NCBI GenBank assembly: GCA_023396535.1
Contig: JAEWWD010000090.1
Span: forward strand, 1 to 38,575
DNA: 38,575 bases
Source: Bacillota bacterium
Lineage (GTDB): Bacteria > Bacillota > Clostridia > Christensenellales > CAG-138
Direction: 5' to 3'
The position numbers and the translations under genes were made by a program. The notes below the pieces were generated by a model, which was given only the letters and a program-made list of their open reading frames with translations, made no database searches and was not told the origin of the DNA. The stretch's first letter is position 1; every line of letters starts with the position of its first letter. Positions 1 through 38,575 of this stretch are shown piece after piece.

Positions 1-27
1 TGGGTTCAAGTCCCATCTACCGCACCA
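1..27 (+). tRNA. 3' end of a tRNA gene (T-arm, acceptor 3' strand, encoded CCA). The 5' part lies outside the window.
   Basis: The sequence tGGGTTCAAGTCCCATctaccgcACCA has a canonical GGTTCAAGTCC T-stem/loop, a 7-nt acceptor strand, discriminator A and an encoded CCA. A hairpin plus T-tract follows at 57-82. The isotype cannot be assigned without the anticodon. Confidence 0.8.
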
Positions 28-204
28 AATAGAGACGTAGGTCTTGATACAATGAGAAAGCCCAGTTATTCTGGGCTTTTTTGTTGTTTTGGATAAAAAG
101 CTGATGGCGTTGGAGAGGCGATTTCCAGATTCGCACATACCATCGTCGAAAGGTTTGCACATCTCTGCCGATTTTTGCAATCTTTCGTCAAAAGGTGCAC
201 ACAC
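28..204 (+). repeat. Intergenic repeat family 1, copy A (directly abuts the tRNA 3' end)
   Basis: Copy A shares ordered blocks with copies at 1901-2143 and 7835-8038. The blocks are GTCTTGATACAATGA-AAAG, a hairpin, GCACA-N4-ATCGTNNAAAGGTNTGCAC, GCCGATTTT and CTTTCGTCAAAAGGTGC. Confidence 0.75.
57..82 (+). terminator. Rho-independent terminator downstream of the tRNA
   Basis: Stem aaagcccag (57-65) pairs with ctgggcttt (71-79), with loop ttatt. The T run extends to 82. Confidence 0.7.
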
Positions 205-396
205 ACTCCTTGCGGTTATCAAGGATTACATGATGTTTCATTATATGGGGAATACGTGCTCTGCATATCGCTTGTACGTGAACGATCTTATTCGAAACCC
301 CTTCGCGCAAAATATGTCTACTTTTATCGGCGTTTTTAATGTACACTTATAATAATGGATATAAGAGAATGTATTTGAACGAAGGGAAGTATCGCT

Positions 397-1557
397 ATGA
401 ATAGCTATGAGCGGGTACAGGCAACGCTTGCCCATAAGGAACCGGATCGTATTCCATTTGATCTTGGATCGACGCTGCAAACGGGCATGAATATCAAGAC
501 CTATCGCCGCTTGCGGGAATATCTTGGCATGCCGGCCGTGCGGGATAATATCATAAACACGGATCAACAGCTTGCGCAAATCGATGATGATATGATTGAC
601 AGGCTCAAGGTGGACGTGCGGGCGATCGAACCCAAGCCGCCACTCAATCGCGGCTGTAGCACGGACGTCTCTCGGGATGGCGAGAGCTATCGCTTTCGGG
701 ACGAATGGGGTATCGATTGGAGAATGCCTATCGTAGGCGGGCATTATTATAATCTGGAGAACTCCCCGCTTGATGAAGCGGAAACACTCGAGGATATGTC
801 TGGATACCGGTGGCCAGATGCGGTGGACCCGGGCCGATTCGCCACCATGCAAGAGCAGGCGGAGCGGTATTTGAAGATAGAAAAACGGGCATGTGTGTTG
901 GGCCGTCTGGGCGCGGGCGTGCTGGAAATAGCGCTTTGGCTAAACGGATACGAAAAGTTCTTTTGCGATATGCTGAGCAATGAAAGGTATGCGCAGGACA
1001 TATTGGAAAAGATAACGGATCTGAAGCTCCAATATTGGGGAAAAACGCTGGATGCGGCGGGCGAAAATGTAATGATCGCGATGGAGGGCGACGATCTCGG
1101 TACACAAAGCAGTCTATTGATCTCGTCAGAGCTCTATAATCGCATGGTACGTCCCTGCCATAAGAGAATCTTCGATTTTATTCATTCTCGGGCGAAAGCG
1201 CCGGTTTCTGTTTTCTTTCATTCCTGTGGTGCTGTCAAATCCCTTATTCCCGGCTTTATCGAGGATGGCGTGGATATTTTGAACCCTGTGCAGATCAACG
1301 CGCAAGGTATGGATCCCATTGCACTGAAAAAGGAATTTGGGCGGGATGTGACGTTTTGGGGCGGCGGCATAGACACCCAGATTATACTGCCAAACGCTTC
1401 GCCGGAGAAAATCCGCGACGAGGTCAGGCGTACAATTGAAATACTGGCGCCGGGTGGCGGTTTTGTGTTTACACCGGTACATAATGTGCAGAGCGATGTA
1501 CCTGTGAAAAACTATATGGCGATGTGGGAAGCGTTGCAGGAATATGGAGCATATTAA
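397..1557 (+). CDS. Uroporphyrinogen decarboxylase (URO-D) family protein, MtaA/CmuA-like methyltransferase type
   Basis: 386-aa ORF. The N-terminus MNSYERVQATLAHKEPDRIPFDLG is typical of URO-D/MtaA-like proteins. Length and the C-terminal GGGFVFTPVHNVQSDVP motif fit the family TIM-barrel. A GAAGGGAAG RBS lies upstream of the ATG. Confidence 0.7.
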   Translation: MNSYERVQATLAHKEPDRIPFDLGSTLQTGMNIKTYRRLREYLGMPAVRDNIINTDQQLAQIDDDMIDRLKVDVRAIEPKPPLNRGCSTDVSRDGESYRFRDEWGIDWRMPIVGGHYYNLENSPLDEAETLEDMSGYRWPDAVDPGRFATMQEQAERYLKIEKRACVLGRLGAGVLEIALWLNGYEKFFCDMLSNERYAQDILEKITDLKLQYWGKTLDAAGENVMIAMEGDDLGTQSSLLISSELYNRMVRPCHKRIFDFIHSRAKAPVSVFFHSCGAVKSLIPGFIEDGVDILNPVQINAQGMDPIALKKEFGRDVTFWGGGIDTQIILPNASPEKIRDEVRRTIEILAPGGGFVFTPVHNVQSDVPVKNYMAMWEALQEYGAY

Positions 1558-1900
1558 TTCATGACTATTCGGAACGTTGGGATTATTAATATTTGCTCGG
1601 GCTTGGCGGCTTGTAATTAGTGCTATCCCTTGGCTCGAGCAAGCTGGAGAATCGACGCCATCAGGAATGCCCCTGAGCCTGCACGCTCAATATCCCTGTG
1701 CAAGTTTGACAACTAACACAGGGAATAGAAACTATAGAGTCCGGATATGTGTTATACGGACGGGTTCGGCTATTCGGGAATTCGTCAACAAAGAAAATCT
1801 CAAGGCCAAAGAAGTCTTGAGGAGCTTGAGATTATCATAAGATAACCATCGACCCCTAAAGACGGAATTGATGTGTTGGAGATGGAGGGGCTCATACTAT

Positions 1901-2143
1901 ACCTACGTCGAAAGGTATGCATATCTCTATAAGTAGGTAGGCATCGTCAAATTGTACAAAATCTACGCCATTAGCCAAAAAAGACGCAAGTCTTGATTCA
2001 ATGAAAAAGTCCAGAGATTTTGGGCTTTTTCGATATTTTGGGAGAAATGGGGTAGCTTTTATCCGGCATTTTCCGCTTTGCACACGACATCGTCAAAAGT
2101 ATGCACACCCCCGCCGATTTTGGACCTTTCGTCAAAAGGTTCC
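1901..2143 (+). repeat. Intergenic repeat family 1, copy B (a partial unit tail at 1901-1960 followed by a full unit)
   Basis: 1961-1980 (ATCTACGCCATTAGCCAAAA) aligns with the tRNA end and spacer of copy A. 1983-2143 carries the same ordered blocks as copies A and C, including a wobble-containing hairpin (aaagtccag/ttgggcttt) and TTTTGGGAGAAATGGGGT. Confidence 0.7.
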
Positions 2144-2387
2144 CCAATATTTCTGCACGTCTTGAAACTGTATATCTATACTTGTTTGATAGTAGTGCCT
2201 TGATAGCGCTTTGCTCTACACATTGTAGAAGTAGAAGTGTATCACTCAATATTTGGCCTCATTCTGAACAGACGCCTGTGCTAGAGATAGCCCGAGTATG
2301 AGCAATTTTCCATTTCAAGATGAGGGCCTCCCTCCTCCGAGTCCCCAAGACTATTCTGTCATTCTCACAAGAATCGATATCTTAATG

Positions 2388-2417
2388 TTGACGATTATTT
2401 TAGTGGTAAGGTATACT
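2388..2417 (+). promoter_or_regulatory. Sigma-A-type promoter candidate for the signalling cassette
   Basis: TTGACG (2388-2393), an 18-nt spacer, then TATACT (2412-2417), about 110 nt upstream of the CDS in an AT-rich gap. It is flanked by three ATCGAT-centred palindromes. Confidence 0.4.
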
Positions 2418-2527
2418 AGATAAGTTATATAATATCGATTCGTTTAAAGTTTCTTCGCTATATATCGATATTGGTATAGTATTAGAAGAGTCTGTTCTAC
2501 CCAGGATTTATGAGGGGAAGTCTTGAA

Positions 2528-3799
2528 ATGGGCTATGATTTTAAATCTATCGGGGAAGTATTATTATACATAAAAAATCAAGATATCACAAATATTGATG
2601 AGCGGGCCGAGATTATTCAAGATTTTGTTGATAGTGAGAACAGAAAAAACGGTAATGCCCATGATCGATATCTGGAAAACGGTCCATCAACCCTTATGAA
2701 TGTTATTACAAAACATTCCGGCCAGAAAAAAGAGTGCATTTTATGGTGCGTCAATCATTATCTGAGCTTAAACAGAAATCCGAAGGTTATTGAAAAAGCT
2801 TGTTCTGCGCTGCACCAATATGGTACAGGATGTGGGACGTCCGCTGTATCCTGCGGAATGAGCTCTTTACATGGACAAATAGAAAAAAGAATTGCCGAAC
2901 TCATCGGTAAAGAAGATGCTGTTGTTTTCCCAACGGGATTTACAACAAATCTTGGTTCGATTTCTTTTATCGCCGGTAATAAGGATATGATCATTTTTGA
3001 CAGGGAATGTCATTCATCTATAATTAACGGGATCAAATTGTCTGGAGCAAAATGGATTTCATTCAAGCATAACAATGTACTTGATTTAGAACAAAAGCTA
3101 AAAAGATTCGAAAGTTCCTTTGAAAATATCTTTATTGTTGTTGAATCAGCCTATTCAATGAGCGGGGATCTATGCCCGATCAAAGAAATTACAGGTTTGA
3201 AGAAATCGCATACTTTCTATACATATGTAGACGAAGCACATAGCTTTGGGATCTACGGGGACAGAGGACAAGGATATTGCTATGAGCAGGGCGTCACCGA
3301 TGAAGTGGACTTTATTATTTCAACATTATCCAAAGCGACAGCGTCCATAGGCGGGTTCTTTGCGGCGAAACAAAAATATTGTTCCTTGATGAGATGGACA
3401 GATGCATACATGTTTCAGGCATGCTTGACACCGGCGGATGCGGCTGTCGTACTTGCCTGTCTTGACGAAATAGAACTAAACCCCAACATGATTCAAGAGC
3501 TTCACGCCAAAAACCGTTATATGCGTAATTTACTTTTATCAAAAGGCTTTAATCTTGGAAACAGCAAAAGTCCGATAATTCCGATCATGATCGACGACCA
3601 TAACAAATTAAGAATCGTTGTTGATGAACTCTACCAGGAAGGTATTTATTCAACACCGATTGTTTATCCTGCGGTTAAAGTTAACGAAGGTAGAATACGG
3701 CTTATTTTGAATTGTTCACATACCAAGGAGCAGATCGACTACACGGTTGAAACGCTGGAAAAGATATGTAAAGAATACCAGATAATTGACAGGGGTTAA
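2528..3799 (+). CDS. PLP-dependent alpha-oxoamine synthase family enzyme (BioF/Kbl/SPT/CqsA superfamily). Context suggests a CqsA/LqsA-like signal synthase.
   Basis: Family motifs are all present: NHYLSL, GTGCGTS, FPTGFTTNLG, DRECHSSIING, VDEAHSFG and the PLP-lysine motif STLSKA (Lys codon 3332-3334). I prefer the start at 2528 because a GAGGGGAAG RBS lies 7 nt upstream. The ORF-track ATG at 2510 is the alternative. Confidence 0.8.
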   Translation: MGYDFKSIGEVLLYIKNQDITNIDERAEIIQDFVDSENRKNGNAHDRYLENGPSTLMNVITKHSGQKKECILWCVNHYLSLNRNPKVIEKACSALHQYGTGCGTSAVSCGMSSLHGQIEKRIAELIGKEDAVVFPTGFTTNLGSISFIAGNKDMIIFDRECHSSIINGIKLSGAKWISFKHNNVLDLEQKLKRFESSFENIFIVVESAYSMSGDLCPIKEITGLKKSHTFYTYVDEAHSFGIYGDRGQGYCYEQGVTDEVDFIISTLSKATASIGGFFAAKQKYCSLMRWTDAYMFQACLTPADAAVVLACLDEIELNPNMIQELHAKNRYMRNLLLSKGFNLGNSKSPIIPIMIDDHNKLRIVVDELYQEGIYSTPIVYPAVKVNEGRIRLILNCSHTKEQIDYTVETLEKICKEYQIIDRG

Positions 3800-3801
3800 A
3801 G

Positions 3802-6666
3802 ATGCGGCTACATCCGTTGAGCCTAAGTTTCGAGGATTGCGCATTAGAAAACGAATTCAAGGCTTACTACGACTACGAAAACAGGATTTTTAATCGAATC
3901 GGAATCGGGCTTTCCTTTATGGGATGGTTCGTTCTTAATATCTATTTCTATTTTTTCTACCCTCAAGATTTTCTGCACCTGACGCTGGTCATCGATGTCT
4001 TACTGTATCCGGTTTTCTTCGTTATATTTCTGATAACAGCCTTTCCGGGCAAAATAAAATACTACCAGCCTTTAACTTCACTCGCCAACTGCCTTGCCGG
4101 GCTAATGTTTATATATGTGGCTTATTACAAGCTGAGTATCGATGTTCTATCTATCTGCGGTATCATGGCGGTAATTTTATTCGCCTTTTTCATTTTGCGG
4201 CTCAGGTTTAAAATTGCGCTGCTTACTACTCTTATCTATGTTATCGCCTATCAGGCTGCGATACTGCTGCTGCCGGTCCATGAAAACAGCAATAGGACCC
4301 TGCTCTCCGTTATCGTATGGGTTATTGAAACCGTTTGCATTGTGGGCGGATACAGTATGGAACGAAGTAACCGTAAAATGTTCTGCCAAACTAAGGAGAT
4401 TATTCATCAGCAGCAAGTGGCTGAGGCGGCGACACGGGCTAAAAGCGAGTTTTTGGCGAACATGAGCCATGAAAGCAGAACACCCTTAAATGCGATTATC
4501 GGGATGACCTATCTGGTGCAGAGAACCGATTTGAGCACGCAGCAAAAGGATTATGTGGCGAAAATCCAATCCTCCGCGCAGACGCTTCTAGGAGTTATCA
4601 ATGATATTCTGGATTTTTCCAAAGTGGAAGCCGGCAAAATGGATATTGAGACGGTTGAGTTCGATTTAGACGAAATACTGACCAACCTGGCCAACCTGTT
4701 TAATTTGAATGCCCAGAAGAAAGGCATCGAGCTGCTTTTTCAATATACGGCGGATGTACCGCAGAATTTAAAGGGCGATCCGCTTCGGATTGGACAAATT
4801 TTGACAAACCTGATCAGTAATGCGATCAAGTTCACCGATCAGGGTGAAATTACCGTTAAAATTGAGCCTTTGCTAAAGAACATGGATGAAGTCACCTTGC
4901 AATTTTCGGTCAGCGATACCGGCATTGGCATTTCCAAAGAGCAGCAAAACAAGCTGTTTCAGCCTTTCAGCCAGGTGGACGCTTCCACGACGCGGAAATA
5001 CGGCGGAACCGGTCTGGGTCTGGTCATTTGCGAACGGCTGGTCAATCTGATGGGCGGTAAGATCGGGTTTGTGAGTGAGCCGGATAAAGGCAGCACATTT
5101 TTCTTTACAGTCAAGCTCGGATGCGGTAAGCCCACAAAAAGCGATTTCACCGCCCTGACTCGACCGGACGGTGAAAATATAAGGGTTTTGGTCATTGATG
5201 ACAACCCTGTCGTGGTTGAGATTCTGATACGCATGCTTGAATCTATGCATTTATCAGCCGTGGGGGCCTGTTCCGGGGAGGAGGGACTGGCCGCGCTCAA
5301 GGATCCGACTCATACGATCGATCTGGTGCTCATGGACTGGGAAATGCCCGGTATGGACGGTCTGGAAACAACCCGCCGTATCCTGTCGATGGATGAAATA
5401 AGCTTTATGCCTAAGATCATCATGATTTCGTCCTGTGTTCTGTCTGAAATGGACGAAGAGGCCAGTCTGATCGGGATCAATAGACGTCTGACCAAACCCA
5501 TAATACAATCCCAGCTGCTTGACGCCGTGTTGAATGTATTTGGCGCAGGCAGCGAGAAATCCCTTGCTTGCAGCCGAAATGACCTTGAAGGATTGATTTC
5601 TGATCGGACGACGGATTTCAAGAGGGCAAAAATTCTCTTGGTTGAGGACAACGAAATCAACCAGCAGGTAGCAAAAGAAATGCTGCACCATATGGGGGTA
5701 CAGGTACATATTGCGTCAAATGGATTACAGGCCATAGATATGCTTGGCGGCGCTGAATACGATGTTGTTCTGATGGACGTGCAGATGCCCGTGATGGATG
5801 GCTATGAAGCAACGCGTCAAATTCGGAGCAACGACCGTTGGGCAGACCTGCCGGTGATTGCAATGACCGCCCATGCCAGGCGCGAAGATCGGGAAAAGAG
5901 CCTTCAGGCCGGTATGAACGATCAGGTAAACAAACCGATTAACCCGAACGAACTTTCGGCGGCTCTGGCAAAGTATATCAGGACGAAAAGCTGGGGAAAT
6001 TCCGGCGCCATTAAATCATGCCCTGAGGAAGAGGCAAAAGATCCGCCTTGGCCGAACATGCCAAGTATCAAGTATACTGAAGGACTATCCAGGTTGGGCG
6101 GCAACCAGGAGCTTTATAAGAAGCTGCTCGTCCAATTTCGTACCGGCAATATTGACACGCCGAATAGCATAAAAGCAGCCCTGGCCCAAGGCGATGGCAA
6201 GACGGCAGGCAGGCTGGTTCATACTGTCAAAGGGGTGGCTGCCAATATTGGAGCAAATGAGCTTGCATTTGCCGCTGCCGAGCTGGAGATGGCAATGAGA
6301 AATGGTACTATTGCTGACAGCGATGTTCTTCTGGAAAAATTCATCTCATCCCTTGCGTTAGTAACAGACGAGATAAGAACATTTGAGGATGCGATGGCTA
6401 TCAAACCGGATTTTGAATTGCGCGACACGGCAACAGTATGTGTCAATGTAGATGCTGTACAGCAACACCTGATCAATCTGGCGCGAATGCTGGAGAGCGG
6501 CTCGATAAAATCTGTACAGGAACTAAGTGCTCTGGAAGGTTACTTTAAAGATAGCAGGTTAGAAAAACAGTTTGAACAGATGGAAAAGCAAGTTGATATA
6601 TTCGACATGGACAGCGCTCTGGGAGTACTGAGGGCGATTGCCATAGAACTTGGAATATCTTTATAG
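3802..6666 (+). CDS. Hybrid sensor histidine kinase: 6-TM membrane sensor, HisKA, HATPase, REC, REC, HPt
   Basis: 954 aa, starting 2 nt after the upstream stop. There are six hydrophobic segments in aa 33-186 with very short loops. H-box SHESRTPLN (His223, 4468-4470). N/G boxes NLISNAIKFT, DTGIGI and GGTGLGL. Receiver Asp512 (5335-5337) and Asp659 (5776-5778). HPt motif HTVKGVAANIG (His807, 6220-6222). Confidence 0.9.
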   Translation: MRLHPLSLSFEDCALENEFKAYYDYENRIFNRIGIGLSFMGWFVLNIYFYFFYPQDFLHLTLVIDVLLYPVFFVIFLITAFPGKIKYYQPLTSLANCLAGLMFIYVAYYKLSIDVLSICGIMAVILFAFFILRLRFKIALLTTLIYVIAYQAAILLLPVHENSNRTLLSVIVWVIETVCIVGGYSMERSNRKMFCQTKEIIHQQQVAEAATRAKSEFLANMSHESRTPLNAIIGMTYLVQRTDLSTQQKDYVAKIQSSAQTLLGVINDILDFSKVEAGKMDIETVEFDLDEILTNLANLFNLNAQKKGIELLFQYTADVPQNLKGDPLRIGQILTNLISNAIKFTDQGEITVKIEPLLKNMDEVTLQFSVSDTGIGISKEQQNKLFQPFSQVDASTTRKYGGTGLGLVICERLVNLMGGKIGFVSEPDKGSTFFFTVKLGCGKPTKSDFTALTRPDGENIRVLVIDDNPVVVEILIRMLESMHLSAVGACSGEEGLAALKDPTHTIDLVLMDWEMPGMDGLETTRRILSMDEISFMPKIIMISSCVLSEMDEEASLIGINRRLTKPIIQSQLLDAVLNVFGAGSEKSLACSRNDLEGLISDRTTDFKRAKILLVEDNEINQQVAKEMLHHMGVQVHIASNGLQAIDMLGGAEYDVVLMDVQMPVMDGYEATRQIRSNDRWADLPVIAMTAHARREDREKSLQAGMNDQVNKPINPNELSAALAKYIRTKSWGNSGAIKSCPEEEAKDPPWPNMPSIKYTEGLSRLGGNQELYKKLLVQFRTGNIDTPNSIKAALAQGDGKTAGRLVHTVKGVAANIGANELAFAAAELEMAMRNGTIADSDVLLEKFISSLALVTDEIRTFEDAMAIKPDFELRDTATVCVNVDAVQQHLINLARMLESGSIKSVQELSALEGYFKDSRLEKQFEQMEKQVDIFDMDSALGVLRAIAIELGISL

Positions 6667-6679
6667 TGGGAAATAAAAA

Positions 6680-7762
6680 ATGACTTTATTTGCAGAACAA
6701 AAACGAATACTGGTTATCGATGATACGCCGGAAAATATTCATATCCTGATGGAAATACTAAAGGATCAGTACGATGTCTCAGTAGCGATTAACGGAGAAA
6801 GAGCCCTGAAAATCGCTGCCATGGATATGCCCGTGGATCTGATATTGCTTGATATCATGATGCCCGAAATGGACGGATATGAAGTATTTTCCAAATTAAA
6901 AGCCAATCCGAAAACCGCAAACATCCCTGTGATCTTTGTCACGTCTTTGGCTGCAGTAGAGGATGAAGCCAGAGGCCTGGATATGGGCGCCGTAGATTAT
7001 ATATCCAAACCGTTTAATCCCGCGTTGGTCAGGGCCAGAGTTAAAAATCACCTGGAACTAAAAAATTATAGAGATAAACTGGAATACATGGTGCGGGAAA
7101 AAACAAACGAATTGATGATTACACGCGATGTCACGATTGAAACGCTTGGTTCTTTGGCTGAATTCCGTCATCTCGAAACAGGAAACCATATTAAGCGTAC
7201 TATGAATTATGTCCGTCTTTTGGCCGAAAAGCTCCAAGACCACCCTAATTATAAAGAATTTCTGGATGACGAGACGATAGAACATCTTTGGAAGTCGGCA
7301 CCATTACATGATATAGGCAAAGTGGGCGTGCCGGACAGTATTCTGATGAAGCCGGGCAAGCTGACGCCGGAGGAGTATACTGTCATGCAAAAACATGCCG
7401 TCTACGGCCGGGATGCCCTTGCCGGCGCCGCGTCTAAACTTGGCCCCAATTCATTTCTCAGTATCGCGCAGGAGATGGCATATACACATCATGAAAAATG
7501 GGACGGCACAGGCTATCCGCAAGGCCTTATAAGCACATCAATTCCAGTTTCCGGGCGGCTGATGGCAGTGGCTGACGTCTATGATGCCTTGATTACCCGA
7601 CGCGTCTATAAACCTGCCTTTTCCCAGCACGAAACCGTCGATATCATAGCCAATGACAGCGGCAAAGCATTTGATCCTGATATTATAAGAGTATTTCTTA
7701 AATATGCGGATCGTTTTTATCGTATTGCCCTGGACTTTGCCGATAAAATGGTTGAGAAATAG
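6680..7762 (+). CDS. Response regulator with HD-GYP output domain (RpfG-type c-di-GMP phosphodiesterase family)
   Basis: 360 aa. REC domain (ILVIDDTPEN, LLDIMMPEMDG, FVTS, ISKPF) followed by HD-GYP motifs (HLETGNHIKR, LHDIGKVGVPD, HHEKWDGTGYPQGL). Confidence 0.9.
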   Translation: MTLFAEQKRILVIDDTPENIHILMEILKDQYDVSVAINGERALKIAAMDMPVDLILLDIMMPEMDGYEVFSKLKANPKTANIPVIFVTSLAAVEDEARGLDMGAVDYISKPFNPALVRARVKNHLELKNYRDKLEYMVREKTNELMITRDVTIETLGSLAEFRHLETGNHIKRTMNYVRLLAEKLQDHPNYKEFLDDETIEHLWKSAPLHDIGKVGVPDSILMKPGKLTPEEYTVMQKHAVYGRDALAGAASKLGPNSFLSIAQEMAYTHHEKWDGTGYPQGLISTSIPVSGRLMAVADVYDALITRRVYKPAFSQHETVDIIANDSGKAFDPDIIRVFLKYADRFYRIALDFADKMVEK

Positions 7763-7834
7763 TGCAATTGCAGGAGCGGAACCCGGCCTCCAGGTCCTCG
7801 CCGACCGGTAATTGTATAGCTTATCAGAAAACGC

Positions 7835-8038
7835 CAAATTGTATCAGAACCTACGCCGTTAGTCATAATAGAACGCAGGTCTTGATACAATGAAAGCCTC
7901 CAGAGTTTCTGGAGATTTTCCGCGTTTTGGGGAGAAATGGGGTCCCGTTTGAGCGCCGATTTGCGGCCTTGCACATAGTATCGTAAAAAGGTATGCACGC
8001 CTCCCGTCGACTTTTGGGACCTTTCGGCAAAAGGTGCG
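7835..8038 (+). repeat. Intergenic repeat family 1, copy C
   Basis: CAAATTGTATCAGAACCTACGCCGTTAGTCATAATAGAACGCAGGTCTTGATACAATGAAAG, then a hairpin (ctccaga/tctggag), then TTTTGGGGAGAAATGGGGT, GCACATAGTATCGTAAAAAGGTATGCAC and CTTTCGGCAAAAGGTGC. It is colinear with copies A and B. Confidence 0.75.
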
Positions 8039-8132
8039 CCCTTTTAGGTTTAGTCCCCCACACGGGCAGAAGGTTGAGCGCAGGGTCTATAAGTGATACA
8101 ATAGTACCGATCACGTTCATACTCTTTTTGGG

Positions 8133-10727
8133 GTGGGGCATTTGTCCGATTCAACTCTTATCAAAACCAAATACTGCATCCCACGTGCAAATCCGAGCAC
8201 GATATTGCGTGAACGGATGCTCGAAAAGCTGGATCATGCGCTTGAGCGGATGCTTACGCTGGTTGTAGCGCCGATGGGATACGGCAAGACAACAGCGGTT
8301 TATGAATGGGTGGAAAAATCGGGATTGCAAGCGGCATGGCTTTCGTTGGACGAAAGCGATAATGATCCGATCGTTTTCTGGAAGTACATTTGCGCAGCGA
8401 TGGAAAAAATCCTTCCTGGAGTTGCGAACGATGTCCAATATGCTTTTTCTTCGTATCAGCTAATGGAAGCGAACGTTCCTGTCAACATCCTCATCGACAG
8501 ACTGGCGCAACACGGCGGCAAAGCGCTGCTCGTCATAGACGATCTGCATACGATCTCGAACGCGCAAATATTAAAAGGGCTTTCACATCTTCTTGAATAT
8601 CTTCCCGCAAACGCGCATGTGATTATCATAAGCAGGGCAGAACCTGCGATGGAGCTTCATAAGTTTGAATTGCGCTCTCAGGTTTTACGCGTTACCGCAG
8701 CTGACCTTCGGTTTCGGCAGGATGAAATTGCTGATTTCTACCTGAAGCGCGAGTGCACGTTCGGCAAGGAAATTATTGAAAAGATCGGCAGTTATACGGA
8801 GGGCTGGGCCGCGGCCATGGTTGCCCTTGCTGTATCGGCGCAGAACGATTGCATTAACAGCGCCCTGCTTAACGGCATAGCGGCGACAAACGCCGACGTG
8901 TATCAATACCTGATGAACGAGGTCTTTGAAACGTATCCCCCTGAAAAGAAGACATTTTTGCTTAAAATCTCCATATTGGAGTTTCTGCAACAGGATATTT
9001 GCAGCGCCATAACCGGCGAAGATAACGTTACGCGTTTTTTTGAGGATATGAGCAAAAGGAACGAGTTTGTGACCTTGCTCAGCGATGAAAGCAGCGTCTA
9101 TCGGCTGCATCCGATTTTGAAGGACTTCCTGCTCAAAAAACTCAGGCAAGACGATCCTGACGCGTATGCAGAACTGCATACGAAAGCGGCGCTGTGGTAC
9201 CGCGAGCGGGGTATGCTGCCGCTCGCCATTTCGCATTATTTGGGCGGCGCGCGGTACGCGGAGGCCTTCGAACTGATCGAAATGCAACTGGGCAATTTTG
9301 CGAGCAAAAACGAATATGAAACCGCGCATTCCTGGATCGAGCAGCTTCCTGCGCATTATAAGCACAAAAGCGTCAAGATCGCGGTGTTTTATTCCATGTA
9401 CTCCGCGCAGCGGCGGGACTTCGAAGCATCCCACAAATGGCTCGCCCGCGCCAGGAAAATACTGGCGCATGACCAAAGGGGAGAAAGTGGCATGCAGGAT
9501 TGCGCCTTGGTCGGCCTTACGGCGGTCAATCTGCTGCTCAGGGAAGGCAATGCGGCAGAACTTCTTAGACTCATCCGAAGCAATGAAATCCGCAACAACA
9601 ACACATTCGGAACCGTTGAATATATGGATTTGAACGATTCGGCTATCTATATGTACCGAAGCCCGGTCCATATCATGGTAAAGCTGTTTGAGATGGACCG
9701 CGATGCGCTTTATAAGCTGCGGGACTATCACGGCATCCTGTCCACAAAGACTCCGGGGTTTGTTCCCTTGGCGGCCGGAGAATATCTTTATGAAAAGAGC
9801 AGGCTTGAGGAAGCGCTGCCATTGTTCTTGCAGGCGATTGAAGCCGCGCGGCCGCTCAATTATCCGGGCGTGCTGGTCCCGGCAATGGTTGGTATTTCCC
9901 GCATAAAGAGAAGCAGGGCCGATATGGCTGGCGCTCTCGCCGTCTTGGAGGAATGCGAAAGCAGGCTTAAAATCATTCAAAAACCGCATTGGAATGACCT
10001 TGTGTCCGCGCTGAAAACGCGCTATTCCATCGAAACCGGTAACATGGATGAGGCGCAAAAGTGGATCCATGCCAATAAGCTGCACATATTCAGCGAAATC
10101 AAAAGAGTCCGTGAATTTGAGCTGATCGTACTTGCAAGGGCTTTATGGGCAAAAAAAGACACGAGCGACGCCGAACTGCTGCTGATGCGGCTTCTGCAGT
10201 TTGCACAGGCCGAAGGCCGTTTGCACAGCGAGGTTGAAATACTGAATCTGCTGGCGATGATAGCCTGCCAACAGGGCAATACCTCCCCTGCAGTTGTGTA
10301 CTTGGAGAGATCATTACGCATAGGGCTTGCCGAAGGCTATGTGCGCAGCTATATCGACGAACAGGCGCCGATGCTTACCGTATTGAAGCAGGCGATGCGC
10401 GCATTTAAAAAAACGGAGGAGGTAAGCCGGGAACTGGAGCGCTTTGTCGGTTCCCTCGTTTCGCTGCTTCAGGAGGAAATGAATGTGCCGCCCGGCGGCA
10501 GCACGGTCGGCAGCATGAAGTTAAAGAAGCTGCTGACCGCAAAAGAGTTTGAAGTGCTGGAATTGCTGTGTGCCGCACACTCGAACGAAGATATCGGCAA
10601 AAAGCTGAATATCGGCCAGCGCACGGTCAAGACGCACACGGGAAGCATTTACAACAAGCTGGGAGTCAAGACCCGCGCCCAGTGCGTAAAGCTGGCGTAT
10701 GAGGAAGGGCTTTTGCTATCGGATTAG
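8133..10727 (+). CDS. LuxR-family transcriptional regulator of the MalT/LAL type (N-terminal ATPase, helical/TPR-like middle, C-terminal LuxR HTH)
   Basis: 864 aa with a GTG start. N-terminus LIKTKYCIPRA, Walker A VVAPMGYGKTT and Walker B LLVIDDLH. C-terminal HTH is LTAKEFEVLELLCAAHSNEDIGKKLNIGQRTVKTHTGSIYNKLGV. Confidence 0.85.
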   Translation: MGHLSDSTLIKTKYCIPRANPSTILRERMLEKLDHALERMLTLVVAPMGYGKTTAVYEWVEKSGLQAAWLSLDESDNDPIVFWKYICAAMEKILPGVANDVQYAFSSYQLMEANVPVNILIDRLAQHGGKALLVIDDLHTISNAQILKGLSHLLEYLPANAHVIIISRAEPAMELHKFELRSQVLRVTAADLRFRQDEIADFYLKRECTFGKEIIEKIGSYTEGWAAAMVALAVSAQNDCINSALLNGIAATNADVYQYLMNEVFETYPPEKKTFLLKISILEFLQQDICSAITGEDNVTRFFEDMSKRNEFVTLLSDESSVYRLHPILKDFLLKKLRQDDPDAYAELHTKAALWYRERGMLPLAISHYLGGARYAEAFELIEMQLGNFASKNEYETAHSWIEQLPAHYKHKSVKIAVFYSMYSAQRRDFEASHKWLARARKILAHDQRGESGMQDCALVGLTAVNLLLREGNAAELLRLIRSNEIRNNNTFGTVEYMDLNDSAIYMYRSPVHIMVKLFEMDRDALYKLRDYHGILSTKTPGFVPLAAGEYLYEKSRLEEALPLFLQAIEAARPLNYPGVLVPAMVGISRIKRSRADMAGALAVLEECESRLKIIQKPHWNDLVSALKTRYSIETGNMDEAQKWIHANKLHIFSEIKRVREFELIVLARALWAKKDTSDAELLLMRLLQFAQAEGRLHSEVEILNLLAMIACQQGNTSPAVVYLERSLRIGLAEGYVRSYIDEQAPMLTVLKQAMRAFKKTEEVSRELERFVGSLVSLLQEEMNVPPGGSTVGSMKLKKLLTAKEFEVLELLCAAHSNEDIGKKLNIGQRTVKTHTGSIYNKLGVKTRAQCVKLAYEEGLLLSD

Positions 10728-10751
10728 TCCCGTCGCAAAACAAACAGAAAT

Positions 10752-10795
10752 AAAGCTTGCGGTATCGTACCTTTGTACGATGCCGCAAGCTTTTT
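10752..10795 (+). terminator. Rho-independent terminator after the LAL regulator gene
   Basis: 19-bp stem aaagcttgcggtatcgtac / gtacgatgccgcaagcttt (one G-U pair), loop cttt, then a T run. Confidence 0.8.
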
Positions 10796-10912
10796 GCTGT
10801 GCTACCATTTTAAGCGGTATGGTACGAATCGGGGGAATTGCATCGAATGCCTGTCAAAGAACCCCGCCAGGCGCGAAAGTATATGCCGTTATATAAATTG
10901 GAGGAAACGCAA

Positions 10913-13900
10913 ATGAAAGCAGCGAAAAAATCACTGGCGCTTGTGCTGATCGCATTAATGGTATTGACGATGCTGCCGCAGCCGGCGCGGGCTGCGGATT
11001 ATACCGTCAGCAATCAGGAAGATTTGGATGACGCGTTGGAAACAATACCAGCCGGCGAGACGGCAACCATTAATTTGGCGGGGAGCTTCGATTATCATGG
11101 CGGCCTCGTTATCGACGGCGGCCGCTTGATCACCTTTCTGCTGAACGATTATACGCTGAACATAATCAACGACGCGGGAACCGCTCTTGAAGTCAGCGAC
11201 TACGCCAGGGTGGCCTTTGACTGGGACCCCGGGGGAGAGGGCAAGCTCAACGCGATCAGCGAAGCGGAGGGTCATGGCGTGTCCGCCTACGATGGCGGAA
11301 TAGCGTTCGTAACCAACGCCACGGCGGAAAACGCGGGAGGAGGCGGCGGCGTAGCCGTCGCTGCGGCAGGTGCGGGCAGCCGGGTCACCCTGTATGGAGA
11401 TGCCAGCTGCACCAATCCTTACGCAATGTTCCCGGGAGCCGTACTGGCCGCCTCCGGCGCTGCCGTCGTGGTGGAAGGCGATGTGGTTTGCACCGGCAAT
11501 TTGGCTGATACTGAAGGGATGCTTGGCGTAGCGGCGGCGGACGGCGGCAGCGTGGAAGTGGAAGGCAGCGTCAGCGTATCGTACATTGATGACGCAGATA
11601 GTCGTCCGGGCGACATTTTCGGCGCGTTCGCTATGGCGGAAGGCACGGTCATAATCGAAGGCGATGTAACGGCGGACGGCGCGGGAACCATAACAGGCGC
11701 AGGGGCGATGGGAGGCACGCTCATAGTCGACGGCGATATAACGGCGGACGGCGACGGAGAGGTCATAGGCGCATTGTCTAAGTGGGGCGGCGCGGCGGTT
11801 CTCAACGGCTCGATCACTGTGCCCGACGGGGCGGCGGATATCGCGCTGGGCGACGACCAGGTGACCGACATCGAAGGCGTGCCGGGGGTATTGCCGGACG
11901 ACCTCCTAGACCTCTTGGAGGGATTCGATCGTTCGGATCTGGCTTCTGACGCTTATCTGGTTTACACCTGTACCGACGAGGTAGAGGGCGGCGGCGAAGT
12001 AGTAAGCTTCGTCTATGTGGAAACATTTGCGGGCCCGGCTTGCGCGATCGGCGATACGGAGTATAGCACGCTTGAAGCTGCGCTCGCCGACGCGGAGGAA
12101 GGCGAGGAAACGACCATCAGGCTCCTGCGGGATATCGATTATGAAACCGGTATTGAGGTGACCGGCAGAACCGTCATCTTCGACCTGAACGGGTGCGAGC
12201 TGTTTGTGTTGAACAGCGGTGGAAACGGGCTGACCGTAGGCGCGGGCGGCGTCGTGGATATCACGGATACCAGCGACGAAGAATACAGTGAACTCACTGT
12301 TATGAGCAGCAGCGCCTATGGCGTGTACGCCCATGACGGCGGGCAGGCGACAGTGACCACCGCGGGAGGCCAGCAGGGGGGTGTGTATGCCGCGGATGGC
12401 GCCTCCGTCCATGTAACAAACATAGCCTATGGAGTCGATACCGGCGTATTTGCGACCGGCGGCAGCACGGTAACGGTCGATTTTCAGATCGGCGTTATGG
12501 GGGAAGACGGGGTATATATCATGCTGGGGGACGTCGCGAAAAACTCGGAGGACGGCGCGATGGGAACGGCGCCCTATGAAAACTATCTGGTCTACTCGGA
12601 CGGAAGCGGCAACATTGTCCGCGTGAAAACGAACGCGGTCTGCAGGCTGAGCCTAACCACGGTTGATGGGACATATGTGAGCTTGTATGAGGAGATCGGC
12701 GATGCGCTCGAGGAAATGAATAGTACGCTGCCCGGCTCAACAGGAACCATCACGCTGTTTACGGACATCGAATACGATACCGGCATTAAAATCAACGGCA
12801 GGGCACTCACCTTTGACCTGAACGGGCATACGCTCAACGTAATTAGCAGCGTGGGTCACGCCCTTGAGGTCGGCAGCGGCGGCGTAGTGGAGCTGATTGA
12901 AAACGGCGGTGAGTTCAATGTCATCAGCGAAGCGTCCGGCTATGGCGTATACGCCCACGACGGCGGAAAGGTGGAAGTAACCAATGCGGAGGGCTTTATC
13001 GGCGCAGCAGCGCTTGGCGACAATAACTATGTGGAAATAGCAGGCAATGTCATAAGCAGGCAGAATGCCGTGCAGGTCGCGGGAGAACGCAATGTTGTAA
13101 TCGTTCGCGGGAACGCTTCCCTGTCCGGCGATGACCGGCCCAATACGGCCGGCATTGTCATCCAGGGCGGCTCCGATAGTACGGTTTTAGTAGGCGGCAA
13201 CCTGACGGTAACCGGTACGAACGCCACAGGCATATCGTTGATATTGGGCGGCTCAGTGATCATACAAGGCGAGTTCAGTGCGCCGGAAGAAGACTATATC
13301 ATGTTGGCTGCCTTGGATTCCGGCGGCGAACCCGTCCTTACATTCCCAACCGCCGCCGATGGTCTGACGGGGAAACTGCCTTCAGTGCTGTTGGCTCTGC
13401 TCGAACTGGATGATGCAGACTATCTGGTGTATACCGACGAAATCAACGCCGTCTACGTGAAAATTCCGGTGGGCGCCACGATCAGCCCGACCAGCGCGGC
13501 GTTTGACAAGAACCCGGCGGAGCAGGAGGACGTGACCGCGACGATCACATGGAACGACGCGGCGTCGGTGGCGGACGTGAAGGCGGGCGAAACTTCCATC
13601 GGGACGGGTAACTACAGCGTGAATGGGAACACGCTGACCGTCAAGAAGGAGTATCTGGCGACAAAGGCCGACGGCGACCTGGTTTTGACTGTCGAATTCA
13701 ACGACGGCGGTTCGGTGATGCTGACGATAACGGTCAGTGAGAGCACTACGAACACAGGTTCCGGCTCCGGCGGCAATGGCCCTGCGTACAGTAGCTGGAC
13801 ATTGACCGACAGCGCGACGGGTATCACGGTATCGGGCGACGACATCCACAGGATGGCGCGGCTCGCGGTTTCCCCGCTTAAGCTGCACTCCGCGGATACC

Positions 13901-14284
13901 TGCACGGCCTGTGACGCCATACGCAAGGCGCAAAAGGACGGCGATCTCATACTCGGTTATGATATCAGCCTAATTCCCGCTGCGACCGGCGAGCTTACGA
14001 TCTCCATCCCGGTGGGCAGCCAGTATAACGGCCGGACCTTGGTCATACTCCACTGCGTCAACGGCGGGCTGGAAACGATCATCGCAACGGTAGTCAATGG
14101 TGTGGCGATCTTCACCACCTCGTCGCTTTCGCCTTTCGCGGTGACCACCGGCCTGCTCATACCGGATGCCGCGGTGACCAACCCTCCCAAAACGGGAGAT
14201 GAAGCTTCGTCGTTCGGCCTCATCATATCCGGCCTCACGGTGCTGTGCGCGGGTTGGCTGATTATGAGGCGGCGCAAAGTATAA
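10913..14284 (+). CDS. Large secreted, sortase-anchored cell-surface protein with internal repeats (beta-helix-like Gly/Ala/Val/Asp-rich region and an Ig-like X2-type module)
   Basis: Signal peptide MKAAKKSLALVLIALMVLTMLPQPARA-ADY, with a GGAGGAAACGCAA RBS before the ATG at 10913. The ORF-track start at 10838 lacks these features. The C-terminal sorting signal is PPKTG (14183-14197), followed by a hydrophobic stretch and RRRKV. Three ~50-aa repeats are present (for example TIRLLRDIDYETGIEVTGRTVIFDLNGCEL and TITLFTDIEYDTGIKINGRALTFDLNGHTL). Confidence 0.85.
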   Translation: MKAAKKSLALVLIALMVLTMLPQPARAADYTVSNQEDLDDALETIPAGETATINLAGSFDYHGGLVIDGGRLITFLLNDYTLNIINDAGTALEVSDYARVAFDWDPGGEGKLNAISEAEGHGVSAYDGGIAFVTNATAENAGGGGGVAVAAAGAGSRVTLYGDASCTNPYAMFPGAVLAASGAAVVVEGDVVCTGNLADTEGMLGVAAADGGSVEVEGSVSVSYIDDADSRPGDIFGAFAMAEGTVIIEGDVTADGAGTITGAGAMGGTLIVDGDITADGDGEVIGALSKWGGAAVLNGSITVPDGAADIALGDDQVTDIEGVPGVLPDDLLDLLEGFDRSDLASDAYLVYTCTDEVEGGGEVVSFVYVETFAGPACAIGDTEYSTLEAALADAEEGEETTIRLLRDIDYETGIEVTGRTVIFDLNGCELFVLNSGGNGLTVGAGGVVDITDTSDEEYSELTVMSSSAYGVYAHDGGQATVTTAGGQQGGVYAADGASVHVTNIAYGVDTGVFATGGSTVTVDFQIGVMGEDGVYIMLGDVAKNSEDGAMGTAPYENYLVYSDGSGNIVRVKTNAVCRLSLTTVDGTYVSLYEEIGDALEEMNSTLPGSTGTITLFTDIEYDTGIKINGRALTFDLNGHTLNVISSVGHALEVGSGGVVELIENGGEFNVISEASGYGVYAHDGGKVEVTNAEGFIGAAALGDNNYVEIAGNVISRQNAVQVAGERNVVIVRGNASLSGDDRPNTAGIVIQGGSDSTVLVGGNLTVTGTNATGISLILGGSVIIQGEFSAPEEDYIMLAALDSGGEPVLTFPTAADGLTGKLPSVLLALLELDDADYLVYTDEINAVYVKIPVGATISPTSAAFDKNPAEQEDVTATITWNDAASVADVKAGETSIGTGNYSVNGNTLTVKKEYLATKADGDLVLTVEFNDGGSVMLTITVSESTTNTGSGSGGNGPAYSSWTLTDSATGITVSGDDIHRMARLAVSPLKLHSADTCTACDAIRKAQKDGDLILGYDISLIPAATGELTISIPVGSQYNGRTLVILHCVNGGLETIIATVVNGVAIFTTSSLSPFAVTTGLLIPDAAVTNPPKTGDEASSFGLIISGLTVLCAGWLIMRRRKV

Positions 14285-14296
14285 AGCAACATAGGG

Positions 14297-14345
14297 GGGA
14301 AAACCCATCGACAAAGTCCTGCGGACTTTGTCGATGGGTTTTCCC
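14297..14345 (+). terminator. Long perfect hairpin (23-bp stem, 3-nt loop) after the surface-protein gene; probable terminator
   Basis: gggaaaacccatcgacaaagtcc-tgc-ggactttgtcgatgggttttccc. The trailing T-tract is weak (gcacattttt). Confidence 0.6.
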
Positions 14346-14400
14346 GCACATTTTTGCCGTTCGGCTCTTTCATTCTGAAAGAGGCTGTCACAGCAAAAAG

Positions 14401-14527
14401 CGCGTAAGGTGTCATTTTTCACTGCACATGCACCCGAACGGTACATTCGGGTATTTCACAAGGAATGATGTGCGGCAAGCCGCATAACCAATCGCCCGCA
14501 AAATGACGGATTGAAAGCTTCATACTG
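14401..14527 (+). repeat. Intergenic repeat family 2, copy 1 (MITE/REP-like, imperfect inverted arms)
   Basis: The core CCCGAACGGTACATTCGGGTATTTCACAAGGAATGATGTGCGGCAAGCCGCATAACCAATCGCCCGCAAAATGAC matches 18571-18660. The arms AAGGTGTCATTTT and AAAATGACGGATT are inverted relative to each other. It ends with AGCTTCATACTG, which is also found at 18843-18854. Confidence 0.65.
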
Positions 14528-14790
14528 TACGACTTTCAACATGATCTCTGCTGACAGGGGGTTATCGATACTCTGATGGACGAAGACACCATGTGCCTTC
14601 GTCCTTTGGCAATTTTTTGGGGATTTTTTCGCGTTTTGGGCTGTTGCCAGTCCGGAATGGCATGTCTTTTTGTGTTGGGATATTTTTCGAGTAAGAAGAG
14701 GGAATATAGCGACTGCCGTGCCCCATTCCGGCGCGTACTTCCTCAACTGAACGGAAGACGGCGCCAAGGTATCAATGGTTGGCCTCCGAA

Positions 14791-15354
14791 TTATAGAAAC
14801 CGTCTGACCCTTTTACAGTATCCCGTATACTTTTCGCCGTATATCTTTTTTAGCGATTGTTCCTCAAGCAGGATTTGCCGGTTAAAAAGCCATATGCCGG
14901 TAAAAACGTAAATCAGCATTATCCAATTCGGAATAATCAAAAATACGCCTATCAGAACCAATCCGAATGCTGTATAAATTGGATTACGGCTGATAGAAAA
15001 TGCTCCCGTGGTCACAAGCTCTCCGGGATGATCTTCATCCAAACCGACGCGAAAGCTTTTTCCAAATGAAATCAGAGCGTATATAAACAATAAAACACCC
15101 ATTACGCATACGGCCACGCCTATCCAGCTAACCAATTCATTGTTAAACAATTCAACCCCGATTTTAGGCAGACCAAACGCGCTTGCAGATACGATATAAA
15201 ATAGCAGCAAGGCGAATGGCGGAATAAAAAAATCTTTTTTATCCATCTCGCCAAATTGAATGGATTTTATCCCCAATTTTTTTAATTGGAAAGCTCTTGA
15301 TAAAACGAGTATTACAAGCAAAAACAATGTTGCTATCGCGATATATCTGGTCAT
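14791..15354 (-). CDS. Isoprenylcysteine carboxyl methyltransferase (ICMT)/phospholipid methyltransferase family membrane protein
   Basis: Multi-TM protein with the family C-terminal signature ISRNPIYTAFGL ... LLEEQSLKKIYGEKYTGYCKRVRRFL. I place the start at 15354 (MTRYIAI) because an AGAGGAGGAAACGAT RBS lies immediately upstream. The ORF-track start at 15399 lies upstream of that RBS. Confidence 0.75.
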   Translation of the reverse strand: MTRYIAIATLFLLVILVLSRAFQLKKLGIKSIQFGEMDKKDFFIPPFALLLFYIVSASAFGLPKIGVELFNNELVSWIGVAVCVMGVLLFIYALISFGKSFRVGLDEDHPGELVTTGAFSISRNPIYTAFGLVLIGVFLIIPNWIMLIYVFTGIWLFNRQILLEEQSLKKIYGEKYTGYCKRVRRFL

Positions 15355-15999
15355 ATCGTTTCCTCCTCTTACGATAAAATAAGCAAATCTCTTCGTCAAT
15401 TATTCAATACTTTTAGGCGATTCCATAACTTGCTTGACTGCATCGGAGCTTTATCCTCAAAAATTTCATATCTTACTTTACTATTATCGGTATCCTTTTT
15501 GCAACTTTTACGCCGTTGCCATCCGGCATGAATGTCAGATACATTTCCTATTTATCGGGGAACCGTTATATCGTTAGCATCTGGTAAGCTTGAGGAGCTC
15601 AATTTGGCCGAATAAGCGTCATACGGGTGATTCTGGTATGATAAGCCTTGAAGCGTGGTACTGGTCAAAAAGAGCAAAAGGGGCGGACGGCATGGAAAAG
15701 ACGGATCAAGGGATATCCGGCAGCAGTATAGTGCAGTATTCAAGTTCGCATTTTGAGCATATGGAAAGTTACAAATGGGAGCGCTCTCGATTTCTCAGCA
15801 GATTTTATATCCAATATTATTGTCAACGCAAAGGGTACTGCACCTATATCGGCCAGCACCCTTTTCTTCAAACTCTGATTTACTTGCAGTTGGCGGCGAT
15901 AAGAGATCGCAGACAATTAAGCTTTTTGACGCCATCCCAAATTACTTTTTGAATCCGAATCATTAGGCTGCTCTAGTCATACCCTAACGTTTACAAAAG

Positions 16000-16191
16000 A
16001 TGCAAAATACCTTGCTAGCGGAAGCGAGGAAGGATTTGTACACATATGGGAAGCTGTTGATTCGGAATTTAAAACAAATTAAACAATTGCCGGGTGAAAT
16101 CTATTCTGTCCGATATGACGGGGGAAGCAATAAAATTATCGTATCTTATAAAGAGAACAACAGGAAAATAGGAATTTGTCAAATTGAATAG
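16000..16191 (+). CDS. Hypothetical small protein (63 aa), weak call
   Basis: This is the only ORF in the right-hand part of an AT-rich gap. I saw no recognisable motifs and no convincing RBS. Confidence 0.2.
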   Translation: MQNTLLAEARKDLYTYGKLLIRNLKQIKQLPGEIYSVRYDGGSNKIIVSYKENNRKIGICQIE

Positions 16192-16328
16192 TGACGGTTG
16201 GCTACAATGGCAGGATCTGCTGAATAATATGATGCCCCCATGGGCGTAATCTTCATCCTCTCTTCATGGACTGCGCATGGCCGGTATTGTATGATGAGCA
16301 TAGTAATTGCATTCGAAGGATATTTGGC

Positions 16329-17003
16329 ATGGGAAGTACGATACTTGTAGTTGAGGACGATGTAAATATAAACGAGACCGTCTCGGAATACTTAAAGGAA
16401 GCCGGGTTTTTGGTTGTCTCCTCGGTTGATGGAACAAAGGCCGAGGAGATTATTCAATCGAATTTTGATGTCGATCTGTTCATTTTGGATATTATGCTTC
16501 CAGGCCGCAGCGGATTAGAGCTTCTTAAAATCATTCGAAGCATGGATGAGCAAAAAGAGAAACCCGTCTTGATGCTGACCGCCATCGGTGATGAGATGAC
16601 ACAACTATTAAGCTTTGACGGTTTGGCGGACGACTATGTGACAAAGCCTTTCTCGCCCGGTGTTCTCGTCAAAAGGGTGAACGCGCTGCTGCGACGCTGC
16701 AGGCATACTTCGAGAATCATGCAGTGCGGCAACCTGGTCATTGATTTGGATGGGTATGAAGTGCTCGAATCCGGACACACGGTCAATCTTACGTTGCGCG
16801 AATTTGAGTTGCTTAGCGCGTTGATGTCCAGCGCCGGCAAAGTGCTAAGCCGGCAGCAGCTTTTGAACCATGCTTGGGGGTATGACTATTTTGGCGATGA
16901 CCGAATCGTAGACGTTCACATTAAGAACCTGAGAAAAAAGCTGAACGGCACCGTTATTATTACCATCAAAGGCGTTGGCTACAAGCTGGAAGGGACTGTC
17001 TAA
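16329..17003 (+). CDS. OmpR/PhoB-family response regulator
   Basis: REC domain (ILVVEDDVNI, ILDIMLPGRSG, LTAIGD, VTKPF) plus a winged-helix output (LTLREFELLSALM, VDVHIKNLRKKL, IKGVGYKL). I chose the start at MGSTILVVEDD (16329), which trims an implausible N-terminal extension from 16266. Confidence 0.85.
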   Translation: MGSTILVVEDDVNINETVSEYLKEAGFLVVSSVDGTKAEEIIQSNFDVDLFILDIMLPGRSGLELLKIIRSMDEQKEKPVLMLTAIGDEMTQLLSFDGLADDYVTKPFSPGVLVKRVNALLRRCRHTSRIMQCGNLVIDLDGYEVLESGHTVNLTLREFELLSALMSSAGKVLSRQQLLNHAWGYDYFGDDRIVDVHIKNLRKKLNGTVIITIKGVGYKLEGTV

Positions 17004-18485
17004 ATGCTGCGCAAAAAAGGAATTGTGCGAAGAACATTCTTCTTTTCCGCACTGTTAACGATCGCCGTGATCGCCGTGGCGTTTTCAATTTTGTATTTTA
17101 CCATGCCCAGCTACTATCGTAAAATCAAAGAGATAAAGCTGGCCGATAGCCTGCATGTGCTTACATCGAGTCTTGCACAAGCGGGCAGCGAAGAAGAATG
17201 TGCAGCGCTTATTTCCAAGTTCTCCGAAACGAACAATGTCAGTGTTCTGGCATTTGACCAAAATGACGCCGTGCTGCCAATGCTCTCCACCCCGTTTGTT
17301 TCGCTGCAAGGCGCGCAGAACGCTGTGCTTTTTACCCAAAAAACCGAGCAGAGCGATGGGAAGCAAACGTATTTGGTTCTTATCAGGTCCCGCAAGCCTG
17401 TGGGGGCTCAGGATGATCTGCCGGAACTCATGCTGAAATGGACGCCCCAAAGCGCCGCCGAAACCATGACATTGCATGGTGAAATAGGGACAGCTCTGAT
17501 CGATAACATTGCCGTAAGCGGAACACTGCAGCCTATCGACGAGGCGAAGGATGTCATATTGTCGCTGTCGCCATATGTTCTCGTCCTTGCGGTGCTGATC
17601 GGCGTCATACTCTCAGGCATCTACGCGCGCCAGATATCCAAGCCCGTGCTGGCTATATCCGACGCCGCGGTGCGCATGCAAAACATGGAAGATGACGCGG
17701 CGTCGGTCGTTCATTCGGAGGATGAACTGGGGCAGCTATCCGACAACTTAAATGCGCTGTATCGGAGCTTACGCAGCAATATTGCGCAGCTGCAAACAGA
17801 GATGGACAAAGTACAGCATCTGGAGCAATCGAAAACGGAAATGATGCAGGGCGCCAGTCATGAGTTAAAAACCCCCATCGCCGCGCTCAACGGCATGATG
17901 GAAGGCATGATTGACAATATTGGCGTGTACAAGGATAAGGAAAAGTACCTGCGGGAGTGCAAAAAGCAAATCCATAAGCTTTCGATGTTGGTTGAAGAAA
18001 TATTGTGCGCTTCAAAAGTTGACATCCTGGACGGAGATACCGTTTCAGAGGAAATTGACATTGATGTGCTTGTGCATACCCTTTTGGGGGAAAGCGATCA
18101 GCTCATCAGGAAAAAAGAGCTGTCTGTACAAACGGATATCGCTCCCACAATAATAAAAACCGATCCTGCGGTATTTGGCAAAGCCGTATCCAACCTAATC
18201 GCAAACGCAGTGCGGTACACGCCACGCGGCGGCAGCATTGCCGTATCCACACACACGCAGGGGGAAACGCTTTTATTTTCGATCGAGAATGACTGCGCCC
18301 CCATTCCCGATGATGAGATAGAAAAGCTTTTCGAGCCGTTTTATACGCGCAATTACAGCCGCAACAAAGTGGAAAGCGGCACGGGCCTGGGGCTCTACAT
18401 TGTACGGCGAAGCCTGGAGAGGCTTGGAATTTCATACAAAGCCGAATCGACTCAAAGCGGCTTGAAAATAACGATGCAGCTTTAA
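17004..18485 (+). CDS. Sensor histidine kinase (2 TM, ~150-aa extracytoplasmic domain, HAMP, HisKA, HATPase)
   Basis: The start abuts the stop codon of the regulator gene. H-box SHELKTPIAAL, N-box NLIANAVRYTP, G-boxes ENDCAPIPD and GTGLGLYIV. Confidence 0.85.
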   Translation: MLRKKGIVRRTFFFSALLTIAVIAVAFSILYFTMPSYYRKIKEIKLADSLHVLTSSLAQAGSEEECAALISKFSETNNVSVLAFDQNDAVLPMLSTPFVSLQGAQNAVLFTQKTEQSDGKQTYLVLIRSRKPVGAQDDLPELMLKWTPQSAAETMTLHGEIGTALIDNIAVSGTLQPIDEAKDVILSLSPYVLVLAVLIGVILSGIYARQISKPVLAISDAAVRMQNMEDDAASVVHSEDELGQLSDNLNALYRSLRSNIAQLQTEMDKVQHLEQSKTEMMQGASHELKTPIAALNGMMEGMIDNIGVYKDKEKYLRECKKQIHKLSMLVEEILCASKVDILDGDTVSEEIDIDVLVHTLLGESDQLIRKKELSVQTDIAPTIIKTDPAVFGKAVSNLIANAVRYTPRGGSIAVSTHTQGETLLFSIENDCAPIPDDEIEKLFEPFYTRNYSRNKVESGTGLGLYIVRRSLERLGISYKAESTQSGLKITMQL

Positions 18486-18547
18486 TGCTTAACTGGTCTG
18501 TCAATAAACCTTTGTTAGCAGAAATGAGGCCCAAATTCATGCAACCG

Positions 18548-18671
18548 GAGGCTTTTAATCCGTCATTCGCCCGAATGATACATTCGGGTATTCTTCAAGG
18601 AATGATGTGCAGCATAGGCTGCACAACCAATTGCCGGCGACATGTGCGGCGCAAAATGACACCTCGAAGCG
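18548..18671 (+). repeat. Intergenic repeat family 2, copy 2
   Basis: GCCCGAATGATACATTCGGGTATTCTTCAAGGAATGATGTGCAGCATAGGCTGCACAACCAATTGCCGGCG...GCAAAATGAC is colinear with 14426-14507. The flanking arms AATCCGTCATT and AAAATGACACCT are swapped relative to copy 1. Confidence 0.65.
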
Positions 18672-18764
18672 TAAGTTGGCGTGACAGGCTTCCTGCGAAG
18701 CAGGAAACCGAGCGCCAACTTGCGCGGTGAACCTCGATAAAGTGCCGGTACGGCACTTTATCGA
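18669..18764 (+). other. Block of strong stem-loops in the histidine kinase (HK)-to-binding-protein intergenic region
   Basis: A nested structure: gcgtaagttggcg (18669-18681) pairs with cgccaacttgcgc (18713-18725), enclosing ttcctgc-gaa-gcaggaa. A perfect 14-bp hairpin follows, tcgataaagtgccg-gta-cggcactttatcga (18734-18764). Confidence 0.6.
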
Positions 18765-18772
18765 CACGCAAA

Positions 18773-18798
18773 GTCCTGGGCTAAGTCCAGGGCTTTTT
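18773..18798 (+). terminator. Rho-independent terminator candidate
   Basis: gtcctggg-ctaag-tccagggc (8 bp including two G-U pairs) followed by TTTTT. Confidence 0.55.
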
Positions 18799-18901
18799 GC
18801 CGTGCTTGAACCTACATCCACATTACACGGCAGCTTCATAGCAGCTTCATACTGAAATTATAACCTGTATGCGATACGAATCAAAAAAACGGAGGTAAAA
18901 A

Positions 18902-20425
18902 ATGAAAAAGCTACTGGCTATTCTGTTATCTGTACTTTTTGTTGCTTCCCTGTCTGCCTGTTCCGTCCCATCCGGGCAAAACGAGGCAACCGCAAACCCG
19001 GATGTAACGGGAGCTCCTTCTTCCGCAGACGGCCCGGTGGTTTCGGGCGAAATCAGCGGCGAGATAACCGTGTCGGCATACGACAGCCAAACCTACAAGG
19101 CGTTCCTGGAGGATGCCGCAAAGCTATTTGAAGAAAAATACCCGGGTACGACCGTAACCGTTGAGACGTTCTCCGCCATGCCGGAGGTCAAAACCTCCGG
19201 CCAGGGCAACAAAAGCATGACTGCGATACAGATGCAGGATGATCCGCAGGGGCGTCAGGATTATATAAACAAAGTGAATACCGCCATGATGAGCGGCGGC
19301 GGAGCCGACGTGTATGCGATGGATGTATTGCCCGTCCATAAATACGCGCAAAGCGGACAATTGGAAGATCTGGCCGGCTACATGAATGCGGACAGCGAGT
19401 TTGACCGTGCGGCGTATCGGGAAAACATACTTGACGCAATACAATACAATGGCGGGACATGGTTCCTGCCCGTGGATTACACATTTGACTACTTTGCCTA
19501 CGACAGCACGTTGATTTCTCCGGATGTTGGCAGCTTTGGTCCGCAAAGCGCGTTCAGCACACAGCAGCTTTTTGACCTGGCCAAGGAACTTTATGATGGC
19601 AGTGCGAAACTTTTTAACACTTCGGATTATCAAAAAATGGGCCATGGCGGCATGTGGAAGGAACTGTTTACGGATCATTACACAGACTTTGTGGACATTC
19701 AGAACAAAGCGGCCAACTTTGCCGATGGAACTTTCGCCGGCATTCTAAACACGGTGACTGAATACGCGCAGCAGGGATATATCCCCAAAGGCATCAGCGG
19801 CCAGACGGTAAACACAGAAGATGCTATGCGCCAGGCGGGCGAAGCGCCCACCGACAGGTACGGCTTCAAGCATCAATCGGCCTTTTCGCTCCTGAACCAA
19901 TTTACCCGCGATACGGGAAGAAAGCTGCAAATGGTAATGGCCGGTGAAAACCCCGGCATTGAGGCGGATGATGAAATTGCGGGCATCCACGCAAACGCCG
20001 ACGGCACCGTGCCATTTACATACGAGCAGGCGTATGGCATCAACGCAAACTCGCAAAACAAACAAACGGCATGGGCTTTTATAAAATTCCTGCTCAGCGA
20101 AGAAATGCAGCTCAACACCCATTTGTCGCCCCGCAGCTTTCCGGTATTGAATTCGGCGCTTGAAGAAAAGGCTATGAGCGTATTCGGCGGGTCTTTTATG
20201 GGCGCGCAAGCCGAGGAGCTAGACGAAAAGCAGCAGCAGGCTTTCAACGCTTACCTGACGGCAATCAGGCAGATGTCCGATCAGATCAATAACTACACTT
20301 GGACGGACACGTTGGTAAACGACATGATCAACGCCGAGGTGCAGTATTACTTTGATGGCTCAAAGACGGCTGAAGAAGTCGCCGATGTGTTGCAAAACAA
20401 GGTTGATCTCTATCTGAATGAATAA
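18902..20425 (+). CDS. ABC transporter extracellular solute-binding lipoprotein (large LplA-like carbohydrate-binding type)
   Basis: An AACGGAGGTAAAAA RBS precedes the ATG. Lipoprotein signal MKKLLAILLSVLFVASLSAC (lipobox LSAC). At 507 aa, the size and composition are typical of family-1 sugar SBPs. Confidence 0.8.
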   Translation: MKKLLAILLSVLFVASLSACSVPSGQNEATANPDVTGAPSSADGPVVSGEISGEITVSAYDSQTYKAFLEDAAKLFEEKYPGTTVTVETFSAMPEVKTSGQGNKSMTAIQMQDDPQGRQDYINKVNTAMMSGGGADVYAMDVLPVHKYAQSGQLEDLAGYMNADSEFDRAAYRENILDAIQYNGGTWFLPVDYTFDYFAYDSTLISPDVGSFGPQSAFSTQQLFDLAKELYDGSAKLFNTSDYQKMGHGGMWKELFTDHYTDFVDIQNKAANFADGTFAGILNTVTEYAQQGYIPKGISGQTVNTEDAMRQAGEAPTDRYGFKHQSAFSLLNQFTRDTGRKLQMVMAGENPGIEADDEIAGIHANADGTVPFTYEQAYGINANSQNKQTAWAFIKFLLSEEMQLNTHLSPRSFPVLNSALEEKAMSVFGGSFMGAQAEELDEKQQQAFNAYLTAIRQMSDQINNYTWTDTLVNDMINAEVQYYFDGSKTAEEVADVLQNKVDLYLNE

Positions 20426-20435
20426 GGATTGCGTG

Positions 20436-21356
20436 ATGAAGAGCCTTCTGCCTGAAAAAACTAAGGCGCTGTCGAAAAGAAACGATGGACGTGGTGCGCG
20501 CGGCTTGATAAAGCCGCGACGCATCACATCCGGAATGATATTCCTTATACCGGGGCTGGCTGGGTTCCTCGTGTTTTACATACTTCCTTTTTTCATATCC
20601 CTCGGCTATTCATTTATGGACAAACCTGTAGAGGGATCGTTTGTGGGTTTTCGCAATTTCATCGAGCTGTTCCGGAATAAAGCGTATCTTCTGGGGCTTT
20701 ATAACACGCTGCGCTTCATAGGCATTTCGGTTCCGGTCAACATGGCCTTTTCCCTTGGAATCGCAATGCTCATCAACAAAAGGAAGAAACATAAAGAGCT
20801 GTTTTCTCTCATATTCCTTATCCCTTTGGTAATACCATCCGGTTCCATGGTCTCCTTCTGGAAGGCGCTGTTTTCCTACGACGGCGCGTTAAACGGATTG
20901 CTGCATGGGATTGGCATAGAAAAAATCAATTGGCTGGATTCCAAACTCGCCCTTTTCGTCATGGTCGTGATATTTGTGTGGAAGAACCTGGGTTATAACA
21001 TGGTGCTGTTTCTCGCCGGCCTGAACAATATTCCCAAAGAGTATTACGAAGCCGCCTTTGTGGACGGCGCGAAGCCATGGCAGGCATTCCGGCACATTAC
21101 CGTACCGCATCTGGCTCCAACCTCCGTGCTTGTGCTCATAATGTCCATCATTAACTCCTTCAAGGTATTTAAAGAGATATACCTCATAACGGGCGGGTAT
21201 CCGCATGAGAGCATTTATACATTGCAGCATTTTATGAACAATATGTTTGCATCGCTAAACTATCCGCGTTTGACTACCGCCACCACTATTTTGGTTGTGA
21301 TTGTCGCGGTTTTCTCGCAAGTATTGTTGCGGCTGGAAAGGAAAGCGGCGTTATGA
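20436..21356 (+). CDS. Carbohydrate ABC transporter permease (MalF/LplB-like)
   Basis: Six hydrophobic segments and the EAA loop motif EAAFVDGAKPWQAFRHITVPHLAP. The start at 20436 has an AAGGA RBS. The alternative ATG at 20418 overlaps the SBP stop. Confidence 0.8.
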   Translation: MKSLLPEKTKALSKRNDGRGARGLIKPRRITSGMIFLIPGLAGFLVFYILPFFISLGYSFMDKPVEGSFVGFRNFIELFRNKAYLLGLYNTLRFIGISVPVNMAFSLGIAMLINKRKKHKELFSLIFLIPLVIPSGSMVSFWKALFSYDGALNGLLHGIGIEKINWLDSKLALFVMVVIFVWKNLGYNMVLFLAGLNNIPKEYYEAAFVDGAKPWQAFRHITVPHLAPTSVLVLIMSIINSFKVFKEIYLITGGYPHESIYTLQHFMNNMFASLNYPRLTTATTILVVIVAVFSQVLLRLERKAAL

Positions 21357-22219
21357 GCAGACTTAAGCAAAAACTGGTTGCGGCCTCGCTTTTGCTGCTG
21401 GGCGTGCTCTTCCTGCTGCCGCTCATTGTAACGTTTACAAATTCATTCATGACTGAGACGGAAATCTCACTGAACTATACGTCCGCCCTGACATCCTTTG
21501 ACCTGGTGGACGGCATTGAGGAAAAATTTCAGCAAATCGAATTGATTCCCGGTCAGGCGGGGCTTTGGCAGTATGCGGAAGTATTGATCAATCAGCCGTC
21601 GTTTCTGGTGCTGCTGACCAATTCGCTAAAAATCGCGCTGCCCATAACGTTGGGAAGCCTCTTCGTTTCCCTATTGACCGCCTATGGCTTTACCGTTTGG
21701 GAGTGGCGCTATAAGGAAATCGTATTTGGGGTTTACATCGTGGTCATGCTGATGCCCTTACAGGCTGTCTTGGTCCCAAACTATATTGTGGCCGACGCAT
21801 TGGGAATAAAGAACAGCTATCTGGCTATCATCCTCCCCGGCATATTTTCGCCTTTCGGCGTGTTCCTGATGCGTCAGAGCATGAAGATGATTCCCCCGGC
21901 GTATTTTGAAGCGGCCAGCATGGACGGCGCGGGCAACTGGTACATATTTTGGCGCATCGTCATTCCCCAATTAAAATCATCCATCGCGGCCCTGCTGATG
22001 CTGACATTTATAGAGTATTGGAATCTGATAGAGCAAGCGGTCATTTTCATAGACGATTACGCCAGGGAACCCCTGTCCGTGTACTTGTCCAGAATCGCTG
22101 AAGGCCGCATGGGGCTGGTCTTTGCCGCGTCGTGCGTTTATATGTTCCTGCCGTTCTGGTTCTTGATGCTCGGGCAAAAGGATTTGGAAAAGGGTATCGA
22201 ATTATCGGGAGTAAAATAA
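21353..22219 (+). CDS. Carbohydrate ABC transporter permease (MalG/LplC-like)
   Basis: ATGA start/stop overlap with the upstream permease. EAA motif EAASMDGAGNWYIFWRIVIPQLK. Confidence 0.8.
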   Translation: MSRLKQKLVAASLLLLGVLFLLPLIVTFTNSFMTETEISLNYTSALTSFDLVDGIEEKFQQIELIPGQAGLWQYAEVLINQPSFLVLLTNSLKIALPITLGSLFVSLLTAYGFTVWEWRYKEIVFGVYIVVMLMPLQAVLVPNYIVADALGIKNSYLAIILPGIFSPFGVFLMRQSMKMIPPAYFEAASMDGAGNWYIFWRIVIPQLKSSIAALLMLTFIEYWNLIEQAVIFIDDYAREPLSVYLSRIAEGRMGLVFAASCVYMFLPFWFLMLGQKDLEKGIELSGVK

Positions 22220-22220
22220 T

Positions 22221-23693
22221 ATGAGTGAACAAATCGTAATCGGTATATCCTCGGAGAGAGAGCAAATCGAGCTGTCTCCTGCAAGCCGGCAGGACGACCG
22301 GCCCGGCAGACTGGCGCCCATGAAAAAGCGCGACTACAAGAAGACGATCGGAATTATTTTCTTTGCTATTCTATTCGCATTGATCTTTTTCTCCAAAACG
22401 ATATACGGGTACAATTTGCCGTCCGTGACCGCCGTGAAGCCGGAAAACGGGCGGCTGAACAAACTGGAGTTAAGCACGGGCGTCGCGGATTATGCAAAAA
22501 CACAAAACGTTTATGCGCCCGTCGGCGGCCACATCTATGAGGTTCTGGTGCAGGAAGGCGATGCGGTCAAGGCGGGCCAGCCGCTTTACAACCTTACGTT
22601 TGATCGCGATGAAGCCGAGAGCAAGCTGGAGGAAATCGCAAATTCACGAAAAAAGCTGAACAACGACATCAAAAACATCAATCTCAAAATGGAAAAACTG
22701 CAGCGCGTAATAGACGCGCTCGTAAACGAGGTATATGAAATCGAGCCCGTTTCCGACTATGACCTGGAATTGGCCGAACTCGAAATTCAGCAGGCGGAGC
22801 TGGAACTTGACGATGTGTTGACCAGATACGATGCCGGTCAGGCGACCGAGCTTGATGTGGAAAGAGCAAAGAATAAAATTGAGACGCTTGAACTCAAACA
22901 GGAAGAATTGATGCGAAAGCTGGAGGAGCAATGGCGGGAATCGCAGAAATCTGTTGAAGACAGAGAAAAGGAGCGGGAAGAAAAGCTCCAGGATTATGAA
23001 GCGGATATGGCTATATTGAAATTGGACAAGAGTTCCAAGCAGGTTGATATCGACGATCTATCGCTGCAGGAAGAGTCCTACCAAAAGACGCTGGAAGAGT
23101 TTGATGAAAACGCTGCAATAGAAGCGCCAATAGACGGAACGGTGATATCCGTTCCCGCAAACAAGGGCGAAACGATTCGGCCCGGGCAGCTGATCGCTGC
23201 GATTGGCAGCAGTGAAGGCTTTGAGGTGGAGTGCAGCATTTCGCTGGAGAATGATTTCGTGATTCCCGGCGATGTTGTGGAACTGTCCAATGCAACCCAT
23301 GTTGTAGAAGGGGTTGTGGAATATGTCACTCCGCAAGCACAGGGAAAGAGCGCCACCATTACCGTCAACTCTGACGAAGTGACTGCAGGCGAGACCTTTG
23401 AAGCGACTTTTGAAAAGAGCAGCGAGACAACGTATACGCTGGTTCCAAACGGGGCAATCAACCAGGATAACGATGGGTATTTCCTGAATCTGATCAAGCG
23501 CAGAGAGGGCATTTTAGGCAAAGAGTACTATTTGGAGAGACTGGATATTTACATTGGAGATTCCGACTCCAAAAATACAGCGGTTATCCGGGGGATTACA
23601 TTCTTTGAACCGATTGCCCTGATCAGTGATAAGCCGATATCGCCGGGCGACGTCATTGCACTTTCGAATGCGGGTGATTTCTTTGAACAGTAA
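22221..23693 (+). CDS. HlyD-family membrane-fusion/periplasmic adaptor-like protein
   Basis: Starts 1 nt after the permease stop. It has an N-terminal TM (IGIIFFAILFALIFF), a lipoyl-like motif (VYAPVGGHIYEVLVQEGDAVKAGQPLYNL), a long Glu/Lys-rich coiled coil, and a second lipoyl half (IEAPIDGTVISVPANKGETIRPGQLIA). An alternative start at 22320 (MKKRDYKK) is possible. Confidence 0.7.
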   Translation: MSEQIVIGISSEREQIELSPASRQDDRPGRLAPMKKRDYKKTIGIIFFAILFALIFFSKTIYGYNLPSVTAVKPENGRLNKLELSTGVADYAKTQNVYAPVGGHIYEVLVQEGDAVKAGQPLYNLTFDRDEAESKLEEIANSRKKLNNDIKNINLKMEKLQRVIDALVNEVYEIEPVSDYDLELAELEIQQAELELDDVLTRYDAGQATELDVERAKNKIETLELKQEELMRKLEEQWRESQKSVEDREKEREEKLQDYEADMAILKLDKSSKQVDIDDLSLQEESYQKTLEEFDENAAIEAPIDGTVISVPANKGETIRPGQLIAAIGSSEGFEVECSISLENDFVIPGDVVELSNATHVVEGVVEYVTPQAQGKSATITVNSDEVTAGETFEATFEKSSETTYTLVPNGAINQDNDGYFLNLIKRREGILGKEYYLERLDIYIGDSDSKNTAVIRGITFFEPIALISDKPISPGDVIALSNAGDFFEQ

Positions 23694-24750
23694 AGCAAAT
23701 GTGATCATATTATTCTTCCTGTTCGCCGCCTTGGCCGCGCTGGCGCTGCTGGCTGTATGTGCGATGCAAAAAGCGTATCAAGGTCAGTTGCTGGTGCGGC
23801 CCGCCAACCTGACCGCCAGGGCGCTTGACCCTGAAGTTCTGGATGAGTTTTCTAAAGAAGAATTTCAAATGACCTATGAAATACGAAAAACGGCAACCGC
23901 GCAGACCGAGCATAAGCGAGACACCGTCGCTATGGTTGGCACGAATTACGCGTATCCGTACGTGATGAACTATGTGGTGTCCAGCGGCGGGTTTTTTACT
24001 GAGTCTGCGCAAAACGCGCACAGCAAATTCGCCGTACTGAATGAGTTAGCCGCCTATCAATTGTTCGGAAGCATCGATATATGCGGGGCGGAAATCAGGC
24101 TGGATAACGAGCGCTTCACTGTGGCAGGCGTCATTCGGGATCACGACGAGGATACCGCGAACGTCTATGTACCGGCGTATTTCACGGGCGGCGACGCACA
24201 GACACTAATGGCTAAGATGAATGATCAGAATTTCACGCAGGCCTATGTTGTAACTGCCCTGAAGGGCATCGGCATTCATGAGAGCAATTATACATTCATC
24301 AACCTGGAACGCAATGCCCGCGCTTTCCTTGAGAGATTTTATGTTGCCGCGTTCGCGTTTCTGTTTGGCGTATTGATACTGCCAATCGTGAAGCTGGGCC
24401 GCTGGTGCTCGCGGCTATGCAAGCGCTTTCGGGGTTTGCTGCGGGACTACTACGTTTGGGAGGCCGCCAGCTTGATGGCAAAAGAGCTTTTCGTGGGATT
24501 GGGCGCCCTGCTTTTGCAGGTTGGATTTCTGATAGGAGTGCTGCTTGCTTCTCTGGCCGTATTGAGGTACGCACTGGGCTGGCAGAGTATAGTGCCGTTA
24601 ACCGCAGGGCAGTTTGCGGACTTTGAAGCGAAACTCCAATGGCTGCTGCAATACCAGACAGTGGATGTGGTGTTGTTTACGTGCTGCATATCTGGCATTT
24701 TCCTTTGTTCAATGCTGAACATACATACCCTATTTATTACGCGGACTTAA
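23668..24750 (+). CDS. Membrane protein with a MacB-type periplasmic core domain (ABC-permease-like N-terminus). The C-terminal TM bundle has no FtsX signature recognisable by eye.
   Basis: An N-terminal TM is followed by the MacB_PCD-like VAMVGTNYAYPYVMNYVVSSGGFFTESAQNAHSKFAVLNELAAYQLFGSIDICGAEIRLDNERFTVAGVIRD. The C-terminal ~140 aa has 3-4 hydrophobic segments. The start is ambiguous: 23626, 23668, 23683 or 23701. Confidence 0.55.
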   Translation: MRVISLNSKANVIILFFLFAALAALALLAVCAMQKAYQGQLLVRPANLTARALDPEVLDEFSKEEFQMTYEIRKTATAQTEHKRDTVAMVGTNYAYPYVMNYVVSSGGFFTESAQNAHSKFAVLNELAAYQLFGSIDICGAEIRLDNERFTVAGVIRDHDEDTANVYVPAYFTGGDAQTLMAKMNDQNFTQAYVVTALKGIGIHESNYTFINLERNARAFLERFYVAAFAFLFGVLILPIVKLGRWCSRLCKRFRGLLRDYYVWEAASLMAKELFVGLGALLLQVGFLIGVLLASLAVLRYALGWQSIVPLTAGQFADFEAKLQWLLQYQTVDVVLFTCCISGIFLCSMLNIHTLFITRT

Positions 24751-24831
24751 GGTAAATCCTTGGAGGTTATTAAAACAGATGCCTAAGCTTGTTTAGAATG
24801 GTACAAATGCCTGGTCATGCATAAATATGCG

Positions 24832-24855
24832 AAAATCCTCCCTGCACAGGATTTT
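24832..24855 (+). terminator. Hairpin after the ABC/HlyD gene string; weak terminator candidate
   Basis: aaaatcct-ccctgcac-aggatttt (8-bp stem), followed by attatt rather than a clean T-tract. Confidence 0.35.
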
Positions 24856-25051
24856 ATTATTCCGGCCAAGCTCGGCGGGCTGTATTACGGTTTTTTATAA
24901 GAATAGGAACTGGAATTTTGAGAAATATAAAATAGCTAAATAACAAAACCGAGGCCATGCACAGTAATGATAACGATGAATATAATGACCGGATTTAATC
25001 CTTATCAGCAGGTATGTTTGTATGGCGTTTGGAATTGAAAAGGATTTTGGC

Positions 25052-26161
25052 ATGTTTACTATATTGAAGGGCGCGGAGTGTTTTGCCCCTGAACCAATCG
25101 GCCGGAAAGACATATTGATTTGCGGGGATAAAATACTCAAGATCGCCGATCCCGGTAGTCTAGATAAGTTACCCGAGTTCGGAACCGTTATTGATTGCAG
25201 CGGCTTGCTGGCTTTTCCCGGCATTATGGATCAGCATATCCATTTGATCGGCGGCGGGGGCGAAAACGGCCCGGCCAGCAGGATAGAAGAGATCAGCCTG
25301 GATGAGATACTGCTTGCAGGTGTCAGCACTGTGGTTGGCGTACTCGGATTTGACAGTTACACCAAAAGCCTGAAAAGTCTGCTGGCAAAAGCGAATACGC
25401 TGGAGGCCAAGGGGCTGACAGCGTACATCTATACCGGCAGTTATGCCATTCCAACCGTTACCATCACGGGAACGATTGCGGAGGATTTGATCCTTATTGA
25501 TAAGATCATCGGTACAGGCGAAATTGCGATATCGGATTATCGTTCCTCTCAGCCGACGTATAATGAATTTGCGCAGCTTTCCGCGCAAAGCAACACAGCC
25601 GGGCTGATCAGCGGCAAGGCGGGCGTGGTTCATATTCATGTAGGCGATGGAAAGGCGGGATTGCGGCCGCTAATCAAGCTGCTGGAAGAAACGGATCTGC
25701 CCAAGGAAATGTTTGTGCCAACACATATGAACCGGAATGAAGCCTTGTTCGCACAGGCTGTGGAGTATTGCGCAAACGGAGGCAATATCGATCTGACGGC
25801 AGGGGAAACGAAAGGTATTCCCGTGCCGAAAGCCGTCAAAAGACTTCGCGAGGCGAATATGGATCTATCCCGCGTTACGATAAGTTCGGATGCAAACGGG
25901 AGCTCGGGAACGGACGTCACCCGGATAAGTTCCCTGTTTGAGGACCTGAAAAATGCCATACAGAACGAGAATATACCGGCTGCCGACATGTTCCGCTTTG
26001 TAACGGAGAATGTGGCCAGAGTATTGAAGCTGTACCCCACCAAAGGAACATTGCGTGAAGCGAGCGATGCGGATATATTGGTGCTGGACCGTGCTTATAC
26101 CATTCAGAAACTGTTTTGCAGAGGGAAACTGACCATGGATAACGGAAGAGTCGTTAGGTAG
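25052..26161 (+). CDS. iadA: Isoaspartyl dipeptidase (beta-aspartyl dipeptidase)
   Basis: It matches E. coli IadA as I recall it along its whole length: MFTILKGAECFAPEP, PGIMDQHIHLIGGGGENGPASR, VVGVLGFDS, YTGSYAIPTVTITG, PTHMNRN and ISSDANGS. I prefer the start at 25052 over the ORF-track 25022. Confidence 0.85.
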   Translation: MFTILKGAECFAPEPIGRKDILICGDKILKIADPGSLDKLPEFGTVIDCSGLLAFPGIMDQHIHLIGGGGENGPASRIEEISLDEILLAGVSTVVGVLGFDSYTKSLKSLLAKANTLEAKGLTAYIYTGSYAIPTVTITGTIAEDLILIDKIIGTGEIAISDYRSSQPTYNEFAQLSAQSNTAGLISGKAGVVHIHVGDGKAGLRPLIKLLEETDLPKEMFVPTHMNRNEALFAQAVEYCANGGNIDLTAGETKGIPVPKAVKRLREANMDLSRVTISSDANGSSGTDVTRISSLFEDLKNAIQNENIPAADMFRFVTENVARVLKLYPTKGTLREASDADILVLDRAYTIQKLFCRGKLTMDNGRVVR

Positions 26162-26164
26162 CGT

Positions 26165-26968
26165 ATGAGCGGAAATGGGTATTTGCTGATTATTGGCGGC
26201 GCGGAAGATAAACACGGGAAACGCTCTATTTTGAGCCAGGCGGCGGATATGGTAAGGAAGGACGAGATTCTTACCATTATTACGACTGCCACAAATTATC
26301 CTGAAGAGGTCGGCCAGGAATACAAGGATGTTTTTTATAAACTCGGTGTGGATCATATCAATATCTTAAACATCGACACACGGGATGACGCCAACAGTGA
26401 AGATACCTGTGAAGTAATACGCGAGTCAAAATGCATATTTTTCACAGGGGGCGATCAACTCCGAATCACCAGCATACTGGGCGGGACAAAGGCGAACAGT
26501 GAATTACAGTATCTTTATCGCGACGGCGGATTCATCATGGGAACCAGCGCGGGCGCTTCCGCGATGAGCTCCACTATGATCGTACAGGGGAATGATAACG
26601 AGCCCGCAAGAAAATGTACCCTGAAAATGGCGCCGGGGTTAGGGTTGATCGAAAACTGCATCATTGACCAGCATTTCGATCAGAGAGGCAGATTTGGACG
26701 TTTGCTGTGCGGTATTGCGGAGAACCCGAATGTGATCGGCATAGGCATAGACGAGAATACGGCGATAAAAGTGTATCCGGATATTCATTTTGAGGTTATC
26801 GGGGAGAATTCTGTTACTGTGATAGACGGCAGTACGATCCAAAGCTCCAACGTTGCGGAACTGGAGCCAAATGAGCTTCTTGCGATAGTCGGCGTATCCG
26901 TGCATATTTTGCCCTATGGATACGGATATGATCTTGTGACCAAAGAAGTCATAAAACTGGAGAGGTAA
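26165..26968 (+). CDS. cphB: Cyanophycinase (peptidase S51), intracellular type (no signal peptide)
   Basis: LLIIGGAEDKHG, IFFTGGDQLRI, the catalytic-serine motif GTSAGASAMS, and IDQHFDQRGRFGRL. Confidence 0.85.
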   Translation: MSGNGYLLIIGGAEDKHGKRSILSQAADMVRKDEILTIITTATNYPEEVGQEYKDVFYKLGVDHINILNIDTRDDANSEDTCEVIRESKCIFFTGGDQLRITSILGGTKANSELQYLYRDGGFIMGTSAGASAMSSTMIVQGNDNEPARKCTLKMAPGLGLIENCIIDQHFDQRGRFGRLLCGIAENPNVIGIGIDENTAIKVYPDIHFEVIGENSVTVIDGSTIQSSNVAELEPNELLAIVGVSVHILPYGYGYDLVTKEVIKLER

Positions 26969-26978
26969 ACAGGAAAGC

Positions 26979-29588
26979 ATGATAAAGATCATCGATGTTA
27001 TCACTCTTAGGGGCAGAAACATTTACAGTCACTTTCCTGTTATTAAAATAGTCGTCGACACTGGGAAATATGGCCAGGTCATGACGACGGAAATCGAACA
27101 TTTTAACGATTGGGTTTTAACGGAGTTCCCGGGCCTTAAAACAAATGTATGCGGGCTCGGGTATGAGGGAGGGTTTCTAGAGCGCCTGAAAGAAGGGACA
27201 TTGCTGGCGCATGTCGTGGAGCATATCATACTGGAAATGCAGTTTATGGTCGGATATAACGTTACGTTCGGCAAGACCAGAATTATGGACAAGCCTGAGC
27301 AGTCGTATATCATATATGAATACATGAACGAGGCGTGCGGTCTGGAATGCGGGAAAGCAGCCATTTATATTGTAAATGGCTTCCTGAAGCATAAAAAAAT
27401 AAACGTTCAGCAAATGATCGAAAGAATAAAGGAAATATCCAGGGATACCGATCTTGGCCCGAGTACGAGCGCGATTTTCAATGAGGCCAAAAACCGCGGC
27501 ATCCCCGTAAGCCGGCTGGGAAATGAGAGCATTATCCAATTGGGATACGGCAAATATCAGCACAGGCAGCAGGCCACGCTGGCCGATACGACCTCCTGCA
27601 TTGCGGTGGATATTTCATCCGACAAGCACCTTACCAAGACGCTGTTGAAGCAGCAGGGGATACCTGTTCCGGACGGTAAAATGGCCTACAGCGAGATATC
27701 CGCCATGGAAGCGGCAAAAGAAATCGGTTTTCCCGTCGCGATCAAGCCGTTTGACGGTAATCAGGGAAAAGGCGTTCATTTGAACCTGAAAAACGAGCGT
27801 GAGATGAAATCGGCCCTGAAAGACGCGTTCCTTTATAGCAATGCCGTAATCGTGGAACGCTTTGTTTTAGGAAAGGACTATCGCGTACTGGTCGTAGGCA
27901 ATAAAGTAAGCGCCGTATCTGAAAGAATTCCGGCCTGTGTGACGGGAAACGGCATACACACCGTTTCGGAACTTGTGGAATTGACTAACCAGTCGGAAAA
28001 CAGGGGCGATCATCACGAAAAACCGTTGACGAAAATCAAGCTGGACGCCAATGCGCGGCGGCTGCTTAAAAGATATAAATTGTCCCCATCTTCCGTTCCG
28101 GAAAAAGGCGTCAGAGTATTGCTTCGGGAGAACGGCAACCTCAGCACCGGCGGAACGGCTATCGACCGGACGGATGAGATTCATCCCGATAACGCGGAGC
28201 TCGCCATTCGGGCTGCTTCCGCTTTGGGTATCGACATAGCGGGGATAGATTTTGTAACAAAGGATATCTCCATACCTGCGGCACTGAACGGAGGCGTAAT
28301 CGTAGAGGTGAATACTGCCCCGGGAATTCGCATGCATCTTTACCCCTCGGAAGGAAAAGCCCGCAATGTGGCAAAGGATATTGTGGACTTTTTATTCCCG
28401 CACAACGAAGCCATGCAATTTCCGATCGTTTCCGTAACGGGTACCAACGGAAAAACGACGACGACGCGCCTCATAGCGCATACCCTGTTAAGGTCAGGGC
28501 GCTCCGTCGGTATGACGAGTACGTCGGGCACTTACATCAATGGGAAGCGCATTCATGCGGGTGACGATACGGGGGCTATGAGCGCAAGCATGGTTTTATC
28601 CTCAAAAGCCGTGGATATTGCGGTGCTTGAAACAGCCCGCGGCGGCATTTTACGCTCCGGACTGGGGTATGATCTGGCGGATGTCGGCGTCATTACGAAT
28701 ATCGCGGATGACCACTTGGGATTGGAAGGCATTCACACGCTCGAAGAGATGGCGTTTGTAAAGTCGCTCGTGGCGGAAGCGGTAAAAGATACGGGTTATG
28801 CGGTATTGAACGCTGCGGATAGCATGACCGAGTCAATTATAAAGCGCGTAAAATCAAATATCATATTGTTCGCAAAATCTGCCGATGCCTTTCAAACAAG
28901 ATATAACCGCGAGATCAAGGTATATGTTTCCGACGGCATGATAACCGTCGATGATGGTAAACCCAAGCCTGTTGTCGCTATACGGGATATTCCCATTACC
29001 AGAAACGGCTCCATACCGTGCAACGTGGAGAATTGCCTGGCTGCAACAGCAGCGCTTTACGCATTGAAAATACCCTTGCAGGATATCGCAAACGGCTTGT
29101 TAACCTATGTGCAGAATGAAGGACGGTTTGATCACCATGTCATGAATGGCTACGCCATATTGCTGGATTACGGGCATAACCTGCCCGGCTATGAATCCGT
29201 AGTGCAGGCTTTGCCGGCATACAACGCAAAGCGGCTGGTCGGTATTATCGGCATGCCGGGAGACAGGCAAAATGAAGCGATAGAAGCGGTGGGCAAATTA
29301 TGTGCGCGGCACTTCCAAAAGATATATATCAAAGAGGATGAGCATCTGAGGGGGCGCAAGAGAGGCGAAGTCAATAAAATACTGTACAAAGTCGTTTCGG
29401 GCGCAAAATTTTCCAAACAGGATATTATCATAACCGAAAATGAAATTGCGGCGCTCCAGAATGCTATGGAAACAGCGCAAGAAGGCGATTTGATAGTAGT
29501 TTTTTATGAACATCTCGAACCAATACTGGAACTCATTCGGGGCTTTGATCCGGGATTGAATAAGCCTGATGCTACAGCTCCCTTGTAA
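26979..29588 (+). CDS. cphA: Cyanophycin synthetase
   Basis: 869 aa. It has the characteristic N-terminal domain (IKIIDVITLRGRNIYSHFPVIK; LAHVVEHIILEMQ), an ATP-grasp domain (KPFDGNQGKGV; NGNLSTGGTA; VEVNTAPG) and a Mur-ligase-like domain (VTGTNGKTTTT). Confidence 0.9.
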   Translation: MIKIIDVITLRGRNIYSHFPVIKIVVDTGKYGQVMTTEIEHFNDWVLTEFPGLKTNVCGLGYEGGFLERLKEGTLLAHVVEHIILEMQFMVGYNVTFGKTRIMDKPEQSYIIYEYMNEACGLECGKAAIYIVNGFLKHKKINVQQMIERIKEISRDTDLGPSTSAIFNEAKNRGIPVSRLGNESIIQLGYGKYQHRQQATLADTTSCIAVDISSDKHLTKTLLKQQGIPVPDGKMAYSEISAMEAAKEIGFPVAIKPFDGNQGKGVHLNLKNEREMKSALKDAFLYSNAVIVERFVLGKDYRVLVVGNKVSAVSERIPACVTGNGIHTVSELVELTNQSENRGDHHEKPLTKIKLDANARRLLKRYKLSPSSVPEKGVRVLLRENGNLSTGGTAIDRTDEIHPDNAELAIRAASALGIDIAGIDFVTKDISIPAALNGGVIVEVNTAPGIRMHLYPSEGKARNVAKDIVDFLFPHNEAMQFPIVSVTGTNGKTTTTRLIAHTLLRSGRSVGMTSTSGTYINGKRIHAGDDTGAMSASMVLSSKAVDIAVLETARGGILRSGLGYDLADVGVITNIADDHLGLEGIHTLEEMAFVKSLVAEAVKDTGYAVLNAADSMTESIIKRVKSNIILFAKSADAFQTRYNREIKVYVSDGMITVDDGKPKPVVAIRDIPITRNGSIPCNVENCLAATAALYALKIPLQDIANGLLTYVQNEGRFDHHVMNGYAILLDYGHNLPGYESVVQALPAYNAKRLVGIIGMPGDRQNEAIEAVGKLCARHFQKIYIKEDEHLRGRKRGEVNKILYKVVSGAKFSKQDIIITENEIAALQNAMETAQEGDLIVVFYEHLEPILELIRGFDPGLNKPDATAPL

Positions 29589-29609
29589 CTGATATTGATC
29601 AAAGGCCTG

Positions 29610-30287
29610 CTACTTAAACAAATGAATGTTCTGGTATTGGTATACCTTTACGGAGGTAAGGATGTCGCGGACATGCTCGACCATACTGCGCTGCGCGGCT
29701 TCGCTGTCCCCGTCCTTAATCGCATTGAGCACGGCGTCATGCTGCGCAAGAGAGCTGTATAAGCGGGATTCCACTTTGGTTATCGGCAATGTAACACGGC
29801 TGAAGGGCACGAATATACTTTCGAGCATGCTGAGCAACTGCCGGTTTTGGGAGATCTTTGCGACCGTAATATGAAACCGGTAATCCCACTCGGTAAGCAT
29901 TTGCGTCTGCGCAAAAGGGATTCCACGATGGAAGTCGTTGACCTGCTCCAGTTCCCTGATATCGGCGGCGGAACGGCGCTTGGCGGCGTAAAAGGCGGCG
30001 CTGGCTTCCAGGCATTCGCGCACTTCCAGCAGTTCCACCACGTCGGTATAGCTGATCTTTGAGACGATAGCGGCGCGATCGGGAGCCAGATCGACAAACC
30101 CCTCGTAAGCCAGCCGGCTGATGGCTTCCTTGACCGGCGTACGGCTGACATCCAACTGCGCGCTCAGTTCGCGGATGGACAGAACCGTGTCCGGCGGATA
30201 CGTGTTATCGACAATTTTTTCGCGTATTTTTCGGTAAGCGTATTCCGCTTTGCTGCTTTCAGCCACAGGAGGCTGCTTAAACTCCAT
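29610..30287 (-). CDS. GntR-family transcriptional regulator (FadR/FCD subfamily)
   Basis: The N-terminal winged HTH is YRKIREKIVDNTYPPDTVLSIRELSAQLDVSRTPVKEAISRLAYEGFV, followed by an all-helical FCD-like C-terminal domain. A GAGGA RBS is present. Confidence 0.85.
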   Translation of the reverse strand: MEFKQPPVAESSKAEYAYRKIREKIVDNTYPPDTVLSIRELSAQLDVSRTPVKEAISRLAYEGFVDLAPDRAAIVSKISYTDVVELLEVRECLEASAAFYAAKRRSAADIRELEQVNDFHRGIPFAQTQMLTEWDYRFHITVAKISQNRQLLSMLESIFVPFSRVTLPITKVESRLYSSLAQHDAVLNAIKDGDSEAAQRSMVEHVRDILTSVKVYQYQNIHLFK

Positions 30288-30363
30288 ATCGTATCCTCAG
30301 CATTTCTTTTTTCAGGCGGCATGTGCGCGATGGCGCCGCATTGGTGGAGACATATTTTTTAAT

Positions 30364-30392
30364 ACTCTATACCGGAATTGTACCGGTGTCAA
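30364..30392 (-). promoter_or_regulatory. Promoter candidate for the GntR gene, with a possible operator in the spacer
   Basis: On the minus strand: TTGACA (30392-30387), a 17-nt spacer ccggtacaattccggta, then TAGAGT (30369-30364). The spacer carries an ACCGGT / TCCGGT repeat. Confidence 0.4.
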
Positions 30393-30421
30393 TTTCCATT
30401 TCGCAGTATTCCGACTAATTC

Positions 30422-31240
30422 TTATTGCTGCCAAAGCCGTTCGAGTATGGCCTTGCCATTTGCCGCGGCAGTCTCACCATCAGGGAAGGGAAGGCACTCC
30501 ACCGACAGGCTGCCCGGATAGCCTATGTCTTCCAGCGCCCGCAGTATGGGAACGAAATCGATATGACCGCTCCCCGGGCTAAGCCGGTTGCTGTCGGCGA
30601 AGTGGATATAGCCCAGCCTTTCGCCGGCCAGTCGTACAGCCGCAGCCGGATCGCGTTCCTCGATATTCATATGGAAGGTATCCAGGTGGATATAGGCGTT
30701 GGGGATATCATACCGCGTCAGGAAATCCAACAGTTCAGCGCAGGTATTGAAGTTATTGGTTTCATAACGGTTGATCACCTCTATCAGAAGCTTCTGCTTT
30801 TTGCGTGCGGCGTAAACAGCCAGTTGACAAAGCTGGGCGGCAAGAAGATCGTCAAAACCCTCCGCGTTTTCCGGGCGCCGTCCTTTCACCCAGCCGATTA
30901 CAACCCCGTCCGCTGCATGAAGCTCCGCGGCGATATCTATGTAGGAATACAGTTCTTCCATTGCGGCTTCGCGATTCGCTGGATCCGGGGAAGTGATGCA
31001 GCGGTTGCGTCGGGTATACACGCGCCCTGTTGCAATGGCGGCAACGCGTATCTGATGCGCGTTGCAGGCATCCGCAAGGAGGCGCGTAGGAAACATTGCC
31101 GGTTCAACTACATGGATTTCCATCGACTGGTAGCCAAGCGCGGCGGTTTTACCCACAGCCTGCAGCAGATCGCCCTGTAGCAGGAGAGGCGCGCCGGGGC
31201 TGATCTCGTCGATAACGGTAGTCGCATATATATGCTTCAT
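30422..31240 (-). CDS. Sugar phosphate isomerase/epimerase (xylose-isomerase-like TIM barrel)
   Basis: An AAGGAGG RBS is present. Family pattern: LLIEVINRYETNNFNT, YIHLDTFHMNIEE, GYIHFADSNRLSPGSGHIDF, GYPGSLSVEC. Confidence 0.8.
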   Translation of the reverse strand: MKHIYATTVIDEISPGAPLLLQGDLLQAVGKTAALGYQSMEIHVVEPAMFPTRLLADACNAHQIRVAAIATGRVYTRRNRCITSPDPANREAAMEELYSYIDIAAELHAADGVVIGWVKGRRPENAEGFDDLLAAQLCQLAVYAARKKQKLLIEVINRYETNNFNTCAELLDFLTRYDIPNAYIHLDTFHMNIEERDPAAAVRLAGERLGYIHFADSNRLSPGSGHIDFVPILRALEDIGYPGSLSVECLPFPDGETAAANGKAILERLWQQ

Positions 31241-31261
31241 AGCGCGCCTCCTTGCCGATGG

Positions 31262-32224
31262 TTAATACGTCAGGGTATAGATATGGCGGCCGCCGGGTTC
31301 GTTCGGCCCCTTGATGACGGCTTCAATATCCTCGCGGTTGCGCTGGGTCATCATATCGATAGGCGGCAGTTTGCCGGCGGGATATGCAAAAAGAATATCG
31401 TTGACCAGCTTTTCCAGGTAATCCAGCGTTTTTTCCACGCCGCGCCGCGCTTTCTCGGCATCGGCGTTGGATGCGTCGCCGATTACGCCTTCCGGCTGAC
31501 AAATGCATTCCATGCCGCAGGACCCAAGCGCGTTATACCATTTGATCGGCCCGGCGCCGCGCTCGGCGGAGTTATTGATGTGGCCGGCGGGAAGCAGCGG
31601 CGCGGCCGAGGTTTTTACGGCATATTGCTGTTTGCAAAGCTCAGGGAACAGCGCCAGGGACCAGGACTGCTCGACTTCGTCGGCGTGTATGAACGGTGTG
31701 TCATAAGGCCCGCCGTTTTCCTTGGTATCCAATTCTTCCTTCGCACAATTCCAGAAATGCGTATAGAGTATGATGGAGGGAACTTGGAACTTCTTTCCGA
31801 ATTTGTGGATGGCGAGAGGAATGACATAATCCTGACCGTGGCCGTTGACGACGATGATCTTTCTGAAGCCCGTGTTCCAGAAACCGGCGAAAACATATAC
31901 GAGATAATCCGCCAGGGTTTCTTCCGGGATCATAATCGTGCCCTTCTGCCCCAGATGATGATACGGATGGGAGCCGTACCAGATGGGCTGGGCTACCGTG
32001 CAGCCTGTCGCCTTGGCAACCTGCTCGCACAGGCGGGTATCGAGATACGTATCTTCGCCGTAAGGCGCGCTGGGACCATGATTTTCTGTGGAACCGACCG
32101 GAAGCAGGAGTACGTCGTTCTTTTTCAGGCGTTCAGCGACTTCAAGGTTGGTCATGTTCTGATAATAAATACCGTTGGCGGATTCCATGTTGCCGCCGGA
32201 TGCGGGGATCTGCCATTTGCTCAT
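31262..32224 (-). CDS. Creatininase (creatinine amidohydrolase) family protein
   Basis: LLLPVGSTENHGPSAPYGEDTYL and IIVVNGHGQD match the family metal-binding pattern LPxGxxEqHGxH...D ... NGHxxN. 320 aa. Confidence 0.65.
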   Translation of the reverse strand: MSKWQIPASGGNMESANGIYYQNMTNLEVAERLKKNDVLLLPVGSTENHGPSAPYGEDTYLDTRLCEQVAKATGCTVAQPIWYGSHPYHHLGQKGTIMIPEETLADYLVYVFAGFWNTGFRKIIVVNGHGQDYVIPLAIHKFGKKFQVPSIILYTHFWNCAKEELDTKENGGPYDTPFIHADEVEQSWSLALFPELCKQQYAVKTSAAPLLPAGHINNSAERGAGPIKWYNALGSCGMECICQPEGVIGDASNADAEKARRGVEKTLDYLEKLVNDILFAYPAGKLPPIDMMTQRNREDIEAVIKGPNEPGGRHIYTLTY

Positions 32225-32347
32225 AGTGCGATATCATCCTTTCTATCCGTATTAGACCCGTATTAGACGATTGCAATGTATTATTGCAGCTTGTAATACT
32301 GCTAAAAATGATGCAACGAGATTTATTGTGATGATTTGATCCGGTAT

Positions 32348-32368
32348 GGCATTCTGGTGGCATGCCAC
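32348..32368. promoter_or_regulatory. 21-bp site containing the perfect 12-bp palindrome GTGGCATGCCAC (left copy)
   Basis: GGCATTCTGGTGGCATGCCAC. Its reverse complement recurs at 32576-32596 with one mismatch. It lies in the divergent intergenic region. Confidence 0.55.
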
Positions 32369-32575
32369 TCGTGATAGATTATAGAATGGGTAAATAAGAA
32401 ATTCAAGTGGTTTTTGAGAATTCCCTATAAAATCTTTTTCGTGTATAGAAATATCCCAAAGAAAAGCAATAAAAGAGGTGGTTGACAACCACAATGAGTT
32501 ATTGTATGCTCATGCATATAGGACGCATCCGATCGATTTTAAGAATTTGTGCAATCACTATTTTTTTAGCCCAAG

Positions 32576-32596
32576 GTGGCATGCCACTAGAATGCC
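32576..32596. promoter_or_regulatory. 21-bp site containing GTGGCATGCCAC (right copy)
   Basis: GTGGCATGCCACTAGAATGCC, about 35 nt upstream of the dehydrogenase start codon. Confidence 0.55.
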
Positions 32597-32630
32597 GGTA
32601 GCAACAGATCAACAAAGAAGGTTGTTCGCT

Positions 32631-33704
32631 ATGCAAGAGAAAATGAAAGCCGTACAAATCCATGCCCCCGCTCAGTTTTCGGTGGATTGGGTCGACGTAC
32701 CCCGCCCCGGGCGCAACGAGGTTCTCGTTGAAATCAAGTCGGTAGCAATCTGCGGCTCCGATCCCGGCATATTTGGGGGCAAGGTGCTGCAAAACGGCTG
32801 GCCACCCTATTTTCCCTTCATCGCGGGGCACGAGTTTGCGGGACGTGTTGCCGCCCTGGGCGAGGGCGTCGTTAAACTAAAGGAGGGGGACAGGGTATCC
32901 GGCGAGGCGCATTGCGGGTGCGGTACCTGTCAGATGTGCGCGGCCGGGCGTTATAACCTTTGTTTGAATTACGGCCGGCCAGACAGCGGGCATCACCATT
33001 ATGGGCACAACACGCCGGGCTGTTACGCCCAGTATCAGGTCTATGATCAAAAGGCGCTGACCATACTGCCGGATACTGTGAGCTATGACGAAGGGACGCT
33101 TGTGGATACCGCCGGCACCGCTTACAACGCGCTGCGTTTGACGGGCGTGGAGCCGGGCGGCTACACGGCGATCATAGGCCCCGGCCCTATGGGCATGATG
33201 GCGATGCTGATCGCAAAGGCGCTTGGCTCCCGTACGATCATGATAGGCCGCGGGCAACGCCTTACTATGGCGAAAGCGCTGGGCGCAGACCATACGGTCG
33301 ATTACGAGCAGAGCAGCGACGTAGTCTGCGCCGTGCGGGAACTTACGGGAGGGTATGGCGCACACCAGGTAGTAGAAGCCGCAGGCAACGCGTCGGCGTA
33401 TTATCAATCCGTGCAGATGGCGCGCAAGGGCGGGCACGTGGCGTTGATCAGCATCCCGCCCAAAGACGGGCAGGAAGCGGCCCTTAAAAGCCTCATTATG
33501 AATCAAATCACGCTGCACGGCGTACGGGCAAACCCGAATTGCTCCCAGCCTGTGCTGGAGCTGATTTCCTCCGGCAAAATCGCGGCGGCAAAAATGATCA
33601 CGCATGTATTTCCGATAGACGATATTCACGAGGCCTTCGACACCTTCCTGACGCGCAGGGACGGCGCCATGAAGGTTTTAATCCATCCCAACGGGGACTG
33701 TTGA
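32631..33704 (+). CDS. Zn-dependent medium-chain dehydrogenase (polyol/sorbitol/threonine dehydrogenase-like), paralog 1
   Basis: ICGSDPGIF, GHEFAG, the structural Zn cluster CGCGTCQMCAAGRYNLC, and the Rossmann motif IIGPGPMG. I chose the start at 32631 (AGAAGG RBS), trimming the ORF-track extension from 32478. Confidence 0.85.
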   Translation: MQEKMKAVQIHAPAQFSVDWVDVPRPGRNEVLVEIKSVAICGSDPGIFGGKVLQNGWPPYFPFIAGHEFAGRVAALGEGVVKLKEGDRVSGEAHCGCGTCQMCAAGRYNLCLNYGRPDSGHHHYGHNTPGCYAQYQVYDQKALTILPDTVSYDEGTLVDTAGTAYNALRLTGVEPGGYTAIIGPGPMGMMAMLIAKALGSRTIMIGRGQRLTMAKALGADHTVDYEQSSDVVCAVRELTGGYGAHQVVEAAGNASAYYQSVQMARKGGHVALISIPPKDGQEAALKSLIMNQITLHGVRANPNCSQPVLELISSGKIAAAKMITHVFPIDDIHEAFDTFLTRRDGAMKVLIHPNGDC

Positions 33705-33716
33705 GGAGATAAAGCA

Positions 33717-34784
33717 GTGGAAGAAACCATGAAGGCCGTCGTGCTTCGCGCGCCCGGCGAATACGCGGTGGAAAACGTCCCCGTCCCTGAACCGGGCTTG
33801 CAGGAGGTTCTGGTAGAGATCAGGTCCATTGCGATCTGTGGATCCGACCCCGGCATATTTGCCGGGAACGTCCGTAAGGATGGCTGGCCGCCGCATTATC
33901 CGTTTGTCGCCGGCCATGAATTCGCCGGCCGCGTCGTCGCGGTGGGAGAGGGCGTAACAAAGTTCCACGTCGGAGACCGGGTAGCCGGTGAGGCGCACTG
34001 CGGCTGCGGCGTATGCGACATGTGCATGCAGGGCCTGTACAATCTGTGCCGGAATTACGGCACAGCCGGACACCGCCACTATGGCCACGCGACACAGGGC
34101 TGCTACGCCCAGTATCAGAAATACGACGCGAAAGCGCTGACCGCCCTTCCGGAAAACGTCAGCTACGACGAGGGAGCCATGGTGGATACGGCGGGCACGG
34201 CCTATAACGGGCTGCGGCTGCTCGGCGTGGAGCCGGGCGGCTATACGGCGGTCATTGGCCCCGGCCCGATGGGCGTCATGCTGGCGCAAATGGCAAAGGC
34301 CATGGGCTCGCGCACCATCATTCTGGGGTACCATGACGCCGAGCGGCTTACTGTCGCGCGAAAAGCCGGCGTAGACCATGTTGTGGAAACTGCCGATCTG
34401 CCGGATGTGGTGGATATGGTTCGGAAGCTGACCGGCGGCCGCGGCGCCAACCGCACGTTCGACTGCGCGGGTTCCGCCGGCACGCTGGAGAACGCCATCC
34501 GCATGACCTGTCCCAACGGTAAAGTGGGCGTGATCGCCTACCCCAAACGGCCCGCCGCGCAAGAGGCTTTGTATTACATGGTGAAGAACCAGATCACCGT
34601 ACAGGGCGTGCGGGCAAATCCCAACTGTTCCGGCGCTGTTTTGAATTTGCTCTCTCAGGGGGTGATCGACGCTTCCAGCCTGATCACCCATAGTTTTGGT
34701 ATCGATGAGATCGAATTGGCATTCGATGTTTTCGCTAATCACAGGGACGGCGCAGTCAAGGTCGTCATTCATCCAAACGACTGA
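33717..34784 (+). CDS. Zn-dependent medium-chain dehydrogenase, paralog 2 (tandem duplicate of 32631-33704)
   Basis: It is colinear with paralog 1 and identical at most positions over long stretches (VLVEIRSIAICGSDPGIFAG..GWPP..PF.AGHEFAGRV; CGCGVCDMCMQGLYNLC; VEPGGYTAVIGPGPMG; GVRANPNCS). GTG start with a GAGGAG RBS. Confidence 0.85.
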   Translation: MEETMKAVVLRAPGEYAVENVPVPEPGLQEVLVEIRSIAICGSDPGIFAGNVRKDGWPPHYPFVAGHEFAGRVVAVGEGVTKFHVGDRVAGEAHCGCGVCDMCMQGLYNLCRNYGTAGHRHYGHATQGCYAQYQKYDAKALTALPENVSYDEGAMVDTAGTAYNGLRLLGVEPGGYTAVIGPGPMGVMLAQMAKAMGSRTIILGYHDAERLTVARKAGVDHVVETADLPDVVDMVRKLTGGRGANRTFDCAGSAGTLENAIRMTCPNGKVGVIAYPKRPAAQEALYYMVKNQITVQGVRANPNCSGAVLNLLSQGVIDASSLITHSFGIDEIELAFDVFANHRDGAVKVVIHPND

Positions 34785-34798
34785 CGGAGGAACTATCC

Positions 34799-35830
34799 AT
34801 GTTGCAATATGTTCTCACAGAGCCCGGCCGCATTGCAGTGAAAGAAACGGCGATTCCTGAACCGTCGGGGACACAGGTCCTGATCCGGATCCGATATGTC
34901 GGCATCTGCGGCTCGGATATCCATCTGTACCGCGGCACCTATAACGGACCCCACAGCTATCCCATGCTGTTCGGCCACGAGTGGTCCGGGGTTGTGGAAA
35001 AGGCGGGTGACGGGGTAAGGGGCTTTGTGCCTGGCGATGTGGTGACGGGAGACTGTTCGCGTTTTTGCGGAACATGCGAAGCATGCGAAACGGACGCGAA
35101 CCTGTGTGCGCATATTGAGAAATTCGGAATCACCGTGGACGGCGCTACCGCGGAATATATCCTGCGGGATGAGAAATACCTCTATAAAGCCCCCCAGGGA
35201 ATGGAGCAGGAACTCCTTTGCCTTTCGGAACCGGTCGCCGTGGCAGCGCACCTTCTGCGCAGGGTGCGAAAATGTTTGGACGGGGACCTGCGCGAAAAGC
35301 GGATACTGGTGCTGGGCGGCGGGGTCATCGGTATGAGCGCAGTGATGCTTTTGCGTAACATGCATGGCTGCGTGCAGATCGATCTTTTTGACCTGGCCAA
35401 TTCCAGGAAGCAGATCGCGGCTGCCGTCGGCGCGCATATTCCCTCCCCGGAAGAGCTTAAGCCGCCGGCAGGCGCGGACTATGCTTCCCTGTACGCCGCG
35501 GCGAAATATGATATCGTGATTGAAACCACCGGCGTGGCCTCGGTTTTCGCCAACGCTCTGTATTATGTCAAGCCCGGCGGCATACTCGGCTGCCTCGGCA
35601 TGATCGCCAAGGCCGAAATCGCCCAGAAACTCATCGTAACAAAGGGGCTCACGCTGATCGGCTCTATCGGCGGGACAGGCGACTTTCAGGAGGCAATGGA
35701 GGTCCTTTTAACGCATCCCGAGACGGCTCGCAAGCTGATCAGCCACTATTATCCCATGTCGCAAGCTCCGGAGGCATTCTCCGTCGCCGGTAATCCGGAG
35801 GGAACGATGAAAGTCGTTTTAACGCTCTAG
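34799..35830 (+). CDS. Zn-dependent medium-chain dehydrogenase, third, more divergent member
   Basis: GGAGG RBS; ICGSDIHLYRG, GHEWSG, CGTCEACETDANLC, VLGGGVIG. Confidence 0.8.
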   Translation: MLQYVLTEPGRIAVKETAIPEPSGTQVLIRIRYVGICGSDIHLYRGTYNGPHSYPMLFGHEWSGVVEKAGDGVRGFVPGDVVTGDCSRFCGTCEACETDANLCAHIEKFGITVDGATAEYILRDEKYLYKAPQGMEQELLCLSEPVAVAAHLLRRVRKCLDGDLREKRILVLGGGVIGMSAVMLLRNMHGCVQIDLFDLANSRKQIAAAVGAHIPSPEELKPPAGADYASLYAAAKYDIVIETTGVASVFANALYYVKPGGILGCLGMIAKAEIAQKLIVTKGLTLIGSIGGTGDFQEAMEVLLTHPETARKLISHYYPMSQAPEAFSVAGNPEGTMKVVLTL

Positions 35831-35831
35831 T

Positions 35832-36764
35832 ATGGACAAGGAGAAATCCGCTTCCGGTATTGGCTGGGTCGGCGTGGGCAATATGGGAAGCCTCATGGTG
35901 CGCCGTCTGCGGCAGGCCGGGTATACAGTCGACGTCTGCGGTTCGGGGCGGCGCGATCTTTCCCCTTTTGCGGAGGATACCGGATGCTGCCTGAAATGTT
36001 CCCCCCGGGCGGTTGCGGAAGGCGCGGACGTGATATTCTCCATGATCCCCAACGGAGAAATACTGCTGCAGATTATCGGCGGACCGGAAGGATTGGCGAA
36101 GGCGGATTTATCCGGAAAGCTGCTGGTGGATATGAGCACCGTTGACCCTAATTCCTCCGCCGAGGCTGCTCGGCTCTTAGAGAAAGCAGGCGGCAGGTTG
36201 CTGCGCGCGCCCGTTACCGGCAGTACCCATTTCGCAAGTGACGGCACGCTGGGCATTATGGTCTCAGGGGAACGGGCCGACTTTGAAAAATGTCTTCCCT
36301 ATTTTCGCGTACTTGGCAACAGGCAGACCTACCTGGGGCAGGGGGAAGCCGCCCGGTACATGAAGATCGTCATCAACATGATGCTGGGGCACGCTCTGCA
36401 ATCCTTCTGTGAAGCGCTGGTGCTGGGGGAAAAGCTGGGGTTGGAGTGGGATGCGATGATCACCCTGATCGCGGATAGCGCCGCCGCGTCTCCGCTGATC
36501 CGCTATAAGGCGGACGCGGTTCGCGCGCGGGATTTCACGCCGACTTCAACCGGCTATAACATGCACAAGGATATGAAAATGGCGACGGACCTTGCACAGC
36601 AGGCCGACGCCAGCCTCCCGTTAACGGCGGCCGCCATGCAGATGTACCATGCGCTGGCGGCGCAGGGGCTCAGCTGCCGGGATTCTTCTTCCCTGATACT
36701 GGTGAACGAACGGTTCAACGGGCTCAACGGAACAGACCTGACGGATGATGAGGCCGGAATATAA
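35832..36764 (+). CDS. NAD(P)-dependent oxidoreductase, 3-hydroxyisobutyrate/6-phosphogluconate dehydrogenase-like (HIBADH family)
   Basis: N-terminal dinucleotide fold IGWVGVGNMGSLMVRRL, DMSTVDP, RAPVTGS, and a family-like C-terminal helical domain. The exact start is uncertain. Confidence 0.7.
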   Translation: MDKEKSASGIGWVGVGNMGSLMVRRLRQAGYTVDVCGSGRRDLSPFAEDTGCCLKCSPRAVAEGADVIFSMIPNGEILLQIIGGPEGLAKADLSGKLLVDMSTVDPNSSAEAARLLEKAGGRLLRAPVTGSTHFASDGTLGIMVSGERADFEKCLPYFRVLGNRQTYLGQGEAARYMKIVINMMLGHALQSFCEALVLGEKLGLEWDAMITLIADSAAASPLIRYKADAVRARDFTPTSTGYNMHKDMKMATDLAQQADASLPLTAAAMQMYHALAAQGLSCRDSSSLILVNERFNGLNGTDLTDDEAGI

Positions 36765-36781
36765 GACAAGGGGGTAACAAA

Positions 36782-38296
36782 GTGACAGTCAGCGACTCCG
36801 ACGTTATTCTCAAAATGACCGGAATCACAAAACGGTTTCCGGGTACGCTCGCGCTGGATAAAGTGCAGTTGACCTGCGAAAAGGGCAAGGTACACGTTCT
36901 GCTGGGCGAAAACGGGGCCGGCAAGTCCACGCTGATGAAAATTATATCGGGCGTATACCAAAGGGACGAGGGGACCATCTGGTACGACGGAAAGGAAGTC
37001 AGTTTCACGAACGTCCGCCAGTCGATGGCGGCGGGTATCAGCATGATCCATCAGGAACTGAACCTTCTGCCCGAAAGGACCATCGCGCAGAACATCTATC
37101 TAGGGCATGAGCCTGTGCGCAAGGGCACGAGGGGCATTGTCGACGAGAAGAAAATGATCGCGGACAGCCGCGCGCTGATGGACAGCCTCGGCCTGGATAT
37201 GGACCCGCAGACCCTGGTCAAAAACCTCAGCATCGCGCAGCAGCAGATGGTGGAAGTCGTAAAGGCGCTTTCACAGGAAGTGAAGCTCGTCATCATGGAC
37301 GAGCCGACTTCCTCGCTGACCAGCCGCGAGATCACCAAGCTCTTTGAGATCGTGGAACGTTTGAAGAAAAACAATACGGCGATCATCTATATTTCCCACC
37401 GTATGGATGAAATCAAGCGCGTCGGCGACTGCGTGACGGTCATGCGGGACGGCCAGTATATCGATACGGTGAACGCCGCCGACGCCGAACTCGACACGTT
37501 GATTTCCATGATGGTGGGCAGGAAAATCCAAAAAATGTACGAACGGAATTACCGCGAGCCCGGCGACGTCATATTCGAAACGCGGGAATTGAGCGGTCTT
37601 CGGTTTCGCAACGTCAGCATAAAGGTGCGAGAGGGCGAAATCGTATCCCTGTCCGGTCTGATCGGCGCGGGCCGTACGGAAATCGCCAAGGCCGTATTTG
37701 GCATCGAGCCCATCGATAAGGGCGGCTTTACGCTTTACGGCAGGCCGATCAAACGCATCACGCCGACCAAAGCCGTTGAATACAGCATGGGCCTTCTGCC
37801 CGAGGACCGAAAAAAAGAAGGGCTGGTGCTGCAGGAGCCCATCAAGGAGAATCTGGTCGCCGCCTGCCTGAAGAAGACTTTTAGAACGGGGATTCTGCAC
37901 GGCAGGACGGAGAATGAAATAGGCGCGAAATATGTCCGCGATCTGCGCATCGCGACGCCCAACGCCGATAAAATCGTCGGCGAGCTCTCGGGCGGCAACC
38001 AGCAGAAGGTCGTCATAGGCAAGTGGCTGGAAACCGGCTGTAAATTCCTGATTATCGACGAGCCTACCCGCGGCATCGACGTCGGGGCCAAAAGCGAAAT
38101 CTACAAGCTGCTCGACTCTCTGGTGCAGCAGGGCTACGGCATACTGATGATCACATCCGAGCTCAACGAAGTCATCGGTATCAGCGACAGGGTATACGTC
38201 GTGAAGGACGGGGAGATTACCGGCGAGCTCAACAGGCACGAGCTGACGCAGGAGCGCATCATGCGCTATGCCGTCGGCGGAGGGGAGGCGGAATAA
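36782..38296 (+). CDS. Sugar ABC transporter ATP-binding protein with duplicated NBD (RbsA/MglA type)
   Basis: GTG start after an AGGGGG RBS. First NBD: GENGAGKST, LSIAQQQMVEV, LVIMDEPTSSL. Second NBD: GLIGAGRTE (degenerate Walker A), LSGGNQQKVVI, FLIIDEPTRGID. Confidence 0.85.
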   Translation: MTVSDSDVILKMTGITKRFPGTLALDKVQLTCEKGKVHVLLGENGAGKSTLMKIISGVYQRDEGTIWYDGKEVSFTNVRQSMAAGISMIHQELNLLPERTIAQNIYLGHEPVRKGTRGIVDEKKMIADSRALMDSLGLDMDPQTLVKNLSIAQQQMVEVVKALSQEVKLVIMDEPTSSLTSREITKLFEIVERLKKNNTAIIYISHRMDEIKRVGDCVTVMRDGQYIDTVNAADAELDTLISMMVGRKIQKMYERNYREPGDVIFETRELSGLRFRNVSIKVREGEIVSLSGLIGAGRTEIAKAVFGIEPIDKGGFTLYGRPIKRITPTKAVEYSMGLLPEDRKKEGLVLQEPIKENLVAACLKKTFRTGILHGRTENEIGAKYVRDLRIATPNADKIVGELSGGNQQKVVIGKWLETGCKFLIIDEPTRGIDVGAKSEIYKLLDSLVQQGYGILMITSELNEVIGISDRVYVVKDGEITGELNRHELTQERIMRYAVGGGEAE

Positions 38297-38575
38297 ATGC
38301 CCGAAAAGACTGCGAAAAATGCCATCCTGAACAGCCTGCGCGCCGCGAGGCAATTCACAAGGACAATGAATATCCCCGGCATCGCCATAGGCGACCTGCT
38401 GCTCATTCTCTTCTTCAGCCTGATGTCCGACCGGTTCCTATCCAGCTACAATCTGCTCGCAATCCTCCGTAACAGTTGCACGCTGCTGCTGGCGGCGCTT
38501 GGTCTGACATGGGTCATACTCATGTCGCAGAACAACGTCTCCGTGGGCGCGGTGGTCTCCATGGCGGCCGTGATG
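38297..38575 (+). CDS. Sugar ABC transporter permease (RbsC-like), 5' part only; runs off the window
   Basis: The ATG falls immediately after the TAA of the ATPase gene. My own translation gives MPEKTAKNAILNSLRAARQFTRTMNIPGIAIGDLLLILFFSLMSDRFLSSYNLLAILRNSCTLLLAALGLTWVILMSQNNVSVGAVVSMAAVM, which matches the RbsC-family N-terminal pattern (FLS..NL..ILR ... G.T.VI). It is absent from the ORF track because there is no stop in the window. Confidence 0.75.
   Translation, partial: MPEKTAKNAILNSLRAARQFTRTMNIPGIAIGDLLLILFFSLMSDRFLSSYNLLAILRNSCTLLLAALGLTWVILMSQNNVSVGAVVSMAAVM

What the first reader, a model, noticed from the sequence alone, without database searches (positions are those of the whole stretch)
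1..8038. Gene modules next to a tRNA are bracketed by diverged copies of a ~170-240-bp unit that begins with a decayed tRNA 3' end
Seen in the sequence: copy A (28-204) directly follows a genuine tRNA 3' end. Copies B (1961-2143, preceded by an extra unit tail at 1901-1960) and C (7835-8038) are colinear with it.
- All three share GTCTTGAT(A/T)CAATGA-AAAG.
- Each has a hairpin at the same position but with a different sequence: A aaagcccag/ctgggcttt, B aaagtccag/ttgggcttt with G-U pairs, C ctccaga/tctggag. The structure is conserved while the sequence is not.
- B and C share TTTTGGG(G)AGAAATGGGGT.
- All three then carry GCACA-N4-ATCGTNNAAAGGTNTGCAC, GCCGATTTT and CTTTCG(T/G)CAAAAGGTGC.
- Upstream of B and C, CTACGCC(A/G)TTAG(C/T)CA aligns loosely with the tRNA end CTACCGCACCA.
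- A shorter, weaker fourth match lies at 14560-14640: GATACTCTGA, an unrelated hairpin at 14578-14604, then ATTTTTTCGCGTTTTGGG against C's ATTTTCCGCGTTTTGGGG.

The repeats partition the region into modules: the URO-D gene (A to B), the signalling cassette (B to C), and possibly the LAL regulator plus surface protein (C to the fourth match).

Inference: this looks like serial insertion at a tRNA 3' end, each event leaving a displaced copy of the tRNA end and its downstream terminator. Alternatively it is a dispersed repeat or small-RNA family. No integrase is visible, but the 5' side of the tRNA is outside the window.
Basis: partly seen in the sequence, partly recalled or inferred. Interest (0 to 1): 0.6.

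Follow-up and report, generated by a model that had tools for sequence, protein, structure and literature searches.

The report
Cassette junction repeats beside a tRNA
Three diverged copies of a non-coding module divide the DNA downstream of a leucine tRNA gene into species-specific gene cassettes, and they look like the joined ends of recombinase-less mobile cassettes stacked at the tRNA's last two bases rather than decayed copies of the tRNA end.

Summary
The three units (A 28-204, B 1978-2143, C 7866-8038) are real homologues (nhmmer E 1e-49 to 1e-53). The proposed fourth copy (14560-14640) is not supported.

Each internal unit is a junction of two halves:
- RH is a conserved tRNA-trailer module: a small hairpin, ATACAATGAAAA, a covarying terminator hairpin, then 2-3 direct repeats TCGTCAAAAGGTnTGCAC.
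- LH is a separate conserved end carrying one such repeat. Its last ~26 nt are the inverted repeat of the RH start.

The break point is the same in all copies, and the dyad axis lies on CA, the last two bases of the tRNA's CCA.

In relatives, RH directly follows whole tRNAs (Glu, Leu, Met, Ala), genuinely displaced 12-23-nt tRNA ends, or LH. It occurs in 22 of 240 family genomes. LH resembles no tRNA end better than chance.

Cassettes between junctions are species-specific, and no integrase is nearby.

Best reading (about 0.5): attL-like (tRNA|RH) and attP-like (LH|RH) junctions of recombinase-less cassettes accreted in tandem. The enzyme is unknown; a paired large serine recombinase found near junctions in relatives is only circumstantial. 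I rate it a new variant of tandem accretion, of moderate interest.

The parts
1..27 (+). 3' end of tRNA-Leu(GAG); the rest of the gene is on contig C42, which overlaps window 1-35
   Evidence: ARAGORN on C42 (4211-4293) and the exact 35-nt contig overlap
28..204 (+). Copy A, an RH half only (tRNA|RH, attL-like). Hairpin 1 at 32-36/41-45; ATACAATGAGAAA; terminator hairpin 54-66/70-82 plus T-run; direct repeats TCGTCGAAAGGTTTGCAC at 143-160 and TCGTCAAAAGGTGCACAC at 185-202
205..349 (+). Extension of RH seen only in the subfamily A / G001-131k / G001-tRNA-Glu. It ends in blocks identical in all three copies: AAAATATGTCTA, TTATCGG, ATGTACACTTA. Non-coding (indels break any frame); possibly a promoter or operator for whatever cargo follows
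   Evidence: BLAST matches; three-way alignment
397..1557 (+). Cassette 1 cargo: URO-D family protein (386 aa)
   Evidence: Pfam PF01208, E 2e-24; no DNA match in G001, G015 or G004
1903..1977 (+). LH of junction B, the right end of cassette 1. Subterminal repeat ACGTCGAAAGGTATGCAT at 1905-1922; terminal arm ..TCGTCAAATTGTACAAAATCTACGCCATTAGCCA ending at 1977
   Evidence: LH profile E 1.4e-16 and E 1.1e-08
1978..2143 (+). RH of junction B, the left end of cassette 2. Hairpin 1; terminator hairpin 2003-2013/2021-2031; repeats near 2091 and at 2129-2144
2510..7762 (+). Cassette 2 cargo: class I/II aminotransferase-fold enzyme (2510-3799), hybrid histidine kinase with Hpt (3802-6666), REC-HD-GYP-type regulator (6680-7762)
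   Evidence: Pfam; no DNA match in relatives
7795..7865 (+). LH of junction C, the right end of cassette 2. Inverted-repeat arm ATTGTATCAGAACCTACG at 7838-7855; ends ..GTTAGTCA at 7865
   Evidence: LH profile E 1.5e-12; inverted repeat 18 nt, 83% complementary
7866..8038 (+). RH of junction C, the left end of cassette 3. Arm CGCAGGTCTTGATACAAT at 7874-7891; terminator hairpin 7892-7904/7908-7920; repeats at 7981-7998 and 8024-8041
   Evidence: folds as a long LH/RH hairpin plus terminator, z -3.56
8133..14284 (+). Start of cassette 3 cargo: MalT/LuxR-type regulator (8133-10727) and beta-helix/CBM_X2 surface protein (10838-14284). No right-hand LH was found anywhere in the contig
   Evidence: Pfam; LH scans
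14560..14640 (+). It is not a member: an unrelated terminator between convergent genes, sharing only a T-rich TTTTCGCGTTTTGGG tail

Best explanation
The units are recombination-site junctions between horizontally acquired, recombinase-less gene cassettes stacked head to tail immediately after tRNA-Leu(GAG).

Anatomy of a cassette:
- Left end, RH: 3-5 nt, a small hairpin, ATACAATGAAAA, an intrinsic terminator, about 50 nt, then 2-3 direct repeats TCGTCAAAAGGTnTGCAC.
- Right end, LH: one such repeat, about 25 nt, then an arm that is the inverted repeat of the RH start.

Layout of the array: tRNA|RH-cargo-LH|RH-cargo-LH|RH-cargo. In site-specific-recombination terms, tRNA|RH is attL-like and LH|RH is attP-like. 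The solo LH followed by unrelated DNA at the far end of the G001 array is attR-like.

Strand exchange is inferred to occur at, or within a base or two of, the dinucleotide CA. CA is both the centre of the ~54-bp dyad and the end of the tRNA's CCA. A new cassette therefore lands between the tRNA and the resident RH and pushes older cassettes outward.

RH is also the conserved trailer of several island-hosting tRNAs in this bacterial family, so it probably forms the right half of the target. The terminator in RH insulates each cassette from read-through.

The enzyme must act in trans and is not identified.

Shown: the anatomy, the precise shared break point, the dyad on CA, hairpin covariation, the distribution of RH, cassette variability, and the absence of tRNA-end repeats and of nearby recombinases.

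Inferred: that the junctions arise by site-specific recombination, the order of arrival of the cassettes, and any role of serine recombinases.
For: 1. Precise modularity. Ten copies anchored at the junction all break after the same CA. RH occurs alone after whole tRNAs, LH occurs alone before unrelated DNA (G001 C1, 110.5 kb), and the two occur together at internal junctions.
2. Inverted repeat. rc(LH end) matches the RH start at 16-21 of 26 nt, with best register at offset 2 in 4 of 5 junctions. That places the axis on CA (shuffle p <= 0.005 in four).
3. LH belongs to the cassette on its left. The LH arm mirrors the RH at its own cassette's left end at least as well as the RH it abuts in all 5 cases. 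In G066, where the two RH types differ, the score is 21/26 versus 15/26.
4. Same layout in three further genomes. G001: tRNA-Glu|RH, then LH|RH, LH|RH, then LH|, all on one strand. G066: tRNA-Leu|RH, then LH|RH, then RH. G015: tRNA-Glu, a 3.9-kb cassette, then LH|RH.
5. Cargo is accessory.
  - Window 200-20199: only dispersed repeats and the units themselves match G001 DNA.
  - G001 cassettes at 110.5-155.9 kb have no G000 orthologues, while the flanks are core genome.
  - G001 cargo includes CBASS and TIR-HD genes.
6. Not local duplications. A, B and C are 75-78% identical to each other but 82-84% identical to a G001 copy.
7. Multiple tRNA hosts. RH abuts the CCA of Leu, Glu, Met, Ala and one more tRNA, in 22 of 240 genomes and 11 of 50 genera. 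This needs a site-specific process.
8. Tandem accretion of elements that have lost their integrase (CIMEs) is a documented route to such arrays (PMC5704250).
Against: - No recombinase lies in or beside the array in G000. C42 and C162 have none, and the whole assembly has one full-length tyrosine recombinase hit (plus a short fragment), no serine recombinase and no rve transposase. The assembly is only about 88% complete.
- In six other RH-bearing genomes, none of 39 tyrosine-recombinase hits lies near an RH or LH.
- No free element carrying LH|RH as an attP was found in the phage, plasmid, viral or metagenome collections.
- The window has no terminal LH after copy C.
- Intact attP-like internal junctions are not what simple attP x attB exchange by a large serine recombinase produces.
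- Only one case (G066) is really informative for point 3 above.
- RH might be conserved for an RNA-level function unrelated to recombination.
Confidence: 0.5

Rival explanations
1. Campbell-type homologous insertion. Circular or incoming DNA carrying an RH-like stretch recombined with the resident RH behind the tRNA by ordinary homologous recombination. Each event duplicated RH and left cargo between direct repeats, with no dedicated recombinase.
For: - RH gives 170-340 nt of homology.
- The window array ends in an RH with no terminal LH, as this model predicts.
- G000 has almost no recombinases.
Against: - It does not explain why RH begins exactly after the CCA of five different tRNAs.
- It does not explain the origin of LH, its inverted-repeat relation to RH centred on CA, or the solo LH at the end of the G001 array.
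- The copies are only 75-78% identical to one another and are closer to copies in another species.
Confidence: 0.15
2. RNA-level or regulatory module. RH is a functional tRNA 3' trailer, terminator and insulator, possibly also a small RNA or a protein-binding leader. LH|RH forms a double-hairpin operon boundary. Copies persist at operon borders because they are useful, and the array reflects shuffling of operons with their boundary elements rather than a dedicated mobility system.
For: - Both hairpins covary, some with G-U pairs that work on this strand only.
- The C junction folds into a long hairpin plus terminator with z -3.56.
- All copies are co-oriented with the flanking genes.
- RH is the native-looking trailer of tRNA-Glu(CTC) in about 7 genomes.
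- The RH extension ends in invariant blocks just upstream of unrelated cargo genes.
Against: - Unrelated tRNAs do not share trailers by descent.
- Function alone does not explain the precise LH/RH break point, solo halves, or restriction to variable regions.
- There is no Rfam family.
- Predicted sigma-70 promoters lie outside the units, at variable distances.
Confidence: 0.15
3. One reading: classical serial integration by tRNA-targeting tyrosine integrases. Each event leaves a displaced copy of the tRNA 3' end plus the downstream terminator, and those copies have since decayed.
For: - This process does operate in the family. At G001 C2 the order is tRNA-Leu, integrase island, 23-nt tRNA end, 21-nt tRNA end, RH.
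- G101, G120, G103 and G052 have displaced tRNA ends followed directly by RH.
- G015 has an integrase remnant between tRNA-Glu and the cassette that ends in LH.
Against: - LH is no more similar to any tRNA end than shuffled sequence is.
- No tRNA-end repeat within 4-5 mismatches of 22 nt exists in the window, the G015 locus or the G001 C1 array.
- LH is conserved between arrays at different tRNAs in different genera, which independent decay cannot produce.
- No integrase is nearby.
Confidence: 0.1

Closest known systems
Tandem accretion of integrative elements and CIMEs (cis-mobilizable elements; ICESt1/ICESt3 family of Streptococcus; review PMC5704250)
   Same: Arrays of elements at one chromosomal site, often a tRNA 3' end. 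Members have lost their integration and transfer genes but keep their end sites. The newest element lies next to the target, and internal junctions are chimeric att sites.
   Different: In CIMEs the att sites are direct repeats that include the 3' end of the target gene. Here no target repeat exists beyond CA. The ends are inverted repeats with a dyad on the tRNA's terminal CA, and no parental autonomous element has been found.
Tycheposons and tRNA-seeded genomic islands of Prochlorococcus (bioRxiv 10.1101/2020.12.28.424599)
   Same: Cargo cassettes pile up next to a handful of tRNA genes, incoming elements push older ones further into the island, and degenerate remnants are scattered through the island.
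   Different: Tycheposon boundaries are partial tRNA copies and the elements carry tyrosine recombinases. Here the boundaries are LH|RH palindromic junctions without tRNA copies and without recombinases.
SCC composite islands of staphylococci (CcrA/CcrB paired large serine recombinases; from general knowledge, not tested here)
   Same: Recombinase-less cassettes sit in tandem at a single chromosomal site, element ends carry imperfect inverted repeats, and mobilisation in trans is by a two-gene large-serine-recombinase pair. A pair of that kind lies within kilobases of junctions in G001, G066, G080 and G103.
   Different: SCC units are delimited by 15-18-bp direct repeats of the rlmH target. 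There is no such repeat here, the target is a tRNA trailer, and G000 has no serine recombinase at all. The link to the recombinase pair rests on proximity only.
Integron gene cassettes and attC sites
   Same: Co-oriented promoter-poor cassettes are separated by imperfect palindromes whose structure is better conserved than their sequence, and one recombinase serves many cassettes.
   Different: There is no intI next to the array, and no R''/R' GTTRRRY core by inspection. The break is at the centre of the palindrome rather than in R'. The cassettes are multi-gene with their own promoters, and the junction module is 240-400 nt long.

Membership tests
tRNA-targeting tyrosine-integrase genomic island | Integrase gene at one end of the island | tested here: not met
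   No PF00589 hit on C42 or C162. None near RH or LH in six other genomes. Only G015 has a 99-aa remnant next to the tRNA.
tRNA-targeting tyrosine-integrase genomic island | Direct repeat of the tRNA 3' end at the distal boundary | tested here: not met
   None within 5 mismatches of 22 nt in the window. LH versus tRNA ends is at chance level. The positive control at G001 C2 has 23-nt and 21-nt copies.
tRNA-targeting tyrosine-integrase genomic island | Array starts at the 3' end of a tRNA gene | tested here: met
   tRNA-Leu(GAG) abuts copy A.
CIME / tandem accretion | Elements lack recombination genes but are bounded by att-type sites, in tandem at one site | tested here: met
   Three RH and two LH halves bound cassettes that carry no recombinase.
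CIME / tandem accretion | att sites match those of a related autonomous element | tested here: inconclusive
   No element with LH|RH next to a recombinase was found in the genome, metagenome, viral, phage or plasmid collections.
SCC-like composite island (paired large serine recombinases) | CcrAB-like recombinase pair present and acting on the junctions | tested here: inconclusive
   The pair is present near junctions in G001, G066, G080 and G103 but absent from G000. No arm sequences lie beside the pairs. Activity cannot be tested here.
SCC-like composite island (paired large serine recombinases) | Units delimited by direct repeats of the integration-site sequence | tested here: not met
   Only the dinucleotide CA is shared across junction types.
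Integron cassette array | IntI integrase and attI at the head of the array; attC with R''/R' (GTTRRRY) cores | tested here: not met
   No integrase upstream. The arms read ATTGTATCA.AACCTACG / CG.AGGTCTTGATACAAT, with no GTTRRRY.
Tn7-like or other DDE transposon | rve-type transposase; subterminal binding sites inverted between the two ends | tested here: not met
   No PF00665 hit in G000 or G001. The TCGTCAAAAGGT repeats have the same orientation in LH and RH.
MITE / REP-type dispersed repeat | Short non-autonomous unit inserted as a whole, many copies, no cargo between its ends | tested here: not met
   Only 3-6 copies per genome. The halves occur separately at a fixed break point, with kilobases of cargo between RH and LH.
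Described RNA family (Rfam 15) | Match to a curated covariance model | tested here: not met
   No relevant match at E <= 1 in window 1-15000.

The most novel reading that the evidence does not exclude
A previously undescribed cassette system of gut-type Oscillospiraceae. Recombinase-less gene cassettes with RH...LH ends are inserted in trans exactly at the CA of the CCA end of selected tRNA genes. The recombinase, possibly a CcrAB-like pair of large serine recombinases, would recognise the conserved structured trailer rather than the tRNA body. The result is SCC-like or integron-like arrays of signalling, surface and defence genes.
Probability: 0.2. Interest if true: 0.75.

Novelty: new variant of a known kind. 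Interest (0 to 1): 0.5.

Why it matters
If the junctions are active recombination sites, they define a compact way for uncultured gut Clostridia to collect and exchange operons behind a few tRNA genes without each cassette carrying its own integrase. Examples of such cargo are quorum-sensing-like circuits, surface proteins, and the CBASS and TIR defence genes seen in relatives.

The target would be unusual. It would be the boundary between the tRNA's CCA and a conserved, structured trailer, with no target duplication.

There are practical uses too:
- The RH and LH profiles give an annotation handle for island boundaries in fragmented MAGs.
- The ~54-bp palindromic site plus its recombinase, once identified, could be a new site-specific integration tool.

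Even on the conservative reading, the work corrects the idea that these units are decayed tRNA ends, and it documents a family-wide tRNA-trailer motif with two covarying hairpins that is not in Rfam.

Tried and rejected
- Rfam scans of window 1-15000 and 14300-19000: nothing relevant.
- General tRNA-trailer hypothesis: only Leu-GAG and partly Glu-CTC of 34 tRNA genes in G000 carry RH.
- Sigma-70 promoter inside the unit: the predicted promoters lie outside the units at variable distances.
- Small conserved ORF in the RH extension: rejected, because indels break the frame between copies.
- tRNA T-arm as a mirror half-site of RH: 13/26 for tRNA-Leu (p 0.004, best of 32 tRNAs) but at chance for Glu and Ala, so not general.
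- Pattern scan of 185,579 species genomes: only G001 matched.
- Metagenome pattern scan: one chance hit inside a coding sequence.
- Viral contigs, phage and plasmid collections: no match.
- Empty-site test at tRNA-Glu (C109 versus G001): synteny stops about 60 nt after the tRNA, but G000 has a different island there, so no clean empty site.
- Right-hand boundary of the window array: not found. Only 25.05-29.45 kb has homologues in G001 and G080, and these are unlinked to tRNA-Leu.
- Conserved gene next to LH or RH (a hidden recombinase): none; the flanking genes are diverse.
- LH/RH arms beside the serine-recombinase pairs: none.
- Two malformed tool calls and one over-length query (57) produced nothing.

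Full report
**Setting**

- The window is a complete contig (C162) of a fragmented assembly: 328 contigs, about 88% complete.
- Contig C42 ends with a full tRNA-Leu(GAG) and overlaps window 1-35 exactly. It is therefore the left neighbour.
- The 4.3 kb of C42 hold housekeeping-looking genes and no recombinase.
- The closest genome with a name, G001, is an uncultured Oscillospiraceae MAG.

Yes for three copies.
- The repeat finder recovers them.
- MAFFT gives 79% mean column identity.
- A profile built from them scores E 1e-49 to 1e-53 on exactly these three places in the whole genome.
- The hairpin claim holds formally on ten copies from three genomes: 97.7% of cells paired, 6 of 13 pairs with compensatory double changes, 0-1 of 500 shuffles as good, and all slid registers collapse. 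With its T-run, this hairpin is a selected intrinsic terminator.

The fourth match (14560-14640) is not supported. RH and LH profiles find nothing there at E <= 5, and the covariance model finds nothing at E <= 1.

**Anatomy: two halves, not one unit**

Copies from G001 and G015, anchored on a common point, show that the unit has two separable halves that always meet after the same CA.

RH, to the right of the junction, consists of:
- 3-5 nt;
- a short hairpin, present in about 23 of 31 copies, with at least six different stem sequences, some using G-T wobble pairs;
- (G/A)ATACAATGAAAA;
- the terminator hairpin and T-run;
- about 50 nt;
- 2-3 direct repeats TCGTCAAAAGGTnTGCAC (5 hits in the window against 0.13 expected).

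In one subfamily (A, G001-131k, G001-tRNA-Glu) conservation runs on to about 340 nt. It ends in invariant blocks just before three unrelated genes.

LH, to the left of the junction, carries one copy of the same repeat in the same orientation, then about 25 nt, then ..CGTCAAATTGTATCA.AACCTACGCC.TTAG.CA.

The last ~26 nt of LH are the inverted repeat of the start of RH: 16-21 of 26 matches, with best register at offset 2 in 4 of 5 junctions. That places the dyad axis on CA. As RNA, the C junction folds into a long LH/RH hairpin followed by the terminator (z -3.56).

**The 'decayed tRNA end' claim fails**

- LH ends are very similar to each other (p < 0.001), but they are no closer to the 3' ends of tRNA-Leu, -Glu or -Ala than shuffled sequence is (p 0.16-1.0). 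A genuine displaced tRNA-Leu end scores p = 0.
- No copy of the host tRNA's last 22 nt exists within 4-5 mismatches in the window, in the G015 locus or in the G001 C1 array.
- LH is shared by arrays at tRNA-Leu (G000, G066) and tRNA-Glu (G001, G015). Independent decay of different tRNA ends cannot explain that.

**What true serial tRNA integration looks like in this family**

At G001 C2 the order is:
- tRNA-Leu(GAG);
- a terminator and short direct repeats;
- a 395-aa tyrosine integrase, then a cI-like regulator, replication genes and a type I R-M system;
- an exact 23-nt copy of the tRNA end;
- about 120 nt;
- a 21-nt copy with two changes;
- RH, immediately after.

G101, G120 and G103 have a 17-18-nt tRNA-Glu end followed directly by RH, and G052 has a tRNA-Ser end followed by RH. 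It leaves recognisable tRNA ends, and it displaces RH. It does not create LH.

**Distribution of RH**

A covariance model of the RH core finds it in 22 of 240 family genomes (11 of 50 genera), with up to six copies per genome. The sequence to the left of RH is one of three kinds:
- a whole tRNA: Glu-CTC in about 7 genomes, Leu-GAG in 3-4, and Met, Ala-CGC and one other once each;
- a displaced tRNA end;
- LH: window B and C, G001 twice, G015, G066, G080, perhaps G114.

Only 2 of 34 tRNA genes in G000 carry RH, so it is not a generic trailer.

A second RH type (GGTAATGACTCAGTCATTAATACAAT...) has its own subterminal repeat, TGAACCC, 4-5 times. G066's LH mirrors that type.

**Are the modules cassettes?**

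- Window 200-20199 has no DNA-level counterpart in G001, G015 or G004 apart from repeats. Only 25.05-29.45 kb is conserved, and in G001 it is unlinked to tRNA-Leu.
- In G001, everything above tRNA-Glu and below 101.8 kb is core genome (75-93% orthologues in G000). The two junction-bounded cassettes (110.5-131.8 kb and 131.8-155.9 kb) have no G000 orthologues. Cargo there includes CBASS and TIR-HD genes.
- A, B and C are 75-78% identical to each other but 82-84% identical to G001's tRNA-Glu copy. They are therefore not recent local duplicates.
- An LH arm mirrors the RH at the left end of its own cassette at least as well as the RH it abuts in all five cases. In the one informative case (G066) the score is 21/26 versus 15/26.

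**Mechanism**

The simplest account treats RH and LH as the two ends of cassettes that enter by site-specific exchange at or next to CA, at the boundary between a tRNA's CCA and a resident RH. This gives tRNA|RH (attL-like), LH|RH (attP-like) and LH|flank (attR-like). The newest cassette lies nearest the tRNA, as in documented tandem accretion of integrase-less elements (PMC5704250) and tRNA-seeded islands (bioRxiv 2020.12.28.424599).

The features that differ from those precedents are:
- no target duplication beyond CA;
- ends that are inverted repeats;
- a target that seems to be the trailer rather than the tRNA body.

**The enzyme is unknown**

- G000 has one full-length tyrosine recombinase hit (plus a short fragment, both on other contigs), no serine recombinase and no rve transposase.
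- None of 39 tyrosine-recombinase hits in six other genomes lies near an RH or LH.
- A pair of large serine recombinases (441 + 533 aa in G001; Pfam Resolvase + Recombinase + Zn ribbon) lies within 4-27 kb of junctions in G001, G066 (two pairs), G080 and G103. Its closest clade (63-68% identity) is concentrated in genomes with LH-type junctions.
- A central-dinucleotide crossover would suit a serine recombinase.
- Against that link: the recombinase family occurs in 81 of 240 genomes, no arm sequences flank the pairs, G000 lacks them, and subterminal direct repeats are not a known feature of such sites. I rate this link at about 0.15-0.2.

**Rivals**

- Campbell-type homologous insertion through RH fits the missing terminal LH and the lack of recombinases. 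It explains neither LH nor the exact CCA boundary at five tRNAs.
- An RNA-level or insulator function for RH and LH|RH fits the strand-specific covariation. It does not explain solo halves or the restriction to variable DNA.
- The two are not exclusive of the main reading.

**Limits**

- Comparative data come from MAGs.
- No autonomous relative was found.

Noticed in passing
window ~14405-14521 and ~18564-18770 (core ~14427-14505 / 18564-18645): A separate high-copy intergenic repeat of about 80-135 nt. It contains CCCGAA.G.TACATTCGGG and GTGC.GCA..GC.GCA hairpins. It has about 40 matches at 80-91% identity scattered over G001 and about 5 in G015, on both strands. It is not in Rfam. It could be MITE/REP-like or an undescribed RNA motif.
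   Followed up: partly
G000 contigs C68:12247, C71:3830, C250:7546, C58:2451, C199:8871, C222:7757, C303:17186, C323:10356: Other tRNA genes are followed, after a terminator, by other families of short tandem direct repeats. TGGCAAC..TGGCAAC follows Arg-CCT and Pro-GGG/CGG. GTTCGAAGGGCTCGAAGGGCGG follows Val, Lys and Leu-TAA. These look like arm-type sites of other integrated elements; C68 has an integrase fragment 220 bp from tRNA-Arg.
   Followed up: no
window 205-349: A non-coding extension of RH, conserved with two G001 copies. It ends in invariant blocks AAAATATGTCTA, TTATCGG and ATGTACACTTA just upstream of unrelated genes (URO-D here; a surface protein and a CD-NTase in G001). It may be a shared promoter or operator.
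   Followed up: partly
G001 C2:143175-164310 (loci L049, L050): An intact-looking 21-kb island at tRNA-Leu(GAG): tyrosine integrase, cI-like regulator, replication genes and a type I R-M system. It is followed by two successive displaced tRNA-Leu 3' ends (23 nt exact, 21 nt with two changes), which is evidence of at least two classical integration events before RH.
   Followed up: partly
G000 C109:1-2272 (locus L035): Downstream of tRNA-Glu(CTC) and a half RH, G000 carries a small island with an excisionase-like HTH gene, an SMR transporter, an AraC regulator and an IS200-type TnpA at the contig end. Synteny with G001 stops about 60 nt after the tRNA.
   Followed up: partly
G080 C23:61553 and G114 C1:666881 (loci L087, L092): Two RH copies have cleanly lost hairpin 1 (GGTAAT[GACTCAGTCATTA]ATACAATG becomes GGTAATACAATG). 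This looks like slippage-type deletion of the palindrome.
   Followed up: no
window 25050-29455: The only block of the window with DNA-level homologues in relatives (74% to G001 C12:33935-38345, 70% to G080 C4). In G001 it lies on a contig unlinked to tRNA-Leu, so even this conserved three-gene block sits in a different context.
   Followed up: no
window 32987-33241 and 34067-34321: A 255-nt direct repeat at 75% identity, 1080 nt apart, probably in paralogous genes.
   Followed up: no

Follow-up and report, generated by a model that had tools for sequence, protein, structure and literature searches.

Two kinds of bacterial signalling system resemble the locus described here. In the CqsA/CqsS system of Vibrio (signal CAI-1) and the LqsA/LqsS/LqsT/LqsR system of Legionella (LAI-1), a synthase of the alpha-oxoamine synthase (AOS) family is paired with a six-helix sensor kinase that is embedded in the membrane and has no periplasmic domain. 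To our knowledge, autoinducers made by AOS enzymes have so far been found only in Gammaproteobacteria and in a small number of other Gram-negative bacteria. In the RpfC/RpfG system of Xanthomonas, which serves DSF signalling, a membrane-sensor hybrid kinase with receiver (REC) and HPt domains hands phosphate on to a REC-HD-GYP partner that degrades c-di-GMP. The window, i.e. the whole stretch of DNA that was analysed (38,575 nt from a Bacillota bacterium), contains three genes with features of both kinds. The initial annotation of these genes proposed a circuit of a CqsA-type synthase and an RpfC/RpfG-type transduction arm that feeds into c-di-GMP turnover. The core of this proposal is supported by comparative genomics, which indicates that the AOS is not a housekeeping enzyme and that a synthase and membrane-sensor circuit may lead into c-di-GMP turnover. 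The chances are slightly better than even that the three genes are one operon and a self-contained chemical signalling circuit, which would run from the synthase to a sensor with six transmembrane helices (6TM) and through a phosphorelay to an HD-GYP protein.

The three genes are all on the plus strand and are separated by gaps of 2 nt (genes 1 and 2) and 13 nt (genes 2 and 3). Gene 2 extends from 3802 to 6666; the other coordinates are given in Table 1. The open reading frame of gene 1 may begin at 2510 or 2528. Since the sequence AGGGGA is found upstream of 2528 and this position agrees with the N-termini of homologues, it was taken as the true start, and the resulting product is equal to the called protein. 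The Pfam domain matches in the three genes are strong and are not due to chance. The genes, gaps, motifs and coordinates of the initial annotation were all borne out by the reading frames, the motif positions and Pfam. The studied stretch starts at 2388, which is explained by the promoter match at that position. Rfam gave no match in the whole window or in the 950-nt gap upstream of gene 1; the window's own AOS therefore has no riboswitch. The upstream region is also not conserved relative to that of locus L001, which has an 88% identical AOS.

Table 1. Features of the three-gene locus (positions in the window)
Feature	Start	End	Strand	Evidence and remarks
Sigma-70-like promoter match, TTGACG-18-TATACT	2388	2417	+	Consensus scan 10/12; pattern match only, upstream of gene 1
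Gene 1, AOS, distinct signalling-associated subfamily (predicted), 423 aa	2528	3799	+	Pfam PF00155, 3e-46
Gene 2, N-terminal 6TM predicted sensor domain, aa 1-190	3802	4371	+	No Pfam/NCBIfam family; AlphaFold2 pLDDT 97
Gene 2, kinase core: HisKA 4438-4635 (H223), HATPase_c 4774-5118	4438	5118	+	Pfam 1.4e-20, 2.3e-31
Gene 2, receivers: REC1 5179-5544 (D512), REC2 5632-5967 (D659)	5179	5967	+	Pfam Response_reg, two stretches, 1e-50
Gene 2, HPt, H807 (HTVKG at aa 807)	6127	6360	+	Pfam Hpt 2e-11
Gene 3, response regulator: REC 6707-7042 (D58), HD-GYP 7181-7684	6680	7762	+	Pfam Response_reg 7.5e-26, HD_5 1.8e-27, HD 5.6e-17

Gene 1 encodes a member of the AOS superfamily, with the Aminotran_1_2 fold, the Schiff-base lysine and the His and Asp-x-x-His residues. 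The initial annotation stated that every AOS hallmark is present; the motifs DRECHSS (aa 158-164), VDEAHS (aa 234-239) and STLSKA, which holds the PLP lysine K269 (nt 3332-3334), lie where it placed them, and Pfam agrees. Residues H162, D235 and H238 are invariant within the gene 1 family and K269 is kept in at least 90% of the sequences. From these residues, gene 1 looks like an active, catalytically intact AOS. Homologues with 60-88% identity occur across phyla, and a search of viral contigs found no AOS relative. An inactive AOS that serves as a sensor domain was also considered and is ruled out, since the catalytic residues are all conserved.

The family of the enzyme was assessed with curated HMM scores (NCBIfam) and with phmmer against PDB chains. 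The best-scoring curated family is serine palmitoyltransferase (SPT), yet gene 1 is below the cut-off of all three SPT models (NF047600, 334.7 bits, cut-off 640; NF047599, 312.7, cut-off 500; NF047603, 223.9, cut-off 670). The BioF model (TIGR00858, 299.6 bits, cut-off 426), the Kbl models (NF005394, 291 bits, cut-off 460; TIGR01822, 247, cut-off 493) and ALAS gave the same result. The CqsA model (NF005526) is only the ninth-ranked AOS model, with 209.7 bits and a cut-off of 428. The HMM comparison by which the initial annotation proposed to place the enzyme therefore assigns it to none of the BioF, Kbl, SPT, ALAS or CqsA families. The term "CqsA-type" does not hold as a statement of relatedness, since the CqsA model scores 210 bits against 335 for SPT, and the CqsA structures 108 bits against 247 for the Sphingobacterium SPT.

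Databases label the homologues of gene 1 as 8-amino-7-oxononanoate synthase or glycine C-acetyltransferase. These labels would fit a housekeeping BioF, Kbl, HemA or SPT that lies beside an unrelated two-component system. Such an explanation is very improbable, since gene 1 is under every curated family cut-off and the window lacks the expected neighbours. As the initial annotation had noted, no bio genes are found among the window ORFs scanned, nor are there any among the conserved neighbours of the AOS, and no sphingolipid genes or tdh adjoin gene 1 in the window. A Zn-ADH-family gene is about 29 kb away (32478-33704) and is not syntenic. The signalling synteny is also conserved, and signalling domains are found in 59 of the 152 genes adjoining the AOS versus 20 of the 513 genes at least four positions away, an enrichment of about ten-fold. 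Fusions of the AOS to PilZ and degenerate GGDEF domains, which exist in the family, argue further against a housekeeping role.

The closest characterised enzyme to gene 1 is the SPT of Sphingobacterium multivorum (PDB 3a2b/8guh), with 37% identity and 247 bits. Its residues H138, S185, D210, H213, T241, S243 and K244 are the same as H162, S210, D235, H238, T266, S268 and K269 of gene 1, and S81 is kept as S105. Other residues around the amino-acid side chain and the phosphate differ and are fixed or nearly so in the gene 1 family (S53 to H, A79 to G103, G80 to T104, and S273 to Q297); R82 to A and F83 to V are two further differences, seen in the window protein. Therefore, gene 1 does not retain the SPT-type set of residues (A79, G80, S81 and S273) that surrounds the side chain and carboxylate of L-serine. 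The score of gene 1 is also about half of the SPT model cut-off (335 versus 640), and its context is one of signalling, not lipid synthesis, with no sphingolipid pathway genes adjoining. Since SPT is nonetheless the nearest relative, the product could be a structural long-chain base and not a diffusible signal.

The N-terminus of gene 2 has six hydrophobic helices joined by loops of 1-5 residues and has no extracytoplasmic domain. Hydropathy and an AlphaFold2 model, built on an alignment of database proteins, both agree with the initial annotation on this point. The residues S38, W42, N96, Y146, Y150 and W173 lie within the membrane and are conserved. A search of the domain against Pfam and NCBIfam at E<=10 gave nothing that reached a curated cut-off. 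The best fold match is the 6TM domain of ImcA (8wcn, TM 0.75, E 1.3e-4), followed by weaker matches to the membrane domains of AC8 and AC9. ImcA is the nearest solved 6TM fold and has no known membrane ligand. Relatives of the domain were collected by a full HMMER scan of cluster representatives. A profile search with the 6TM alignment against an index of 5.8 billion proteins returned one fragment; the word index is evidently unsuited to a hydrophobic domain. The AOS-linked 6TM domains are a discrete subfamily that shares at least 46% identity, after which identity falls to 37% or less. The 99 proteins scanned from the wider superfamily include 51 with a cyclase domain (Guanylate_cyc), 15 with GGDEF, 13 with HK, eight with Ser/Thr kinase and five with SpoIIE. 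Judging from these partners, the wider 6TM superfamily is a promiscuous input module. A distant 6TM-cyclase that was examined has no AOS neighbour.

The pairing of synthase and sensor is conserved. The close AOS clade consists of 29 genomic loci (L001-L028 and L055) whose AOS identity is 64% or more, and the same 6TM domain opens the gene after the AOS in 24 of them. The window's domain is 43-80% identical to these N-termini. An HMM of the 6TM domain has no match in any other ORF of 80 loci. The three-gene synteny recurs in 16 other loci from at least three phyla; the REC-HD-GYP third gene is found in 15 genomic loci, of which two are truncated at the end of a contig, and in L090. The initial annotation had set two sequence outcomes against its own proposal, an AOS of a housekeeping family and an unconserved synteny; what was found is an AOS below every family cut-off and a synteny shared between phyla.

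The sensor gene occurs in two forms. The first, 6TM-HisKA-HATPase-REC-REC-HPt followed by REC-HD-GYP, is found in Bacillota, in Smithellaceae/Syntrophaceae (Desulfobacterota-type MAGs) and in an Ignavibacteriales MAG. The second, 6TM-(PAS)-GGDEF-EAL, is found in the Bacilli Planococcus, Paenisporosarcina, Cohnella and Filobacillus. The predicted output of both forms is c-di-GMP turnover. The Gram-positive setting described in the initial annotation is too narrow, given the Smithellaceae/Syntrophaceae and Ignavibacteriales members. The pairwise identities of the AOS and the 6TM domain are correlated (r=0.82), and none of 2000 Mantel permutations reached this value. The synthase and the sensor co-vary, and the sensor keeps its partner as the output changes.

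Correlated divergence could also result from co-transfer of the operon without a ligand-receptor relation. The two genes may in that case be co-localised only, with a 6TM kinase that senses the membrane state, a partner protein (ImcA/IsmP-like) or an exogenous lipid, and an AOS that shares the operon through a common c-di-GMP-linked programme. ImcA has a 6TM domain of homologous fold and no known lipid ligand, and the iron sensor IsmP is reported to regulate it by protein-protein contacts (PMC10904736); the wider 6TM superfamily has no link to AOS. However, the members of the AOS-linked 6TM subfamily all lie beside an AOS or in an AOS-bearing genome, and the link outlasts both a complete change of output domains and transfer between phyla. 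Unrelated sensor types (MASE3-HK, a 7TM-HK, a cytoplasmic HK and GAF-HK giants) also occur as partners of the AOS family, which is hard to reconcile with hitch-hiking. Co-localisation without a ligand-receptor relation is therefore improbable.

Some relatives of gene 1 have c-di-GMP receptors of their own. These are a fused degenerate GGDEF domain with an intact I-site (RxxD), an N-terminal PilZ domain, or, in the leader, a c-di-GMP-I aptamer with a terminator after it, the examples of the last all being from a single lineage. It appears from these arrangements that c-di-GMP also acts upstream of the synthase in other lineages, a point that the initial annotation missed. The window's own gene 1 has no c-di-GMP receptor domain and no riboswitch; therefore, the idea of feedback is extrapolated from other lineages.

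Control by PilZ, an I-site or a riboswitch is typical for c-di-GMP effector enzymes, and it would also suit a cell-autonomous membrane-lipid circuit. The AOS would then make a sphingoid-base-like or amino-lipid component as a c-di-GMP-controlled output (e.g. for biofilm or envelope remodelling), and the 6TM proteins would track its level in the membrane of the producing cell and act back on c-di-GMP. Synthase and sensor would still be a pair, but with no cell-to-cell signal. The nearest characterised relatives, bacterial SPTs, are consistent with such a circuit, and the acyl-activating partners in some loci, an AMP-binding acyl-CoA ligase in Syntrophomonadaceae and FAAL-ACP in Myxococcales, suggest long acyl chains. 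The sensor is wholly intramembrane, and no exporter is conserved beside the AOS in the cassette. However, the conserved neighbours do not include a ketoreductase, a ceramide synthase or any other lipid-tailoring gene either, and the SPT pocket residues are replaced (A79 to G, G80 to T, R82 to A, and S273 to Q). The neighbouring kinase of Gottschalkia is cytoplasmic and has an N-terminal domain of a small-molecule-sensor type (Pfam name MimR), which better suits a small soluble ligand than a bulk lipid. One MAG also has a second, unlinked 6TM-kinase paralogue, as in known autoinducer systems. On balance a purely cell-autonomous lipid circuit is rather unlikely.

In the signalling circuit, which is the preferred reading, gene 1 would use PLP to join an amino acid and a fatty acyl thioester into a lipophilic alpha-amino-ketone. 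The active compound may instead be derived from it spontaneously or by an enzyme, for example as a hydroxy-ketone or a pyrazine. It would enter membranes and exit the cell, and the six-helix domain of gene 2 would bind it inside the bilayer and thereby switch the kinase/phosphatase state. The predicted relay is from H223 to D512 or D659, then to H807 of the HPt domain and finally to Asp58 in the receiver of gene 3. Gene 3 has the motifs HDIGK (aa 210-214) and HHEKWDGTGYP (aa 270-280) and is a predicted c-di-GMP phosphodiesterase. Its phosphorylation would activate the HD-GYP domain, so that c-di-GMP is hydrolysed and its level lowered. Since c-di-GMP appears to control the synthase itself in related lineages, it is probable that the signal conveys the c-di-GMP state and also resets it, which would serve as feedback or as a relay within the community.

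A more tentative extension is that the AOS family makes a new class of signal, an amino-ketone-derived lipid whose synthesis is gated directly by c-di-GMP (PilZ, I-site or riboswitch) and whose perception through a dedicated 6TM receptor directly resets c-di-GMP. This is possible, although the prospect is below even. Cells would then broadcast and synchronise their second-messenger state. Gram-positive bacteria would also have their first autoinducer system of a CqsA-like (AOS-based) kind, and one shared horizontally among syntrophic anaerobes (e.g. Syntrophomonas, Smithella, Desulfosporosinus and Sporobacter).

No description of this AOS / 6TM kinase / HD-GYP system was found in the literature searched. 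The same enzyme-sensor pair in several bacterial phyla looks like an undescribed chemical signalling system that is wired into c-di-GMP control. It would carry AOS-based signalling to Bacillota and several other phyla, with another enzyme clade and another receptor. The AOS may also supply the ligand for one subfamily of the wider 6TM domain, a large and unannotated input domain that is found at the head of many adenylate and diguanylate cyclases, histidine kinases and Ser/Thr kinases. A chemical signal tied to c-di-GMP at both synthesis and perception suggests that communities could couple their second-messenger states. The whole circuit can be tested step by step with three genes.

The closest structural parallel to the sensor is ImcA (PA1851), a 6TM-GGDEF diguanylate cyclase of P. 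aeruginosa. The likeness is in the predicted fold; the two share only about 20% identity, ImcA has no reported AOS partner, and the AOS-linked 6TM domains are a separate, tight cluster. The membrane domains of class III adenylyl cyclases are alike in fold to a lesser extent, and class III cyclases and GGDEF proteins make up most of the distant sequence relatives. On the side of the synthase, the receptors found on gene 1 relatives are of the same three types as those of PilZ-bearing BcsA/Alg44, I-site PelD and genes with c-di-GMP-I riboswitches. Unlike in BcsA, Alg44 and PelD, the gated enzyme would be an AOS and not an exopolysaccharide synthase, and the receptors are on relatives of the window's gene 1.

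Genes 2 and 3 have the architecture of RpfC/RpfG, i.e. a hybrid kinase with receivers and HPt and a separate REC-HD-GYP protein with intact motifs, and the Pfam domains bear out the initial annotation in this respect. The likeness is one of domain layout and does not imply kinship of the membrane domains; gene 2 also differs from RpfC in having two receivers. The putative signal source is an AOS, the sole enzyme of the operon, in place of the crotonase-family RpfF.

The likeness to CqsA/CqsS and LqsA/LqsS is also one of architecture, with gene 2 placed 2 nt after gene 1 and the pairing with a six-helix domain kept in 24 genomic loci. The unlinked 6TM kinase of one MAG is comparable to LqsT, the extra unlinked sensor of Legionella. 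Gene 1 is no orthologue of CqsA (NF005526, 210 versus 428), and the predicted output is direct hydrolysis or synthesis of c-di-GMP instead of LuxU/LuxO or LqsR. Finally, the hosts of CqsA and LqsA are Gammaproteobacteria, whereas those of the cassette are Bacillota, Desulfobacterota-type and Ignavibacteriales bacteria, and in some of the lineages the cassette-family synthase, unlike CqsA and LqsA, bears receptors for c-di-GMP.

The window carries an alpha-oxoamine synthase (AOS, gene 1), a hybrid kinase with a six-helix membrane N-terminus (6TM domain, gene 2) and a REC-HD-GYP regulator (gene 3). The three-gene cassette described in the initial annotation is confirmed in full. The ORF positions reproduce the gaps of 2 nt and 13 nt between the genes. 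Gene 1 starts at 2528 and its product has 423 aa; AGGGGA lies 8 nt 5' of this start, homologues have their N-terminus at the corresponding position, and all 423 aa are shared with the database protein P0001. The motifs DRECHSS, VDEAHS and STLSKA (lysine codon 3332-3334) of gene 1, H223, D512, D659 and H807 of gene 2, and HDIGK and HHEKWDGTGYP of gene 3 are all found where they had been placed, and the receiver of gene 3 has its aspartate at position 58. Pfam assigns Aminotran_1_2 to gene 1 and bears out HisKA, HATPase_c, two receivers and HPt in gene 2 and a receiver with HD/HD_5 in gene 3. Residues 1-190 of gene 2 contain the six claimed hydrophobic helices, joined by loops of 1-5 residues, and the AlphaFold2 model of this domain has a pLDDT of 97.

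Positions of the cassette genes and of nearby features in the window
Feature	Position (nt)	Strand	Basis
Gap upstream of gene 1	1558-2509		
Terminator-like hairpin	2002-2032		
ATCGAT-centred palindromes (three)	2372-2472		
Gene 1 (AOS)	2510/2528-3799	+	ORF call
Gene 2 (6TM hybrid kinase)	3802-6666	+	ORF call
Gene 3 (REC-HD-GYP regulator)	6680-7762	+	ORF call
MalT-like AAA/TPR LuxR-family regulator, 864 aa	8133-10727		
Secreted beta-helix/CBM_X2 protein, 1148 aa	10838-14284		
Cyanophycin synthetase-like gene, 869 aa	26979-29588		

The gap of ~950 nt upstream of gene 1 is unusually long and contains a terminator-like hairpin and no convincing ORF. It has no Rfam match and is not conserved in L001, a locus whose AOS relative is 88% identical. 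Three ATCGAT-centred palindromes (AATCGATATC, ATATCGAT and ATATCGATAT) around and downstream of a promoter-like site just 5' of gene 1 could be an operator. The MalT-like regulator, 370 nt 3' of the cassette, is outside the conserved synteny. The C-terminus of the beta-helix protein (PPKTGDE, a hydrophobic stretch, RRRKV) resembles a sortase-type anchor, as would fit a host in the Bacillota. The cyanophycin synthetase-like gene adjoins an amidohydrolase gene and is unrelated to the cassette.

Gene 1 falls below the cut-off of every curated NCBI AOS model, each applied with its own threshold. The scores are 335 bits for Bacteroidetes-type serine palmitoyltransferase (SPT; cut-off 640), 313 for betaproteobacterial SPT (500), 300 for BioF (426), 291 for Kbl (460), 254 for ALAS (339) and 210 for the CqsA-type autoinducer synthase (428). 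Solved structures rank in agreement with this order, with Sphingobacterium SPT at 247 bits, Kbl at 180-197, cysteate acyltransferase at 186, BioF at no more than 137 and CqsA at 108. The initial description of the enzyme as CqsA-type therefore does not hold by descent. S. multivorum SPT is 37% identical to gene 1, and its published active site (PMC10196870) was used as a map. Every PLP and catalytic residue is kept (N76, H162, S210, D235, H238, T266, S268, K269), and the surroundings of the amino-acid side chain and phosphate in SPT are altered (S53 to H77, A79 to G103, G80 to T104, R82 to A106, F83 to V107, S273 to Q297). Within the gene 1 family there is no variation at H77, G103 and Q297 and very little at T104 and A106, and position 107 is variable. 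Since the scores lie below all cut-offs, the catalytic residues are retained and the pocket residues are changed, gene 1 is assigned to a separate, apparently active AOS subfamily distinct from canonical SPT, BioF and Kbl. The sequence does not reveal which substrates it uses.

Homologues of 60-88% identity occur in Syntrophomonadaceae, Desulfitobacteriaceae, Oscillospiraceae, Planococcus, Cohnella, Filobacillus, Gottschalkia, Geopsychrobacter and one Ignavibacteriales MAG, and those of 53-57% in Cyanobacteria, Fibrobacteres and Maribacter. With one genome per species, a scan using two peptide patterns gave 159 relatives, of which 80 loci were kept, so the frequencies are approximate. All ORFs of these loci were compared with the domain segments of the window proteins and with an HMM of the 6TM domain. 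The gene directly downstream of the AOS, on the same strand, begins with the same 6TM domain in 24 of the 29 loci of the clade with at least 64% AOS identity (43-80% identity to that of gene 2), and no other 6TM match was found among the ORFs of the 80 loci. The AOS / 6TM kinase / REC-HD-GYP order, for which a synteny search had been proposed, is kept in 15 genomic loci. These share the window architecture of 6TM-HisKA-HATPase-REC-REC-HPt followed by REC-HD-GYP, and two of the contigs stop within the third gene. The contig of a sixteenth locus (L007) already breaks off in the kinase gene. The hosts include Sporobacter, Desulfosporosinus, Syntrophomonadaceae, Oscillospiraceae, Dichloromethanomonas and Smithellaceae/Syntrophaceae MAGs; the cassette is also present in one Ignavibacteriales MAG. 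A second architecture, 6TM-(PAS)-GGDEF-EAL with an intact GGDEF motif, is found in Cohnella, Planococcus, Paenisporosarcina and Filobacillus. A linkage of synthase and sensor that is kept despite exchange of the output and movement across phyla is what a ligand-receptor pair would be expected to show. Pairwise AOS and 6TM identities are correlated (r=0.82; none of 2000 Mantel permutations as high), a correlation that taken alone could also be explained by co-inheritance. That the two genes are co-localised with no ligand-receptor relation is considered improbable.

The 6TM domain matches no Pfam or NCBIfam model at the curated cut-off. Among 1.84 billion cluster representatives, scanned in full with HMMER, 140 relatives were found. 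Those with at least 46% identity form a close cluster and have histidine kinase and GGDEF-EAL architectures, and the next relatives reach at most 37%. Among 99 relatives scanned, the outputs are class III cyclase (51), GGDEF (15), histidine kinase (13), Ser/Thr kinase (8), SpoIIE (5) and AraC (1). Because identity drops in this way and the output domains are mixed, the 6TM domain is predicted to be a promiscuous membrane input module in which the AOS-linked proteins form one discrete subfamily. A distant 6TM-cyclase member has no AOS neighbour at its locus. In the Ignavibacteriales MAG, another 6TM-kinase paralogue is encoded away from the cassette. The best structural match of the model is the 6TM domain of P. 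aeruginosa ImcA (8wcn, TM 0.75, E 1e-4), followed by the membrane domains of mammalian AC8 and AC9. ImcA needs its 6TM domain for activity and has no known membrane ligand; IsmP, a partner, is reported to mediate its regulation (PMC10904736).

The association with signalling extends to the wider family. HK, REC, GGDEF, EAL, HD-GYP, cyclase and Ser/Thr-kinase domains were counted in 81 loci (80 plus the window), and were present in 59 of the 152 immediate neighbours of the AOS versus 20 of 513 genes at a distance of four or more positions; these domains were detected by BLAST and are thus under-counted. A signalling domain is fused or adjacent to the AOS in 60 of the 81 loci. Beside these counts, a housekeeping role for gene 1 is judged highly improbable. 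The partners include an STK-AAA-TPR-GAF-HK giant in cyanobacteria, 7TM-HK and REC proteins in Margulisbacteria, cyclase and REC proteins in Fibrobacteres, an HK, a REC protein and a hybrid HK in a Burkholderiaceae MAG, MASE3-PAS-HK in Clostridium cylindrosporum and SBP-GGDEF-HD-GYP in another Bacillota contig. In Gottschalkia purinilytica the adjacent HK (L081:7605-9047) is cytoplasmic. The precomputed annotation gives its N-terminal domain as PF26965 MimR_N. If that domain senses small ketones, this would be a clue to what kind of compound the AOS makes. The sole recurring non-signalling partners are acyl-activating enzymes, and no exporter or tailoring enzyme conserved beside the AOS was found among the neighbours. 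A cell-autonomous feedback on a membrane lipid is a less likely, still serious, alternative to a diffusible signal.

Several family members have unusual settings. A Calothrix MAG has two tandem AOS paralogues (L051:8181-9470 and ~9977-11266) beside a giant STK-GAF-HK gene. In Pseudoalteromonas luteoviolacea (L078/L079, 8075-11650) AMP-binding, carrier protein and AOS are fused (~1190 aa), an assembly-line-like form of the enzyme among more distant relatives (42% identity). A 54-kb plasmid of Rhizobium rhizoryzae (L093, NZ_CP049247.1) has an AOS member of 45% identity at 6968-8254 adjoining a class I SAM methyltransferase gene. The holin, lysozyme and ParA genes of this plasmid suggest a phage-plasmid. 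The viral contig collection yielded no AOS relative.

c-di-GMP also appears to act upstream of the synthase, with three predicted receptor types attached to AOS family members. A degenerate GGDEF with a kept RxxD characterises I-site receptors, PelD among them. In AOS-GGDEF fusions the GG(D/E)EF motif is degenerate in 14 of 14 examined (e.g. YDEEAF, HGDNTF, YEQDKL), and the RxxD five residues upstream is kept in all 14. Myxococcales members have an N-terminal PilZ domain with RxxxR; the second motif is a canonical NLSxGG in two of four proteins and ASLSVSG in the other two. One of these PilZ-AOS genes (L053) is flanked by genes for a FAAL-ACP and a GGDEF-EAL protein. The Thermincola ferriacetica AOS has no sensor neighbour, and in its leader a c-di-GMP-I aptamer (73 bits versus a gathering score of 35) and an intrinsic terminator precede the start codon in that order. 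A second AOS-leader riboswitch is from the same lineage (88% identity), so the riboswitch evidence represents one lineage. A deltaproteobacterial MAG has a further c-di-GMP-I riboswitch (L010:18109-18185, 45.5 bits), ~6 kb 3' of a gene for an AOS-GGDEF fusion. Pfam and Rfam scans found no GGDEF, PilZ or riboswitch receptor on gene 1 of the window.

In the mechanism, inferred from sequence as is every functional assignment of the cassette, the AOS would make a lipophilic alpha-amino-ketone, or a derivative of it, by joining an amino acid to a fatty acyl thioester. This product would reach the membrane and bind the 6TM domain of gene 2, switching the kinase. Phosphate would pass from H223 to a receiver Asp, to H807 and to D58 of gene 3, whose HD-GYP domain would hydrolyse c-di-GMP. 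In receptor-bearing synthases, the loop between c-di-GMP and signal would be closed. This reading, of the AOS product as a diffusible signal sensed by the 6TM kinase and relayed to HD-GYP, is cautiously favoured.

Full-text literature searches pairing AOS/SPT enzymes with c-di-GMP or kinase signalling returned nothing relevant; their coverage is incomplete and absence is not proof. The titles and abstracts brought up by a search on CqsA/LqsA homologues do not mention the gene 1 family. The cassette would work like CqsA/CqsS and LqsA/LqsS, but gene 1 fails the CqsA-family sequence test. A published report (PMC4821796) notes that the Vibrio receptor CqsS and cyclase anchors share one 6TM design. 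The likeness to RpfC/RpfG drawn in the initial annotation stands for the domain architecture of genes 2 and 3 but not for the synthase, as the cassette has no RpfF-type enzyme. SPT is the nearest enzyme, but gene 1 fails both its model cut-off and the pocket test. ImcA and the cyclase membrane anchors have a fold in common with the predicted model of the 6TM domain. Within the theme of an AOS synthase with a membrane sensor, the enzyme clade, the receptor domain and the proposed direct two-way coupling to c-di-GMP appear to be new.
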